In this document: piece by piece, positions 1-64,000 of the stretch
How positions within the stretch are numbered: the stretch's first letter is position 1
Layout of the letters: each line of letters starts with the position of its first letter
Translations under genes and position numbers: made by a program
Source: Candidatus Babeliales bacterium
GTDB lineage: Bacteria > Babelota > Babeliae > Babelales > RVW-14
Length of the DNA stretch: 64,000 bases
NCBI GenBank assembly: GCA_041671765.1
Contig: JBAZAX010000005.1
Span: 2,260 to 66,259 of the forward strand
Reading direction: 5' to 3'
The notes under the pieces: model-generated
Seen by the model: the letters and a program-made list of their open reading frames with translations, nothing else
Databases searched by the model: none
What the model was told of the DNA's origin: nothing

Positions 1-197
1 TCATTGAAAGTTTTATATCCATTATCAGGAACAACGTAGTCAGACATATCTATTTTATTACGTTTGATAAATGATTTAATAAAATGTCGACTTACGCTTG
101 TATCTGCAAACGCCCCACCCAATTGAGAGAACCAAATATAAGTCATGGGAAGACGAGCTAGTCTTCCCATGAAATTTTTATAAAAAAAATTGAGCAT
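1..197 (-). CDS. psd: phosphatidylserine decarboxylase proenzyme, N-terminal fragment (continues past window start)
   Basis: Own minus-strand translation from ATG 197: MLNFFYKNFMGRLARLPMTYIWFSQLGGAFADTSVSRHFIKSFIKRNKIDMSDYVVPDNGYKTFN. The ...F.K.Y.ID......Y.TFN layout is typical of Psd N-termini. Starts 9 nt after the bamA stop. Not in the ORF track because there is no stop inside the window. Confidence 0.55.
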   Translation of the reverse strand, partial: MLNFFYKNFMGRLARLPMTYIWFSQLGGAFADTSVSRHFIKSFIKRNKIDMSDYVVPDNGYKTFN

Positions 198-205
198 CAC
201 AACTC

Positions 206-2734
206 CTACCAGGCGTAATTCATGCTCAGGTGAAATTCGTAAGGAGATTCGCCCATGTTCTTTTTACGATCAAGTTTGAAACCCCAGTCAATTTTTGCGG
301 GGAACGGATTAACCAAATTTACACCAAATCCAATTGAATGTCGTAAATCAAACTTGTTTCGTGTTATATAATCTTTTGCATTAAGCGGTATATTCTTGGG
401 ACTCAATAATGGTTCGCCTTTTTCATTCGTAAGAGCAATTGGTGGGGTACTCCATCCACAACCTGCATCGTAGAAAACATGCCCCTTCATCGAATAATCT
501 GCAATCAGTGGGAATATTAACTCTGTTCCAAATAAAACAGCGTTTCTTGCACCAAGTGGCGCATCGCTAGGCCTCCATGCCGGACCAACACCGCCCCACA
601 AAAATCCTCTTACAGTATCTTGACCACCCATTTGGTAAAGTTCTTTGTACGGTATAGTTCGATTATCCAAACTACCAACTCGCCCGCCTCTGGCTCGCAT
701 TGCAAGAACAAGTGAATCCTGACCAATCAAAGCATAATACCAGCTCGCATCCAACTCAGCCTTAAAAAATCCAAAATTATTATTAATGGTTGTCGGTGCA
801 AGTTTTGTGGATAAAATAATTTTGTATCCATCGCTTGGATAAACTTTGTGATTTCGAGTATCTTTGACAAAATCAAGTCCAATCCAAGTTAAATCACCCG
901 CTTGAAATGTTCTATCTACAATAGGTTTAACCAAGACGCTGGTAGCTTCCGGATTATTATTTCTAATATGTTCATACCCAAGATCAACAACCATCTGTAA
1001 TCGTTTATCAATTTTGGTCAATGGAAAACCGAGGCGTAAATTAAACCCGGCAATTTTTTGTATTGGAGTATGGTTAACAGATCCTCCCCACTGGCTAAAT
1101 TCCATCCAGTGCCAATATGGATTCACAAACCCGGAAATGTTGGTATCAAAAATATGGGAGTCAGAAAAACTTCCCTCTAATCTTTGTAAATGGTGTCTAC
1201 TTGCCTGAACCATGGCACTTGTATCATATCCAAGTCCAAATAAATTATTTTTTTCAACATTAATAGATCCATGAAGGGACGGTTGCGGTGTAATTTTATC
1301 ACTACCATAACTTAAAGCTACATTCGCGTGACCTGTTTTAGCCTCCTGAACCATCATTTCAAGATCAGCCAAATCATCGGTGATACGATGAATTTTCCAA
1401 TCCACACCGCCTCGCTCAAAATATCCAAGATACTCTACCTGATTTTTTGATATGCGCATATTTCTACTCGTGATAAGATCGCCCTCATCAACATCAAGCT
1501 GACGACGGATAACTTTATCATGGGTATACTTGTTCCCGGTGATGTCAATCTTATTGACATACATTCTGTTGCCACGCTCAACATTAAAAGTTATATCTAC
1601 AACATTCTTTTCTTCATCAGGTTTAATTTGAGGATAGACATCAGCATAGATATAACCTTTCTTACCCCACAGCTCTCGAATTAAATTAATGGAATCTACA
1701 AGCTTGGCCTGCGAAAAAGGTTTACCTGATTCCAAGCTAACCAATGGCATAAGCTCGTCTTCACCATAAATTTCATCCCCAGGGGCACGAATATCCCGAA
1801 CAATAAATTGCGGACCTTCTTTGATATAAAAAGTTACGGTAACATCTTTTTCATTCCTAGAAAAATCAACCTTACTTTTATAAACCTTTGTCTGCAGATA
1901 TCCATTATCTCGATAAAAGTATTCAATACGATGCTTATCTATTTCCACTGCATCTTCGGCATAAGCTCCTGCACCATCGGAAAAACTAAGCAACCAGTCT
2001 TCTCTGGTAAAAATAGCTTTTCGCAATTTACGATCAGGAATATCTTTATTACCGGAGAAATAAACTCTTTTGACTAAGGACTTTGGACCCTCATTAATTT
2101 TAAATAATAAAACAACTTTATCAGCGTTATCTTTACTTGGAATAAGTTCAAAGTCTATATGTAACTTGTGTCTATTTTCTTCTTGATATGCTTTTTTTAT
2201 CTCCTTGATTAATTTTTGTGCTGATATTTCATCAATGGTACTAATTTTATCGACATTTAGATCTTCTCTTAATTTTTTAGTTGTAACGGCCTTGTTGCCT
2301 TTAAACTCTATTTTTTCAATCAATTTTTTTTCTTCGAGAATAACAACTAAATTCATTGATTCAGGCGAAAGTTGTTCACCCTCAAGTTGTACTTGTCTAA
2401 AATAACCAAGATCGCACAGATTATTGATTGCATCGGCACTTTTCACCGTATCAAAAACATCCCCAACTTTATATGGAATCCTGTTTAAGATTACAGGCGT
2501 TCCGACATTTTTATTACCTCTGACAATAATCTGATTAATTACCATCTTTGGCTTTTGTTCCACAGAATTCAATTCTGCTAAATCATCAGAAATAGGCATA
2601 TCTTGGTCTATTTGACTATGCCCAGACAGATCTTGTTTTGATTCAGCTTTAATGAAAACAAAATTTGAAGCCAAAAAGAACAGGCTTGAAATCGAAAAAA
2701 CTAAACTTAATATTTTTTTACTTTTAACTATCAT
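206..2734 (-). CDS. bamA: outer membrane protein assembly factor BamA
   Basis: 842 aa. Signal peptide, repeated POTRA-like modules (IIVRGNKNV, IEFKGNKAV, VYFSGNKDI, IDITGNKYTHDKVIRRQL), and a C-terminal beta-barrel ending in an aromatic residue (HLSMNYAW). Confidence 0.9.
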   Translation of the reverse strand: MIVKSKKILSLVFSISSLFFLASNFVFIKAESKQDLSGHSQIDQDMPISDDLAELNSVEQKPKMVINQIIVRGNKNVGTPVILNRIPYKVGDVFDTVKSADAINNLCDLGYFRQVQLEGEQLSPESMNLVVILEEKKLIEKIEFKGNKAVTTKKLREDLNVDKISTIDEISAQKLIKEIKKAYQEENRHKLHIDFELIPSKDNADKVVLLFKINEGPKSLVKRVYFSGNKDIPDRKLRKAIFTREDWLLSFSDGAGAYAEDAVEIDKHRIEYFYRDNGYLQTKVYKSKVDFSRNEKDVTVTFYIKEGPQFIVRDIRAPGDEIYGEDELMPLVSLESGKPFSQAKLVDSINLIRELWGKKGYIYADVYPQIKPDEEKNVVDITFNVERGNRMYVNKIDITGNKYTHDKVIRRQLDVDEGDLITSRNMRISKNQVEYLGYFERGGVDWKIHRITDDLADLEMMVQEAKTGHANVALSYGSDKITPQPSLHGSINVEKNNLFGLGYDTSAMVQASRHHLQRLEGSFSDSHIFDTNISGFVNPYWHWMEFSQWGGSVNHTPIQKIAGFNLRLGFPLTKIDKRLQMVVDLGYEHIRNNNPEATSVLVKPIVDRTFQAGDLTWIGLDFVKDTRNHKVYPSDGYKIILSTKLAPTTINNNFGFFKAELDASWYYALIGQDSLVLAMRARGGRVGSLDNRTIPYKELYQMGGQDTVRGFLWGGVGPAWRPSDAPLGARNAVLFGTELIFPLIADYSMKGHVFYDAGCGWSTPPIALTNEKGEPLLSPKNIPLNAKDYITRNKFDLRHSIGFGVNLVNPFPAKIDWGFKLDRKKNMGESPYEFHLSMNYAW

Positions 2735-2922
2735 TCACGTCTCCTGCACGACCGATTGATCAATTGATAAAAAAGAGGTGCTGTAGGTTTCTATGATACC
2801 CTGTCAGCAAAAAAAAGCTACGTTTTATTGAAATTTATTGAAATAATGATAACTAATTCTTTAGAATGTTCTTAGAAGAATTGATTTTAAAATTGGGGGA
2901 AATCCGAGAAGAGGGGATGTAA

Positions 2923-4263
2923 ATGATAAAAATTAGATTATTCTTACTACTTTTAATTATCATGATTTACAATCTATCGATAAATACTTTAAAATCCGCA
3001 AATCCAAATATTTTTAAACAAATTTTAACTGATCTGCAACAAAATCAAAGTCCGGAAATAATTGATCTTTTAAAACAAGCGGAACAAAAAGCTGAAAACT
3101 TAGAAAATCAAACGGACTTAAGAGTAAAAAAATTACAAGAAGAAGCAACTGAAGAAGTCACACAAATAAATAACAATCTTGAAAAAGATATAGAAGCTAT
3201 TTCCCAAGACGCACAGGCTGAAACAGCACTAATTAAAAAATCCGCCATTCAAGAGACACAAGAATTAACCGGAGAGGCAAAACAAGAACTAAACATAATT
3301 AATAACAAAATAAAAGCAGATATACTAAAATTTAAAAAAGATGCAGCATTGAAGATTCTTGAAATAATAGATAAAGCTGATGAAGAGGCACTTAAAATCC
3401 GAAAAGCTCAACGCGAACAAATGACCTTGGATAATTTACAAAAATCAATCGATCAAATTCCATCAGTTGAGATGCATAATCTGGCAAAATATTCAATCAA
3501 CCTTGACCCCATACCGAAAAACTTGAAGATTTCAGCTGAAAATGAATTTAATTCCAATACGGGATTTCTGCAAAAAATAATCTTGGACGCAGAAGACCCA
3601 ACCCAAATAAATGATTTTATGAATACATTTGAAAAACAAAAAATCTGGTTTGACAAGACTTTACGCTCATCAAAATACTTATCTGACCCAAATTACACCC
3701 AAATTATAAACAAACACTCTCAATTAGATTCTATCGCAACGGCAATAAAAAAATCCGATTCCATCATTGAAATTTTAGAACTAAGCGCAGCACAAAAAAA
3801 ACAAATTCGATTAAAGTTTCTTTATGAAATCAATTCTATGCAAAAACAAAAACCTATATCTGATAATGATATAAGAACACTTACAATTAATATAATTGAA
3901 GAAATCAGTGGCAAAAAAGCCAGCGAATTCCCGGAACTGAAATTAGCAAAAGTACAATTCAGGGAGAAGGCTGAAAAATTAGGGCATCAGATGTTTGAAC
4001 TTCAACTTACAAATAAAGAATTATTAAATAAAGTTGATGAAAATCAAAAAATAACAACCGATATGAAAAAATTAATATCCGAGTTAGGCACCCAAAAAAA
4101 AGAATGCCTGAACAAAATAGAATTGACTGAACAAGTATATGACTCCAAAATCAAAGAACAATCAACTTTTAAAATTGAACAGGAAAATAAAAATAAAATT
4201 GACTTGGAAATTCAAATATCCGAAAAAGAAATGGCCAACAAATTAAAAAACTCAAAAAATTAG
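2923..4263 (+). CDS. secreted or membrane-anchored coiled-coil protein, function unknown
   Basis: 446 aa. Hydrophobic N-terminus, then long K/E/Q-rich heptad-like sequence. No catalytic motif recognised. Confidence 0.6.
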   Translation: MIKIRLFLLLLIIMIYNLSINTLKSANPNIFKQILTDLQQNQSPEIIDLLKQAEQKAENLENQTDLRVKKLQEEATEEVTQINNNLEKDIEAISQDAQAETALIKKSAIQETQELTGEAKQELNIINNKIKADILKFKKDAALKILEIIDKADEEALKIRKAQREQMTLDNLQKSIDQIPSVEMHNLAKYSINLDPIPKNLKISAENEFNSNTGFLQKIILDAEDPTQINDFMNTFEKQKIWFDKTLRSSKYLSDPNYTQIINKHSQLDSIATAIKKSDSIIEILELSAAQKKQIRLKFLYEINSMQKQKPISDNDIRTLTINIIEEISGKKASEFPELKLAKVQFREKAEKLGHQMFELQLTNKELLNKVDENQKITTDMKKLISELGTQKKECLNKIELTEQVYDSKIKEQSTFKIEQENKNKIDLEIQISEKEMANKLKNSKN

Positions 4264-4491
4264 CATACTGTAAATTTAATAAGAATATGATTTTGTTAAA
4301 AAATGGGCTTTTCGAATTAAACCATGTTTATAAGCACAAGTACTACAATTTTTAGTTTTTTTAAAAATGCTTAGGACATTAATAGTTCTTATGCTACCAT
4401 AAAATATAGAGAAGGGTTTACCATGTCTGATTGTCGTAAAATTTAAGCTTCAAGATAATTAGAGCAAAAACCTAGAAAAAGAGGAGATTGC

Positions 4492-4674
4492 ATGAAGTGT
4501 CCTAAGTGTGGAGGTTTACTGGTTGTTCAGTCATTCTTTGATCACTTCATCAATTTCGAGGGCTGGAAATGTATAAACTGTGGTAAAATCATAGAAAAAA
4601 AAGAAAATACATTAAAAGATGACGCGTTCAGTCTGTTCTATCAGCGTCAAAAGTTAAAAAAACAACACGAATAA
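4492..4674 (+). CDS. small zinc-ribbon protein
   Basis: 60 aa with two CxxC pairs (CPKCG, CINCG). GAGGAG Shine-Dalgarno about 5 nt upstream. Stops 4 nt before tsaB. Confidence 0.6.
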   Translation: MKCPKCGGLLVVQSFFDHFINFEGWKCINCGKIIEKKENTLKDDAFSLFYQRQKLKKQHE

Positions 4675-4678
4675 ATTT

Positions 4679-5383
4679 ATGCCAGTTAGATTTGTCAGCA
4701 TTCACGGAACACATAATAAACTCGATATCGCACTATTTCAAGACCAAAACTGTCTGGATTCCGTAACAAAATTAGATACACGGGCAAGCTCAAGCCTTCT
4801 TCCATTTTTGGACTCACTTTTAAAAAAGCATACCTTATCACTTACGGATTTATCTTTTATAGCTGTGGACAAAGGCCCCGGGGCTTTTACATCACTTCGT
4901 GTTACGATAACAACCGTCAATGGCATTGCTTTTAATAACAAAATTCCATTGATAGGAATCAGCGGCCTTGATGCACTGACAAAAGAAGTCTTGACCTCGA
5001 CTCCAAATTCCCAAAGTTTCCAAAATATCGTCACGCTTCTCAATGCTTACAACAACGAAGCCTACTTCTTAGTTTCAAAAACTGACAACAAAAACATACT
5101 TGAATCAACACAAGGCTGCCAAAATATAGATATCTTACTCGATGACATAAAATCAAAATTTAAAGACTCGAAAATCTTATTTTGCGGCCAGGGCAGCCAA
5201 CTTTACAAAACCAATATCAAACACTTATTTGCAGATCAAGCTATAATTCTTGATGAACCATTACTTGCCAGCGCTAAGATTATCGGCCAAATGGGGTATG
5301 AATGCTGGTTGAAAAAAGAAAATATAGAAAATCAGATTACGCCACTGTATCTAAAAACGCAGTATTTTGCGATCAGAAAATAA
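4679..5383 (+). CDS. tsaB: tRNA t6A37 biosynthesis protein TsaB (YeaZ family)
   Basis: 234 aa. ...IAVDKGPGAFTSLRVTITTVNGIAF... matches the GPGSFTGLR signature region of TsaB. Confidence 0.8.
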   Translation: MPVRFVSIHGTHNKLDIALFQDQNCLDSVTKLDTRASSSLLPFLDSLLKKHTLSLTDLSFIAVDKGPGAFTSLRVTITTVNGIAFNNKIPLIGISGLDALTKEVLTSTPNSQSFQNIVTLLNAYNNEAYFLVSKTDNKNILESTQGCQNIDILLDDIKSKFKDSKILFCGQGSQLYKTNIKHLFADQAIILDEPLLASAKIIGQMGYECWLKKENIENQITPLYLKTQYFAIRK

Positions 5384-5385
5384 AA

Positions 5386-6177
5386 TTATCTGGCACTTCT
5401 TACTCCACCCAACCCAACAATAACAGCCTCACGTGCCCGTAATATTGTCGGAGTAAGCGCATAAGTTTCAAAGCCCAGATCAGATAATTGCTTTTCTTCC
5501 AAACTCGTCAAGCCACCCTCTGGACCAAAAAATAAAGATATATGTAAATCCGTCGCAGTTTTAATTTTTTGAAGTAAATCAACAAAGCATGCCCCGCTTG
5601 GATCAAAATAAATTTTTAGATTTTGCACGCCACCGAATTTCCGGGCTTGGGATATCCGACCTTCAGATAATTCTAGATCAACATCCTGAATTTTAACGGG
5701 CTCACAAATTTCGGGTAAAAAAAAGTTTTTTGACTGCTCGCATGCAGCCACCATTATATTAAAAAGTCTTTCTCGCTCTTTCTTTTCGCCCCAAGAGCGT
5801 TGCACTTTATCAGACAAAACTGGAATAATTTTATTAACACCCATCTGAGCTGCCGCATACACTACATCTTCGAACGCATCTTTTTTCAAAAGGCACGGCA
5901 TCAACGTTATATTCGGCTTGAGAGCTTGATTAGGATTCACAGATTCAATATGTAGAGCTAAAAGCTCTTTTTTAGCAAATGTTTTTTCCAAAACAACTGC
6001 TGCCGCATTGATATGCTCATCAAATAGCAACAGTTTTTCGCCAACCCTTAAACGCAGAACCTTAGTAAGTCTCTGCCATAAGTCACGATCAGAAAACTCA
6101 ACCTGGCAATCGCTGCCACCGGAAACATACATGGATAAATTTTTACAAAATAAAGTAAAAAGATGTTGTTCGTTCAT
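5386..6177 (-). CDS. rsmE: 16S rRNA (uracil1498-N3)-methyltransferase RsmE
   Basis: 263 aa. C-terminal FFGPEGGLTSLEE ... ILRAREA matches the RsmE GPEGG / ILRtETA region. Confidence 0.85.
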   Translation of the reverse strand: MNEQHLFTLFCKNLSMYVSGGSDCQVEFSDRDLWQRLTKVLRLRVGEKLLLFDEHINAAAVVLEKTFAKKELLALHIESVNPNQALKPNITLMPCLLKKDAFEDVVYAAAQMGVNKIIPVLSDKVQRSWGEKKERERLFNIMVAACEQSKNFFLPEICEPVKIQDVDLELSEGRISQARKFGGVQNLKIYFDPSGACFVDLLQKIKTATDLHISLFFGPEGGLTSLEEKQLSDLGFETYALTPTILRAREAVIVGLGGVRSAR

Positions 6178-6179
6178 GC

Positions 6180-6608
6180 TTAATTTTTAGGCGCATCAAC
6201 CTTTTTATTTTTTTGATTAAAATAATAGACAAGCACCACAGCCAAAGCTGTTGCACCCGCAGCCGCTCCACATATATATTTACGTTTATTTTTTGAAACA
6301 TGTTTTATTGCCAAATTTTTAAGTTCACCGGTTGTTATCGCAAACCATAGTAACTGTAACTTGTCGCTAAACGTTAAATCTTTTAGTGAATAATCCTTTT
6401 CGACTAAATCAATCTCATCTACAGAAATATCACTCAAAGAAAGTTCGTCCACAGAAACTGTACCCGAAGAAATATCCTCAGCTAATTTATCAACAGACTC
6501 CTGTAAAACACATTCTGCTTCAATCTGGTCAACAGCCTGCAAAAACCCAGAGCCCAAACAAATAGAAAATAAAAAGCTCCAGCATAATATTGCCAAATAA
6601 TGCTTCAT
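6180..6608 (-). CDS. hypothetical membrane protein
   Basis: 142 aa. Signal peptide, acidic middle, C-terminal TM helix (ICGAAAGATALAVVLVYYF). Abuts rsmE. Confidence 0.55.
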   Translation of the reverse strand: MKHYLAILCWSFLFSICLGSGFLQAVDQIEAECVLQESVDKLAEDISSGTVSVDELSLSDISVDEIDLVEKDYSLKDLTFSDKLQLLWFAITTGELKNLAIKHVSKNKRKYICGAAAGATALAVVLVYYFNQKNKKVDAPKN

Positions 6609-6735
6609 AGTGTTACCCTTTTTAAAATTAACAAAATTCGAATTTTAAACATGTTATATTTTAGACTGAACATATGATGCATTGTACCGTAAAATAAGTT
6701 TTTTTGAAAATATATCAAAATTAAAGCGATTTACC

Positions 6736-8382
6736 ATGAATAAAACAGATAAAACCCCGCCAATAATGCTTGTAATTCTTGACGGTTTTGGCCACAGCCC
6801 CCAATCACCGGGCAACGCCGTAGCTCATGCCAAAATACCTTTCTGGGACTGGCTAACGCAAAACTATCCCCACACTCTTTTGCGCGCAGCAGGCGAAGCC
6901 GTTGGATTGCCCCCTAGATACATGGGCAACTCGGAAGTCGGACACCTAACAATCGGCTCCGGCCGTGTTGTTGAATCTATTCTCAAGAAATTTCATGATG
7001 AAATTATTAGCAATAGGTTTTTTGAAAATAAAATGTTAATAAAAAATTTTAATAAGTTAAGAGATACAGGCAAAGCACTTCACCTGATTGGCCTACTCTC
7101 GGACGGAGGGGTGCATAGCCACGAATCTCACCTATATGCTTTTTTAAAATTGGCAAAAAATTTGGGTCTCCAAAATGTCTTCATTCATGTAATCCTTGAC
7201 GGCCGAGATGTGGCTCCAAAAAGCGCTTCTATTTATCTCAACAGATTAGAAGACGAATGTAAAAAGCTAAACTGTGGCAAAATTGCAAGTGTATCCGGTC
7301 GATTTTATGCCATGGACCGAGACAATAACTGGGACAGAACGAAACAGTACTATGATATGCTAGTCAGCACACCCCCCACAGACCCAAACCTTACAAATAC
7401 CAAAACTATAAATGCACTCACAGATTACACCATGCCATACAACTGGCAAACAGTTCTCGATTGTGCCCACACCGCCGGCATAACCGACGAATTCGTCAGG
7501 CCAACCCTACTTGAAACCAAGGGATTAATCAAGCCAGACGACGGCATTGTTTTCTTCAACTTCAGACCTGACCGCGCACAACAAATAACAGAAAGTTTTA
7601 TCAACCCAAATTTTGATAAATTCCCAGTGCAAAAGCTGTGCAGCACAAATCATGAACTTGCATTCTTCATAACGCCAACCAGGTATAATCAAGATTTTAC
7701 AAAATTTAATAATGACGTTTTGTTTGAACGTGAAAAAATCACAAACACTCTTCTGGACGTGCTTGCTCAAAAATCAGCCCCAGAGAATAAAATTCGAAAA
7801 GTGTTTATAATCGCAGAAACTGAAAAATATGCTCACGTAACATACTTTTTTCATGGAATGCAAGATCATCAAGCCCCAAATGAAACTAGAGTCTTAATTC
7901 CATCAATCAAAACCCAAAACTATATCAATTATCCTGAAATGCGTGCAAACGAAATAACAGAAACTGTTTTAAACTCGCTAAAGACAGAAGCGGCAGATTT
8001 TTATCTGATTAATTATGCCAACGCCGACATGGTTGGGCACTCCGGAAATTTTGACGCAACGGTTAAGGCGTGTGAGTGCTTGGACAAGCAACTTGAACAA
8101 CTGTACAAAGTTTTTGTTGAAAAAATGAACGGAACAATGTTTATCACTGCTGACCATGGTAATGCCGAAGAAAAAATAGATCCTGCAACCGACACACCTC
8201 TTACGGCACACACCCAAAATCCGGTGCCTTTTGTTCTTGTAAACAAAGATATGCAGAGCAAGCAAAACCTCAACTGGCCAATCAATCCCAAATTTGGCAT
8301 CTCAAGTATTGCACCAACTATACTAAATTTTATAGGGTTAAAAGAACCAAAAGAGATGACTGGGGGAAAAATAGAGTTTTAA
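6736..8382 (+). CDS. gpmI: 2,3-bisphosphoglycerate-independent phosphoglycerate mutase
   Basis: LVILDGFGHS, GNSEVGHL and ADHGNAE motifs. The track ORF starts at TTG 6682; the ATG at 6736 (MNKTDKTPPIMLVILDG) gives the usual N-terminus. Confidence 0.9.
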   Translation: MNKTDKTPPIMLVILDGFGHSPQSPGNAVAHAKIPFWDWLTQNYPHTLLRAAGEAVGLPPRYMGNSEVGHLTIGSGRVVESILKKFHDEIISNRFFENKMLIKNFNKLRDTGKALHLIGLLSDGGVHSHESHLYAFLKLAKNLGLQNVFIHVILDGRDVAPKSASIYLNRLEDECKKLNCGKIASVSGRFYAMDRDNNWDRTKQYYDMLVSTPPTDPNLTNTKTINALTDYTMPYNWQTVLDCAHTAGITDEFVRPTLLETKGLIKPDDGIVFFNFRPDRAQQITESFINPNFDKFPVQKLCSTNHELAFFITPTRYNQDFTKFNNDVLFEREKITNTLLDVLAQKSAPENKIRKVFIIAETEKYAHVTYFFHGMQDHQAPNETRVLIPSIKTQNYINYPEMRANEITETVLNSLKTEAADFYLINYANADMVGHSGNFDATVKACECLDKQLEQLYKVFVEKMNGTMFITADHGNAEEKIDPATDTPLTAHTQNPVPFVLVNKDMQSKQNLNWPINPKFGISSIAPTILNFIGLKEPKEMTGGKIEF

Positions 8383-8409
8383 GTTTATTGGAAAAAAGGA
8401 GAGAAAGTA

Positions 8410-10047
8410 ATGAAGCTAAGCAAATATTTAGCACTACTATTTTCATTAAATTTTGTATTTTGTTATCAAAATGTGTTTTCGGAAAAAATATACCTTCTAG
8501 CTCATCCCACAAATTTTATCGTCGGAGAAATTACAAAAGGAGAAAACAAATTCAATGAAAAAACAATTACAGAGCTCTATAGCTTTGGTAATAATTTCAA
8601 TATCGTACACATTAATGCATATGGACTTGACCAAGCTGAAATTTGGCCAGAAGCAACAAAGGAAAAAATAGAAAATATTAAAAAGGTTTCCCTAGAATTT
8701 CAAGATGAAACAATAAAAGAGTATTTAATTAATAATGAAAAAAATACGGTTGGAATGTTAAAAAACGATATTACAAATCTCAAAGAATGGGCTGATCTCA
8801 AAACCCTTTTCCCTCAAAAAGGAACAGTCTACGGTTTTGAGGCCTTTAAACGCCCTGCATATCAAATATTTTCCGATGGCAAAGAATTAGCTGATGATAC
8901 TGAATTAGTTAATGGCATGAAACTTGTATTGGGAATAAAAAATGAAAAATGGGATATGGAATTAGTTTTTCTAGATGAGACAAACAAATCTATAGCAAAA
9001 ATTCCAGCTAAGATCATGAATCTGGACACAGTAAATTGGTTAAAATACCAAATAGCAATCATGCTTGGCATTGGATATGGCTCAGAAACTTATAATAAAA
9101 TAAATATGCAACCCAATGCTGAAGAAAATTTTAAGCCAGAGGATACCAGCGAATCATTTCACAAACTGGGTTACGATAAAAAAACAAAATCTATATATAT
9201 AAAAGGATTAAACAAACAAGATTTACAACCTATCTTAAGTCCAGGAAAAATATTTATCGATTGGGGCACGGTTGCATCATTAACACATGAATTCATAACA
9301 ACAAATAATATTGTCGGCCAAGATCCTGCAACAACCAGTTTAATAAAAAATTTTGCAATACCCATCATTGAAGAGATTCAAAAAAACAGTCACGAAAAAA
9401 ATTTAATTGATGGAATAATAAAAGACGGAATAACGGCCTATCTTTTAGGTAAATTATTATATTTAACTATAAAACCAAACAACATGGAAACCATTCAAGA
9501 ACAAAATATTTCCAATGATCTTGATAAAATTTCCACAAAAATAATTGAACTCAAATCTGAATTTCTAAAGTTAAAAGATACATACGATACAACAGAAGTT
9601 GATTTAAATGCATTACTAACACACATAACTCCCAAAATAATTGAACGCATTAAGCTTATCCTAGATTTAGCCGTTGAGTTTGGACAACAAGGTGATAAAA
9701 AAGAAGATGCTAAAAATAAAATTGCTTCTAGAATTTTTGATCGTGCATTTCAATACGAAGAGCTCCCAAAAAATCTGGCTAACTGTTTTGTAGGCTACTA
9801 TAACAAAATTATTGGAAAAAATGATTCAAAAAAAATATTATCTGTTTTTCATTTTTCCTGGATTCCAGATATTTATAAGGGTGCCAATTCTGCAACAATT
9901 AGGTCCGCCCCTCTTACAAAAGCAAACGAACCAAAAGAGAACCCTTTGATCCCAAAATTACGCCAACTTAGTAATAATCTCGCTGAATTAAAAACTAAGT
10001 TACAACAATTAAATCAAAAATTAGAAACTCTAAGATCGCGTTTATAA
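8410..10047 (+). CDS. secreted protein of unknown function (paralog of the next gene), C-terminal coiled coil
   Basis: 545 aa with a signal peptide (MKLSKYLALLFSLNFVFCYQNVFS). Its C-terminal half aligns by eye with ORF 10094-10990. Confidence 0.7.
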   Translation: MKLSKYLALLFSLNFVFCYQNVFSEKIYLLAHPTNFIVGEITKGENKFNEKTITELYSFGNNFNIVHINAYGLDQAEIWPEATKEKIENIKKVSLEFQDETIKEYLINNEKNTVGMLKNDITNLKEWADLKTLFPQKGTVYGFEAFKRPAYQIFSDGKELADDTELVNGMKLVLGIKNEKWDMELVFLDETNKSIAKIPAKIMNLDTVNWLKYQIAIMLGIGYGSETYNKINMQPNAEENFKPEDTSESFHKLGYDKKTKSIYIKGLNKQDLQPILSPGKIFIDWGTVASLTHEFITTNNIVGQDPATTSLIKNFAIPIIEEIQKNSHEKNLIDGIIKDGITAYLLGKLLYLTIKPNNMETIQEQNISNDLDKISTKIIELKSEFLKLKDTYDTTEVDLNALLTHITPKIIERIKLILDLAVEFGQQGDKKEDAKNKIASRIFDRAFQYEELPKNLANCFVGYYNKIIGKNDSKKILSVFHFSWIPDIYKGANSATIRSAPLTKANEPKENPLIPKLRQLSNNLAELKTKLQQLNQKLETLRSRL

Positions 10048-10093
10048 AGTGTTTGGTAGTCAGTTAAAAAATGGAAAAAGGAAGGAACTTGGT

Positions 10094-10990
10094 ATGAAAA
10101 GAGCTCAGATACTCTCTTTATCAGTATTAGCATTAGGATTATTTAATCCATGCGTTAATGCCGCAGTAGTTCAACCGGATGACGAAACACTCACCTGGGG
10201 CGAATTAATGTTGGAAATGAGACAAGATAAAGATTTAAAGCAAGAGGTTTCCAATTGGATAAACAAAGAACTCAGTAGCAAAAAATCTAATGCAAAACCC
10301 GAAACTCGCGAAATTCTTTTTGAGAAATTTATATCAGGAATAATTCAAGATACAATCGCAGCACACCTTCTAGCAAACATAATCAAACAAAAAGCCGAGG
10401 TAAAAGCCGGAACCGTTCTTCTAAATCCTGAAGATACCTCAACATCAAAAAACAACTCCACAGACAGCATTGAAGGATATATAAGAAAAAATTTGGCACA
10501 ATTTTGTAATACATGGAAAATACTAACAAGTAGAAGAATCGAAACATCAAAAAAAGCACCTGTAGAATTTTTGAAAAGTTTTATCATACCTGCATTAAAG
10601 GACAGATTGGTTCTCATAATAAAAATGGCAGATGAAATTTTAGACAATCAGGGAATTAGCGATGGGTATAAAAAAATCTACAGCCATGTTTATAAAAATA
10701 CCCCTAAACCAAATAAAGCTAAAGAGGGTGTGATCATAGACACGGCACAGGATTTGGCAAAAATTTATGCCGGATATTATTACGAAACAAAGAATCCTGA
10801 AACAGTAGTACCCGCAGATGTTTTGCACATGTTCAGTTTTTCATTACTCAGAGATCTTTATCTTCCTACGGTAAGGCTTCGAGTAGCATCTACCCTGCCT
10901 ACCGAAAAAACGAAATCTACTTCTCTAAAAAGAAAAACAACAATAAACCGCGAAGCTCGATCAAGAAAGAGAAAAGTCAGGGACAACTAG
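10094..10990 (+). CDS. secreted protein of unknown function with a basic NLS-like C-terminal tail
   Basis: ATG 10094 follows AAGGAAGG and gives a signal peptide (MKRAQILSLSVLALGLFNPCVNA). Shares blocks with the upstream gene. Tail is KRKTTINREARSRKRKVRDN. Confidence 0.7.
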   Translation: MKRAQILSLSVLALGLFNPCVNAAVVQPDDETLTWGELMLEMRQDKDLKQEVSNWINKELSSKKSNAKPETREILFEKFISGIIQDTIAAHLLANIIKQKAEVKAGTVLLNPEDTSTSKNNSTDSIEGYIRKNLAQFCNTWKILTSRRIETSKKAPVEFLKSFIIPALKDRLVLIIKMADEILDNQGISDGYKKIYSHVYKNTPKPNKAKEGVIIDTAQDLAKIYAGYYYETKNPETVVPADVLHMFSFSLLRDLYLPTVRLRVASTLPTEKTKSTSLKRKTTINREARSRKRKVRDN

Positions 10991-11024
10991 TACTATTTTT
11001 TTAATAATACTAAGAAATTTTATT

Positions 11025-11050
11025 GGTGTCACAATTGCGTGGCACCATTT
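11025..11050. terminator. weak hairpin between convergent genes
   Basis: GGTGTCAC-aattgc-GTGGCACC (one mismatch), then ATTTTAATT. Confidence 0.3.
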
Positions 11051-11068
11051 TAATTACACCAAGGATTG

Positions 11069-11109
11069 CTAATTAATTCATGGATCCTGAAACGAGTTCA
11101 GGATGACAA
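11069..11109 (+). repeat. hairpin repeat, short form
   Basis: gctaattaattcatGGATCCTGAAacgagTTCAGGATGACAA. 8-bp stem ATCCTGAA/TTCAGGAT. Its right arm supplies the last codons and the TGA of the permease on the opposite strand. Confidence 0.85.
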
Positions 11110-12396
11110 AATGGCGTTTTTTTTACTTGAAAAATACTTTGCAACTGCCGCTGCAATTCCAATTAAGAATATTGATAAAAAAGAAAATGATATTCCAAAT
11201 TTTACAATATTAAATAACGAAACAAATAAAATATAAGAAGCAGTACAAATTCCTAAAAGTGGTACCCAACGGTTTAACCCAAAATTCGCAACGGATTTAG
11301 CAGCATAAAATGCAGCAACAGCGCTAAGAAGCATAGCAATCAACTGTGAAAAAACGGCCACATTCATTAATGGAAGTTGAGCACTTGTTATAGCCAATAT
11401 AACCGCTGTTACAAAACCTTCAACAATCAATGCAACCCATGGGATCTGCTTTGATGAAAGTTTTGTGAGAAAACGTTTGAATGGAAGATGGTTATTTTCT
11501 GCTAATGTAAATAAGTTCCAGCAATTTGCGGTAAATATCGAAAAGCATGCCCCCAAAATGGCTGCATAAACAGACCCATTCAATATTCTTCCAATAATTT
11601 CATAAGTCGGAATTGCTTTTTGAGCCAAAGGCAAAATCGGAATTCCAGCCTCTACTACGGCATTGCCAAGAGCCCCAAAAATAATACCCTGAAAAATAGT
11701 ATTTACACCAACAACAATTCCAAATGCAGTTAAAATTACTCGCTTAATATTTTTAGAAGAATCGGTAATCAAGTGACCGACAGAACATATAATTTCGAAA
11801 CCTATAGATGCAAAAACACAAACCGGAATAATTAAAAATAGACTTGAAAAATCGTTTACACCAAACTGGTAAAATGATGAATCAAATGTGACAAAACCAA
11901 ATGTAAAAACAAAAATTATTGGCAACATTTTCAGGGATACAAATAGGTACTGAAGCTTGCCACCTATTCTTGCGCCAAGTATGTGAATCGAGATTAAAAA
12001 AAACAAAACAAAATAATCGAGAACCAAAGCTGGAAATTGATTTAAAAAACTAAATTGTACTTGAAAAAATTGAACAAATTTATGCATCAAAAGACCGGCT
12101 GCTGCAGTTTTACCAAGAAAATAACTCCACCCACTCAAAAATCCGGCCCAATTACCAATATGACTTTTACTAAAAACATACAAACCGCCTGATACAGGAT
12201 GCAATTTTGCAAGCGTACTGATACTCAAAATTAATGGCAACATTAGCAATGCTGATACAATATATCCAACAAATCCCCATGGGCCTGCTTTTTGGGCAAG
12301 CGTAGCCGCATTAATAAAAAGCCCTGCACCAATCATGGTGTTTATACATATAAGCACACCTACAACAGGGGATATCATATTTTTATTTGATGCCAT
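11098..12396 (-). CDS. amino acid permease (APC superfamily)
   Basis: 432 aa, about 12 TM segments. The N-terminal ...INTMIGAGLF...GPWG... pattern is typical of APC transporters. Confidence 0.85.
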   Translation of the reverse strand: MASNKNMISPVVGVLICINTMIGAGLFINAATLAQKAGPWGFVGYIVSALLMLPLILSISTLAKLHPVSGGLYVFSKSHIGNWAGFLSGWSYFLGKTAAAGLLMHKFVQFFQVQFSFLNQFPALVLDYFVLFFLISIHILGARIGGKLQYLFVSLKMLPIIFVFTFGFVTFDSSFYQFGVNDFSSLFLIIPVCVFASIGFEIICSVGHLITDSSKNIKRVILTAFGIVVGVNTIFQGIIFGALGNAVVEAGIPILPLAQKAIPTYEIIGRILNGSVYAAILGACFSIFTANCWNLFTLAENNHLPFKRFLTKLSSKQIPWVALIVEGFVTAVILAITSAQLPLMNVAVFSQLIAMLLSAVAAFYAAKSVANFGLNRWVPLLGICTASYILFVSLFNIVKFGISFSFLSIFLIGIAAAVAKYFSSKKNAILSS

Positions 12397-12410
12397 AAAT
12401 TTTTCCTACT

Positions 12411-12474
12411 TTGTCATCCTGCCGTGTCGGCCATAGCACTCCAAGTGCAACGGCTGAAACTTGATCCAGGATCT
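12411..12474 (-). repeat. hairpin repeat, long form with GC-rich core
   Basis: Minus-strand read: AGATCCTGGATCAAGTTTCAGCCGTTGCACttggaGTGCTATGGCCGACACGGCAGGATGACAA. Lies between the bioY stop and the permease ATG. Confidence 0.85.
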
Positions 12475-12480
12475 AAATTA

Positions 12481-13056
12481 TTATAATTTCCTGCGCCAAA
12501 ATACCGTTGTCAAAATTAAGATGAAAATTGCTTTGATTACAAAATCACCAAGAATAAATGAATACAATCCTAATGCCAAAAGTTTGCTTGATGGCACAAA
12601 ACAGCTCAACTGAGCCAACCCAAACATATAGTACAAAATACAGCAAAACCAGTAGCTAATCAATAACCAAATTTTAGATGCCGGCTTAAAATCACGCATT
12701 ACCACCATCATAAGCATGGCTACACCAAATCCAATCATGTATCCACCCGTAGGTCCAAGCAAATGAGCCGCTCCTGACCCGAATCTTGAAAAAAACGGCG
12801 CACCAAATAACCCCTGAGTAAGATACATAAGATATGCACTTACGGCAGTATAACCAAAAAGCCAAGCACAAAACAAAAACATTACGGACTGTAATGTAAC
12901 AGGGACAATATTAAATGGAAGAGGAATAATACATTGCGAACAAAGTGCATAAAACCATGATAAGCACAGGCACAAAACTATTTTGTGTGTAATGGATTTT
13001 TTTGCCCAATTTTCAATATTTGAAATTAGATTGCTACTTAAATTCATGAATTGCAT
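12481..13056 (-). CDS. bioY: biotin transporter BioY
   Basis: 191 aa. VPVTLQSVMF...GPTGGYMIGF matches BioY signature regions. Confidence 0.8.
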   Translation of the reverse strand: MQFMNLSSNLISNIENWAKKSITHKIVLCLCLSWFYALCSQCIIPLPFNIVPVTLQSVMFLFCAWLFGYTAVSAYLMYLTQGLFGAPFFSRFGSGAAHLLGPTGGYMIGFGVAMLMMVVMRDFKPASKIWLLISYWFCCILYYMFGLAQLSCFVPSSKLLALGLYSFILGDFVIKAIFILILTTVFWRRKL

Positions 13057-13201
13057 AAAAACCTCTTTTTTAGAACCAATCTGAAAAAGTTACAACTTGA
13101 AAAATTAAAAACTTACAGGCAGATTATCAGAAGGGCTTTAGTCTTGCAAATGCATATATCAGTTCTGTTTTACCCATTTTACAAAATATATAACTCTGGA
13201 C

Positions 13202-13230
13202 TTTACAAAAAGCCTACTGGCTTTTAAAAT
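13202..13230 (+). promoter_or_regulatory. candidate sigma70-type promoter for hppA
   Basis: TTTACA, 17 nt, TAAAAT. Would place the hairpin repeat at 13255-13292 in the 5-prime UTR. Confidence 0.35.
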
Positions 13231-13254
13231 TGTCATGTTGTACAAATAGGTTTA

Positions 13255-13292
13255 CTAATCCATAGATCCTGAAATAAGTTCAGGATGACAAA
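13255..13292 (+). repeat. hairpin repeat, short form
   Basis: ctaatccatAGATCCTGAAataagTTCAGGATGACAA, followed by taAGGAGttttATG of hppA. Confidence 0.85.
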
Positions 13293-13303
13293 TAAGGAGT
13301 TTT

Positions 13304-15292
13304 ATGGAATTACTGCATTATCTACTGGTGTTCAGTGGAATTTCTGCTTTGGGAATTTTACTCACAAGCATTCTTTATAAAAAAGTGACGTCTTACACAA
13401 ATGACGACAAACGGTCTGCCCATATCGCAGACTTGATTCGTAACGGAGCTATGACATTCTTACATAAAGAGTACACCGTTCTCGCTGTTGTTATCGCAAT
13501 AATATTCACAATTTTATTCTTAGTCTTTGGTGCAGTATCTGCACTGACTTACGTTTGTGGTGCACTATCTTCAATGTTTGCCGGATATGTTGGGATGAAA
13601 GCTGCAACCAGAGCAAATGAATTAACAACATTAAAAGCCAAAAACCAAGGTGAACGCGCTGCATTTTTAACAGCATTACTTGGTGGCTCAGTAATGGGGT
13701 TTGTTGTTGCAACCCTTGGCTTATTAGGGCTTGGAATTATATTCTTCTTGTTCGCACAAAATCCGGGTTATGACTTTATTAACATCATCACATGCTTTGG
13801 ATTTGGCGCAAGCTCAATCGCATTCTTCGCACGCGTTGGCGGCGGAATTTATACCAAAGCAGCTGACGTTGGAGCCGATCTTGTTGGCAAAGTTGAGATG
13901 GGCATCCCTGAAGACGATCCTCGTAATCCTGCAGTTATTGCAGACAACGTCGGTGACTGCGTAGGCGACACAGCTGGTATGGGTGCCGATATTTATGAAT
14001 CTTATGTTGGCGCAGTTGTTGGAGCAATGCCTTTGGCTGTAGCGTTTTACCACAATGACCTACGATATATTGCTCTTCCAATAATGCTTTGCGCAATTGG
14101 TTTGATCGCATCAATGTTTGGATTAGTCTCGGCATTTATCTTCAAATCAAAATTAAATTTAATCTTGCACAAGGCAACTTATGTTGCTATCGCATGCTTT
14201 CTTGCCGGATCATATGCTTATTTGGCCGGTATGAATATGGACATGACCCTTTTTGGCTCAATCTTTCTTGGAGCTTTTTCAGGCGTAATTATTGGAGCAG
14301 CAACAGATCACTACACAAGTGGCACCCCAATTAAAAAATTGGCTGAATCATCCCAATCAGGGGCCGGTACCAACCTCATTTATGGCCTTTCTATCGGGTT
14401 CGAATCCGTTGTAATTCCCGTATGCTCAATCGCAATCATTGTTTATATTTCGTATGCATACTTTGGAGGATTATTCGGTGTTGCACTTGCAGCTGTTTCA
14501 ATGCTTGCAACGGTAGGCATTACAATGTCTGTTGATGCTTATGGCCCAATTGCAGACAACGCAGGTGGAATTTCTGAAATGTCCGGCTTTGGTCCAGAGG
14601 TTCGAAAAATCACCGACAAACTCGATTCACTTGGCAATATGACTGCAGCTCTTGGCAAAGGATTTGCTATCGGATCGGCAGCTTTTGCAGCTCTTGCACT
14701 TTTTGCTGCATACTGCCAAGAAGCAGGAGTTCCTAGCCTTGATTTGTTAAATCCAATTATTATTGCCGGAATGTTCCTTGGTGGATGTTTGCCATTCTTG
14801 ATTTCAGCATTAACAATGAAATCTGTTGGTAAGGCAGCTTGGAAGATGGTTGAAGAGGTTCGTCACCAATTCAAAAATATTCCAGGATTAATGGAAGGCA
14901 CAGCAGAAGCCGATTATGACCGTTGCATTCAAATTAGCACAAATGCAGCATTGTATGAAATGATCCTACCTGGTGTAATCATTTTAGTTGCTCCAATTGC
15001 CGTTCGTTTTGGATTTGGCGCAAATGGCAAAATGGCTCTCGGCGGATTTTTGGCAGGCGCAACACTTACAGGAATTGTTCTTGCTCTAACAATGGCAAAT
15101 GCCGGTGGCGCATGGGATAACGCAAAGAAATATATTGAAGCTGGAAACTTCGGAGGCAAAGGGTCTCCGGCACATAAGGCAGCAGTTGTGGGCGATACAG
15201 TTGGCGATCCATTTAAGGATACATCTGGACCTTCATTAAATATTTTAATTAAATTGATGTCTATTCTATCTCTGCTTTTAGCAACACTGTAA
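13304..15292 (+). CDS. hppA: membrane-bound proton/sodium-translocating pyrophosphatase
   Basis: 662 aa. [28 protein letters not shown] and [21 protein letters not shown] motifs. Confidence 0.95.
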
Positions 15293-15326
15293 AATAACGA
15301 TTCAATTTAATCTTATAGATCTTTCG

Positions 15327-15363
15327 CCGACCATCGCATGCATTTGCGATGGTCGGTTTTTTT
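15327..15363 (+). terminator. intrinsic terminator after hppA
   Basis: 12-bp perfect stem CCGACCATCGCA/TGCGATGGTCGG, 6-nt loop, then T7. Confidence 0.85.
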
Positions 15364-15404
15364 GTACTAAAATATTTTTTGTACCAAAATTCGAAAGGCA
15401 TATC

Positions 15405-16946
15405 ATGAAAACATTTTTGGGACTATTCAGTTTTATTTTTGTCTTGCTTATCAACATGCCAACGCATGCTATGGAATCAGAACCCATAAGCGACCAAGCC
15501 TTTTTACACAAAATAACTCTTGAAAAATGGCTTGATAAACCCAAATACGCACCCAGCATATTAAGAATATTAAAACTATTTAACAATTCAAAAGCCCAAT
15601 TATTAAGTAATGATAGAGTCTGGGTAAATCATGCACCTCAAGAAATAATAGACGGCTTGATGACAGGACGTATCAAAATTCCACTTCAACCCGAAGCTGA
15701 TGGGACTTACCAACATATTCCGAATATGCCTTTCCTAGCCAAATGGATTATACCTGGTAACAATTGTGTGATTTCAATCGGTGATTTGCATAGCAATTTT
15801 GCAGGATTAAAAGAAATTCTTAACAACATGCATTCGCTAAAATTGTTTAAAAGTGATGGTTCGATGCAGTTGAAAAACAACGTCAAATTAATATTTCTTG
15901 GGGATTACATGGATCGTGGATATTATCCCATGGAAACATTTATCACGGCAGCCCTTCTTTACCTAAAGAATCCGGGACAGGTACTCCTGCTTAGGGGAAA
16001 CCATGAAAATATCGCTATAAATTTAATTAGCTACGGCCTGAAATTGGAAATTGATGAATTAACACATGCATCAGAAGAAATAACATCCAAAATAATTGAA
16101 GAACTTTCAAAATCTTATGAATTTCTTCCTGTTGGAGCATTTATTGGATATCAAGATTCTCTTCCAACAAAATTCATTTTTCACGTCCATGGATGTGTTG
16201 ATATAAGAATAAATTGCAAAGATTTGTTGGAATTTGATGCAATCAATTTGTCTCAAAATGGTGGTCTTAAATTATGGAAATTTGGACGTGAAAATATAAT
16301 GCCCCCAGAAGAACTCAGCAGATTTTATAAAGACATTATCCCAAATTTTGATAACTTAATGAAAGATTTTCTTGAGGCATTAACAAATCCAGATCCAACA
16401 GCCGGATTTCTCTGGAATGATATATCGTGTGGGCAGCCCTATTTTTTAAATAAAAGTACACGTGGCGATTGTGTAATCAATATGGACATTTGTATGATAA
16501 AAAAATATTTAGAAAATTATAATTCAGATAAGACAAACGTCTGTGGCTTGGTAAGAGGACACCAACACAACCTTGCTAAGGAAACTTATAAAAATATACA
16601 AAAAGATTTAGCCTCTCTTTCGTATAAAAATTTAAGTACCGAAGGAACAAGTGGTCTAATAGATGACGACGAAATAATAGATCAAAACGTTTATAGAAAA
16701 ATGACACCTGCCTGCGTTATTAACATTAGAACTGAACATGCAACCGCATGCATACTGCAACACAGCACATTTCCACTTAATTTTGACAACGATTTTTGGG
16801 TGGCTACTTTAATAAGCTGCTCAATAATAGAAAATCAAGAAGTTCAGATATTATATCCTCCAACATTCTTAAGCTTAAGATACACCCGTCCCACCAGGCA
16901 ATATTCACTCCAAACCGTTTACGATACAGGCTTATTGCAGGAATGA
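15405..16946 (+). CDS. secreted PPP-family Ser/Thr protein phosphatase (metallophosphoesterase)
   Basis: 513 aa. Signal peptide, then GDLHSNF, GDYMDRGYY and LLRGNHE, the canonical PPP metal-binding motifs. Confidence 0.8.
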   Translation: MKTFLGLFSFIFVLLINMPTHAMESEPISDQAFLHKITLEKWLDKPKYAPSILRILKLFNNSKAQLLSNDRVWVNHAPQEIIDGLMTGRIKIPLQPEADGTYQHIPNMPFLAKWIIPGNNCVISIGDLHSNFAGLKEILNNMHSLKLFKSDGSMQLKNNVKLIFLGDYMDRGYYPMETFITAALLYLKNPGQVLLLRGNHENIAINLISYGLKLEIDELTHASEEITSKIIEELSKSYEFLPVGAFIGYQDSLPTKFIFHVHGCVDIRINCKDLLEFDAINLSQNGGLKLWKFGRENIMPPEELSRFYKDIIPNFDNLMKDFLEALTNPDPTAGFLWNDISCGQPYFLNKSTRGDCVINMDICMIKKYLENYNSDKTNVCGLVRGHQHNLAKETYKNIQKDLASLSYKNLSTEGTSGLIDDDEIIDQNVYRKMTPACVINIRTEHATACILQHSTFPLNFDNDFWVATLISCSIIENQEVQILYPPTFLSLRYTRPTRQYSLQTVYDTGLLQE

Positions 16947-16983
16947 TAAAAAGTTTTACTCATACTAAAAAATAGGAAAAGTA

Positions 16984-17823
16984 ATGAATACATCAAATCT
17001 CACAGAATCTGAAAAACGTAATAATTTTTATAACAACTATTTTTCATCTGCCGACTATAATGTTTTTAGATACGACGTTGGCAGCTTCTGCACAAGAAAA
17101 TTAATAATTTCGCAAATCAAACACAAATATGGCACGTTGCTAGAAATTGGCACCGGAATTTCCAGCATGCTATCAGATATTAAGAGCTCTAAAAAACTTA
17201 ATTTCGATTGTTTTGGTGTTGATATCTCTGATACAACCATATCTACCGTCAAAAAACAATTTGATGCACTTGGGATAAAAGCTGAATTAAAAGTAGCAGA
17301 TGCCGAAAGCCTCCCTTTTCCGGATAATACATTTGATGTAATAATCTCTGCCCATACGCTTGAACATATTAAAAACGATAATTTAGTTATTAAAGAATGT
17401 TCAAGAGTTTTAAAACCAGGTGGTGAGTTAATTATATTCGTACCCGGAAGAAAAAATGGCATTGCAACTCAAGAAGAATTTTCAAAATTTGGACACTTCA
17501 GATATTACAATAAATCTAAATTCCAAGTCATAGAGAACGCAACCTCTCCTGACTTAAAAATTACAAAATTAATATACCCACACAAAATTCATAACTTAAT
17601 CTGGAATAGATTAAAAAACTTATTTAGATGGACTAACTACCCAATAAAAAAATGGATTTTAAGAGATAACAAAACCTACGAAGTAAGACCAACTTATCAA
17701 AAATTCTTTTTGCCTGCCGTATCCAAAACGCTGAATTTATTGGATAAAACCACGATGCACACAGAAAAAAACTTTTTTGGAGCTGAATTTAATGTTTTAG
17801 TTAAATTCGAGCAACGCAGATAA
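16984..17823 (+). CDS. class I SAM-dependent methyltransferase
   Basis: LLEIGTGISS (motif I), FDVIISAHTLEHI, LKPGGELIIFVP. Confidence 0.8.
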   Translation: MNTSNLTESEKRNNFYNNYFSSADYNVFRYDVGSFCTRKLIISQIKHKYGTLLEIGTGISSMLSDIKSSKKLNFDCFGVDISDTTISTVKKQFDALGIKAELKVADAESLPFPDNTFDVIISAHTLEHIKNDNLVIKECSRVLKPGGELIIFVPGRKNGIATQEEFSKFGHFRYYNKSKFQVIENATSPDLKITKLIYPHKIHNLIWNRLKNLFRWTNYPIKKWILRDNKTYEVRPTYQKFFLPAVSKTLNLLDKTTMHTEKNFFGAEFNVLVKFEQRR

Positions 17824-17828
17824 CTCAA

Positions 17829-18815
17829 TTAAAAAAATCTACGCATAACCGCCTTAAATTTCCAATACAAATCTTGTTTTATTTTTTTAAACATAGACGC
17901 AGGCCGAACCAATTTGGGATTATTTGCTATAATTTGTTGATGCAAAAGATTAAAACGCTCACCCGTTTTTGTTATATCTTCAAACTCTTTTTCAATCAAC
18001 ATTCCCAAATTATTTAATTTTTTATTATAAAAAATTCCATCCCACTTTTTTAAATAATTTTTGGTGTCATGATTATATTTCTCATAATTGGTTTTTCTGA
18101 CATCAACATTTGCATGAGGATAATGCTCAACAAACGATTCAGGACTTTCTATGCATTCATACCCGGCATGCCACATCTTTAGGCACAAATCTCCATCTCC
18201 GTTATAAAAAAAGAAATTATCCTCGTCGATATAATCGACGTCTTTCAACGCCTGGTTTAGATACATACCATGATTAACATAAATTTTGTTACCAAGAGTA
18301 CAACATACATAATATTTTTCTTGCTGGGACCAATTTCTCCAGTAAAAAGCCACGGCACCTATTTTTTTGCCATGCTGCAAATTTTCTTCAAATAAATTAA
18401 TTCCATTAACAATAGCGCCGGGCACAACCAAACAATCATCACTTAGCATGCAAACAAATTTGCCTTGTACAGACTTGAACGCAAGGTTCATAAAATAACC
18501 CCACGACCTGCGTTCAATATTTTTTCCCAGCCACTCTCCACGATTATGCTGAATAATTGTTATGATATCTTTTTGTTCTACAAGCCACTGAAGAGTCCCA
18601 TCTACTGAACCTCCATCAACAACAATTATTTCATGAGATAAATCTTTACATTCGGTTCGAATGCTATCAATTGTAAGTTTTAGAAAATCCAAACGATTAT
18701 ATGAACCCAAAACTACTGATATAAGCTTTTTGTACTCTGAAATATTATTTTTTTTTACTTTATTAAAAAACACTTTCCAATCTTTCACTTTTTTAAAAAA
18801 ATATTCGATATACAT
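17829..18815 (-). CDS. family 2 glycosyltransferase
   Basis: ISVVLGSYNRLDFL...IIVVDGGSVDGT... gives a GT-A N-terminal layout. Contains an A9 tract near codon 20. Confidence 0.8.
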   Translation of the reverse strand: MYIEYFFKKVKDWKVFFNKVKKNNISEYKKLISVVLGSYNRLDFLKLTIDSIRTECKDLSHEIIVVDGGSVDGTLQWLVEQKDIITIIQHNRGEWLGKNIERRSWGYFMNLAFKSVQGKFVCMLSDDCLVVPGAIVNGINLFEENLQHGKKIGAVAFYWRNWSQQEKYYVCCTLGNKIYVNHGMYLNQALKDVDYIDEDNFFFYNGDGDLCLKMWHAGYECIESPESFVEHYPHANVDVRKTNYEKYNHDTKNYLKKWDGIFYNKKLNNLGMLIEKEFEDITKTGERFNLLHQQIIANNPKLVRPASMFKKIKQDLYWKFKAVMRRFF

Positions 18816-18922
18816 TTAAATCAAAGCTCTATAAATTTCAAATTTAAGCGTACTAAATTAAAATCAAAATTTAAACTGGAGATATAGACAAAGCATTTTA
18901 AATAAACACAGACACTCATAGT

Positions 18923-19001
18923 TGTCGCACCGGCCTTCGCCGGTGTCCAGGCTAAACTAAATCTGGATCCCAGCCTTCGCCGGGAAGACAAGAGGCTATG
19001 C
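18923..19001 (+). repeat. GC-rich composite repeat (modules C1 + C2)
   Basis: GTCGCACCGGCcttcGCCGGTGTCCAGGCTAAACT...CTGGATCCCAGCCTTCGCCGGGAAGACAAGAGGCTATGC. Co-linear with 43201-43250 plus 43342-43410. Confidence 0.8.
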
Positions 19002-19072
19002 AATACATGATTTCTTTAGTGTCTATTTAACTTGTTTTGCCTATAGTAACGGGATATAGCCTGGAGATAGTA

Positions 19073-20845
19073 ATGGTACAATCGCATATAAAAAACAACT
19101 ATAAACTGCTTTTATCTATCACTCTTTTTTCAATAATATTCTGCATCCTGGGTCTAACCTGGACACACTGGTGGTTCAATGGAGGGGATGACTTCAATGC
19201 AATACTTTCCGTTTACAAAATTAAAAACTGGAAAGATCTTTTTGATGCAATGATACAAGGAAATACCGGATATTTAACCAATCCAACAAATTTCATAGAC
19301 CAATCCTATCAGCCAAGCTTTCTTTCTGTTTATTTCCGCCCACTGCATGTACTATTCTTAACGGTCGAATATTGGTTATTTGGAACAAATGCATACCTAT
19401 ATTTATTAACAAACGTGTTTTTTCATGCAATCAACACAGTTCTTTTGTTTAATATATTTTTGTGGATTACAAATTATATGCCCGCATTGATTGCAGTCCT
19501 AATTTTTGCATTTCATCCTCAAATTGCATTCAGATTTGGGGCAGTTGCCAACATCCAGTACTACATAAACTTAACACTTATACTTTTTGCGACAATGCTT
19601 TTTAAAAAATTTTTGGACACTGGAAAATGGCGTTATAACATTTTTTCGGCATTATTTCTTACAACAGCTCTATTTATAAGAGAGACAATGCTGGTTCTGC
19701 CCGCAATAGTTTTCATGAGTGCTTATTTGTACAAAAACAAACAACTCAGCACTAGATCTTTTTTTGCGCGGTTCTATGAACTGCTAAAAATAACGCTTCC
19801 ATCAATCCTTGCAGCCTGTACATATATATTAGTCAGAGCATATAATTATCCGTTAAAACTTTCACAACTCACAAACCACGCTCCACTTTCAAGCACCCCA
19901 ATTTTAAGCACACTTAAAAACCGCATTCCGGAACTCAAAGTTATAATTTATGACTTATTCTGTTTATCATGGCTACCATGGGGATGCAAAACAATTCGAA
20001 CGATTATTTTACTGCTAATTTTTTCATCTCTTTTTGCACTTTTTATTAAAACAAAAAACAAACTGCCTGTTTTATTTTGCCTTATATTTGCAATCATTTT
20101 ACTCTGGCCCAGCCTGATTGTTATCAACAACCCAAGATACCTGTATGAAGCCTATCCATTTTTTTTAGCAGGAATATTACTGCTATTCGCTGGATGCACA
20201 TTCAGGCGCAAACAAATCAAACCCATAATAATATCTATGGGAGTACTTTTTTCAATTTTATTAATATTATTTTCAGTAGAAAATTTTGCCACAAGAACAA
20301 AAAAAATGCATATATTTTCATCTGAGCTAAAACAACTTGTCGTAAACCCACAAATTAAAAACCGAACTTTATGTGTTTTTGCCTACCCTTTTGACGGACT
20401 TGGTGAACACTTTGCTTCAATTTTATGGGTAATGCTTGATAATCCCAATATCCCAATTTATTTTGATTCTCAAACAATGATTACACAACACGATTCAAAT
20501 CTATTTAAAAACAAAAAATGGCGACTATGTGCCTCTGATTATTTTGATAAAAATTACCTAAAAATTACAATTCTAGAAAATGGTTTTAGATTAACGTCTC
20601 TTGATCCACAGAAAGTTGCATTCTACCCACAAGAAACATCTTTATCAATTGGTAAAACAATCGTACACAAAACGGAACTTGTTCATGGTGAAAATTTAAC
20701 CACAGATTTAACACTCACAATTGATGAATCAATCTTGCAACAAAAACCACTTTTTATTTGGTGGGATTATGAAAAACAAAATTTTGTCATTTATGATAAA
20801 CTTAACCGTATGAACAAATTTATTTCCACCCAAGTCCATTTATAA
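19073..20845 (+). CDS. polytopic membrane protein, GT-C (PMT/ArnT-like) glycosyltransferase suspected; paralog of 35009-36799
   Basis: More than 10 predicted TM helices. YFRPLHVLFLTVEYWLFGTNAYLYLLTNVFFHAINT resembles the first-loop region of PMT_2/TMTC-type GT-C enzymes. ATG 19073 follows GGAG; the track start 19037 is TTG. Confidence 0.65.
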   Translation: MVQSHIKNNYKLLLSITLFSIIFCILGLTWTHWWFNGGDDFNAILSVYKIKNWKDLFDAMIQGNTGYLTNPTNFIDQSYQPSFLSVYFRPLHVLFLTVEYWLFGTNAYLYLLTNVFFHAINTVLLFNIFLWITNYMPALIAVLIFAFHPQIAFRFGAVANIQYYINLTLILFATMLFKKFLDTGKWRYNIFSALFLTTALFIRETMLVLPAIVFMSAYLYKNKQLSTRSFFARFYELLKITLPSILAACTYILVRAYNYPLKLSQLTNHAPLSSTPILSTLKNRIPELKVIIYDLFCLSWLPWGCKTIRTIILLLIFSSLFALFIKTKNKLPVLFCLIFAIILLWPSLIVINNPRYLYEAYPFFLAGILLLFAGCTFRRKQIKPIIISMGVLFSILLILFSVENFATRTKKMHIFSSELKQLVVNPQIKNRTLCVFAYPFDGLGEHFASILWVMLDNPNIPIYFDSQTMITQHDSNLFKNKKWRLCASDYFDKNYLKITILENGFRLTSLDPQKVAFYPQETSLSIGKTIVHKTELVHGENLTTDLTLTIDESILQQKPLFIWWDYEKQNFVIYDKLNRMNKFISTQVHL

Positions 20846-20874
20846 TAAAAATATGAACATTTGTGGAGTAGCCA

Positions 20875-21153
20875 ATGACAGAGCAAGATAAGCAAAAATT
20901 AATCAAAATAATCACAAAATATCTTCCAAAAGCACAAATTTATTTGTTTGGATCTCGAGCAAGAAAAGATAACTCACCACGATCAGACATCGATATTGCA
21001 ATAGATAACAAAAATAAAATTGATAACTTAACACTAAGTAACATAAGGGAAGAGATCGAAGAAAGCACGATTCCGTTCACAGTTGACATTATTGATTTAA
21101 ATAACATATCCGAAGATCTTAAAAAACAAATTTTAAAGGATAGAATCACATGA
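20875..21153 (+). CDS. mntA: minimal nucleotidyltransferase (MNT), type VII antitoxin-like
   Basis: 92 aa with the pol-beta NTase motif: LFGSRARKDNSPRSDIDIAI. Overlaps the next gene by ATGA. Confidence 0.8.
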   Translation: MTEQDKQKLIKIITKYLPKAQIYLFGSRARKDNSPRSDIDIAIDNKNKIDNLTLSNIREEIEESTIPFTVDIIDLNNISEDLKKQILKDRIT

Positions 21154-21602
21154 ACCAATTGACCAAAATCTTGCTCAAAAATCACAAAAATGCAAGTGCT
21201 ATTCTCTTTACATTAAAAGAAGCAATTGAAAACATGCAGGACATTAATAAAATTGCAGGATTAATGAATAAAGATCTTTCAAACATCTACAAAACATTTC
21301 GTGATTCACTAATTCACCGTTTTGAATACACCTTCGATTTAGCATGGGAATATCTAAACAACTATCTGAAGTCTGAGGGCATAAATATGGCAATAGAAAC
21401 TCCAAAAAATACGTTTCGTGAAAGCCTAAAAGCTACATTACTTTCAGAAGATGAAGTTAGACTTGCGCTTCAAATGGTTGACCACAGAAATTTAAGCACC
21501 CACGGATATGACGAAATGTTAATTGAAAGTATTAGCGCCCAAATTCCCGCATATTGCAAATTAATTGAAACCATTTTACAAAGAACATCCACACTAAATT
21601 AA
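21150..21602 (+). CDS. hepT: HEPN-domain protein (HI0074 / NTase substrate-binding family), toxin-like
   Basis: 150 aa. The Rx4H motif is present in DHRNLSTHGYD. 4-nt overlap with the MNT gene. Confidence 0.75.
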   Translation: MNQLTKILLKNHKNASAILFTLKEAIENMQDINKIAGLMNKDLSNIYKTFRDSLIHRFEYTFDLAWEYLNNYLKSEGINMAIETPKNTFRESLKATLLSEDEVRLALQMVDHRNLSTHGYDEMLIESISAQIPAYCKLIETILQRTSTLN

Positions 21603-21616
21603 AAAAATATACAGAA

Positions 21617-22603
21617 ATGAAGAAGAGGATGAAGTACCTTATTTTAGGATCAAACGGATTTGTTGCACAACATTATATAAATTATTTAAAAAATAAAAAA
21701 AATATAGAAATCGTAGGATTGGATATTAATGATCCTGCAAACAAATCTAATTTAAAAAACTTCACATTCATTAATGCTTCTCTTGTAGATAGAAAAAATC
21801 TAAAAAAAGTTATTATAAAAACTAATCCAGATTATATAATTCATTTAGCGGCACACAGTTCAGTTGCATTTAGCTGGAAATATCCATATGAGAGCTTTAC
21901 AAACAACATTTATTGTTTTCTAAACCTGCTCGAAGAACTAAGAATACTTAATAGCAAGGCCAAAGTTTTGCTGGTTGGATCTTCTGAAGAATACGGACAA
22001 GTAAAGTCAAAAGATATCCCACTAAAAGAAACAGCCCCTCTAAATCCTCTCAATCCATATGCCATATCACGAACGGCACAAGAACAACTAGCAAAAATTT
22101 ATGCCAAGGCATATGGTGTTAATGTCATATGTACAAGATCATTTAACCATATAGGACCAAACCAACCCAATCATTTTGTTATAAGCTCATTTGTAAAACA
22201 AGCAGTGGAAATCAAATTAGGCTTAAGAAAAAATTTAACTTGTGGCAATATTGATATAATTCGTGATTTTATCGATGTAAGAGATGTAATTACAGCATAT
22301 GACCTGTTGATAGAATTTGGAGAACCGGGAAACGTCTATAATATTTGCTCCGGCAAAGGGTATGCGCTGAAAGAAATAATAGACCTAATTAAAAATATAA
22401 TTGCCATAGATTTTGATGTTATTATTGATAATTCTTTAATAAGACCAATCGATAACCCTATAATAATAGGGTCAAACAAAAAACTCATTAAAACAACTGG
22501 ATTTAAACTGAATTATTCTATGCAAGAATCTATAACAGACATGATTAAAATAGAATTAAACAAACAAAAACAATCTATTCCTATAAGAAAATCAATCGCT
22601 TAA
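21617..22603 (+). CDS. NAD-dependent sugar-nucleotide epimerase/dehydratase family protein (GDP-4-keto-6-deoxymannose reductase Rmd-like)
   Basis: Extended-SDR layout: ILGSNGFVAQH, GSSEEYG, PYAISRTAQE, FNHIGPNQ. The catalytic Lys position reads Arg. Confidence 0.75.
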   Translation: MKKRMKYLILGSNGFVAQHYINYLKNKKNIEIVGLDINDPANKSNLKNFTFINASLVDRKNLKKVIIKTNPDYIIHLAAHSSVAFSWKYPYESFTNNIYCFLNLLEELRILNSKAKVLLVGSSEEYGQVKSKDIPLKETAPLNPLNPYAISRTAQEQLAKIYAKAYGVNVICTRSFNHIGPNQPNHFVISSFVKQAVEIKLGLRKNLTCGNIDIIRDFIDVRDVITAYDLLIEFGEPGNVYNICSGKGYALKEIIDLIKNIIAIDFDVIIDNSLIRPIDNPIIIGSNKKLIKTTGFKLNYSMQESITDMIKIELNKQKQSIPIRKSIA

Positions 22604-23710
22604 GTGAGATTTATTAAAAGCATGTACTAAGCTGGTTGTTGCCCACCATGGAGCCTCTTCTTTTTTTATGAGATATCTAAAATCATTTTTTTGAAGAATT
22701 GCTAAAATGGCGCTAAGAGATGTATTACTGTGACATTCAAAAACCACCTCTTTGATAAGTTTAATTTTACCACTTTGATCAAGATCCTCAAAAATTAATG
22801 TCTCAGCACCTTCGACATCTATTTTTAAAAAATCAACAGTTTTTGTGATGTAGTCAGAAAGCAAAATGGTATCAACTACCACCGTTTGCCTGTTTTCTCT
22901 TAAATTGCCTTGAGCCTGCATATGGCCGGCAAGTGTATTCTCAGGTGTATCTTGAAACAAGCAAGTACCGTTTTTATTAGAAACCGCCTTGTTTATTACG
23001 ATAACATCTTCAAGCTTATTATCATGAATATTTTTATTTAAAAACAAAAGGCTTGTAGAAGCCGGTTCAAAGGTTAAGATCTCTGCTTTGGGGTAAAGTG
23101 TTTTAAAGAAAAGAACCGTCATCCCAATGTTGCCACCACAATCAATCACAAATGGGTCTGCTTTATCTGTAACAAAATAATAATCTTTACTCATAAAAGA
23201 TTCTCGGAATAGTTGTAATAGGTCAACATAATTTGGAAAAGAAAATTTAAAATCTAGCAGTTGCATTTGATAAGCATTCTTTTTAGCATTCAAAAGCGCT
23301 GAGACAACAATTTTACAATAATTAGTCAAAAGCAAACTATTGGATACATGCGACAATACAACATGACGATTTTCAGTGGATATTGATTTAATAACTCCCT
23401 GCGTTACGTGAGAAGTAAAAAAATTGAATCCAAATCCTTTCTTAAATCCCAAAAAAGAAAGCCCCGCCATGCAGATAAAAAATACCAAATAAATAATATA
23501 AAACGCTTTTCGCAATCGAATGGCAGTCTTAGAATAATTTTCAGTCAAAAAATAAATCACACCTGAAAATATTACCAAAAGAACAAATCCCAAAAAAAAT
23601 GCTTGTAATGACAATCCAAAATCAAGAAATATAAAGAGAAAGCCAAGCCCAAGAAAAAAAATTGTGCCTAAACAAAGAACAATATTTCTAATAAAAGATA
23701 ACAATTTCAT
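22592..23710 (-). CDS. membrane-anchored FkbM-family methyltransferase
   Basis: N-terminal TM helices, then VIDCGGNIGMTVLFF and LKIDVEGAE. ATG 23710 (MKLLSFIRN) is preferred over the track start at 23770. Confidence 0.75.
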   Translation of the reverse strand: MKLLSFIRNIVLCLGTIFFLGLGFLFIFLDFGLSLQAFFLGFVLLVIFSGVIYFLTENYSKTAIRLRKAFYIIYLVFFICMAGLSFLGFKKGFGFNFFTSHVTQGVIKSISTENRHVVLSHVSNSLLLTNYCKIVVSALLNAKKNAYQMQLLDFKFSFPNYVDLLQLFRESFMSKDYYFVTDKADPFVIDCGGNIGMTVLFFKTLYPKAEILTFEPASTSLLFLNKNIHDNKLEDVIVINKAVSNKNGTCLFQDTPENTLAGHMQAQGNLRENRQTVVVDTILLSDYITKTVDFLKIDVEGAETLIFEDLDQSGKIKLIKEVVFECHSNTSLSAILAILQKNDFRYLIKKEEAPWWATTSLVHAFNKSHLSD

Positions 23711-23750
23711 AAATACCCTACTCCAATAGCAATAAAAAATACTACTCACT

Positions 23751-24857
23751 TTAAACACCTCTATAAACATTGGCCGTCTCCCGAGCAGACTCTGCCCATG
23801 AAAAATTTTTTACGTGAACAATCCCCTTTGATATTAAATCCGAACGTAAATTTTCATTTTCAATAACCTGGGAAACTACTTGTAATATCGAATCACAATC
23901 TCTTCCATCAAAATACAAAGCTGCATCCTGTCCAACCTCTTTTAAAACTTCACAGTTACTCGCAATAACCGGACATCCACACGCAGCAGCCTCAACCATA
24001 GGCAAGCCAAATCCTTCATATAAAGTTGGAAAAACAAATGCAAGTGCTTTTTTGTATAAATAAACCAACTGAGAATCACTAACGATATAACGCAAAACTT
24101 GATCTCTTACCCCAGTACGAACAAACAACAACTCTTCTTCACTTGTAAAATCAGACCCTCCAACACAAATCACATTTAATCTTCTATCTTTTTGCAATAT
24201 TGGAGATATAGACTCTATAAAAAAATTAAAATTTTTATAACGGCCCCTAGATCCTACAAAAAGTAAGAACTTCTCAGGGACAGCAATAGGTATAGATAAA
24301 TTTACATCCAATGAATTTGCAAGATATATTACTGAAACTTTACTTTCGTTTATTCCACAAAACTTGATAATATCGTTTTTGGTATTTTGGGAAATTGCTA
24401 TAATTTTTGCAGCCTTCTCAGCCAACAGCCTCTTTCTTAAAAGAGAAGAGTCATTGGCATCAAAAAATTCACCAGCATAAATTTCGTGTATCATGTCATA
24501 AATAGTTATCACAAAGGGTTTATTATTCAAATAATCTAAAAAATACGGATCGTAATCAGTTGGGTGAAAAACATCAAATCTTCCAGCTGACAAACAAATT
24601 TTACTTGATTGCCTATTTATTTTTCGAAAAAAATTAAGCAAACGATCGCGTCCCTTAAATTTTTTGCCTTCTAGAAAAGCATAACTTCTGTTCTTTTTTA
24701 AATCTTTCAAATAAATGTTTTCAGAATACATAAGTGGCAATTTGTAGTCTATTACGTCGCCTTTCTCAAATTCTTTAAACAGCTGGCTAAAATATCTAGA
24801 AATTCCACCAATCTTTTGCCCCGTAAAAATTTGATCATCAAAAAGAACTTTTGTCAT
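23751..24857 (-). CDS. family 4 (GT-B) glycosyltransferase
   Basis: FVFPTLYEGFGLPMVEAAACGCPVIASN is the EX7E region of GT4. Confidence 0.85.
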   Translation of the reverse strand: MTKVLFDDQIFTGQKIGGISRYFSQLFKEFEKGDVIDYKLPLMYSENIYLKDLKKNRSYAFLEGKKFKGRDRLLNFFRKINRQSSKICLSAGRFDVFHPTDYDPYFLDYLNNKPFVITIYDMIHEIYAGEFFDANDSSLLRKRLLAEKAAKIIAISQNTKNDIIKFCGINESKVSVIYLANSLDVNLSIPIAVPEKFLLFVGSRGRYKNFNFFIESISPILQKDRRLNVICVGGSDFTSEEELLFVRTGVRDQVLRYIVSDSQLVYLYKKALAFVFPTLYEGFGLPMVEAAACGCPVIASNCEVLKEVGQDAALYFDGRDCDSILQVVSQVIENENLRSDLISKGIVHVKNFSWAESARETANVYRGV

Positions 24858-25032
24858 GTTTTATAATACTTTATTAAAGTAAAAATACTCACAATCCATA
24901 CTCTCATACATTCTAAATATATTTGAAAAAAATAATTCCACAAAATAAATTATTTGTTAAAGTTGGTAATAAAATGATTTCTGCGTAAATTGGAGAGATA
25001 TTTAAGAGAAATAAAATCAGGGAAGAGATGTA

Positions 25033-25953
25033 ATGAAAAATTTTTTTAAAAAATCTGCAAAAAAAGTAATTCAGCGTATTTTTGATATTGAATACAATAA
25101 CGACACATACAATAAAAAATGTAATCTTTACAAAAATGAGATTCTATCTCAAGTTGAACAACGTAGACTATTTATATATTACCAGCAATTAGTAAGCGAA
25201 AAAAAATATTTACCTTCAATAAAAGATGTTGGATTCAGGGTTTTTTCTCAGACTGATGAAGATGGAATATTGTTATATATCTTTGCTTTGATAGGAACAA
25301 CTAATAAATTATGTTTAGATTTGGCTTTCATATCTCCATTCGAATCTAACACTGCAAACTTATTATGCAACTGGGGCTGGACAGGAATATTAATCTGTGC
25401 AGATCAAGAAGAAATCGCTGCAATAAATTATTTTTTTGAAAAACATCCTGATACTTATATTAATCCACCGCAGGTAGTTAAAAAGTTTATAACATCCGAA
25501 AATATAAATAGCACATTAAAAGAAAATAAATTATCTGGAGAAATAGATCTTTTTTCGTTGGATATAGATGGTGTAGATTATTGGATTTGGAAAAGTCTAG
25601 AGATTGTACAGCCTAGGGTCATCATCGTAGAATTCAATAATATTTGGGGAAAATTGAGGGCTGTTACGGTACCATACAGTCCAGACTTTGCTAGATTTAA
25701 AATTGCAGAAGATTTTTATGGAGCCTCTTTACCGGCATTTATAAAACTTGCATCGGAAAAAGGTTATCGCTTAGTTGGATGTAATAAAAACTTATTTAAT
25801 GCCTTTTTTGTTAAAAATGGAATAGCTGATGATATCCTACCAACACTTTCGATTGATGATTGTTTTGCCATGTATATCCAGGCAAGATCGTATCAAGACA
25901 AATTGTATAGTCGATTGCAAAAAGTTAAAGATTTAAATTGGCAAGACGTGTAA
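25033..25953 (+). CDS. conserved hypothetical protein (possible methyltransferase-like fold)
   Basis: 306 aa. FRVFSQTDEDGILLYIF ... DLFSLDIDGVDYWIW. I recognise this as recurrent in polysaccharide loci, but its function is unknown to me. Confidence 0.55.
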   Translation: MKNFFKKSAKKVIQRIFDIEYNNDTYNKKCNLYKNEILSQVEQRRLFIYYQQLVSEKKYLPSIKDVGFRVFSQTDEDGILLYIFALIGTTNKLCLDLAFISPFESNTANLLCNWGWTGILICADQEEIAAINYFFEKHPDTYINPPQVVKKFITSENINSTLKENKLSGEIDLFSLDIDGVDYWIWKSLEIVQPRVIIVEFNNIWGKLRAVTVPYSPDFARFKIAEDFYGASLPAFIKLASEKGYRLVGCNKNLFNAFFVKNGIADDILPTLSIDDCFAMYIQARSYQDKLYSRLQKVKDLNWQDV

Positions 25954-25956
25954 CTT

Positions 25957-26904
25957 ATGATCTCTATAAAAAATATTATTAAACAATTTATTCCCCCCAT
26001 ATTTTTAAAAAGTGCAAAAACCACTCAATTTTTTATTCAGTCATTCAAAAGTAATAAAAACAAAAGATATAAGACTGTTAAGATTGGGGATAAAGAAATT
26101 CTTATTCCCCTTGACCACAAACTTGATAGTTATATGACTTCTTACCCTCGCTATGACAAGGCACTGGGTGAAATTGCACGCATAATGCATGAGCACCTAG
26201 GGCATTTTACAGCTATCGACATAGGAGCAAATGTTGGAGATTCTGCTGCATTGATTTGCAAATACCATAATATACCCGTTTTATGCATAGAAGGCTGCAG
26301 CGAATTCATGCCTTACCTAAAATTAAACGCTACGAAAATAGGCACTCATATACAAATAGCTAACTGTTTCGTTGGCACACAATCAGGTTTTATTGACAAT
26401 AAATTAATGAACGTCAAAAATGGAACAGCTAGCATGCCCAATTACTTTAGTGACGAAACAGATAAAAAGCACGCTTTGAACAACATAAAAACACTCGCAG
26501 AAATTCTTTTGCAAAACAAAAGCTTCGAAAATGCAGCACTTATAAAAATAGATACAGATGGCTACGACTTTTCAATTATTTTACATTCACTAAATTATTT
26601 CAAAAAAAACATGCCTATACTTTTTCTTGAATATGATCCTAGCTATAACGGCAATAATGAAGCAGAATCAGCAATGAATGCATTATGGAATATTGGGTAC
26701 CGACATTTTTTGATTTATGATAATTTTGGCAACTTTCTTATCGCGCTTCATGATACGAACAGCTTTTGTGATATAAACGCATATTTAGCAGCAAATAGAA
26801 AAACTAAACAGGTAATTTATTATTTTGATGTCTGCGCAATTTCTCACGAAAAATTTGAAGTTTTTGAAAAAATAAGAAATTACGAATTATATAATTTCAA
26901 TTAA
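25957..26904 (+). CDS. FkbM-family methyltransferase
   Basis: AIDIGANVGDSAA and IKIDTDGYDF motifs. Confidence 0.75.
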   Translation: MISIKNIIKQFIPPIFLKSAKTTQFFIQSFKSNKNKRYKTVKIGDKEILIPLDHKLDSYMTSYPRYDKALGEIARIMHEHLGHFTAIDIGANVGDSAALICKYHNIPVLCIEGCSEFMPYLKLNATKIGTHIQIANCFVGTQSGFIDNKLMNVKNGTASMPNYFSDETDKKHALNNIKTLAEILLQNKSFENAALIKIDTDGYDFSIILHSLNYFKKNMPILFLEYDPSYNGNNEAESAMNALWNIGYRHFLIYDNFGNFLIALHDTNSFCDINAYLAANRKTKQVIYYFDVCAISHEKFEVFEKIRNYELYNFN

Positions 26905-27852
26905 ACTTAATATTCTTTTTATTTTTTTTTTAAAAAAAATAATCAATTTATATCTAAATGGCTTTATAATCCGTATATTTTTGTGAGTTATTATCTCAAG
27001 GTTTTTATTCGCTTCTATATTTTTTAAAAACAATATCTTGCTCGTGTCTATTTTTTTTGTTGGAAGCTCTAAAAAAATACTTTTCCCAGAACCATGCGCA
27101 CCAATCAAGCCTATATTTGATATCAAATTGGATATTGGATTGAGACTCAATCCATCATTAAAAATACAACTATAACACCATTGATAATCCCATGTGTCTA
27201 TCTTTTTATTAACAATCTTGTCAAAATTCTCACACCAATAATCTACAACATCCCTGTGTCTGAATATCTTACGCAATCTACCTAACTTTGTATCTCTTTG
27301 CCTATTCCAATCGTCTATTTCAAAATTATATAAATTCCAAGCTCGCCTCCAAGTAGCCCACCCCCAAGCAAAATAAGTTTTTGAAAAAAAATAACCATTT
27401 GAATTCTCTATTTTATTGAAAAGAAAATTTGTACCACTAATCATCATAACTTGCTTATCAAAGCGATATTTATCCAACATTAAAGAACAAAATGCGAAAA
27501 AAGATTCATCGGGAAGGCAGTCGTCTTCAAGAATAATTCCCTCTTCCACATTTTTAAAAAACCAATTAATTGCAGAACTCACAGCTCTTCCGCAACCTAA
27601 GTTTTCGTCTCTGAAGAGTGTATAAACTTGGCAATTCCAATCTATTTCATTAACTATTTTACGGGCTTTTGAGCAGTTAACTACATCATTTAAATTTCCA
27701 GGCCTTGGACCATCGGCAGCTATAAAAAGTTTTTTCGGTTTTACCTTTTTTATTTGATTAAAGACAAGCTTGGTTGTACTTGGTCTATTAAAAATAATAA
27801 ACAAGACAGGAGTCTGAAATCCAATATTTTCAACATCACTTGCATCCATCAC
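26887..27852 (-). CDS. GT-A fold nucleotide-diphospho-sugar transferase (GNT-I/HlpA-like)
   Basis: VLFIIFNRPSTTKLVFNQI...LFIAADGPR...ILEDDCLP. A T10/A8 tract lies near the 3-prime end. Confidence 0.6.
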   Translation of the reverse strand: MMDASDVENIGFQTPVLFIIFNRPSTTKLVFNQIKKVKPKKLFIAADGPRPGNLNDVVNCSKARKIVNEIDWNCQVYTLFRDENLGCGRAVSSAINWFFKNVEEGIILEDDCLPDESFFAFCSLMLDKYRFDKQVMMISGTNFLFNKIENSNGYFFSKTYFAWGWATWRRAWNLYNFEIDDWNRQRDTKLGRLRKIFRHRDVVDYWCENFDKIVNKKIDTWDYQWCYSCIFNDGLSLNPISNLISNIGLIGAHGSGKSIFLELPTKKIDTSKILFLKNIEANKNLEIITHKNIRIIKPFRYKLIIFFKKKIKRILSLIEII

Positions 27853-27869
27853 AAAGCCTTATAATTTCA

Positions 27870-28952
27870 TTAATTAAAAATGCCTTTTTTCCACCACACA
27901 CGATCTTTCATAACTTTGCTAAAATCAGATTTATTAAAAAAATAATTGTATACATTTAAGCGAGAGGTATGGTTTAAAAATCTACGCGCTTTTTTATTTA
28001 TGTAATCCTCGCGCCCACGTAATGGCAATCGCCCCATCGGCAACCACCACAAAAATCTTTTTCTGAAAATAAATTTAGCAAGATAAAAGTTAAATCCGGA
28101 CTGCATGTGCCAAAACAGAACTCTTTTTTTATAAAAACAATCTTTTCCGTCTTCCCTTTTACACAAAAAATAATCTACGCCATTTTCACGAAAACATTGC
28201 ATATAAGGAAAATTATCGTCATACATGTGAATATAATGTGGATTTTGAAAAACAATATAATCATTAAGCGCCAGTGATATCTTTTCAACAGAATCCTGAA
28301 TTATTCGTCCGGTATGCATAAGATGAGAAATAAAATCCTGATCGCTCGTGATAATCGGCCTAAACCTTGAACCCGCCCAACGGGTTCTAAATGTAACTTC
28401 CCAACCGGCCCTTTCTTGCCAAGCACTGGCTGAGTAGCCTTCAATATCAGCCACAAATTTATCTAATTCACTTTTATAAGACTCAAACCAAGATAAATCA
28501 CTTATGCAAGTGAATGCAGGACAACCCTGTAAAACAAACGTAAAGCCTTGTAATAGTTTTTGGATTACTGCCACGTCTTCATTAAAAACGATATCTCCAT
28601 CGTAGTGAATTATCTGTTCTCCCCTAAAATATTCTTCTATAACTAACCAACGCAGGAAACATTTTTTTTCATAATCACCAAATCGACTCAACTGATGATA
28701 CTTTTCATCAAATTTTTGATAGATGAGCGAACAGTCGTGTAAATGATATCCAAGATCAGATAATTTTTTTTTATAAGCCACGGTTAAGTTATTAATCCCG
28801 TTCAAAAACAAAACGTGTATATCATTCGAAAACCCAAGTTTTAGGTTTCGCTGCCCCACAAAATTTAATGGTACAAAATTTTCAAAATCATTTTCGCTTG
28901 AATTACACCATGCAACAATAATGTTTTTCACTAGAACCTCACCACACAACAA
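27870..28952 (-). CDS. hypothetical protein in glycan locus
   Basis: 360-aa ORF in an operon-like array with no recognised motif. The start is uncertain (TTG 28952 or GTG 28931). Confidence 0.5.
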   Translation of the reverse strand: MLCGEVLVKNIIVAWCNSSENDFENFVPLNFVGQRNLKLGFSNDIHVLFLNGINNLTVAYKKKLSDLGYHLHDCSLIYQKFDEKYHQLSRFGDYEKKCFLRWLVIEEYFRGEQIIHYDGDIVFNEDVAVIQKLLQGFTFVLQGCPAFTCISDLSWFESYKSELDKFVADIEGYSASAWQERAGWEVTFRTRWAGSRFRPIITSDQDFISHLMHTGRIIQDSVEKISLALNDYIVFQNPHYIHMYDDNFPYMQCFRENGVDYFLCKREDGKDCFYKKRVLFWHMQSGFNFYLAKFIFRKRFLWWLPMGRLPLRGREDYINKKARRFLNHTSRLNVYNYFFNKSDFSKVMKDRVWWKKGIFN

Positions 28953-28975
28953 AACACTAACCGTAAACTTTTTAC

Positions 28976-29806
28976 TTAGACCTTTTTCAACACACAGGCA
29001 TGCATATGATTATGCAAAAATGGAACAGATGAAAACAGTTTATTAAGCAATTTACCTGATTTGCTTAATTTAAATTTCCAATCTTTAAATGTTACCAATG
29101 GCGCCCCGATCTCATGAAATAATCCATCTATGTGAGCAATCGGCGCACTTTCAAGAATCTGGAATCCTGCACGCTTACAAATATTTTCAAACTGTTTTTT
29201 TGTTAAACGATATTCGAAAAAATTACCATACTGAGGATCTATGTAAAAAGAGAAGCGCTTTCCATTCTTTTTTAACAATTTTTTCCCGAAAAACTTACGT
29301 ATAAAATTATACTTTCTTAAATCAAACATCCTGTAAAAATATTTCATCTGGCGAATTTTATTAAAACTTGGAACAGTAACAATAGCAATTCCACCGGGTT
29401 TTAAGACATCATACATGGCTTTCAATGGAGCATCCGGACCATCGGGAAAATGCTCTATCACTCCATAACTCAAAATTACATCAAAAAAATTATCGGGATA
29501 TGGCATGGCAAGAACATCGGCATGTGTGATTTTTAATTCTGGAAAAAATGTATTCTGAAAATCTACAGATTCCCTATCAATCTCAATACCATTTACATCA
29601 GTGAAACCACGATCTTGAAGATATTTTACAACTCTACCAATTCCACACCCGGCTTCCAAGATTTTTGCATCTTTATCATTTAAGTACTTTAATGTGATTT
29701 TAACCCCATCATCGAAATCACATGATTTTAGCAAAAAATCAAAGTCTTCCGGTTTCCATTTAAATACAATGCTTTTGGCTTCCGGTTTATTAACTTGATT
29801 TAGCAT
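28976..29806 (-). CDS. class I SAM-dependent methyltransferase
   Basis: ILEAGCGIGRVVKYL, FDVILSYGVIEHF, LKPGGIAIVTVP. Confidence 0.8.
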   Translation of the reverse strand: MLNQVNKPEAKSIVFKWKPEDFDFLLKSCDFDDGVKITLKYLNDKDAKILEAGCGIGRVVKYLQDRGFTDVNGIEIDRESVDFQNTFFPELKITHADVLAMPYPDNFFDVILSYGVIEHFPDGPDAPLKAMYDVLKPGGIAIVTVPSFNKIRQMKYFYRMFDLRKYNFIRKFFGKKLLKKNGKRFSFYIDPQYGNFFEYRLTKKQFENICKRAGFQILESAPIAHIDGLFHEIGAPLVTFKDWKFKLSKSGKLLNKLFSSVPFLHNHMHACVLKKV

Positions 29807-29853
29807 TTACTACTCCCACTTTCGCTTACATGCACATAAATTTATCAAATATT

Positions 29854-29885
29854 GTAACTATTCAGTTACCAAATAAAATGTAACT
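29854..29885. promoter_or_regulatory. GTAACT / AGTTAC / GTAACT box cluster upstream of the minus-strand methyltransferase operon
   Basis: ttGTAACTattcAGTTACcaaataaaatGTAACTg. Lies 48-80 nt from ATG 29806. Confidence 0.35.
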
Positions 29886-29944
29886 GAAAAAAAATAAAAA
29901 ATCGAAAAAATAAAAAATCAAAACTGTGCTGGAATTTTAATTTT

Positions 29945-30031
29945 TACACGGTTTTTATCATAACAACGTCTTTTTACACGAAAACTTAAATGCTCACACG
30001 ATTTTTATTATAATGACACTATTTCACACGA
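29945..30031. promoter_or_regulatory. four TCACACG/TTACACG boxes (CGTGTRA on the minus strand) spaced 30/20/30 nt
   Basis: YACACG ends at 29950, 29980, 30000 and 30030. It reads as an imperfect 50-bp unit repeated twice. Confidence 0.4.
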
Positions 30032-30106
30032 AAATTATATTTTGGTGGCAAAATACTCAAATTTTTAATGTTTTTTGGGTAGCAATCATCTACTTAAAGA
30101 ATATTA

Positions 30107-30754
30107 TTAACGGCGAATTCTATCCGCACAAAGCGTTCGTACAAATTCAAGATTGAAAAATCTAACCAAAACTTGGTATAAAACTACCATGCCGCAAGCC
30201 ATAACCAACCGTTCAACAGCAACAACAGGGATTAATGCAAGCCATTGTGCACTTGTCATTGGCACAGAATATAACCAAATTATGCTACCAACAGCATGAG
30301 CCAAAAATGTCGCCGTCAAAGCCTTACAAAATGTATTTTTGTAGTTCAAAACGTAAAGAACAACAGGAATAAGCCAGTAAAAAGAGTAGGCAAATGCATT
30401 GCTTGCAACCGGATGAGCAATAAACAAAATCATGCATGATAGCGGCAAAACTACATGCAATAAAAAATCTAATTTTTTAGATTTGGCAGCAAAACTGGAA
30501 GCTGCAGTAAGCGTTGGCAAGCCCATTGTTAAAACACCAAAACCAACGGAGAACTTAAAAATAAATAGAGCAGAAATTAACAATAACGATACCGGCAAAC
30601 TGAAAAAAGCTCCGATCACGGGCAAGATAAAATTAATTCCCGAGAAAAAGAATTTATGTGAGCCAAGAAGAAAACTTAATTTAAATAGTGATAAAATACT
30701 TATGCAAAATCCAAACATGCTTAAGAATAAACATTTTTTAATAAAATCGCTCAT
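30107..30754 (-). CDS. polytopic membrane protein, function unknown
   Basis: 215 aa, about 6 hydrophobic helices. No motif recognised. Confidence 0.55.
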   Translation of the reverse strand: MSDFIKKCLFLSMFGFCISILSLFKLSFLLGSHKFFFSGINFILPVIGAFFSLPVSLLLISALFIFKFSVGFGVLTMGLPTLTAASSFAAKSKKLDFLLHVVLPLSCMILFIAHPVASNAFAYSFYWLIPVVLYVLNYKNTFCKALTATFLAHAVGSIIWLYSVPMTSAQWLALIPVVAVERLVMACGMVVLYQVLVRFFNLEFVRTLCADRIRR

Positions 30755-30886
30755 GGCAGCCCCTATCGAAAAAAATAATTAACGAAACCTAACCAAAAAT
30801 ATATTCACAAATTTCATGTATCATACCAAGATTATTAGCAATGATCTATATCATGATTCAAAGCGCCAAGTGAAGTATATTTTGTT

Positions 30887-30972
30887 ATTTTTTGGTTAAA
30901 AAACATATATAAATTCGACTATTTTTGGTTAAAAAACATACCTTAAATTAGTTGTTTTTGGTTGAAAACACA
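30887..30972. repeat. three direct repeats ATTTTTGGTTAAAAAACATA with exact 33-bp phasing
   Basis: Copies at 30887-30907, 30921-40 and 30954-72. The GG dinucleotide sits at 30894, 30927 and 30960. Confidence 0.8.
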
Positions 30973-31063
30973 GGTGAAGCAAATTTTTTTTTGACTTTAT
31001 ATGTAAATTTCGTGCAATTCTAATCAAGTTAAACCATATCTGGGTAATTACTTTAAAGCAACC

Positions 31064-31099
31064 TGTGCTATTTATGTACTTGACTACATAAATAGCACA
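31064..31099. promoter_or_regulatory. perfect 15-bp inverted repeat TGTGCTATTTATGTA-cttgac-TACATAAATAGCACA
   Basis: Read directly. Lies about 20 nt upstream of a candidate -35 for the ATPase gene. Confidence 0.6.
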
Positions 31100-31118
31100 A
31101 ATAGAACAAACTAAAGAC

Positions 31119-31148
31119 TTGCATTTAAACTTACATTTGTGCTAATAT
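31119..31148 (+). promoter_or_regulatory. candidate promoter for the AAA ATPase gene
   Basis: TTGCAT, 18 nt, TAATAT. Confidence 0.3.
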
Positions 31149-31173
31149 GCTACCCGAGCATGCAATCAGCACA
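31138..31173. promoter_or_regulatory. second, imperfect inverted repeat with the same TGTGCT/AGCACA ends
   Basis: TGTGCTAATATGCTacccgAGCATgcaatcAGCACA. Overlaps the candidate -10 TAATAT. Confidence 0.45.
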
Positions 31174-31213
31174 AAATAAAATTTTAAAATACGCTACACA
31201 TAAAGGATCCCAT

Positions 31214-32392
31214 ATGTATATCAATCGGGACATCTCCACTATCTTTGCAGAGTATACAAAATTTCCGGTAGTCGCGATTACAGGCCCTCGACAATCAGGA
31301 AAAACAACGCTCGTAGTAAATACTTTTAAAAAACACACATATCTCTCACTTGAAGATCCGGAATTGCGCTCTTTTGCGCTAAAAGATCCTCAAGGATTTT
31401 TGCAAAATCATGAAAATAAGTACGGAATTATTTTAGACGAATTCCAATATGTCCCAAATATTCTCTCTTATATACAACTCGAGGTAGATAAAAAAAACAG
31501 ACCAGGCTATTTCATTTTAACTGGGTCTCAAAACTTTCTCATGAATGAAAAAATAACGCAATCGCTTGCAGGACGAGTTGGAATACTTACGCTTTTACCA
31601 TTTTCAATACACGAGCTTTCAAAGGCAAAAATACTGCCCGCTCGACTCGATGATGCAATTCTCAAAGGAGGATACCCTCGGCGTTATGAGAAACGAATTA
31701 CTGCGCCGGTCTTCTATCGGTCCTACATCCATACCTATTTACAACGGGATGTTAGGCAACTTACAAATGTTGGCAACTTACAAACATTTCAAAAATTCAT
31801 GTCACTTTGCGCAGGAAGAGTTGGACAACTCCTCAATGTTGCAGAAATAGCAACCAATTGCGGTATAAGCCGGGATACGGCTACACAGTGGCTTTCAATT
31901 TTAGAGGCAAGCTACATCACCTTCTTCCTCAGGCCGCACTTTAATAATTTTAATAAACGTATTACAAAAACACCAAAATTCTATTTTTATGACACTGGAC
32001 TGGCATGTTCTTTGCTTGGAATAAAATCAAGCAAGGATTTAAATTTAAGTCCCTTTAGGGGAGCTCTTTTTGAAAATTTTATTATTTCAGATTTTTTCAA
32101 ACAATTTCATAATAGCGGAGAGGAACCTACACTTTATTTTTGGAGGGATCAAAATGGACGAATAGAAGTAGATTGCCTTATTGACACTGGAACAAAAATC
32201 ATTCCTATTGAGATAAAATCAAGCCAAACTATTTCTACCGATTTTTTTGATGCTATTGGACTATGGAATGAGATTGCAAAAATGTCCCCTAAGGATAATT
32301 ATGCCATATACGGAGGACCACGAAATCAAATACGCAGCTTTGGCTCAATCATTGGGTGGCAAAGCGCGGGAACACTTGTATCAAAAATTTAA
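31214..32392 (+). CDS. AAA-family ATPase with DUF4143-type C-terminal domain
   Basis: Walker A ITGPRQSGKTTL, Walker B IILDEFQ, and a C-terminal ...FENFIISDF... region. ATG 31214 is preferred over the GTG 31139 track start. Confidence 0.8.
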   Translation: MYINRDISTIFAEYTKFPVVAITGPRQSGKTTLVVNTFKKHTYLSLEDPELRSFALKDPQGFLQNHENKYGIILDEFQYVPNILSYIQLEVDKKNRPGYFILTGSQNFLMNEKITQSLAGRVGILTLLPFSIHELSKAKILPARLDDAILKGGYPRRYEKRITAPVFYRSYIHTYLQRDVRQLTNVGNLQTFQKFMSLCAGRVGQLLNVAEIATNCGISRDTATQWLSILEASYITFFLRPHFNNFNKRITKTPKFYFYDTGLACSLLGIKSSKDLNLSPFRGALFENFIISDFFKQFHNSGEEPTLYFWRDQNGRIEVDCLIDTGTKIIPIEIKSSQTISTDFFDAIGLWNEIAKMSPKDNYAIYGGPRNQIRSFGSIIGWQSAGTLVSKI

Positions 32393-32411
32393 AAAAAAGA
32401 TACACCCAAAA

Positions 32412-33527
32412 TCAGCCAAACTTCCCAAAAACCTTTTGCATAGCTGATTCTTTTGGATGAAACTCATCAAAAAAATCACTGTCTTCTAAATTATTTATTG
32501 CAGGATCAAAATCCCCAAGAACTTTTATATTGTTCTTTCGCGCAACCTCTTTAAAGTAATCGCGAACAGTGCAGACTATTTTATTTTTTTCAGATACTTT
32601 CAACAAATCATATGCTTTAGGATGATATGGCGTAAGAAAAAAAGTTATGGATACATTATCGCGCAACAGTAATTTAATAAAAATCTCAAACAACTTAACC
32701 ATATCCACATCAAGTTTTTCAAAATCATTTAGGTGGGAAAAACCTTTTTCTTTTATTCCAGAAAGAACCTGGCGATTGACTTCTTCAACACTTCTAGACC
32801 TCCGAACCAATCCATAATTTATACTACCATCAGCAAGCATCACCTCAGAATCAGCAAAATTTTCTTTAGTTGGATAAAAAACACCAACTCCCCTAAACCC
32901 ACAACCATGCAATAAAACATTTACGCCATACATTAACGAGTTTCGAAATAAATCGATTGAGACCAAGCGTTGCGCAAACTCCAACGCTTCTCCAGTAGTC
33001 TGTTTACAACCACAATCACAATTAGAATCCGAGCCTGAGTCAAATACAGATGAAAAATCTGAGTCAGCTTCTATCAACTTATCTTTAATAACTGCCATCA
33101 AGTCGCACTGAGATTTGCTTTTTAAAAGCCATACATCAAGCCCCAGTATTACATGTGCCGGAATAAGACCTTTTTCACGCCATAAAAAATAAAAACAAAT
33201 AAAGTTTTCGAGGCGACCATCAGTCACACTCATATTAAAAAAAGTTTTACCGGGAAAAAGTTTATTATTAATTCCCAATGAACGGCTTGAACCAAAGATA
33301 AGAATATCTTTCCCCTGCATAGCATTCTTCACATAAAACTCTTTTATACAAGAATCACCACATGTATACGCATTGGCAATGTTGTACCCTTGCCAGAGAT
33401 AAAGCGCCGCATCACGTGCATTGTTTTTTAAAAGATTCGTTTTTTCTACAAAATAATTAACTGCAACGATAAATATGGGGATCGGTAACAAGTACATCAT
33501 TTTTTTTAAAAAAATATTCATGTGCAT
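32412..33527 (-). CDS. membrane-anchored partner of MBOAT (DltD/SGNH-like, tentative)
   Basis: N-terminal TM anchor and a GSSRS motif (ILIFGSSRSLG). Lies immediately downstream of the MBOAT gene. ATG 33527 or 33521 avoids an overlap with the MBOAT stop. Confidence 0.5.
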   Translation of the reverse strand: MHMNIFLKKMMYLLPIPIFIVAVNYFVEKTNLLKNNARDAALYLWQGYNIANAYTCGDSCIKEFYVKNAMQGKDILIFGSSRSLGINNKLFPGKTFFNMSVTDGRLENFICFYFLWREKGLIPAHVILGLDVWLLKSKSQCDLMAVIKDKLIEADSDFSSVFDSGSDSNCDCGCKQTTGEALEFAQRLVSIDLFRNSLMYGVNVLLHGCGFRGVGVFYPTKENFADSEVMLADGSINYGLVRRSRSVEEVNRQVLSGIKEKGFSHLNDFEKLDVDMVKLFEIFIKLLLRDNVSITFFLTPYHPKAYDLLKVSEKNKIVCTVRDYFKEVARKNNIKVLGDFDPAINNLEDSDFFDEFHPKESAMQKVFGKFG

Positions 33528-33532
33528 ATCCC

Positions 33533-34990
33533 CTAAAATTGAAAGTAAATAAATTTTGAAGCACCAAGCATGCCGAATAAAATAATGCTCCAAATAAGTA
33601 GATAATATAAAGTCCAGCGAATGTATGATGGCAAAGCATTAACTCGTGCTATCAGATCATTACGATGTGCCCACAACTGGATGGCTTCAAGCGTTATAAT
33701 TGCAATTATAGCAATCAAGAAATCCACTTTTGATCGTCCACAAAAAATTGAATCCAGTCCACCACCTCGAGAGATACCCCATGGACCGCAAAATATTTTT
33801 TTTATAATGAGAAAAACATCGGAAATACTTTCTGCTCTGAAAAAAATCCACGCAAAGCAGGTAAGCCCAAAAGTTATAACAACCTGCAATGATTTGTGTA
33901 GCGCAGGATACATATCAAGCTTAATATAATAAACAAAAGCATTTCGCCACGTTTTAGTTGCAGCACCAACAATAAGATAAACTCCATTGAGCGCACCCCA
34001 AATTACAAAAGTCCAACTGGCTCCATGCCAAAGACCGCTAAGAAGAAAAGTAATAAAAAGATTTCTGTAAACTTTCATAACAGAAACACGATTTCCGCCA
34101 AGCGGGATGTAAACATAATCGCGAAACCATTGAGAAAGTGAAATGTGCCAACATCGCCAAAATTCTGAAATTGATTTTGAAGCATAAGGTCGATCAAAGT
34201 TGATCATTAATTTGAAACCCATAACCTGTGCTGCACCAAGCGCAATGTCAGAATAACCGGAAAAATCGCAATAAATTTGATATGCGAAAAATATTGTAGC
34301 CACAATAAGTGAAGTACCCGAATGGACAGCTGGCTGCGTATAAATATTATTTACAAATAATGCTAGCCTATCCGCAATGACCAGCTTTTTGAAAAATCCC
34401 CATGCCATCAATTTTAACCCATCAGTCACACGTTGATAATCAAAATTATGTTTTTCATAAAACTGATGTACCAAATTTTGTGGCCGTTCAATGGGACCAG
34501 CTACGAGCTGGGGATAAAACATCACATAAAGAGAGTATATTCCAAAATGCCGCTCCGCCTTTTGCCTGCCAAAATAAACTTCTATTGTATAACTCATGGC
34601 TTGAAACGTGTGAAATGACAACCCGATTGGCAAAATAATATTTAACTCCGGAATTGGGTTGGTAAAACCAAATAGGGACGCCAACCCTGAAACACTGTTA
34701 TTAAAAAAATTAAAATATTTAAAAAATCCCAAAATCGATAAATTTGAAACTAAGCTAAGAAACAAAAAAAGTTTTCTCTTGTTTCCCGATGCATTTTCAA
34801 TAAGAATTCCTGCAATATAATCAATAATTATCGTAAAAAATAAAATCAAAATATAAATTGGGATAAACGACATGTAGAAAATGCAGCTTGCAACCAACAA
34901 CATAAGCCATCGCCACTTATGCGGCAAGATGAAATACAAAGTCGTTACGATTGGGAAAAAAATCAGAAATTCAAGCGAATTAAAAAGCAT
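33533..34990 (-). CDS. membrane-bound O-acyltransferase (MBOAT; AlgI/DltB/PatA-like)
   Basis: 485 aa, polytopic. WRCWHISLSQWFRDYVYIPLGGNR carries the conserved MBOAT His region. Confidence 0.9.
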   Translation of the reverse strand: MLFNSLEFLIFFPIVTTLYFILPHKWRWLMLLVASCIFYMSFIPIYILILFFTIIIDYIAGILIENASGNKRKLFLFLSLVSNLSILGFFKYFNFFNNSVSGLASLFGFTNPIPELNIILPIGLSFHTFQAMSYTIEVYFGRQKAERHFGIYSLYVMFYPQLVAGPIERPQNLVHQFYEKHNFDYQRVTDGLKLMAWGFFKKLVIADRLALFVNNIYTQPAVHSGTSLIVATIFFAYQIYCDFSGYSDIALGAAQVMGFKLMINFDRPYASKSISEFWRCWHISLSQWFRDYVYIPLGGNRVSVMKVYRNLFITFLLSGLWHGASWTFVIWGALNGVYLIVGAATKTWRNAFVYYIKLDMYPALHKSLQVVITFGLTCFAWIFFRAESISDVFLIIKKIFCGPWGISRGGGLDSIFCGRSKVDFLIAIIAIITLEAIQLWAHRNDLIARVNALPSYIRWTLYYLLIWSIILFGMLGASKFIYFQF

Positions 34991-35008
34991 TGTTATTTTA
35001 ATTTTAGC

Positions 35009-36799
35009 CTAAGTTGCACTATTTAAAACGACAAATTTACTACTTTCATAATCCCATGTAAGAAATTTAGCATCATGATGAAAATATTCAGCATCTTTAA
35101 AAATAACTGAAATATCATAAATTTTATTTGACTGAAATGGAACAATTATAGAATTGTCTTCACTATGAATGTAGATGTTATGACGACCATAAGGAAAATC
35201 ATCATAATTGTGCTGGTCATCAAAAACAATGTTGCAAAAAGGCTTATCATAGCTAAACCATAATTTATCTTTATCAGTGGTAATAAATCTAAAAGAATTT
35301 GCACCTGTTCTAATTATCAAATTATCTTTAATGGGCATAAAACTGTGTATCCTAATTCTACTATCACAATAACAATCAATTGCAACCCTACTTATCCCAT
35401 ATAATTCAATAGCTTGAGGCAAACTCATCCAATGATACATTGTAAATGGTAAGCTAAAAATAAAAAACGGCGTGTCTTGCAAAGCTTTCCCTACGGACGT
35501 TTTAAGCTCCAAAATAGGATAAAAAGTGCTTTGCAAATGTTTGAAAGCACGCTGCCGTTGCATATTTAAAAAAAATAAATTATATGCAATCATAAAAGCA
35601 AGCACAACAGCACCACAATATTTAGCTAAATGGTATTTTCTTAACCATGTAAATTTGAAAAGCGCAATAAACATCAAAATAAATGAAATCGAAGCTTCAT
35701 AAAAAGTTCGGTCATTTTGGCCACCATAGCCACAAATGAATATGGGCCAGAAAAGCAGTGCTGTAAAAAAAGCTAAGAGTAAAATTAACTTTTTTTTGGT
35801 ACTGGTAAAAAAAAGTATAAATGGAATAGAAAGAGTAAAAATTTTTATAAATCGATAAAGCCACAAAAATTTATGTTGATCAAAAATGTAATAAACACTG
35901 TACAAAGGATGAAAACAACTCAATAAATAAAGATACAACACATGAATTGTATTCATCGATAAAATATTAACTGAAAAATAATTCCCTAATCCCACACTCG
36001 AAAAAACAATTGAATATGAAATTTGCCTCATGAAAAAATAGACTAAAATCGTTAATCCAAAACCTATCACTATCTTTAACTGATCCAATATTCTTTGAAA
36101 TTTATAATATTGAGACCGCTCATATAAATTCATAATAAATATAGCCATTAATGGAAAAACAATAAAAGTCTCTCTTACGCCCAATGAAAGAAAGAAAAAT
36201 AGGTAAGAGGCTAAAGGCAACATTGTTTTACTATGAATATTCCTTATTTTTTTTATTAAAAAAACAGCTGCCAAAATAGCAAAAAAAGTCGTAAAAATAT
36301 GTTGCTGACAATCCCACTTTCCAATAAAACAAAATGATGGATGAAAAGCATAAAACAATGAAAACAAAATTGCAAAAAAATTACCCGTAAAAGGAATAAT
36401 AAAATAACAAAGTATGGATGTGTTGAGCGAATGGAAAAACATTAAAAACATGAAATGCATGTACGCATTTAAACCAAATAGACTATATTCAAAAAAATAC
36501 AAAACTAAACACATAGGTCTATAATAAACAGAAAAAAATGTTTGCCGCCATATCTCAAATGGGTGAAGCAATGACCTGTATGTATCAAGCGATCCGTGAA
36601 TAAAAAAATCTAAAAAATCTTTAATTGATTTTACTTTATAACACCTAAAAAGTTGAACATAATCTTCCCCATCAAAATACCACTGCGGATTCATTAATAC
36701 AAAAACTAAAAAAACAACCCCCAATATAAATAATGAAATAATTTTTCTTGAATTTTTTTTTATAAATTCTTTATACAAAACAGGCATGAGATCTTCCAT
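35009..36799 (-). CDS. polytopic membrane protein, GT-C (PMT/ArnT-like) suspected; paralog of 19073-20845
   Basis: YYRPMCLVLYFFEYSLFGLNAYMHFMFLMFFHSLNT aligns with the same block in 19073-20845. Its ATG shares one base with the upstream gene's TAA (TAATG). An A9 tract lies at about codons 12-14. Confidence 0.65.
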   Translation of the reverse strand: MEDLMPVLYKEFIKKNSRKIISLFILGVVFLVFVLMNPQWYFDGEDYVQLFRCYKVKSIKDFLDFFIHGSLDTYRSLLHPFEIWRQTFFSVYYRPMCLVLYFFEYSLFGLNAYMHFMFLMFFHSLNTSILCYFIIPFTGNFFAILFSLFYAFHPSFCFIGKWDCQQHIFTTFFAILAAVFLIKKIRNIHSKTMLPLASYLFFFLSLGVRETFIVFPLMAIFIMNLYERSQYYKFQRILDQLKIVIGFGLTILVYFFMRQISYSIVFSSVGLGNYFSVNILSMNTIHVLYLYLLSCFHPLYSVYYIFDQHKFLWLYRFIKIFTLSIPFILFFTSTKKKLILLLAFFTALLFWPIFICGYGGQNDRTFYEASISFILMFIALFKFTWLRKYHLAKYCGAVVLAFMIAYNLFFLNMQRQRAFKHLQSTFYPILELKTSVGKALQDTPFFIFSLPFTMYHWMSLPQAIELYGISRVAIDCYCDSRIRIHSFMPIKDNLIIRTGANSFRFITTDKDKLWFSYDKPFCNIVFDDQHNYDDFPYGRHNIYIHSEDNSIIVPFQSNKIYDISVIFKDAEYFHHDAKFLTWDYESSKFVVLNSAT

Positions 36800-37560
36800 T
36801 AGGATTTATTAATAGTTTTTTGCTTATATACACGACCCGCAAATGATCCAAAACAATCAAGTCGATCAAATTTAAATTCTTTTCGGTTGGCGTAAAAAAA
36901 ATTTTTAATATCCAAGTAGCTACAGCACCACGTTGCATCAGCATCAGCACTAACACTTACTTCTGGGGGAAGCGGAACAACTTTGAGCATATAAGGTTTC
37001 TTAATAATTCGTTTTGATATACAAAAAAACGTTATTTTTAAGAACATGTAGATGCTTCTACAAACACCCCCCTCTGTAAACGGGGTTAGGTGAAGCTTTT
37101 TCCCCTTAATCTTGTCAATAATAATGTTTTTGTACATACGTGGACGATGGTAATCAGGGGCATATAAATAAAAATAACCATCGTCTTTAAGAAATTTTAA
37201 TTTGTAATCAATAAATTCGCCAATATCATCAACATGCTCGGCCACCGTATAAGAAATAACAACATCATATTTTTCAACATGAGATTCAAATTCTTTTTGT
37301 GTAAACAATGCTCCCTCAAGTCCAAGTCGCTCTTTACCCACATTCACTAATGTCTCATTAATTTCAACACCATAGGCATTTTTAAATCCAAATTGGCGCA
37401 ACACTTTAACTAGACTCCCAACTCCAGCACCAACATCCAAGATAATTGCATCTTTTGGTATATTATTTTGTTTTAAAAATAATAATGCCCACATAAAATA
37501 TACCTCGTCATGTCTAAATAATTCATTAATATATGCAGGATTATCATACCAAAGCTTCAT
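36799..37560 (-). CDS. class I SAM-dependent methyltransferase
   Basis: ILDVGAGVGSLVKVL, YDVVISYTVAEHV. ATG 37560 (MKLWYDN) is preferred; the longer track ORF would overlap the fcl 3-prime end. Confidence 0.75.
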   Translation of the reverse strand: MKLWYDNPAYINELFRHDEVYFMWALLFLKQNNIPKDAIILDVGAGVGSLVKVLRQFGFKNAYGVEINETLVNVGKERLGLEGALFTQKEFESHVEKYDVVISYTVAEHVDDIGEFIDYKLKFLKDDGYFYLYAPDYHRPRMYKNIIIDKIKGKKLHLTPFTEGGVCRSIYMFLKITFFCISKRIIKKPYMLKVVPLPPEVSVSADADATWCCSYLDIKNFFYANRKEFKFDRLDCFGSFAGRVYKQKTINKS

Positions 37561-37597
37561 ACTATTTCCTTTGCGTAACTCAAAGCTTATTATTACG

Positions 37598-38791
37598 TTA
37601 CAACACACCTTCCTTGAGACAAGTGCAGTACCACTCATAAACACTTCTAATGCCAAACTCAAGAGTGATATTTGCTTTCCACCCTAATTTTGAAATCTTG
37701 CAAACATCAAGCAGCTTTCTTGGTGTTCCATCTGAACTAGCACAATCAAATTTAATTTCTCCATTAAATCCGACAACATTTTTAATTATCTGTGCAAGCT
37801 CGGAAATTTTTAGGTCCACTCCAACGCCAATGTTAATACACTCACCCAGATCTGAAAAATCATATTTATTCATGAGAAACAGTAGCGCTAAGACTAAATC
37901 ATCCACATGTAAAAATTCACGATAGGCAGCGCCTGTTCCCCATAGATTTAGAGTCGTTGCAGTTATGCCAAACTTTGCAAGTAAAGACTGGATATCTGAA
38001 TCGCTAAAAGCTTCAATATATTTCTTCTGTAACTCGCATCCTTCGACAGGCTCCCAGCCTTCGCTTTGGGTAGCTTCGGCGGACACGGCAGGACGAGCGG
38101 CCGAACCATCCGTCGTAGACTTGGCGTAGACGGACGCGCCAGATTTCAGAAGAGGCAAGCCAAATTTTTTAAAATCAGATCTGATACTTACAAAATCTTT
38201 AATCGCAAGCAACTTGGCCAGATGAAATTTTCTGATCATAGCCGGTAAAACATGCGCCGTTTCAAGATTAAAATTATCATTTGGACCGTAAAGATTTGTA
38301 GGCATCACAGAGATAAAATTTGTTCCATACTGTTCATTAAAATATCTACAAAGTTTAAGTGCAGAAATTTTTGCGATGGCATAAGCTTCGTTAGTTGGTT
38401 CTAGTGAACCGGAAAGTAAATATTCTTCTTTTAACGGCTGAGGGGCATTTTTTGGATAGATGCAGGAAGACCCAAGATTAAGTAATTTTTCAACACCAAA
38501 TTTATGTGAGGCAGAAATAACATTTGCAGAGATCATTAAATTGTCATAAATAAAATCGGCTTTTTGTGCATTGTTTGCCCAAATTCCACCAACTTTTGCT
38601 GCCGCTAGAAAAACATATTCAGGACGATTTTCTTGAAAAAAAGATTCGACTTGCGATTGAGATCTTAAATCAAGATCTTGAATCTCTTTTGTAATAATAT
38701 TTTTATATCCATGGGTTTTCAAGGCTCTTAGAATTGAGGATCCAACCAAACCGGTATGCCCAGCTACATAAATTTTAGAATCAATATGCAT
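37598..38791 (-). CDS. fcl: GDP-L-fucose synthase carrying a GC-rich in-frame insertion
   Basis: IYVAGHTGLVGSS, GSSCIYPK, YAIAK, GTGAAYREFLHVDD. 397 aa, compared with about 320 aa for E. coli-type Fcl. Confidence 0.9.
   Translation of the reverse strand: MHIDSKIYVAGHTGLVGSSILRALKTHGYKNIITKEIQDLDLRSQSQVESFFQENRPEYVFLAAAKVGGIWANNAQKADFIYDNLMISANVISASHKFGVEKLLNLGSSCIYPKNAPQPLKEEYLLSGSLEPTNEAYAIAKISALKLCRYFNEQYGTNFISVMPTNLYGPNDNFNLETAHVLPAMIRKFHLAKLLAIKDFVSIRSDFKKFGLPLLKSGASVYAKSTTDGSAARPAVSAEATQSEGWEPVEGCELQKKYIEAFSDSDIQSLLAKFGITATTLNLWGTGAAYREFLHVDDLVLALLFLMNKYDFSDLGECINIGVGVDLKISELAQIIKNVVGFNGEIKFDCASSDGTPRKLLDVCKISKLGWKANITLEFGIRSVYEWYCTCLKEGVL
38033..38151. repeat. GC-rich mosaic repeat block inside fcl (in frame)
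   Basis: Contains CCCAGCCTTCGC, GGCGGACACGGCAGGAC and, reverse-complemented, GCCAAGTCTACGACGGATGG. These modules are shared with 18971, 12415/44775 and 43366. Encodes SGASVYAKSTTDGSAARPAVSAEATQSEGWEPVEGCE. Confidence 0.8.
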
Positions 38792-38805
38792 TGAAAAATG
38801 CCTTT

Positions 38806-39963
38806 CTAGAGATAAGCTTCTTTCATTCCCTGGTGCCAGGTTACAGTATGAGATGTGTATAAAAAGTTTTTATTTTTACAAATATCAATGCCCTGCCCAA
38901 CTGGTTGAAGGCCGGCGAATTTTAAATCGTAATCAACCATAATTTTTACAAGTTCATCGAAAGTCACTCGTGGTGACCAACATAAAATATCTTTTGCTTT
39001 AGAAATATCTGCTTGAAGGCGTTCGACTTCCGTTGGACGGAAATATCTTGGATCAACTTCGACAATTATATCTCCGGGCTTTAAAATTCCGGACCACATT
39101 GAGCTCAAATTTTTTATAATTCCAATCTCCTCAACACCTGATCCAACCCATTCAAGTTCAACTCCTGCGTAAGCAAACGATTTTTCAACAAATTCACGCA
39201 CTGGCACACTTTTACCTGTACCTATTACAAAATCACCCGGCTTATTTTGTTGCATCATCAACCACATTGCCTCAACATATTCAGGCGCAAAACCCCAATC
39301 ACGCTTGGCATTAAGATTGCCAAGATAAAGTTTGGTTTGCCTCTTGAGAAGCATATTTGCAATCGCCATTGTTATTTTTCTGGTAACAAATGTTTCTCCA
39401 CGTCTTGGGCTCTCGTGATTAAATAAAATTCCATTGCTTGCCGCAATTCTATAAGCTTCGCGATAATTAACAGTTATCCAGTAAGAATAAACTTTAGCGG
39501 CCGCATATGGACTGCGTGGATAAAAAGCTGTCTCTTCACTTTGAGGCGCCGGAGATGCTCCAAACATCTCAGACGAAGAGGCTTGATAAAATTTTGCATC
39601 GCTTTTATATCTGCGAATAGCCTCAAGAACTCTTAAAGTTCCAAGCCCTGTTACATCACCTGTAAATTCAGGCATTTGGAACGAAACTTTTACATGAGAT
39701 TGAGCACCAAGATTATAAATCTCGTCCGGCTGAACTCTACTGACAATATCATTAATCACACTGCTGTCTAAAAGATCGCCGTAGTGTAAAAAAAATCTTG
39801 TGTTTAATTCATGCGGATCAACATATATGTGGTCAATTCGCTGAGTATTAAATGTCGATGATTTACGAATCATACCATGAACTTCATAACCTTTGGAAAG
39901 AAGGAATTCTGCCAAATATGAACCGTCTTGACCTGTTATTCCGGTTATAAGCGCTTTTCTCAT
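38806..39963 (-). CDS. gmd: GDP-mannose 4,6-dehydratase
   Basis: [54 protein letters not shown]. Confidence 0.95.
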
Positions 39964-39984
39964 TTTTATCTCTCTTTTATTTTT

Positions 39985-40068
39985 GCTGTGCCCGCCATAG
40001 CCTTGGCGACGGCTGGGTCATTCTGGGCCCTGTCCTGAACTTGATTCAGGATTGATTCAGGATCTATG
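39985..40068 (-). repeat. hairpin repeat, long form (rearranged)
   Basis: Minus-strand read: CATAGATCCTGAATCAATCCTGAATCAAGTTCAGGACAGGGCCCAGAATGACCCAGCCGTCGCCAAGGCTATGGCGGGCACAGC. Lies between the ABC exporter stop and the gmd ATG. Confidence 0.8.
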
Positions 40069-40078
40069 CCTTTTATAA

Positions 40079-41872
40079 TCAAAGATTACTAGAAGCTAAA
40101 TTCTGCGTCACTTGCCCGGCAATATTATTTCTAACTAACTGAATTTGTCCATCTGAAACTTTGTAAACAATATCGCATTTCTCTATCGTCGTTAAACGAT
40201 GAGCAATAACAATCAAAGTTTTATCTTCATTAACTTTATAAATTTCATTCATTATAAGATCTTCTGTCTTACTATCAAGAGCAGAAGTTGCTTCATCAAG
40301 AACCAACATTTCAGGATCACCGTACAAGGCCCGGGCAATTGCAATTCGTTGTTTCTGCCCTCCACTTAATTTTATTCCGGCCTCCCCAACCATTGTATGT
40401 AAGCCCTCTTGGGCAAATAAAAAATCATAAATATTAGATTTTTCAAGAACATGGATCAATTTTTGCTCATCATATACACGTCCAAATACAACATTTTCTG
40501 CAACTGTACCATCAAACAAATAAATTTGCTGCGGAATATAACCAATTTTAGATCGCCAATCACGTAAATTATCATATGTTAATATTTGACCATCAATTAA
40601 AATTTGGCCATCGCATACCCGCAAAATCCCCATAATCAAATCAGCCAATGTACTTTTGCCAGAACCACTTGGGCCAACAAATGCAACCCTTTGCCCTTTG
40701 TAAATTGTAAGATTTGTTTTATCCAGAATTAATTTGGAATTTTTATTATCCAAGGATCCTGAAACAAGTTCAGGATGACAAACGGGCTCATTGTAATAAA
40801 ACGTTAAATTTTTCAGTTCTATTTTGTTTCCGAAAGAAATACTTTCATTTCCCAAAATTTCGGGTTTTGTCTTAAGATATTCGTACAATTTACCAACGGA
40901 TGCCTTATTAAAAATTATCTGATTGTAGCTAGCTAAAACTTTATTAATGGATGGTAAAAATCGATAAAGCGCAAGTGCATATACGGAAACAATTGGAATA
41001 ATAAAAGCAGGATCGTGATAAACAAAAATTACGTAAATTACCATTAAAACAAGAATTAGAAAGCCTAAAGTTTCTAAAAAAAATCTGGGTAAACTTTGTA
41101 ATATGTTATTAAATACGTTTGCTTTTAAGACTCCATTATTTGATGTCGCGAATCGATTAACAAATGATTCTTTGTTTCCATGTAACTTAATTAATTTGAA
41201 ATTCCAAAACGCCTCTGAAAATACTTTACACATATCTTCCATATTTCTCTGGTTGACTCGTCCAGCATCTGAAAGTTTTTTAGAAAAAATTTTTACAACA
41301 AAAAAAACGATCCCCACTAAAAAAATTGTCAATGAAAACGTCATTTTTAAATTAACCCAAAGAAGCATACTGTAGATACATATGAAAGTTAAAATCTCTG
41401 ACAATAAATTTAAAATCCCAAGACAAACGCTAGCAAGTGCGTTGCAATCACTAAAAAGAGCCTGCGACACATGTGCTGAATTGTTAGCAGTAAAATCGCT
41501 GTAATAAAAACTTAAAAAATCGGAATATACTCTCAACGCAGTTGCTCTACCCTTTCCCACAGCAAAACCACTAGTTGCAAAAATATGAAAAACATTTAAA
41601 ACTGCCCTTAAAATATACAAAATAGCAACGGTAAATCCCAAAAAAAGAATAAATTTACTTGGGCTGGAAAATCCAAAAAATGAATTAAAGTACTTATAAT
41701 ATCGTGTTTGTTCAATAAAATTAAAATTGGTAACGGTTGAGATAAAAAACATCATCGCACTAATGCTGATGCTTTCAAAAATGGAAACTATAAAAGATAA
41801 GATAAATAATAAAACAAAAACCTTTTTGTCTTTTTTTGAAAGCAAACTAAAAACCTGCTTTAAAAAATTCAT
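40079..41872 (-). CDS. fused TMD-NBD ABC exporter (MsbA/PglK-like) with a hairpin-repeat insertion in the NBD
   Basis: Six N-terminal TM helices. Walker A GPSGSGKST, signature LSGGQKQR, Walker B LVLDEATSALD. ATG 41872 is preferred over TTG 41902. Confidence 0.85.
   Translation of the reverse strand: MNFLKQVFSLLSKKDKKVFVLLFILSFIVSIFESISISAMMFFISTVTNFNFIEQTRYYKYFNSFFGFSSPSKFILFLGFTVAILYILRAVLNVFHIFATSGFAVGKGRATALRVYSDFLSFYYSDFTANNSAHVSQALFSDCNALASVCLGILNLLSEILTFICIYSMLLWVNLKMTFSLTIFLVGIVFFVVKIFSKKLSDAGRVNQRNMEDMCKVFSEAFWNFKLIKLHGNKESFVNRFATSNNGVLKANVFNNILQSLPRFFLETLGFLILVLMVIYVIFVYHDPAFIIPIVSVYALALYRFLPSINKVLASYNQIIFNKASVGKLYEYLKTKPEILGNESISFGNKIELKNLTFYYNEPVCHPELVSGSLDNKNSKLILDKTNLTIYKGQRVAFVGPSGSGKSTLADLIMGILRVCDGQILIDGQILTYDNLRDWRSKIGYIPQQIYLFDGTVAENVVFGRVYDEQKLIHVLEKSNIYDFLFAQEGLHTMVGEAGIKLSGGQKQRIAIARALYGDPEMLVLDEATSALDSKTEDLIMNEIYKVNEDKTLIVIAHRLTTIEKCDIVYKVSDGQIQLVRNNIAGQVTQNLASSNL
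40754..40782 (+). repeat. hairpin repeat, short form, inside the ABC exporter CDS (antisense to the gene, in frame)
   Basis: GGATCCTGAAacaagTTCAGGATGACAA. Read on the gene strand it encodes CHPELVSGS. Confidence 0.85.
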
Positions 41873-42007
41873 TATTCTCTTTTCTCTACAATAGTTTGAC
41901 AAACGTCCTTTTGAATGAAAAAATCTGTTGTGTAATCTTATTGAATGCTAACTTATTTAACTAAAATGTAAAGGAAGGAGAGTTCATTCAGAACTCTGAA
42001 TAAGATC

Positions 42008-43138
42008 ATGAACACAGAAAACAAAAAGATTCTGAATCAAGTTTCGGATGATAAAAGTAAAGAATCTAAAAAAATTTTAGTAACGGGTGGAGCAGGATTT
42101 CTTGGAAGCAATTTATGTCGCAAGCTTCTTGAACTTGGCCACCAGGTAATTGCTGTTGATAATTTGAGTACAGGAAGACTTGATAATATTCAAGATTTAA
42201 CACAAATCAAAAATTTTAGTTTTATTAAACATGACATAATTTATCCCATAAATTTTATCCAAAATCAAGCCCGCCGTCCTTCGGGCGATGGTTCGATACG
42301 CGCACTACGTGCGCACTCACCACGAGCGGGGCTATTTAATCCGCTCATCCTGAGTGTTTTGCGAAGCCATGCTGAGCAAAATGTATCGAAGGACATAGAC
42401 TGGATATTTAATTTTGCTTGTCCCGCATCCCCGCCTGCATACCAAAGTGATCCGATTCAAACAATAAAAACAAGCTTTTTGGGAATGTTGAACATGCTTG
42501 AACTTGCCAAAAAAAACAATGCACGAATTATGCAAGCATCAACAAGTGAAGTTTATGGCGATCCGGAGGAACATCCTCAAAAAGAAACTTACTGGGGACA
42601 CGTAAATCCAATTGGAATTAGATCATGTTATGATGAGGGAAAACGTAGCGCTGAGTCACTAATTTTTGATTATCACAGAGCATACAAAACTGATATAAAG
42701 GTTATTAGAATATTCAACACTTACGGGCCGGGAATGGATCCACTGGACGGTCGAGTTGTAAGTAATTTTATAATTCAGGCGTTGAATAATCAGCCAATAA
42801 CAATGTACGGTGACGGCAAACAAACACGATCATTCTGCTATGTTGATGATCTTATAAATGGGATCATAAAAATGATGCAGACAGACTATGGAATTACGGG
42901 ACCTGTTAATTTGGGAAATCCAAAAGAGTTTACATTACTTGAGCTTGCACAAAAAGTTTTAAATTTAACCGGCAGTAAATCTAAAATAGTATTTGAACAA
43001 CTACCTCAGGACGACCCCAAACGCCGTCGCCCGGACATAACTTTGGCAAAGCAATTATTAGACTGGAACCCGGAAATCACACTTGATGTTGGCCTTGAGA
43101 AAACAATTAAATATTTTGCAGGAATAAATGTTAAATAA
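42008..43138 (+). CDS. UDP-glucuronate decarboxylase (UDP-xylose synthase) with a GC-rich in-frame insertion
   Basis: [43 protein letters not shown]. Confidence 0.9.
42267..42392. repeat. GC-rich block inside the UDP-xylose synthase CDS (in frame)
   Basis: caagcccgccgtccttcgggcgatgg...GCGCACtacGTGCGC...gcTCATCCTGAGtgttttGCGAAGccatgctgagcaaaatgtaTCGAAGGAc. Shares the TCATCCTGA and TCGAAGGA motifs with the other blocks. Encodes [41 protein letters not shown]. Confidence 0.7.
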
Positions 43139-43200
43139 CACGAGCTCAAGAATTAAATATTGCTTTATGAAAGCTACTATAACGCATGGAAGTTACTTTA

Positions 43201-43250
43201 CCGTCGCCCCGGCGAAGGCCGGGGTCCAGCCTCAACTCCAATCCCTGCAT
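43201..43250 (+). repeat. GC-rich repeat module C1
   Basis: CCGTCGCCCCGGCgaagGCCGGGGTCCAGCCTCAACTCC. The same flanks as 18923-18955, with the loop inverted and one stem pair changed. Confidence 0.8.
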
Positions 43251-43341
43251 CTATTTTTTGAGAAATTCATCACCGCAAATAACAATCAAACAAAGCCAAA
43301 TCAGATACTCAAAAACTTTTTTATATATCCACAGACTAAAA

Positions 43342-43475
43342 CCTGGATCCCGGCCTTCCGACTTCGCCAAGGCTACGACGGACAAGTCGCCGGGACGACC
43401 CAGGCTACGCATAAAGCTATCAGCCGTCGCCCATGTGGCTATGGCCGACAGGCGCCGGACACGGCCAAGGAGAAT
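43342..43475 (+). repeat. GC-rich repeat modules C2 + core B
   Basis: CCTGGATCCCGGCCTTCCGACTTCGCCAAGGCTACGACGGACAAGTCGCCGGGACGACCCAGGCTACGC...CAGCCGTCGCCcatgtGGCTATGGCCGACAGGCGCCGGACACGGCC. Confidence 0.8.
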
Positions 43476-43534
43476 GCGGTTGGCATTATTACAGTAGGTT
43501 ACGATAACAAATTAAGCAACCTGGAGCGCTTCTC

Positions 43535-44743
43535 ATGAAAGTAGTCGTATCTGCAGGTGGTCGATTTCATGCAATCAATCTTGCTCAGCAGCTAAATAAG
43601 AAACGCTGCCTACAAAAATTATATTCTTTTAGTTTCACCAAATCTGACCAGCCTAAAATAGACAAAAATCATGGCACAGGTATAAGTTTGGTTAAAACAA
43701 TTAACTCGTGTAAATTTTTGGATATGGCATTCCAAAAACTACGACTTGCCCATTTTATTAACCCATCAATTTTTAACTCTTTTAAAGATAATTTATTTGA
43801 TTCTCTGGTTGCGCGTGAAATTAAAAAGCTTGAACACATTGATATTTTTACAGGTTGGGCAAATTATTCTTTAAAATGTCTTGCTCAGGCAAAAAAGGTT
43901 GGCGCTAAAACTATAATCGAGTCCGGGTCATGCCACATCAAAGAACAGCTGATATTACTTTCGCATGAATATGAAAAGTGGGGGGTAAAGTTTAGGCCTA
44001 TTTATCAGCCGGTTATAGATAAGATGGAGCAAGAGTATAACCAAGCAGATTTTATCATGACACTATCGGACTTTTCTTACCAAAGCTTTATCAAACACGG
44101 AATAAATCCCAAAAAAATTTTAAAGACCCCATGTGGAATCGATGTCGATTTTTTTCAAACAGAAGAAACGTTGCCACGTCAAGGCACGAAATTCAGAGTA
44201 ATTTTTGTCGGCATGATAAGTCTGCGCAAGGGCATACCATACTTAATTGAAGCCTGGAATAAGTTAGATCTCCCCAAAAATTCAACAGAATTAGTTTTGG
44301 TTGGAAATATTCAAAAAGATATGTATCAAGTTTTAAAAAAATTAGAGATAAAAAAGAATGTTAATTTTTTTGGATCTTGCAGCAGAGATGATTTAAAAAA
44401 ACTTTATCAAGAATCAGATGTCTTTGTTTTGCCATCTGTTGAAGATGGGTTTGGAATGGTGATAGGCGAAGCAATGGCATGCGAATTGCCTGTAATTTGT
44501 TCAAAAAATACCGGCGCAAATGATATTATTCAAGACGGTAAACATGGATTTTTGGTGCAAGCACAAAACACTGAAGCTCTGGCTGAGAAAATTTTATGGT
44601 GCTACCAAAATCCGGAACCAAGCAAAGAGATGGGAAATTTGGGTAAAAATAAAATTCTTGATTTTAGCTGGGATAATTACGGAAATAATGTTTTTGAGAT
44701 TTATCAAAATATTATGCGGGGCAGTACAAATTATAGATCCTGA
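43535..44743 (+). CDS. family 4 glycosyltransferase
   Basis: VFVLPSVEDGFGMVIGEAMACELPVICS (EX7E region). The stop codon lies inside a repeat arm. Confidence 0.85.
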   Translation: MKVVVSAGGRFHAINLAQQLNKKRCLQKLYSFSFTKSDQPKIDKNHGTGISLVKTINSCKFLDMAFQKLRLAHFINPSIFNSFKDNLFDSLVAREIKKLEHIDIFTGWANYSLKCLAQAKKVGAKTIIESGSCHIKEQLILLSHEYEKWGVKFRPIYQPVIDKMEQEYNQADFIMTLSDFSYQSFIKHGINPKKILKTPCGIDVDFFQTEETLPRQGTKFRVIFVGMISLRKGIPYLIEAWNKLDLPKNSTELVLVGNIQKDMYQVLKKLEIKKNVNFFGSCSRDDLKKLYQESDVFVLPSVEDGFGMVIGEAMACELPVICSKNTGANDIIQDGKHGFLVQAQNTEALAEKILWCYQNPEPSKEMGNLGKNKILDFSWDNYGNNVFEIYQNIMRGSTNYRS

Positions 44744-44792
44744 ATCAAGTTCCAGCCGTCGCTGAAGCTATGGCTGACACGCAGGATGACAA
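44732..44792 (+). repeat. hairpin repeat, long form with GC-rich core
   Basis: tatAGATCCTGAATCAAGTTCCAGCCGTCGCtgaaGCTATGGCTGACACGCAGGATGACAA. The left arm holds the TGA of the GT4 gene; the right arm holds the ATG at 44786. Confidence 0.85.
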
Positions 44793-45850
44793 AAGGGCAA
44801 TTTGTGAACGTAAAAAAAATCTTACTTGTCGGAAACTTTAATAACAATCCTAAAATTTACACATACGCCTCATCATTTTATAAAGCCATGCATTGCAATG
44901 CGATGCAAAACTTGGGATTAACTGTAGAAAAATTTAATTATAAAAATTCAAAATTTAACACCCCAATACTTAAAAATATTATTGGCGTACGATTAATAAA
45001 CTATTCTTTATTAAGAACAGTAAAAACTTTTAAGCCTGATCTGATTTTTATGCTTAAGGCCGACAACATTACAGCTAAAACTCTAAATAATATAAAAACT
45101 AATAATAAAAATATAAAAATAATTAATTTTTATCCTGATAACCCATTTACATTCTGGAACGGAAATTCCAACGCAAATATACTACTCTCTCTGCCTGTTT
45201 ATGACTTATTCTTAATATGGTCACATCAGCTAATACCTATACTTTATTCGTCCGGAGCAAAAAATGTACGCTACTTCCCATTTGGCTTTGACGAAAGCAT
45301 ATTTTCACAAGAAATACAGCTTTCAGAAAACGATCATACCAAATATCAATCAGACATATGTTTTGTGGGAAGTTGGGATGCAGAACGTGAAGCCTGGTTA
45401 ACAAAGCTTATGCACAAAATACCCGCTCTAAATCTGGCCATTTGGGGAAACAGGTGGAATGAAAATTTACCACAAAACTCGATATTAAAAACATATTTGA
45501 AAGGTTGTGCAATTTATGGTATCGATATGATGAAAGCTTTTCGACTTTCAAAGATAGTCCTAAATTTCATCAGAAAGCAGAACTTGGATGCTCACAATAT
45601 GCGTACAATCGAAGTTGCAGCATGCAAGTCTTTTTTGCTGACCGAAAGAACAAAGGACCAAGCCGAACTACTTTTTAAGGAAGGCGTAAGTATAGAATGT
45701 TTTAAAGACATTGATGATCTGACAAGCAAAATAAATTTTTACTTATCAAATCATAATGCCCGAGCCACAATTACTCAAAATGGGTATGAAGAAGCTCAAA
45801 AATATTCGATTGAAAATTTGCTTTTAGAAACTTTTAAAAAATTTATTTGA
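44786..45850 (+). CDS. CgeB-family glycosyltransferase-like protein
   Basis: 354 aa. The C-terminal NMRTIEVAACKSFLLTE block is typical of the CgeB/DUF3880 family. The start is either the ATG inside the repeat arm (44786) or GTG 44804, which follows AAGGG. Confidence 0.65.
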   Translation: MTKGQFVNVKKILLVGNFNNNPKIYTYASSFYKAMHCNAMQNLGLTVEKFNYKNSKFNTPILKNIIGVRLINYSLLRTVKTFKPDLIFMLKADNITAKTLNNIKTNNKNIKIINFYPDNPFTFWNGNSNANILLSLPVYDLFLIWSHQLIPILYSSGAKNVRYFPFGFDESIFSQEIQLSENDHTKYQSDICFVGSWDAEREAWLTKLMHKIPALNLAIWGNRWNENLPQNSILKTYLKGCAIYGIDMMKAFRLSKIVLNFIRKQNLDAHNMRTIEVAACKSFLLTERTKDQAELLFKEGVSIECFKDIDDLTSKINFYLSNHNARATITQNGYEEAQKYSIENLLLETFKKFI

Positions 45851-45869
45851 AATTAAGTTTTACAAATTT

Positions 45870-46532
45870 ATGAAAAAAGATACATCGGATAATAAACTAT
45901 CGGACGTAAAATTATCGTATTTAAAAAATTTTATACAAGGCCAATCAATTTTAGATGTCGGCTCCGGACAGTGTTTTTATAGCCAGTGGCTACATCAACG
46001 AGATTCTAATTTTAATATTACTGCAGTTGATTGTGTTGATTTAGAGCAAACGCCCTCTCATATTGGGTATCTAAAACTAAATTTAGAATCAACCTTTCCT
46101 TTTCAAGATCAATCATTTGATACAATAATAGCATTCGACGTAATTGAACACATTGAAAACGAAACTCAATTAATAAATGAATTAAACAGAGTATGTAAAA
46201 ATGACGGCATAATAATAGGCAGTGTTCCACACGACAATGACAAATTTTTACCTGATTATAACCTAACGTTTTATCATCGTTCTGATTTGACACATAAAAG
46301 ATATTATTTGCCGGAGACACTTTATTCAAAATTATGCGCTGCCGGATTTGATATAAAAACAGTTGAACTGCACGGAGGTATCAATCCTCAAGTTATTGCA
46401 GAATTTTTCCCAAAACATACACGCTTTTTAATAAAAAAAATTATCGGAATGTTCAGAAGAATGGGACTCATAAATATAGAAATTTTAAAATCTGATCTGT
46501 TTTTTGTTGCAAAAAAGGTGATAAATGATTAG
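45870..46532 (+). CDS. class I SAM-dependent methyltransferase
   Basis: ILDVGSGQCFYSQWL, FDTIIAFDVIEHI. Confidence 0.8.
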   Translation: MKKDTSDNKLSDVKLSYLKNFIQGQSILDVGSGQCFYSQWLHQRDSNFNITAVDCVDLEQTPSHIGYLKLNLESTFPFQDQSFDTIIAFDVIEHIENETQLINELNRVCKNDGIIIGSVPHDNDKFLPDYNLTFYHRSDLTHKRYYLPETLYSKLCAAGFDIKTVELHGGINPQVIAEFFPKHTRFLIKKIIGMFRRMGLINIEILKSDLFFVAKKVIND

Positions 46533-47841
46533 TCAACGAGAATTTCAAGGAAATGGCCTTGGAAAAGACAATTTAATCAAAAAACCAAAAATCGCAATTC
46601 TTTCTTTAAAAAATAGCTATGGATATGGTGGGGTTCTGTCCTCACTGAAAGTAGCACACGATTTTTGTCAAAAGTACTTCGATCCCACCGTGTTTTTTCT
46701 TGGATTCGAGCCTACTATTTCAACAAGTTTGAAAAATCTAAAATTCACCTCCAATGTACAAACTTTAAATTATTTTGGAATGAAGTGCATTGAAATCGGC
46801 TCAAGATGGGCATTTTGGGAACCTGGTCATTACAAATTTAATTTGAAATTCTGGGAAAAACAACTCGAAGAATATGATTACTTTTTGGCTGTCAGCGGAA
46901 CATGCATCTGCGCACATCCGCTTGCACTTTTAAATAAAAAATTTGGAATGCTAATCTCCACTCCCTATAATGATGACAGGGCAAGACGTGTTGATGAGCT
47001 CCACGGAATAAGATATGTAATAGATAGAGTAGCCAATAAAAAAATGCAACTCATCGAGAAGCATATTCTTGAAAAATCTAATTTTATTTGGGCATTAAGT
47101 AATTATTCAAAAAAAGAATTTGAAAAAATCATACAAAAACCATCTTCTAACATTATGTGTTGTGGCCATCCAATTGACTGTAATCCATTACCAAAATTAA
47201 AAACAAAAGATGAGAATATTATTATAGCGGTTGGCAGATTTAGCGACCCAAGAAAAAATATTGATATGCTTCTGCGAGCATTTAGCAAAATATGCAGATC
47301 TATGCCAAATGCAAAATTGTATGTAGTCGGCAAAACACCTGAACACAACCGAATCAAAGAATTCATCAAATTGCCTTTTTTCCAAAATGTAATATTCACA
47401 GGACAAGTGAGTGCAAGCGATCTTGAATCTCTTTACCAAAGAGCCTCACTTATGCTTATTACATCATATCAGGAAGGATTTGGCATTGTTGGGCTGGAAG
47501 CACTTTTACATGGAATTCCAATTGTAGCAACAAATTGCGGCGGACCGGCAGATTATGTAATTAATGATTTTACCGGGTATCTTGTAGAAATAAATGACGA
47601 TGAAGAAATGGTAAAACAAGCCCTATCAATTCTTTCCAATAAAGAAAAACTTTGCCTAATGTCCTTAAATTCACAAAAATTTGCTTCAGAAAATTACTCT
47701 GTTGATAGAATTGAAAATTTTTTCAAGCTTGGTTTTACCAAAATTTACCCCGAACTAAAAAAAATATTTAATTTAATCGATAAAGACAAAAATTTTATCG
47801 TAACATCAAGCAATACTGAATTTAAAAATCACTCCTTATGA
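46525..47841 (+). CDS. family 4 glycosyltransferase
   Basis: LMLITSYQEGFGIVGLEALLHGIPIVATNCGG. 8-nt overlap with the upstream gene. Confidence 0.85.
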   Translation: MISQREFQGNGLGKDNLIKKPKIAILSLKNSYGYGGVLSSLKVAHDFCQKYFDPTVFFLGFEPTISTSLKNLKFTSNVQTLNYFGMKCIEIGSRWAFWEPGHYKFNLKFWEKQLEEYDYFLAVSGTCICAHPLALLNKKFGMLISTPYNDDRARRVDELHGIRYVIDRVANKKMQLIEKHILEKSNFIWALSNYSKKEFEKIIQKPSSNIMCCGHPIDCNPLPKLKTKDENIIIAVGRFSDPRKNIDMLLRAFSKICRSMPNAKLYVVGKTPEHNRIKEFIKLPFFQNVIFTGQVSASDLESLYQRASLMLITSYQEGFGIVGLEALLHGIPIVATNCGGPADYVINDFTGYLVEINDDEEMVKQALSILSNKEKLCLMSLNSQKFASENYSVDRIENFFKLGFTKIYPELKKIFNLIDKDKNFIVTSSNTEFKNHSL

Positions 47842-47987
47842 ATAATTTCAGTCTGAAATAAACCTCGTGCAAATAAATTGTGCGCCCGAGGTTTTCTCAC
47901 GAATTTTACAAAAATTTGTAACGTGTGGATTTTTACAATATCTTTAGAAATCAAATAATACGCTTATTTAGTTAAGAAAGGGTTTCT

Positions 47988-49631
47988 GTGAAAAATAAAA
48001 TATATCTGTTTGCTACGACAATACTGTCAATGTGCTTAATAAATTTAAACGCCGAAATTGGCGCAGAACAGATGCAAACTTATAAGCAGGAGAAATTATC
48101 CTGGGCCCAAATAAGCGAGCAAAGCAGAAGCGCTGTTGTGCAAATTTTTTCATACACAAAGGAACCTCACCATTTTGTAAGGTACAAAACCCCTGAAGAC
48201 GGTGGAGGATGCGGAACAGGCTTCATAATTAATCATGAAGGCGAGATTTTGACTAATTTTCACGTTGTTGATAAAGCTGTAAAAATATTTATTCAACATC
48301 CGGATTTATCAAAAGAAAGATTTGAAGTAGAATACGTGGGTGGCTGCCCAGAACAGGATATTGCCTTATTAAGATTAAAAAATGAGGACTGCTCAAAAAT
48401 AAAAAAACTGTTAAAAGTTGAAACCATTCCATATCTGGAAATCGGTAATTCTGATGAACTTGTAGAAGCTCAAAAGATTATGGCACTTGGATATCCACAA
48501 GGAAAAGAGACTGTTAAAAGTTCATGTGGTGGAGTTTCAGGCCGAGAAAGCACACATATCGGAGAATGCATTCAAACAACAACTCCTGTAAATCCCGGTA
48601 ATTCGGGCGGACCATTTTTGAATAAATTTGGCCAAGTTATCGGAATATGCGTTTTGAAACATGTTGGAACGGAAATTGAAGGAATTGCCTATCTGATTCC
48701 AATAAACAATGCAAAAAGACTGCTTCCTCAACTAAGAAAATCAAAAATAGTACGCAGGCCTTACTGGGGCATTTCATATCAACCAATTAATCAAGATTTG
48801 ATCGATTATTTAAAAATATCAGAACAAGACGGAGTACTAATAACAAAAATATATAAAAATTCATTATGCGAACAAGCAGGTCTGAAAAAAAATGACATTA
48901 TTTGCGCAATAAACAATGAAGCTGTCGACAGGTATGGCTACATTCACAAGCGTATATCTTTAATGGATTTTTTGAACACGCTTGAACTTGAAAGTACCGT
49001 AATTTTTGACATTTTGAGAGATAATAAACACATAAACATTGAATTTATCATAGAACAAGGCAACTCGTTCGAAATAAAAGAATATCATGAGGGATATGAA
49101 GAACTTCCCCCTTATGAGGTAATTGGCGGGTTGGTTATAACAGAACTGAATTTAAACCAAATTGAAATAGCCAAAGCCATACAGGCAAATTTATTGAAAT
49201 CCCGATATGCTGACTCAAGCCTTGCTGATATTTCAAGTTTCACAAAATATGAAAAACCACAAAATAGATTTGACTCAAAAGTTATAATTTCCTACATTAT
49301 TCCGGGATCAGAAATAGAAAATAGTCGATGTGTCAAAGAAATATATCAGGGAATAGGAATTCCCGCAGATCCAATAATAAAAAATATTAATGGAATAAAA
49401 GTCGCTAATCTTGATGATGCAAGAAACGCTATCTTGCAAACACAAAAATTTATGACAATAGAAACTACAGGCGGAAGTTTTATATCAATATCGCTTGAAA
49501 AACTCGTAACAGAAGATACAATTTTAAGCGAGCAGGAAGGGTTTGAGACGTCAAATTTAGTTGAAGCGCTTCTCGAAAAAACTGTTGTCAGCGATCAAAG
49601 CGAAAATAATTACATTCCTGAGACAAATTAA
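47988..49631 (+). CDS. secreted trypsin-like serine protease (HtrA/DegP-like) with PDZ-like region
   Basis: Signal peptide. Catalytic His (LTNFHVV), Asp (EQDIALLRL) and Ser (GNSGGP). GTG start. Confidence 0.8.
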   Translation: MKNKIYLFATTILSMCLINLNAEIGAEQMQTYKQEKLSWAQISEQSRSAVVQIFSYTKEPHHFVRYKTPEDGGGCGTGFIINHEGEILTNFHVVDKAVKIFIQHPDLSKERFEVEYVGGCPEQDIALLRLKNEDCSKIKKLLKVETIPYLEIGNSDELVEAQKIMALGYPQGKETVKSSCGGVSGRESTHIGECIQTTTPVNPGNSGGPFLNKFGQVIGICVLKHVGTEIEGIAYLIPINNAKRLLPQLRKSKIVRRPYWGISYQPINQDLIDYLKISEQDGVLITKIYKNSLCEQAGLKKNDIICAINNEAVDRYGYIHKRISLMDFLNTLELESTVIFDILRDNKHINIEFIIEQGNSFEIKEYHEGYEELPPYEVIGGLVITELNLNQIEIAKAIQANLLKSRYADSSLADISSFTKYEKPQNRFDSKVIISYIIPGSEIENSRCVKEIYQGIGIPADPIIKNINGIKVANLDDARNAILQTQKFMTIETTGGSFISISLEKLVTEDTILSEQEGFETSNLVEALLEKTVVSDQSENNYIPETN

Positions 49632-49650
49632 AAACTATGGAACAACAAAC

Positions 49651-50262
49651 ATGTCAAAAGAAATTGAAATCAAAATTAAATTGGAGATCAACCAGATAGA
49701 ACAATTAAGAGAATGGCTTATCCAAAATGCAAAATTCATGGATAAGCTGCAAATGATTGATTATTACCTGGATGATCCTAAAAAAAGTCTCTATAAAATT
49801 AGTCCGGCTGGATTCAAAGACCCCCTTGAATTTTGGCGTGTCAGACAAATTGATAATGTTTATTTCTTATGTAATAAAAAAAGAATTATTGATGAAAACG
49901 GTAGAACCGTAAGTGTTGAAGAAAATGAAGCTGTAACCCCAGAGGGCGAAGCGATAATACAAATTTTCAAAAAACGCGGGTTAACCGACCAGGTAATTAT
50001 TTATAAGACAAGAGAAATTTTTCAATATGAAGATTTTGAAATTGTTTTTGATAATGTTAAAAATTTAGGTGAATTTGTTGAAATTGAATTAAAATCGGAT
50101 GAGCAAGATCCTGTCCAAGGCAAAAAACTAATTTATGATTTGCTCAAAAAAATTGGGATTACGGAATTCACTCAGTTTGATCGCGGATATCTTTGTATGA
50201 TGTTGAATCCAAAATCTAGCTTCGGCGAAAAAGTAGAATTAAACAAAACAGGCCAGGATTAA
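49651..50262 (+). CDS. CYTH-domain protein (CyaB-type class IV adenylyl cyclase / triphosphatase family)
   Basis: N-terminal EIEIKIKL (ExExK) and C-terminal GEFVEIELK. ATG 49651 avoids an overlap with the protease gene. Confidence 0.75.
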   Translation: MSKEIEIKIKLEINQIEQLREWLIQNAKFMDKLQMIDYYLDDPKKSLYKISPAGFKDPLEFWRVRQIDNVYFLCNKKRIIDENGRTVSVEENEAVTPEGEAIIQIFKKRGLTDQVIIYKTREIFQYEDFEIVFDNVKNLGEFVEIELKSDEQDPVQGKKLIYDLLKKIGITEFTQFDRGYLCMMLNPKSSFGEKVELNKTGQD

Positions 50263-50275
50263 CTGGCCTGTTTTA
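50248..50275. terminator. bidirectional intrinsic terminator between the convergent CYTH and trxA genes
   Basis: ACAGGCCAG-gattaa-CTGGCCTGT followed by TTTT. The reverse strand is followed by TTTTGTTT. The CYTH stop codon lies in the loop. Confidence 0.75.
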
Positions 50276-50326
50276 TAAATTGTTTGGTAAAAATTACTCG
50301 AGTTAATCAAGCAAAAAATTTGTGTT

Positions 50327-50650
50327 TTATTTTTCGAAATAACTTTGAATTTTACTTTTCAAAGTATCTTTACTCATAAACCCGGTTTCTCTTCCAACCA
50401 CAACACCATCTTTAATAAATAGAAACGTTGGAATGGATGAAACGTTGTGTTTTACAGCAATCTCACGTTCTTCATCAATATTGACTTTGGCAAATTTGCA
50501 CTTGGTAAATAGCTCTGCTGCCACTTCATCCAAAACAGGCGCCATCATCTTACAAGGTCCACACCAAGTTGCATAAAAATCAACTACGACTGGCTGTACC
50601 GATTTCATAATTTCTTGTTCAAAATTTTGAGTTGTTGCTACCATAACCAT
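50327..50650 (-). CDS. trxA: thioredoxin
   Basis: 107 aa with the WCGPCK active site. Confidence 0.9.
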   Translation of the reverse strand: MVMVATTQNFEQEIMKSVQPVVVDFYATWCGPCKMMAPVLDEVAAELFTKCKFAKVNIDEEREIAVKHNVSSIPTFLFIKDGVVVGRETGFMSKDTLKSKIQSYFEK

Positions 50651-50738
50651 ATCAAAACTCCTCTTGATAAAAATGAGGACTAATCAAATAAACAAAATCT
50701 AGAGCTAGTATAGTAAATATGAGATAAAATTGCACCAG

Positions 50739-52907
50739 CTAATTCACTTGTCCGATATAATCAATAAAATCAGAGTACTGATCTTGTGCAATCTGCGGCT
50801 TTTCAACAGCAGTCCAGTCGCTTGTTTTTGGTTCAACAAGTCTGGAATACCGATTAAACCAAACCCCATTGTGATTATTCAAAATATTTTTTATCCATTC
50901 ATAAGATTTTTTATCCGTTATTTTTGAAAGCAATAAAACACTTGAGTGGGTTGCGTTTATTTTATTGTCATCAAACCATTTTTGGTGATTCAAATATTCT
51001 GCATTAAACGAAAAGAGATGAACCGGTTTCTCTGCCGCATTAAGCCCCTTGTATAAACCCTTGTAGAACCAGTTTATTAAAATATTTGGCATGTAACATG
51101 CAATGATGCAATTATTAATTTTCTTGTCAAAAGACTGCTTAAGATTAGAGCCTATTTCAACCGCTTGATTCTCAAGAAAATCAAAATATTTTGTAGCCAT
51201 TTTTTTATCAATCAGAAACTGTACCATCTCTGTAACTTTCATCTGCTGTGTTTTTAAATTATTTTTATGTAAAAATAAATTGAAATTACGGTTGTTAAAA
51301 CCCATAGTTGAAAAAAATGTTCCGGTTGTTTTTCGACAGTACATTTCAAGATCAATCATTATTCCTGAAATGGGAATTCCGTTACATATTTCGGGATTAT
51401 TCCACTGCTCTACCAACTTTTCAATTGGAACTTCTATTTCATTGTGCCAAAAATTCTGATCTATCGGATCAGGGATGTCATTGTATGTATTATCATATAC
51501 ATCATGGGCACAAGGTTTTGGCAAATTGGGCTCATAAATATTATTTGTTATTTCAAAACCAATTAAAATTTTTGGAACTGACTTGCCCAATGAATTCGAG
51601 GCCACTTTTAATTTTTTTGTAAATAAAGCAACAGCTTCCAGTAACGCTTTTTCTCTGCCACCTTTACGGGCAATTGGACTGTAAAACATATTTGGATTCA
51701 AGCTTATCCAAAGGGCATCAAGTTTAGATTTCATAATAAATTCAATTAATTTGTTCTGCTGCAGCGTTTGATTTGTAACTTGGCTGTCTTGTTGAGTTGA
51801 TGTAAGTTTTGCATCTAGCTGGATAGGTTCAAAAATATTTAATTCCATCCAAGCTGTTTTTCTCAAAGGATAGTTTTCATCTCTGTTTATTTTTCTGCCA
51901 AAATTTTCAATTGCATTATTAGTCTGCAATTGTGTTGATGTAACATTCAAAGCCTCTACAGATGGCATTTGATTAATCATATCTTTTATTCCAACCAACA
52001 TCTCTTTTCGTAAACTGAAATCACTTGGGCAGAAGTGAAAACTTTCCATAATCCCTGAAAAAGTAAGAATGGTTTGATTCGATATAAACACATGATTTTG
52101 CTTTATTGGATTAAACCAATAAATTCCGTATGGCATGGTATTTGCAACGGGATCCAGATATTGTTTTGTAACGGGAAGAACTTTTAAATATTCTGAAGAT
52201 TCTGTTAGCAGTTGATTTATTTTGGGTGAATAAAATCCTATTCCACCATGTGGCTGGCTCAGCGTGGTATGGTACTGTAACGGCCTACTTTCAGGCGGTC
52301 TTGTTAAAAATGCATTTGCCAAAGTGACAAAATTTTCAATTTTCTTATCGTCCGGCTTTTTTTGAGAAACAGTCAAAGTGTTATCTAAAACTTGAAAGCC
52401 CAACTCATTCGCTTGAACTCCCATAGGTTTAAAAATAGGCCCAAATTTTTCAACCAAATTTATTTGCGGATTAATATTAAGAGATGGGAATATTAGACCA
52501 ATAAGTTTATTTGGCTTTTGACAAAAATTGTTTAGCATCGTTAAAATTTTTTTGGAAACTGGCGACGTTTCTACCGATTTCAAAAACTCAATTCCTATTA
52601 TAAAAAATGCAGCTTGAGCCGCGGGGCTCAAGTCTTGTTCCTCCAGATCCATTACTTGATCAAATCCAATATACTTCACATCCCAGTTGGCCTCTTTCAA
52701 AATTTGAATAAATGGATCATATAAAAAACTTTCGCGATGCGTTGAATCTATTATTAAAAATTCTTTGTTTTTTGGTTTTGAGGCACTATCCGTTAAAACT
52801 ATATCTGTAGAGATACTGTCTAACGGTAGGATTTCTGCGTAAATATTTTTAATCACAAAAATCATGAAAACTAAAATAAATATTTTTGATCCATTAAAGC
52901 TTTTCAT
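50739..52907 (-). CDS. large secreted protein of unknown function
   Basis: ATG 52907 gives a signal peptide (MKSFNGSKIFILVFMIFVIKNIYA). About 720 aa with no motif recognised. Confidence 0.65.
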   Translation of the reverse strand: MKSFNGSKIFILVFMIFVIKNIYAEILPLDSISTDIVLTDSASKPKNKEFLIIDSTHRESFLYDPFIQILKEANWDVKYIGFDQVMDLEEQDLSPAAQAAFFIIGIEFLKSVETSPVSKKILTMLNNFCQKPNKLIGLIFPSLNINPQINLVEKFGPIFKPMGVQANELGFQVLDNTLTVSQKKPDDKKIENFVTLANAFLTRPPESRPLQYHTTLSQPHGGIGFYSPKINQLLTESSEYLKVLPVTKQYLDPVANTMPYGIYWFNPIKQNHVFISNQTILTFSGIMESFHFCPSDFSLRKEMLVGIKDMINQMPSVEALNVTSTQLQTNNAIENFGRKINRDENYPLRKTAWMELNIFEPIQLDAKLTSTQQDSQVTNQTLQQNKLIEFIMKSKLDALWISLNPNMFYSPIARKGGREKALLEAVALFTKKLKVASNSLGKSVPKILIGFEITNNIYEPNLPKPCAHDVYDNTYNDIPDPIDQNFWHNEIEVPIEKLVEQWNNPEICNGIPISGIMIDLEMYCRKTTGTFFSTMGFNNRNFNLFLHKNNLKTQQMKVTEMVQFLIDKKMATKYFDFLENQAVEIGSNLKQSFDKKINNCIIACYMPNILINWFYKGLYKGLNAAEKPVHLFSFNAEYLNHQKWFDDNKINATHSSVLLLSKITDKKSYEWIKNILNNHNGVWFNRYSRLVEPKTSDWTAVEKPQIAQDQYSDFIDYIGQVN

Positions 52908-53165
52908 CGCCCTGCCCTCTCCCTCAAAGACTGTCTCTCTATTATGTAAATTATTATTTGTCATCTTTCAATTACGATGTTATTAGATTTGATTACAAAT
53001 AGTCAATGAAACTATTTAATTTGGGATTTAGGCAAATGAAAAGCTCAAAATCTCTCTTTTTCTTAAATAAATCCTGTGATAACATGCTATGTAATTAGGG
53101 CCAGTTCAATAACTAGTTGTATTGTTGCTTAGATTTTTGTTCTAAATTCCCTTTGTTAAGCAGAT

Positions 53166-53193
53166 TTGTCATGCTCAACTCGTTTCAAATAGG
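53166..53193 (-). repeat. degenerate hairpin repeat copy (inverted relative to 53199-53234)
   Basis: The plus strand reads TTGTCATGCTCAACTCGTTTCAAATAGG. Compare TTGTCATCCTGAACTCGTTTCAGGATCC, the reverse complement of the 11082-11109 copy. Confidence 0.55.
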
Positions 53194-53198
53194 AACAA

Positions 53199-53234
53199 CT
53201 AATCCATGGATCCTGAAATAAATTCAGGATGACA
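53199..53234 (+). repeat. hairpin repeat, short form
   Basis: ctaatccatGGATCCTGAAataaaTTCAGGATGACA. Confidence 0.85.
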
Positions 53235-53351
53235 CAATTTTCACACAAGACTTTCAACTACGCGCTTGAAGCAATATGACGGACAGGTCTGCATACACGA
53301 CAAAAACACGATCACGGAATATAGTTATAAAAGAGAGATATATTAAAGGAG

Positions 53352-55046
53352 ATGTTCATGCGTTTTTCAAAATTCAAAACACTTGTTCTGTTAATTATTT
53401 TTATTTCTGCCGCTTGTTCAAAAGATAGCGATAATAAAAAAATTACAGAAAAAGATCCTATCATTCACTCAGCACATTTAACTGATGGATGGTACCCACA
53501 AAACGAAATTACACTCACTAGAACATTAAAAGAATATTTTACTCAGGCAAAAAAAGAATTTGGCTTTGTGATTGATCCGATGTCAGTCAAAGGTTTAATT
53601 GTACCACACGCGGGCATGTATTATTCAGGACTATGCGCAGCCGCAACTTATCAGTCATTATTGCTACCGAATGGAGAAAAAAACGATAAGTTTAAAAACG
53701 TTATAATCTTGGCACCTAGCCATACCACATTCGTCAACGGTGTTGCTTTACCTGATTATAGTACCTACAAAACAGTGCTTGGCGAAATAAAAATTGATAC
53801 AAATGCCATTAGAATTCTGAGTAAGTCCGAAATATTCACTGTCATGAAAGAGGCTCATGACAAAGAACATGCAATCGAAATTCAATTGCCATTTTTACAA
53901 GAAGTTTTAAATGATTTTAAAATTGTACCACTGATTGTAGGAAATTTAACAGAAGAAAATCTCGCTAAAGCAGTACAACAACTACAAAAAATTGTTGATG
54001 ATAAAACATTGATTATTGTAAGTTCTGATTTTACCCACCATGGGCAAGCTTATGATTATAAGCCATTCACTCGTGATACTTTGGCACAGGTTAGATACCT
54101 TGATTCAGTAGCAACTTATCTAATTGCAACTCACTCAGTACCAAATTTTGATAAATTTTTAAGAGACACAGGAGTTACAATTTGTGGAGCCAATCCAATA
54201 AGAATTTTAATGGGCCTTGTACACTTGCAATCCTTGGGACAAACTATAAATACACGCTTAGCCTGTTATTACACATCCGCACAACTTGCTAATGCTCGAT
54301 CCGGATTAAATAGAGAGATCCTGGATCAAGTCCAGGATGACAAAAACAACAATATTATAAATACAAAAAAATTATTAGAACCTGTTGAAGACAAACTTGT
54401 TGATAATAGCGTTAGCTACGCGGGTTTAATTTTAACGGATCAGAAAACGTCTGACTTAAACGATAAAGATCAATTTACTGAATTTGAAAAACAATCATTA
54501 TTACGTTTAGTTAGAGATAAAATAGAAAATGAGTTTAAACCGGAAGAGACCAAACTCCCAGATCATATTTTATACCCAATAATTACACCTGCCCTACAAA
54601 AGACTTGTGGTGCATTTGTAACGCTTAACACAAAACAGGGAAACTTACGCGGCTGCATTGGACGCATGATTTCTGACTTGTCGCTGTCCCAAGTGATTGG
54701 AGAAATGGCAGTTGCATGTGCTTTTCATGATGATCGTTTTTCACCGGTCAAAAAAGACGAACTTGAAAATATTGTTGTTGATATTACAATTCTTACAGAT
54801 CCACAAAAAGTTGAAAATTATCAAGACATTAAAATAGGCAGTGATGGTATAGTTCTTAAGAAAATTGGGAGTGATGGGCAAATTATTGCATCGTCAGTAT
54901 TTTTACCTCAAGTTCCGCCAAGCCTTGGCTGGGATTTACAAACAACGCTTGAACAGTTGAGCCAAAAGGCTGGATTAGGAAAACACGGGTGGAAAGAAAA
55001 CTGTGAGTTTGAAGTTTTCCAAGGTTTTGAAATTAAAGAAAATTAA
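53352..55046 (+). CDS. MEMO-like (AmmeMemoRadiSam protein B) / AMMECR1 (protein A) fusion with a lipoprotein-type signal
   Basis: N-terminal half: VPHAGMYYSG, APSH, HAIEIQLPF, SSDFTHHG, SVSYAG (MEMO family). C-terminal half: GAFVTLN...GNLRGCIG (AMMECR1). N-terminus is MRFSKFKTLVLLIIFISAAC. The second ATG at 53358 is better spaced from AAGGAG. Confidence 0.8.
   Translation: MFMRFSKFKTLVLLIIFISAACSKDSDNKKITEKDPIIHSAHLTDGWYPQNEITLTRTLKEYFTQAKKEFGFVIDPMSVKGLIVPHAGMYYSGLCAAATYQSLLLPNGEKNDKFKNVIILAPSHTTFVNGVALPDYSTYKTVLGEIKIDTNAIRILSKSEIFTVMKEAHDKEHAIEIQLPFLQEVLNDFKIVPLIVGNLTEENLAKAVQQLQKIVDDKTLIIVSSDFTHHGQAYDYKPFTRDTLAQVRYLDSVATYLIATHSVPNFDKFLRDTGVTICGANPIRILMGLVHLQSLGQTINTRLACYYTSAQLANARSGLNREILDQVQDDKNNNIINTKKLLEPVEDKLVDNSVSYAGLILTDQKTSDLNDKDQFTEFEKQSLLRLVRDKIENEFKPEETKLPDHILYPIITPALQKTCGAFVTLNTKQGNLRGCIGRMISDLSLSQVIGEMAVACAFHDDRFSPVKKDELENIVVDITILTDPQKVENYQDIKIGSDGIVLKKIGSDGQIIASSVFLPQVPPSLGWDLQTTLEQLSQKAGLGKHGWKENCEFEVFQGFEIKEN
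54316..54344 (+). repeat. hairpin repeat, short form, inside the MEMO-domain CDS (sense, in frame)
   Basis: AGATCCTGGatcaagTCCAGGATGACAA. The stem carries an A-T to G-C double change. Encodes ILDQVQDDK. Confidence 0.8.

Positions 55047-64000: not shown

Follow-up and report, generated by a model that had tools for sequence, protein, structure and literature searches.

Palindromic selfish DNA carried in frame within housekeeping genes is best known from Rickettsia, and the characterised members of Dependentiae (TM6) are obligate intracellular parasites. The Rickettsia palindromic elements (RPEs), described by Ogata et al. 2000 as summarised in PMC2229807 and PMC10969869, reside in an obligate intracellular bacterium, and Rickettsia guanylate kinase (Gmk), one of the proteins carrying an RPE, is translated with its insert and has been reported to be active (PMC2229807, Delihas review). 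Here we analyzed a 64,000-nt stretch of DNA from a Candidatus Babeliales bacterium (contig JBAZAX010000005.1; hereafter, the window, numbered from its first letter). The original prediction, made from the letters of this DNA, held that a conserved enzyme, GDP-L-fucose synthase (Fcl), had taken up a repeat in frame. This was borne out: empty sites exist at up to 96% nucleotide identity, and the same element is present in unrelated genes of sister genomes. Our verdict is that the repeat represents a new RPE-like (MITE-like) element family in Dependentiae, distinct from the known ones in sequence but functionally parallel.

We treat the element as an analogue of RPEs rather than as a member, likening the two by behaviour as reviewed in PMC2229807 and PMC10969869. 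Both are palindromic, ~105-160 nt in length, with terminal inverted repeats and one open reading frame. Both are found in intergenic regions as well as fused in frame within conserved housekeeping genes, at positions compatible with the protein fold (in the present case, according to an AlphaFold prediction), and no mobilising enzyme has been assigned to either. The new element likewise sits in frame in a conserved gene, always in one frame and in a loop predicted to be compatible with the fold, and the known members of its host phylum are intracellular parasites of protists. However, RPEs belong to Alphaproteobacteria, whereas the element is found in Dependentiae/TM6. Furthermore, it is strongly GC-rich (58-65%) in a genome of ~34% GC and conspicuously modular: modules come and go and are held in common by different element families. 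It also shows an apparent 3-bp duplication, whereas the duplication of RPEs is listed as unknown (PMC2229807).

The element also resembles miniature families such as the 107-bp Correia/NEMIS, ERIC/IRU, YPAL and QMITE1 of Coxiella, which are small and non-autonomous, with terminal inverted repeats forming a long stem-loop, a target duplication and open frames that fuse to host ORFs; its size (below ~300 bp), terminal inverted repeats and multiple dispersed copies are those of a MITE. Those families, however, tend to be AT-rich, to end in TA and to duplicate TA, and they are chiefly intergenic (PMC2229807), whereas the element is GC-rich, has an apparent 3-bp duplication and is read through by an ORF in ~10-12 of 14 copies. 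With REP/BIME sequences it shares GC-rich imperfect palindromes arranged in variable mosaics. REP/BIME are nevertheless extragenic, located between convergent or co-oriented genes and tied to RAYT (REP-associated tyrosine) transposases, whereas terminal inverted repeats delimit the present element, which lies inside coding sequence: the fcl copy interrupts a gene, and ORFs run through most family members. In the literature we covered, which was incomplete, we found no prior description of palindromic, MITE or repeat elements, or of such peptide motifs, in Dependentiae/TM6.

The host gene, fcl, encodes a long-form GDP-L-fucose synthase (37598..38791; this gene, its neighbour gmd, the insert with its modules and the cassette described below are all on the reverse strand). 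Its assignment is based on the ORF, the NCBIfam profile NF047922, a phmmer search of the PDB and Foldseek. The 397-aa length given in the original prediction, against ~320 aa for E. coli Fcl, was confirmed, the E. coli chains in the PDB being 321 aa long. The protein matched NF047922 (E 5e-127) in two stretches with the insert between them, and since the insert splits the match, the score of 423 bits falls under the 500-bit cutoff. The PDB matches were 7anh and E. coli 1e6u. The motifs GSSCIYPK and YAIAK, previously described as intact within an open frame, are indeed so, and together with His180 fall in columns that are invariant across 119 aligned sequences, as do the catalytic residues S108, C110, Y137, K141 and H180. 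Immediately upstream lies gmd, encoding GDP-mannose 4,6-dehydratase (38806..39963; TIGR01472 E 2e-163, above the curated cutoff), which places fcl in the context of the GDP-fucose pathway. The family profile, the Ser-Tyr-Lys triad with a Cys/His acid-base pair, and the pairing with gmd are all those of a GDP-L-fucose synthase. In Foldseek comparisons, the predicted structure matched Fcl and GDP-heptose reductase structures with target-normalised TM-scores of 0.87-0.93, the nearest solved structures being C. jejuni GDP-heptose C4 reductases; the exact substrate is thus presumed. The best named relatives of the PolA protein are from candidate division TM6, Babeliales and Dependentiae (57-66% identity), and the named Fcl relatives point the same way.

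The element-derived insert occupies 135 nt (38018..38152) and encodes residues 214-258 (LLKSGASVYAKSTTDGSAARPAVSAEATQSEGWEPVEGCELQKKY), as delimited by nhmmer, alignment to the empty-site DNA, GC content and AlphaFold2 confidence (pLDDT). The sharp rise in GC noted previously was reproduced: the insert has 57.8% GC versus 35.3% across the remainder of fcl, a 100-nt scan peaks at 64% around 38050-38149 with ~35% on both sides, and the 40-nt windows with at least 60% GC merge into an island at 38031-38162. A profile of 14 copies searched against the window with nhmmer recovered 38017-38156 (E 2.4e-32). In a closely related insert-free strain (L005), in which gmd and the 5' two-thirds of fcl are 95-100% identical in DNA to the window, the 135 nt correspond to 18 nt, so that of the 45 residues encoded by the element the net gain is 39 (117 nt, or 39 codons). 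Eight close orthologs without the insert (352-383 aa, 78-89% amino acid identity) read FGLP-KNYCSN-FETLSDSD at this site; the alignment that had been proposed as a check thus defined the insertion boundaries and found these relatives empty. Conversely, two Fcl proteins, P0002 (433 aa) and P0003 (430 aa), contain longer homologous inserts at the same site of fcl. Sequencing or assembly error had been named as the outcome that would overturn the prediction, and the data argue against it: an identical 176-nt stretch spanning the element (38000-38175) is present in four other public contigs from four assembly records, which encode an identical Fcl protein and match the window at 99.9-100% identity over stretches of 5.6-15 kb. 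The insert is confirmed as a genuine insertion and no assembly artefact.

Not all of the extra length of Fcl originates from the repeat. About 90 residues had been placed in the segment beginning at FHLAK, and 89 were indeed counted between HLAK and LWGTG, yet ~50 of these ~90 extra residues relative to E. coli form a native helical excursion common to all long-form Fcl proteins of 350-360 aa. Only ~39 of the 77 residues beyond the length of E. coli Fcl stem from the repeat. Consistently, the HMMER alignment to the long-form Fcl 7anh covered query residues 2-209 and 266-389 and skipped the middle. An AlphaFold2 model built with 119 homologs (pTM 0.85, mean pLDDT 87) had pLDDT below 50 only at residues 216-254 and 70-72 and above 90 for nearly all of the rest, with the helices flanking the insert, 200-210 and 252-273, confidently modelled. 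The structural check proposed earlier thus returned a predicted disordered loop in an otherwise confident Fcl fold. Most likely, the insert is transcribed and translated, forming a disordered loop of 39-45 residues on the protein surface, with the enzyme predicted to be otherwise intact and the loop probably neutral or slightly deleterious to it.

The canonical form of the element is 159 nt long (53 codons), with the termini AGACTTCTTCTGAAAC...GTTTCAGAAGAGATCT, terminal inverted repeats of 14-16 nt and nested GC-rich hairpin modules. In the alignment of copies, the module order is AGACTTCTTCTGAAAC; CCGGCGCGTCACC-loop-GGTGATGGT; TCGACAAGCTCACCACGAGCGCGCC-loop-GGCGCTCGTCC; a variable module, which is TGCCGTGCCCGGCGTAGCCACGAAGGGCGAAGCCTGGG or variants thereof; AGCCTGTCGAAGGATGCGAG; and TTTCAGAAGAGATCT. 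In the consensus fold, the termini pair with each other, TTCGACAAGCTC pairs with GAGCCTGTCGAA, and two internal hairpins form; a canonical copy folds with -65.9 kcal/mol (z = -2.6). The only open frame of the element encodes a low-complexity peptide, and neither the canonical 159 nt nor the 135 nt of the window copy holds a transposase gene. Moreover, ~200 kb of compared loci yielded no longer unit, and no transposase, with these terminal repeats at its ends.

Approximately 16 copies bounded by AGACTTCTTCTGAAAC...GTTTCAGAAGAGATCT were found across three related genomes, in unrelated genes and in intergenic regions, and this dispersed distribution suggests that the element is, or has been, mobile. 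At least 10 copies are present in MFD01231.bin.2.11 (the L007 genome), where they lie in an MnmA-like gene, a DUF167 gene, genes for secreted or membrane proteins and intergenic regions. Another relative, L008, has 5 copies in 21 kb, namely, one in fcl, one in an ABC transporter gene (647 versus 581 aa, +66 aa) and two in a protein that is 374 aa long in L005, among others; the inserts in the ABC transporter and in the counterpart of the 374-aa protein are clean and in frame in protein alignments. The 64-kb window has 1 full copy. When 185,579 species-representative genomes were scanned with the right-end pattern GTCGAAGGATGCGARTNNMAGAA, 9 copies were recovered, all in MFD01231.bin.2.11, along with one chance match in a Pseudomonadales metagenome-assembled genome; no Rickettsia genome among them matched. 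At the protein level, the element peptide matched 12 of 1.84 billion representative proteins (exhaustive HMMER, P0121), several of which were unrelated low-complexity proteins, and a word-indexed search with the 53-aa consensus peptide, using an index ill-suited to such short queries, returned 2 candidates only. As far as these searches reach, the family is restricted to the lineage. Comparison of filled and empty sites fits a target duplication: the ABC transporter copy of L008 lies between two AAT triplets at a site with just one in L005, and the fcl copy of L008 is flanked by ATT and ATC. Flanks of the other copies agree at 2/3 bases only. Given the two filled/empty comparisons and the consistent flanks, insertion probably generates a 3-bp duplication.

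Alignment of the copies also resolves the architecture of the window copy. The left terminal inverted repeat (38142..38152) is truncated to CTTCTGAAATC, compared to the intact AGACTTCTTCTGAAAC in the copies of L008, L013 and L015, and the left end has lost the outer AGA(C)T together with the native KNYCS codons. Module 1 (38102..38141) comprises the anchor TGGCGCGTC and a variant hairpin, TCCGTC-TACGCCAAGTCTAC-GACGGA, followed by TGGTTCG; the hairpin stands in place of the canonical TCACC-loop-GGTGA, and its loop sequence, GCCAAGTCTACGACGGA, is also found in the intergenic repeat at 43366. Of module 2, a remnant is left (38091..38101), ~31 nt (ACAAGCTCACCACGAGCGCGCC-loop-G), including the inner palindrome arm, having been deleted relative to canonical copies. 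Module 3 (38053..38090; TGCCGTGTCCGCCGAAGCTACCCAAAGCGAAGGCTGGG) has a related intergenic fragment at 12414-12463 (nhmmer E 4e-4). Module 4 (38033..38052; AGCCTGTCGAAGGATGCGAG) is the most conserved core of the element, nearly invariant in all copies, and encodes EPVEGCE. The right terminal inverted repeat (38018..38032) reads TTACAGAAGAAATAT, where the canonical form is TTTCAGAAGAGATCT. The terminal repeats of the window copy are thus reduced to CTTCTGAAATC and GAGTTACAGAAG, the left junction is deleted, no target duplication is present, and the fold is not better than that of shuffled sequence (z = -1.06). Read against the other copies, the window copy is a degraded, internally deleted fossil of one discrete element, and it is probably no longer mobile. 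The earlier term 'repeat mosaic' was apt in that modules are shared with other repeat families, but not in implying an ad hoc assembly, the block being one discrete element with terminal inverted repeats. Since the window and L007 fcl copies share the left anchor, the right half and the GAGTTACAGAAG end, the fcl copies of the window, L007 and L008 are orthologous and descend from a single old insertion that was later remodelled as modules were gained and lost.

We consider it highly probable that the GC-rich block is a decayed copy of a MITE-like palindromic element that is non-autonomous, restricted to this lineage and analogous in function to RPEs, and that it is most likely a tolerated passenger. 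Under this scenario, the probable 3-bp duplication together with sense insertion at a codon boundary would add 54 codons and no stop, and insertions would survive only at sites that can accommodate a flexible hydrophilic loop. Such a copy would have entered the variable helical excursion unique to long-form Fcl in a common ancestor of several related Dependentiae lineages, and would then have been remodelled in each of them by gain and loss of modules, always in multiples of 3 nt, with the window copy losing part of the left repeat, five native codons and one inner arm. Finally, the genome studied here would most likely have received the insert-bearing 3' part of fcl and downstream glycan-modification genes by homologous recombination, with the crossover at or just upstream of the element.

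The last of these steps is suggested by comparison with L005. The window is 95-100% identical to this strain over gmd and the 5' two-thirds of fcl, and 72-88% identical from the element on, the identity falling from ~96% to ~81% exactly at the element. Across the methyltransferase gene and the ORF of 596 aa it stays low or is absent, and at 34990 it is back to ~95.5%. The divergent cassette (34990..38017) thus comprises the 3' third of fcl, the methyltransferase gene and the 596-aa membrane protein ORF, which are 72-88% identical to L005 or absent there, between flanks of 95-100% identity. Because the fcl copy is orthologous to those of L007 and L008 and sits at the break in divergence, it was probably not inserted in this genome, having arrived instead by homologous recombination. 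Import of the cassette would explain why the insert is shared with distant lineages despite the existence of a close strain without it. A single case, fcl, ties the element to a recombination breakpoint: the insert in the ABC transporter gene, tested as a second divergence junction, is not at one.

How such copies relate to the proteins that carry them can be assessed from their reading frames. The sense 'GAS' frame is free of stops in 14/14 copies analyzed; with a single exception, 1-3 stops interrupt the other two sense frames, and around half of the copies leave one antisense frame open. All ORF-embedded copies (~8 mid-gene, 2 near the C-terminus and 2 at the N-terminus) are in the sense orientation and in the same frame (LLKPGASP.GDGS...EPVEGCEFQKRS), and ~10-12 of the 14 sampled copies are read through by an ORF. 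Length variants in genes differ by 3, 18, 30, 36, 54 or 69 nt, and the sole exception to this multiple-of-3 pattern (+5 nt, L011) lies between genes. By codon position, variable columns are evenly spread (17/49, 20/51 and 20/51), and the Fcl of L007 contains one 57-nt module translated in each of two frames; therefore, no sign of selection on the peptide is seen, and the visible constraint is an open frame with a length that is a multiple of 3. Nevertheless, since the antisense frame is open in about half of the copies yet unused in genes, the sense-only intragenic copies hint at a constraint beyond the absence of stops that pure neutrality does not explain.

This asymmetry bears on two readings that would give the family a closer relationship with coding sequence. 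One is exaptation, in which the peptide has gained a function in Fcl and the other host proteins, for example as a flexible linker, a motif for interaction or localisation, or a loop with a regulatory role, and is kept by selection at the protein level. The single orientation and frame of intragenic copies with their recognisable peptide (LLKPGASP.GDGS...EPVEGCEFQK), the lack of antisense in-frame copies despite an open antisense frame in about half, and the persistence of the insert in the fcl of three diverged lineages would fit such a function, but variable sites show no third-position excess, one module is read in two frames of one protein, and whole modules are gained or lost in individual lineages, drastically altering the peptide. 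Eight close relatives, moreover, live without the insert, pLDDT is below 50 throughout it, and the proteins hosting the element are functionally unrelated, so that we regard exaptation as quite improbable. The other reading is that the family is specifically adapted to coding sequence, with which its 159 nt/53 codons, apparent 3-bp duplication, single stop-free sense frame, disordered hydrophilic peptide and sense-only survival agree, and that copies in conserved genes may also serve as portable recombination junctions or barriers delimiting the exchange of glycan-biosynthesis cassettes between Dependentiae strains, in keeping with the drop in identity from 96% to ~81% exactly at the fcl copy. 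We consider this proposal doubtful.

The insert might instead never reach the mature protein, being removed by intron-like RNA excision, translational bypass or protein splicing to yield an Fcl without the loop. The strong terminal stem of the canonical element, which brings both ends together, would suit such a process; however, a scan of the whole window at Rfam gathering thresholds gave no match, and thus no intron or ribozyme, an intein would need more length than the element has, and the protein hit only families of the short-chain dehydrogenase/epimerase type. An intein or a self-splicing intron was rejected on these grounds, the insert being 45 aa long and the protein hitting only epimerase/dehydratase-type families. 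Furthermore, the strict open frame and multiple-of-3 lengths in genes, relaxed in an intergenic copy, fit translation, whereas excision needs neither, and Gmk of Rickettsia is translated with its RPE (PMC2229807). Removal is, accordingly, very unlikely in our view. Next to no weight can be given to a native lineage-specific loop or low-complexity expansion of Fcl, or to an assembly chimera. The site does lie in the most variable region of long-form Fcl, with lengths that vary widely among homologs, but near-identical DNA is found in unrelated genes and intergenic regions, the site is empty in a relative with a 96%-identical 5' flank, and GC leaps from 35% to 58%. As for a chimera, the identical insert is present in five contigs from several assemblies, with orthologous copies in two independent metagenome-assembled genomes. 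We rejected both the native loop and the chimera on the strength of the dispersed copies, empty sites, GC jump and identical contigs.

Since characterised Dependentiae, like Rickettsia, live as obligate intracellular bacteria, weak selection in small intracellular populations may let such elements persist in genes more generally. The same loops of Fcl, the ABC transporter and the epimerase have been struck repeatedly by different elements, which marks them as insertion-tolerant sites. Insertions of this kind also affect annotation: proteins become longer, profile matches are split, which takes Fcl below its NCBIfam cutoff, and spurious ORFs arise, the one of 136 aa at 43128-43538 being an example.

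The modules that the original prediction reported as shared with intergenic repeats of the window were largely recovered. CCCAGCCTTCGC has an exact match at 18969, GGACACGGCAGGA matches 12417-12429 on the reverse strand with one mismatch, and GCCAAGTCTACGACGGA matches at 43366 with one mismatch; the claimed second occurrence of GGACACGGCAGGA, at 44775, did not hold, there being no match with at most one mismatch and the likeness requiring an indel. When the block was compared to the window with blastn-short, matches were 12-18 nt only (E 0.03-0.45). Because they are so short, the window alone cannot establish a repeat family, and these matches by themselves are only suggestive; what decides the question is the evidence from beyond the window. 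With nhmmer, partial relatives were recovered at 42255-42393, inside the epimerase gene in the sense orientation, and in the intergenic region at 12414-12463.

Other inserts were observed in this clade. In the ABC transporter gene, the window has a 48-nt palindromic insert (40736-40783) at the same codon at which L008 has a 195-nt element. Inserts in the epimerase gene lie at one site in both the window and L008, and elsewhere in the gene in L005. A cluster of repeats that L005 lacks makes up the 136-aa 'ORF' at 43128-43538. Finally, the Fcl proteins of four distant Dependentiae (P0011, P0018, P0024 and P0031) carry unrelated GC-rich inserts in the same loop.

Besides the copy in the GDP-L-fucose synthase gene (fcl), two other protein-coding genes in the window carry in-frame inserts. 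The first, VCHPELVSGSLDNKNS, spans 48 nt (40736-40783) inside an ABC transporter ORF (40079-41902, minus strand) and is missing from the ortholog at L005, the syntenic relative locus; at L008, a syntenic locus with element copies in several genes, the identical codon is occupied by the full 195-nt element. The core of the 48-nt insert is the palindrome TCCTGAA-N5-TTCAGGA, which is found again at four other sites in the window, mostly intergenic (11085-11103, 13267-13285, 40033-40051 and 53211-53229); with up to 2 mismatches allowed, it has 6 matches in total versus 0.04 expected. The second insert, GC-rich, is located at 42255-42393 within an epimerase/UXS-like ORF (42008-43138, plus strand). 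An nhmmer match at E 6e-9 relates it to the fcl element, and it represents a net gain of ~31 aa over the L005 ortholog, which instead carries a 21-aa GC-rich insert close to the N-terminus. Furthermore, a segment of L008 in another gene (18948-19072) is 92% identical to the window epimerase insert. The L008 protein encoded at 18612-20123 contains three separate element insertions and reaches 503 aa, compared with 374 aa in L005.

In this genome of ~34% GC, intergenic GC-rich repeat islands were found at 12413-12460, 18906-19002, 39978-40045 and 44746-44791. The first of these holds, at 12414-12463, part of module 3 from the fcl element family, as matched by nhmmer at E 4e-4, and the island at 18906-19002 contains two hairpins of the CCGGC-CTTC-GCCGG type. 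Public annotations also place a gene of 136 aa at 43128-43538, where the ORF has no Pfam hit and is made up of GC-rich hairpin repeats, such as CCCCGGC-GAAG-GCCGGGG, clustered over ~415 nt. The syntenic L005 locus lacks this repeat cluster, and the 136-aa gene is therefore probably spurious.

The fcl 3' third belongs to a glycan-modification cassette (34990-38017) that further includes a methyltransferase (36799-37662) and a 596-aa multi-pass membrane ORF (35009-36799). The cassette is divergent or missing in L005, which is elsewhere ~96% identical to the window, and is matched in L008 at ~87%. This pattern most likely reflects replacement of the cassette at strain level, within a surface-polysaccharide locus. 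The longest methyltransferase ORF, with a TTG start at 37662, overlaps the fcl 3' end by 65 nt (37598-37662). Public gene calls disagree between contigs bearing this locus, with a 279-aa call overlapping fcl in L002 versus separate 73-aa and 182-aa ORFs in L001, which makes the true methyltransferase start uncertain. Among Fcl proteins of more distant Dependentiae, four (P0011, P0018, P0024 and P0031) carry unrelated GC-rich inserts in the loop that holds the element in the window Fcl.

Follow-up and report, generated by a model that had tools for sequence, protein, structure and literature searches.

An in-frame insert in an intact UXS gene

The DNA analysed here is a 64-kb window in which a UDP-glucuronate decarboxylase / UDP-xylose synthase (UXS) gene carries a GC-rich insert. 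We assign this insert to a repeated, structured element family that we name B-type. A related element, A-type, lies in a second gene of the window. The features, with the main evidence for each, are:

42008 to 43138, + strand: UXS gene, 376 aa, ORF intact
42249 to 42392, + strand: B-type palindromic element copy in UXS (covariance model R1, BLAST, net gain over the empty site of ortholog L005)
42249 to 42266, + strand: possible diverged 5′ terminal inverted repeat, AATTTTATCCAAAATCAA (spacing to GCCCGCC, partial identity)
42271 to 42291, + strand: 5′ hairpin, helix 1 of the consensus, in the GCCCGCCGTCC-TTC-GGGCGATGG region (fold, pair counts)
42292 to 42299, + strand: 5′ strand of the closing stem, TTCGATAC, pairing with 42383-42390, GTATCGAA
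42300 to 42314, + strand: hairpin 1, the palindrome GCGCAC-TAC-GTGCGC (covariation in siblings)
42315 to 42355, + strand: central arm, ACTC...GAGT around GAGCGGG-loop-TCCGCTC, with the near-invariant ACTCACCACGAGCGG (helices 5 and 6)
42356 to 42382, + strand: hairpin 2, TTTTGC-GAAGCCATGCTGA-GCAAAA (covariation in siblings)
42383 to 42390, + strand: 3′ strand of the closing stem, GTATCGAA, followed by GG, after which the host reading resumes as GAC ATA GAC TGG
38018 to 38155, − strand: A-type element in frame in an fcl-like epimerase gene (BLAST, R1, terminal inverted repeat-like match)

The PolA of the host was 66% identical to that of a TM6 genome and 84% identical to that of MAG MFD01231.bin.2.11, in which we found many element copies. 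The relatives of both PolA and UXS belong to TM6/Dependentiae/Babeliales. By these sequence relationships the host genome is assigned to the Dependentiae (TM6/Babeliales-like).

The UXS protein has the marks of its family: the GxxGxxG motif and catalytic S/T-Y-K of extended SDRs, and likeness to solved UXS structures. Human UXS1 (2b69) aligned with residues 17-81 and 129-371 (E = 5e-106), and residues 82-128 stayed unaligned. All columns that are invariant across 71 orthologs are kept, including YDEGK, and the invariant stretches T26-G33, S178-E181 and Y208-K212 are present. Against four orthologs, dN/dS was 0.05-0.13. The host gene is under purifying selection.

Within the Rossmann domain, the insert occupies the short crossover loop that links beta-strand 3 (FIKHD) to beta-strand 4 (IDWIFNFA). 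The AF2 model reached a TM score of 0.91 to 2b69 (normalised to the target), with pLDDT above 90 in the core and below 50 at residues 84-126. In the model the core fold is unbroken and the insert is a low-confidence segment; it adds ~46 residues, probably disordered, to a surface loop. A structural model had been proposed in the preliminary description of this DNA for locating the loop, and in the AF2 model the loop begins a few residues past the HD motif, at the end of strand 3 that binds the cofactor.

That position, together with the heavy element turnover in the genome, would suit a gene that the insertion inactivated or is inactivating, that is, a young pseudogene still open by chance. 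We consider this improbable. The 376 codons are open with every invariant residue kept, the dN/dS values are low, and the gene is placed in a conserved polysaccharide cluster. The lineage of the ortholog in L001 (UXS dS 0.65) also has an intact gene with an insert at the same site.

The preliminary description had reported a GC-rich insertion of 42 residues (126 nt) between the HD strand and the VDxIxHLA motif. Its place and composition stood, and it is in frame (56% GC at 42267-42392 in a 34% GC window), and the peptide quoted around it had been read correctly, but its size had to be revised. Compared with the closest empty ortholog (L005), where the site reads ...CCA ATT GAT TTA GAT ATA GAT TGG, the net gain is 138 nt (46 codons). 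It follows that at least 12 nt ahead of 42267 (ATCCAAAATCAA) do not belong to the host gene either. The core at 42269-42393 is certain, and the left edge lies somewhere in 42249-42267. The net length is a multiple of three and no stop codon occurs in the frame of the gene. We observed the same insert in an independent ENA assembly (L002, P0001), with only 2 nt differing across the gene. The insert is not an assembly artefact.

A B-type family with a conserved four-way junction

We built covariance model R1 from 11 copies in other genomes, with the window left out. It matched 42265-42398 on the + strand over model positions 1-132 of 132 (138.4 bits, E = 3.4e-30). BLAST found siblings of the UXS block of 142 nt at 88% identity (L123, E = 5e-46, spanning 42252 to 42393), 125 nt at 91% (L127) and 98 nt at 91% (L010). 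Altogether there were ~20 full sibling copies and further partial matches, at most 91% identical. They are dispersed over unrelated loci, most of them intergenic, in a Dependentiae MAG that is closely related to this genome, in other low-GC MAGs and in metagenome contigs.

The loop does vary in the clade, with a 48-aa tandem repeat in P0036, +11 aa in P0006 and +9 aa in P0003, P0005 and P0007, as it might if the insert were a native, lineage-specific extension that arose in place and was unrelated to mobile DNA. We give this reading almost no weight; it is refuted because sibling copies exist, the same 125-142 nt recurring at 88-91% identity at unrelated loci of other genomes. The GC content of the insert is also 22 points above that of the host.

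A search for siblings elsewhere in the genome had been proposed. Inside the 64-kb window, BLAST at word size 7 returned none beyond chance 9-13-mers, and no second B-type copy was found in the window or in 34 kb from the two nearest relatives. Scans for the motifs CTCACCACGAGCG, GGCGATGGTTCGA and GTCGAAGGA gave no further copies or chance levels. The short motifs that the preliminary description had seen in common with other repeat blocks of the window are by themselves at chance level (GTCGAAGGA with one mismatch occurred 4 times, with 6 expected). The relation of the UXS block to other repeats is real, yet visible only through copies in other genomes.

The copies share a consensus fold of 40 pairs, with 93.7% of cells paired compared to 27-47% when partners were slid. 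Ten pairs show compensatory changes, and the observed covariation score was reached by 0 of 500 shuffles. B-type is thus a family with a conserved four-way junction, in which a closing stem holds together two hairpins and a central arm. The 5′ hairpin has 8 pairs, 3 of them with compensatory changes (91% of cells paired). The closing stem also has 8 pairs (98% of cells paired), six of which are invariant and none of which changed on both sides. The palindrome that had been noted within the insert is hairpin 1 of this junction. At its position the siblings carry GCGTAC/GTACGC, GCCAGC/GCTGGC, GATTGC/GCAATC or GCGCGCC/GGCGCGC, and 3 of 4 pairs show changes on both sides. Helices 5 and 6 of the central arm are 94-100% paired. 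Hairpin 2 appears in siblings as TTTTGT/ACAAAA, ATTTGC/GCAAAT, GCGCGC/GCGCGC or GCACGC/GCGTGC, with 3 compensatory pairs. In the UXS copy itself, the region of the block folds at −56.7 kcal/mol, a value that 0 of 200 shuffles matched (z = −3.76).

Such strong structural conservation with covariation suggests a constraint beyond that on plain junk DNA. The element could have been exapted as a structured nucleic-acid signal in mRNA or single-stranded DNA, with the coding effect secondary; it might, for example, stabilise the mRNA, make translation pause for co-translational folding, terminate antisense transcription or bind a protein. Several observations point this way: the covariation-backed hairpins in copies from different genomes, the fold z-score, and the unpaired motifs GATGG, ACTCACCACGAGCGG and TATCGAAGG, which are invariant among copies. 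On the minus strand, the 5′ hairpin and a T-run score as terminator-like, and intergenic copies often lie between convergent genes. One of the two differences between the window and the independent assembly (42381 A>G) turns an A-U pair of hairpin 2 into G-U and so keeps the pair. However, intergenic copies point either way with respect to the genes beside them, palindromic mobile elements retain hairpins to serve their own transposition, and no Rfam family matched. No function is tied to the UXS site, and relatives do well without the insert. We regard such a signal as unlikely, though compatible with the mobile-element reading preferred below. A 5′-leader or riboswitch-like role for B-type elements was dropped, as there was no consistent orientation to neighbouring genes.

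The paired ends (42292-42299 with 42383-42390) and the compact, strongly structured RNA would also fit an insert that is removed before the protein is made, like an intron or a processed intervening sequence, leaving a mature enzyme with an ordinary short loop. This is very improbable. Rfam gave no match to any family, introns and ribozymes included (whole window at the gathering score; 42150-42500 at E up to 10, where only noise appeared); a tRNA and tmRNA search found none. About 140 nt is far below the size of known self-splicing introns, and excising 42292-42390 or the whole block would not give back the sequence seen in orthologs. An intein would have to be longer than the 46-aa segment, which also lacks Cys/Ser...His-Asn boundaries. 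In-gene relatives keep a consistent strand and frame without stops, as selection on a translated product predicts.

At the protein level, a word-indexed search with the 50-aa insert peptide gave no candidates. An exhaustive HMMER search of 1.84 billion representatives gave 5 matches, of which 3 were short ORFs over intergenic copies and 2 were false positives in long repetitive proteins.

The UXS copy appears to be truncated when set against full-length siblings. These run ~34 nt further (TGYGRATT...AAAGAGATCT) and then read ATT, and this segment is missing in UXS. The complete termini of L128 and L026, with outer inverted repeats and an ATT duplication, are absent from it; neither a 3′ terminal repeat nor a right-hand target duplication was found. 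On the 5′ side, AATTTTATCCAAAATCAA stands at the same distance from GCCCGCC as AGACTTTTTCATAAATTCT does in siblings; the triplet ahead of it is ATA, in the place of the ATT target duplication of the siblings. It agrees with L063 and L123 at 11 of 19 positions, and 8 of 14 consensus positions are matched (chance p ~0.06). This marginal case is suggestive, at most, of a diverged remnant of the 5′ terminal repeat. With the 3′ repeat and right duplication missing and the 5′ side weak, the UXS copy has no clean insertion footprint.

Full-length B-type copies measured 179 and 221 nt, neither a multiple of three, and only 3 of 18 intergenic copies are open in the UXS frame. The subfamily is therefore not adapted to coding, and the UXS case needed a lucky truncation. 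It is the only internal in-gene B-type copy that we found.

Turnover between relatives and a superfamily with A-type elements

The ortholog alignment called for in the preliminary description showed a graded distribution. The insert recurs unchanged in kind in a 99% identical UXS ortholog. In the L001 ortholog (P0002, 86-89% identical) a related insert is present that is shorter and shares the 13-mer CTCACCACGAGCG of the central arm. It is of a different subtype at apparently the same ATT, with CAAG in place of hairpin 1. The next orthologs (~76-90%) have either no insert or short AT-rich additions of unrelated sequence, and the loop is empty in more distant orthologs and in human UXS1. An absence of other copies combined with the same insert in distant orthologs had been named as grounds for giving up the mobile reading; we found the reverse, copies elsewhere and empty distant orthologs. 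The inserts of the window and of L001 could be one old insertion that was later remodelled, or two hits in one hotspot.

The window is syntenic with L001 at 34971-53482 (85-92% identical in DNA). Seven indel sites between them all differ by GC-rich or palindromic repeat-like sequence, and a clean empty site at window 51916/7 faces a filled site in L001. We infer mobility from these presence/absence differences between relatives, not from the UXS copy itself.

The preliminary description had suggested that the UXS block is a second, more distant subfamily of the mobile sequence seen in the fcl insert, and the comparison bears this out. By BLAST, the fcl insert is 84-94% identical to elements L039, L049 and L075. 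Two of these, L039 and L049, are composite elements in the genome of a relative, with an fcl-type 5′ part joined to a UXS-type 3′ half; they match both sites (42316-42393 at 91-92%, 38017-38155 at 84-92%). R1, which found the UXS copy at E = 3e-30, also hit the fcl insert of L001 (E = 1e-10) and, weakly, that of the window (E = 0.09). A terminal inverted repeat-like match, AGACTTCTTCTGAAAC, begins at 38018. Among fcl orthologs, L001 has a 190-nt version and L006 has no insert. Judged by these alignments, the B-type element and the A-type fcl insert are homologous and belong to one modular superfamily, which also produced several intergenic GC islands of the window.

A-type copies within genes measure 123+36n nt and come with a 3-bp ATT duplication. 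In low-GC MAGs, 13 of 13 are open in the frame GDGSTSSPRA, in the same strand and frame as the UXS insert. Four A-type or B-type copies have the termini ATT/AGAYC...GTCY/ATT, and full-length relatives have terminal inverted repeats AGAYYTCTTYNSAAAC with ATT as the target duplication. Terminal repeat pairs 40-4000 nt apart in ~350 kb of low-GC DNA enclosed spans of only 123-195 nt, and no autonomous partner element was found among them. The core arms GGTTCGACAAGCTCACCACGAGCG and CGCTCGTCCTGAGCCTGTCGAAGG are nearly identical in sequence across Dependentiae, Pseudomonadota, Chloroflexota and other phyla. In a plasmid collection, the A-type core had one match, unannotated, in a Comamonas megaplasmid, and the B-type block had none.

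Comparison with known elements and significance

The closest parallel is with Rickettsia palindromic elements (RPEs; Ogata et al. 2000, summarised in PMC10969869), which are palindromic repeats of ~100-150 nt in a low-GC obligate intracellular bacterium. They interrupt various housekeeping genes without breaking the frame, and each family gives its own peptide, always read from one strand and frame. Close relatives differ in which copies they carry, and host proteins can accommodate them in their fold. The superfamily described here resembles RPEs in these respects, with the fixed strand and frame seen among the 13 in-gene A-type copies and a single in-gene case for B-type. The UXS insert is itself a palindromic element of this size (138 nt) in an unbroken frame of 376 codons. 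The host, however, is a member of the Dependentiae and not an alphaproteobacterium such as Rickettsia, and its genome is AT-rich while the elements are rich in GC. Their sequence family is apparently unrelated to RPEs, and differs in its terminal inverted repeats, 3-bp ATT duplication, nested 36-nt modules, four-way junction and core motif in other phyla. The UXS element works like an RPE and is not classed as one.

The elements also resemble MITEs, being small and without a transposase, with dispersed copies and presence/absence polymorphism. QMITE1 and QMITE2 of Coxiella burnetii (PMC5896051) are bacterial MITEs that make in-frame fusions. Like these, and like ERIC and BOX elements, the repeats here are small and non-autonomous, and full-length copies have terminal inverted repeats and short direct repeats. 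Transcripts that form stable hairpins, and the occasional in-frame extension or interruption of ORFs, are further points in common; QMITE2 also exists in short REP-like versions and is found beyond its host genus. In contrast, QMITE insertions mostly overlap the ends of genes, and the one here is internal to a conserved enzyme domain. REP/BIME sequences, which are mobilised by RAYT (IS200/IS605-like Y1) transposases, are likewise abundant GC-rich imperfect palindromes, mostly intergenic and often between convergent genes, with hairpins kept by covariation and nested or composite arrangements, but the elements here have terminal inverted repeats and target duplications. REPs are 20-40 nt long with a GTAG head, and are not known to lie in frame in genes. 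A literature search found no paper joining Dependentiae with palindromic elements or MITEs, and none with the DNA or peptide motifs of the element.

Overall, we consider it likely that the UXS block is one copy of a small GC-rich palindromic element, non-autonomous and MITE-like, which behaves like Rickettsia palindromic elements. Transposition would have brought it to an ATT in the Pro-Ile codons of UXS. Later, ~34 nt at its 3′ end may have been lost together with the right-hand duplication and two codons of the host, which would leave the net in-frame gain of 138 nt and an immobile copy. The insert would be part of the UXS transcript and be translated with it, forming a flexible loop of ~46 residues on the protein surface, largely disordered and tolerated by the enzyme. 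It would persist as neutral or nearly so, and not through any need of the enzyme.

These elements offer an independent system for studying how essential genes can take up palindromic repeats and stay functional. Loop length increases stepwise among the UXS orthologs (empty, +9, +11, +21 and +46 residues), a natural test of loop tolerance in a well-understood SDR enzyme. In the annotation of low-GC MAGs, the elements lead to overlong proteins, to spurious small ORFs and to spurious protein clusters. A near-identical core motif across phyla raises the question of horizontal spread versus shared recognition machinery. More speculatively, the UXS insert might be the tip of a very widespread family of “coding palindromes” in possibly many bacterial phyla, with A-type elements preserving the frame and the multi-hairpin junction serving as the substrate of a single-strand-level mobilisation machinery that moves between phyla. 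If so, the elements would be adapted to translation and would time and again supply essential enzymes with new disordered loops.

The insert in the UXS gene and its protein

The UXS enzyme (UDP-glucuronate decarboxylase, i.e. UDP-xylose synthase) is encoded by a 376-aa ORF at 42008-43138(+). Residues 17-81 and 129-371 matched human UXS1 structures (E=5e-106), and residues 82-128 were unaligned, opposite only two human UXS1 residues. GC content was 56% in 42267-42392 versus 34% in the window. The block contains the palindrome GCGCAC-TAC-GTGCGC (42300-42314), and its predicted fold was far more stable than those of shuffled sequences (-56.7 kcal/mol, z=-3.76). The preliminary description had placed a GC-rich, palindrome-bearing insertion at 42267-42392; its existence, GC excess and palindrome held, and its size had to be revised. 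Compared to the closest empty ortholog (L005: CCA ATT GAT TTA GAT ATA GAT TGG), the net gain was 138 nt, or 46 codons, and foreign sequence therefore extends at least 12 nt leftward of 42267. The insert is not an assembly artefact, because an independent ENA assembly (L002) carries it too; its whole gene differs from the window at just 2 nt.

We observed that the UXS ORF was intact and kept all columns invariant among 71 orthologs (GGAGFLG, D51, STSE and YDEGK), with a dN/dS of 0.05-0.13 against four orthologs. The AF2 model had a mean pLDDT of 82, with the core mostly >90, and superposed on human UXS1 with a TM of 0.91 (target-normalised). Residues 84-126 were modelled at pLDDT <50 with one short helix. 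The insert sits in the short crossover from strand 3 (HD) to strand 4, which in extended SDRs we take to be a Rossmann-domain surface connection away from the catalytic Tyr/Lys. In the UXS ortholog alignment (A1), the same beta3-beta4 loop held a 48-aa tandem APIASA-type repeat (protein P0036), 11 additional aa (P0006) or 9 additional aa (P0003, P0005 and P0007). These varied additions in relatives agree with a tolerant site. The 9-aa addition is AT-rich sequence, and P0003 has an extra GC-module insert near its N-terminus.

The B-type family and its structure

The short motifs proposed to link the UXS block to other repeats proved to be 9-mers at chance frequency, and BLAST found no sibling inside the window. 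Siblings were present in other genomes at 88-91% identity.

Siblings of the UXS block (BLAST against the window block)
L123: 142 nt aligned, 88% identity, E=5e-46
L127: 125 nt aligned, 91% identity, E=7e-45
L125: 125 nt aligned, 90% identity, E=1e-42
L010: 98 nt aligned, 91% identity, E=4e-33 to 9e-35

With the window excluded, 11 siblings yielded a covariance model that matched 42265-42398 end to end (138.4 bits, E=3.4e-30). The UXS block is a copy of a repeated element family, here called B-type.

In a syntenic relative (L001, GCA_043808975.1; 85-92% DNA identity across 18 kb), the UXS ortholog carries a shorter insert in this position, and both inserts share GGGCGATGGTTCGA...CTCACCACGAGCG. 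Scanning one genome per species for this motif pair gave >113 loci among the matches listed; most of these were Chloroflexota with a 4-nt spacer between the motifs, and a set of low-GC MAGs was also listed that shares the window's spacer of 19 nt, formed by the hairpin. A metagenome scan added 15 loci of the hairpin-bearing form, nearly all at 33-42% GC.

The genome behind the window belongs to Dependentiae: its PolA was 66% identical to that of a TM6 genome, and the named PolA relatives, like those of UXS, were Babeliales or Dependentiae. A PolA relative at 84% identity lies on a contig taken to be CAVXAT010000008 of MAG MFD01231.bin.2.11. This MAG holds two B-type copies and ~20 related copies, and the family is therefore repeated in the genome of a close relative. 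Further carriers were deposited under the labels Pseudomonadota, Fibrobacteraceae and Sideroxydans.

The 27-mer GATGGTTCGACAAGCTCACCACGAGCG, or its CAGG-for-CAAG variant, was exact in >100 loci among the matches listed (L007-L119), usually in a hairpin with CCGCTCACCCTGAGCCTGTCGAAGG. These were mostly Chloroflexota/Dehalococcoidia MAGs; others were labelled Methylomirabilis, Gallionella, Roseateles, Paucibacter, Syntrophobacter and Terrimicrobium. MITEs are not usually conserved across phyla in this way.

Aligned B-type copies have a four-way junction in common.

Consensus structure of the B-type element (window coordinates)
42271-42291: 5' hairpin
42292-42299, pairing with 42383-42390: closing stem
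42300-42314: hairpin 1 (the palindrome first described)
42315-42355: central arm
42356-42382: hairpin 2

Across the 40 pairs of the junction, 93.7% of cells were paired, versus 27-47% with partners slid. Both-sided changes occurred in 10 of the 40, and none of 500 shuffles reached the covariation score. Compensatory variants were found in hairpin 1 (GCGCAC/GTGCGC, GCGTAC/GTACGC, GCCAGC/GCTGGC, GATTGC/GCAATC) and hairpin 2 (TTTTGC/GCAAAA, TTTTGT/ACAAAA, GCGCGC/GCGCGC). At 42381, window and L002 differ by an A-U to G-U change in a hairpin 2 pair, and the insert residue changes from Asn to Ser. On the antisense strand, 42286-42269(-), the 5' hairpin followed by TTGATTTTGG is predicted to be intrinsic-terminator-like; in siblings a T-rich stretch likewise follows this hairpin.

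The full-length copies L128 (179 nt) and L026 (221 nt) have outer inverted repeats, AGAYYTCTTT...AAAGAGATCT, with ATT on either side. The UXS copy ends at ...GTATCGAAGG, with its final ~34 nt and the ATT on the right missing. At the siblings' 5' repeat position, the 18 nt before GCCCGCC, AATTTTATCCAAAATCAA, are preceded by ATA and match that repeat weakly (11/19 to siblings L063 and L123, 8/14 to the consensus, p ~0.06). A ~36-nt module (CYGTGCCCGGCGTAGCCACGAAGGGCGAAGCCTGGG) is nested between GTCCTG and AGTG in B-type copies L063 (7235-7403), L026, L124 and L129, and in A-type copies as well. In L063, a 222-aa ORF enters the element and ends inside it, gaining a C-terminal extension.

Turnover and history of the insertion sites

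Window and L001 are syntenic over 18 kb, and each of the seven indel sites in this stretch differed by GC-rich or palindromic repeat-like sequence.

Indel sites, window versus L001
fcl gene: window filled, ~90 nt; L001 filled, ~190 nt
ABC-transporter gene: window 50-nt mini-palindrome; L001 195-nt A-type element
UXS gene: window net +138 nt; L001 ~+72 nt
39980-40070: window filled; L001 empty
43118-43533: window filled; L001 empty
44723-44813: window filled; L001 empty
51916/7: window empty; L001 123-nt A-type element

The site at 51916/7 cleanly contrasts an empty window with a filled L001, where GGATCTCTTCTGAAAC...GTTCAGAAGAAGTCC is bounded by ATT and GTT. The three in-gene sites (fcl, ABC transporter and UXS) are filled in both genomes with different content.

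The fcl-like epimerase gene, 37598-38791(-), has an A-type element in frame at 38018-38155; its ortholog has 430 aa with a longer insert in L001 and 352 aa with none in L006. The ABC transporter gene, 40079-41902(-), has an in-frame 50-nt mini-palindrome at 40740-40790 (GGATCCTGAAACAAGTTCAGGATGACAA, peptide VCHPELVSGSLDN), and the 195-nt L001 element at this spot is flanked by ATT. The insert at 39980-40070 (90 nt) has a 7-bp duplication, CTTTTAT, at its flanks; a 415-nt composite occupies 43118-43533, where UXS is followed by the GT4 gene; and the 90-nt insert at 44723-44813 lies at the GT4 gene end, where the GT4 C-terminus is altered. Mini-palindromes (ATCCTGAAAYNAGTTCAGGAT) number at least 6 copies (11071, 13253, 40743, 42016, 53197, 54305), with others at 40030-40065 and 44733-44793, the latter interrupted by a nested GC-rich module. 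An N-terminal segment of UXS itself is encoded by a diverged mini-palindrome copy (64% identical).

The L001 UXS site reads CCA ATT, AAACAGGCGAGTCGCCCAAAGGGCGATGGTTCGACAAGCTCACCACGAGCGCACCTGTCCAAACTGCCC, ATA GAT TTT AAA ATC GAC TGG; its element is much deleted between ATT and ATA, and the host codons are complete. The window site reads CCC ATA, AATTTT.... In both genomes the sequence is consistent with an element that entered at the Pro-Ile ATT, in one shared orientation. The subtype is CAAG in L001 versus TAC-hairpin-A in the window. Either a single old insertion was later remodelled, by deletion or by conversion from other copies, or one target was hit twice independently. A full-length B-type copy with its duplication would add 182 nt and shift the frame; loss of ~44 nt, comprising the element's 3' end, the duplication and host codons GAT TTA, would leave 138 nt.

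A-type relatives, reading frame and known systems

A-type elements have the layout ...CTGGCGCGTCACC-NNN-GGGTGATGGTTCGACAAGCTCACCACGAGCGCGCC-loop-GGCGCTCGTCCTGAGCCTGTCGAAGGATGCGAG..., in which the two side hairpins are absent. A-type and B-type are homologous. In two composites (L039 and L049), an A-type 5' part is fused to an exact B-type 3' half, and they match 42316-42393 as well as the fcl insert (38017-38155). The B-type model scored A-type copies at E=1e-10, including the L001 fcl insert; the window's own fcl insert scored more weakly (E=0.09). The sibling copies, the covariance model and these composites support the original suggestion that the UXS block is a second subfamily of the mobile sequence.

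In-gene A-type elements
L001 19389-19511: 123 nt
L001 8588-8782: 195 nt
L006 3012-3134: 123 nt
L085 2586-2744: 159 nt

These lengths fit 123+36n, three of the four have intact ATT on both sides, and whole codons were added every time. In-gene copies in low-GC MAGs all lie on one strand and in one frame (...PGASPxGDGSTSSPRARL...EPVEGCE...), open in 13/13, and the UXS copy shares this strand and frame. B-type copies are mostly intergenic, often between convergent genes, with no fixed orientation. The GDGSTSSPRA-type frame was open in only 3 of 18 B-type copies, and among 1.84 billion representative proteins the insert peptide matched three short spurious ORFs only; B-type copies inside a gene and in frame are therefore rare. 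We consider it rather unlikely that these elements are structured, frame-preserving coding palindromes forming one family across phyla, a reading based on incidental observations.

In the searchable library, no paper connected palindromic elements or MITEs with Dependentiae, and the B-type or A-type DNA and peptide motifs appeared in none. Through its full-length relatives the UXS insert shows most features of a MITE; the UXS copy itself is truncated. Coxiella QMITEs likewise form in-frame fusions, and QMITE2 is found beyond its genus (PMC5896051). The closest known system, likened by behaviour, is the Rickettsia palindromic elements. These are described as ~150 bp repeats that have entered many genes in frame; each encodes a conserved peptide, and they are deemed compatible with protein folds (PMC10969869). 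The UXS insert falls outside that group by host (Dependentiae versus Rickettsia). In its behaviour it nevertheless resembles a Rickettsia palindromic element.
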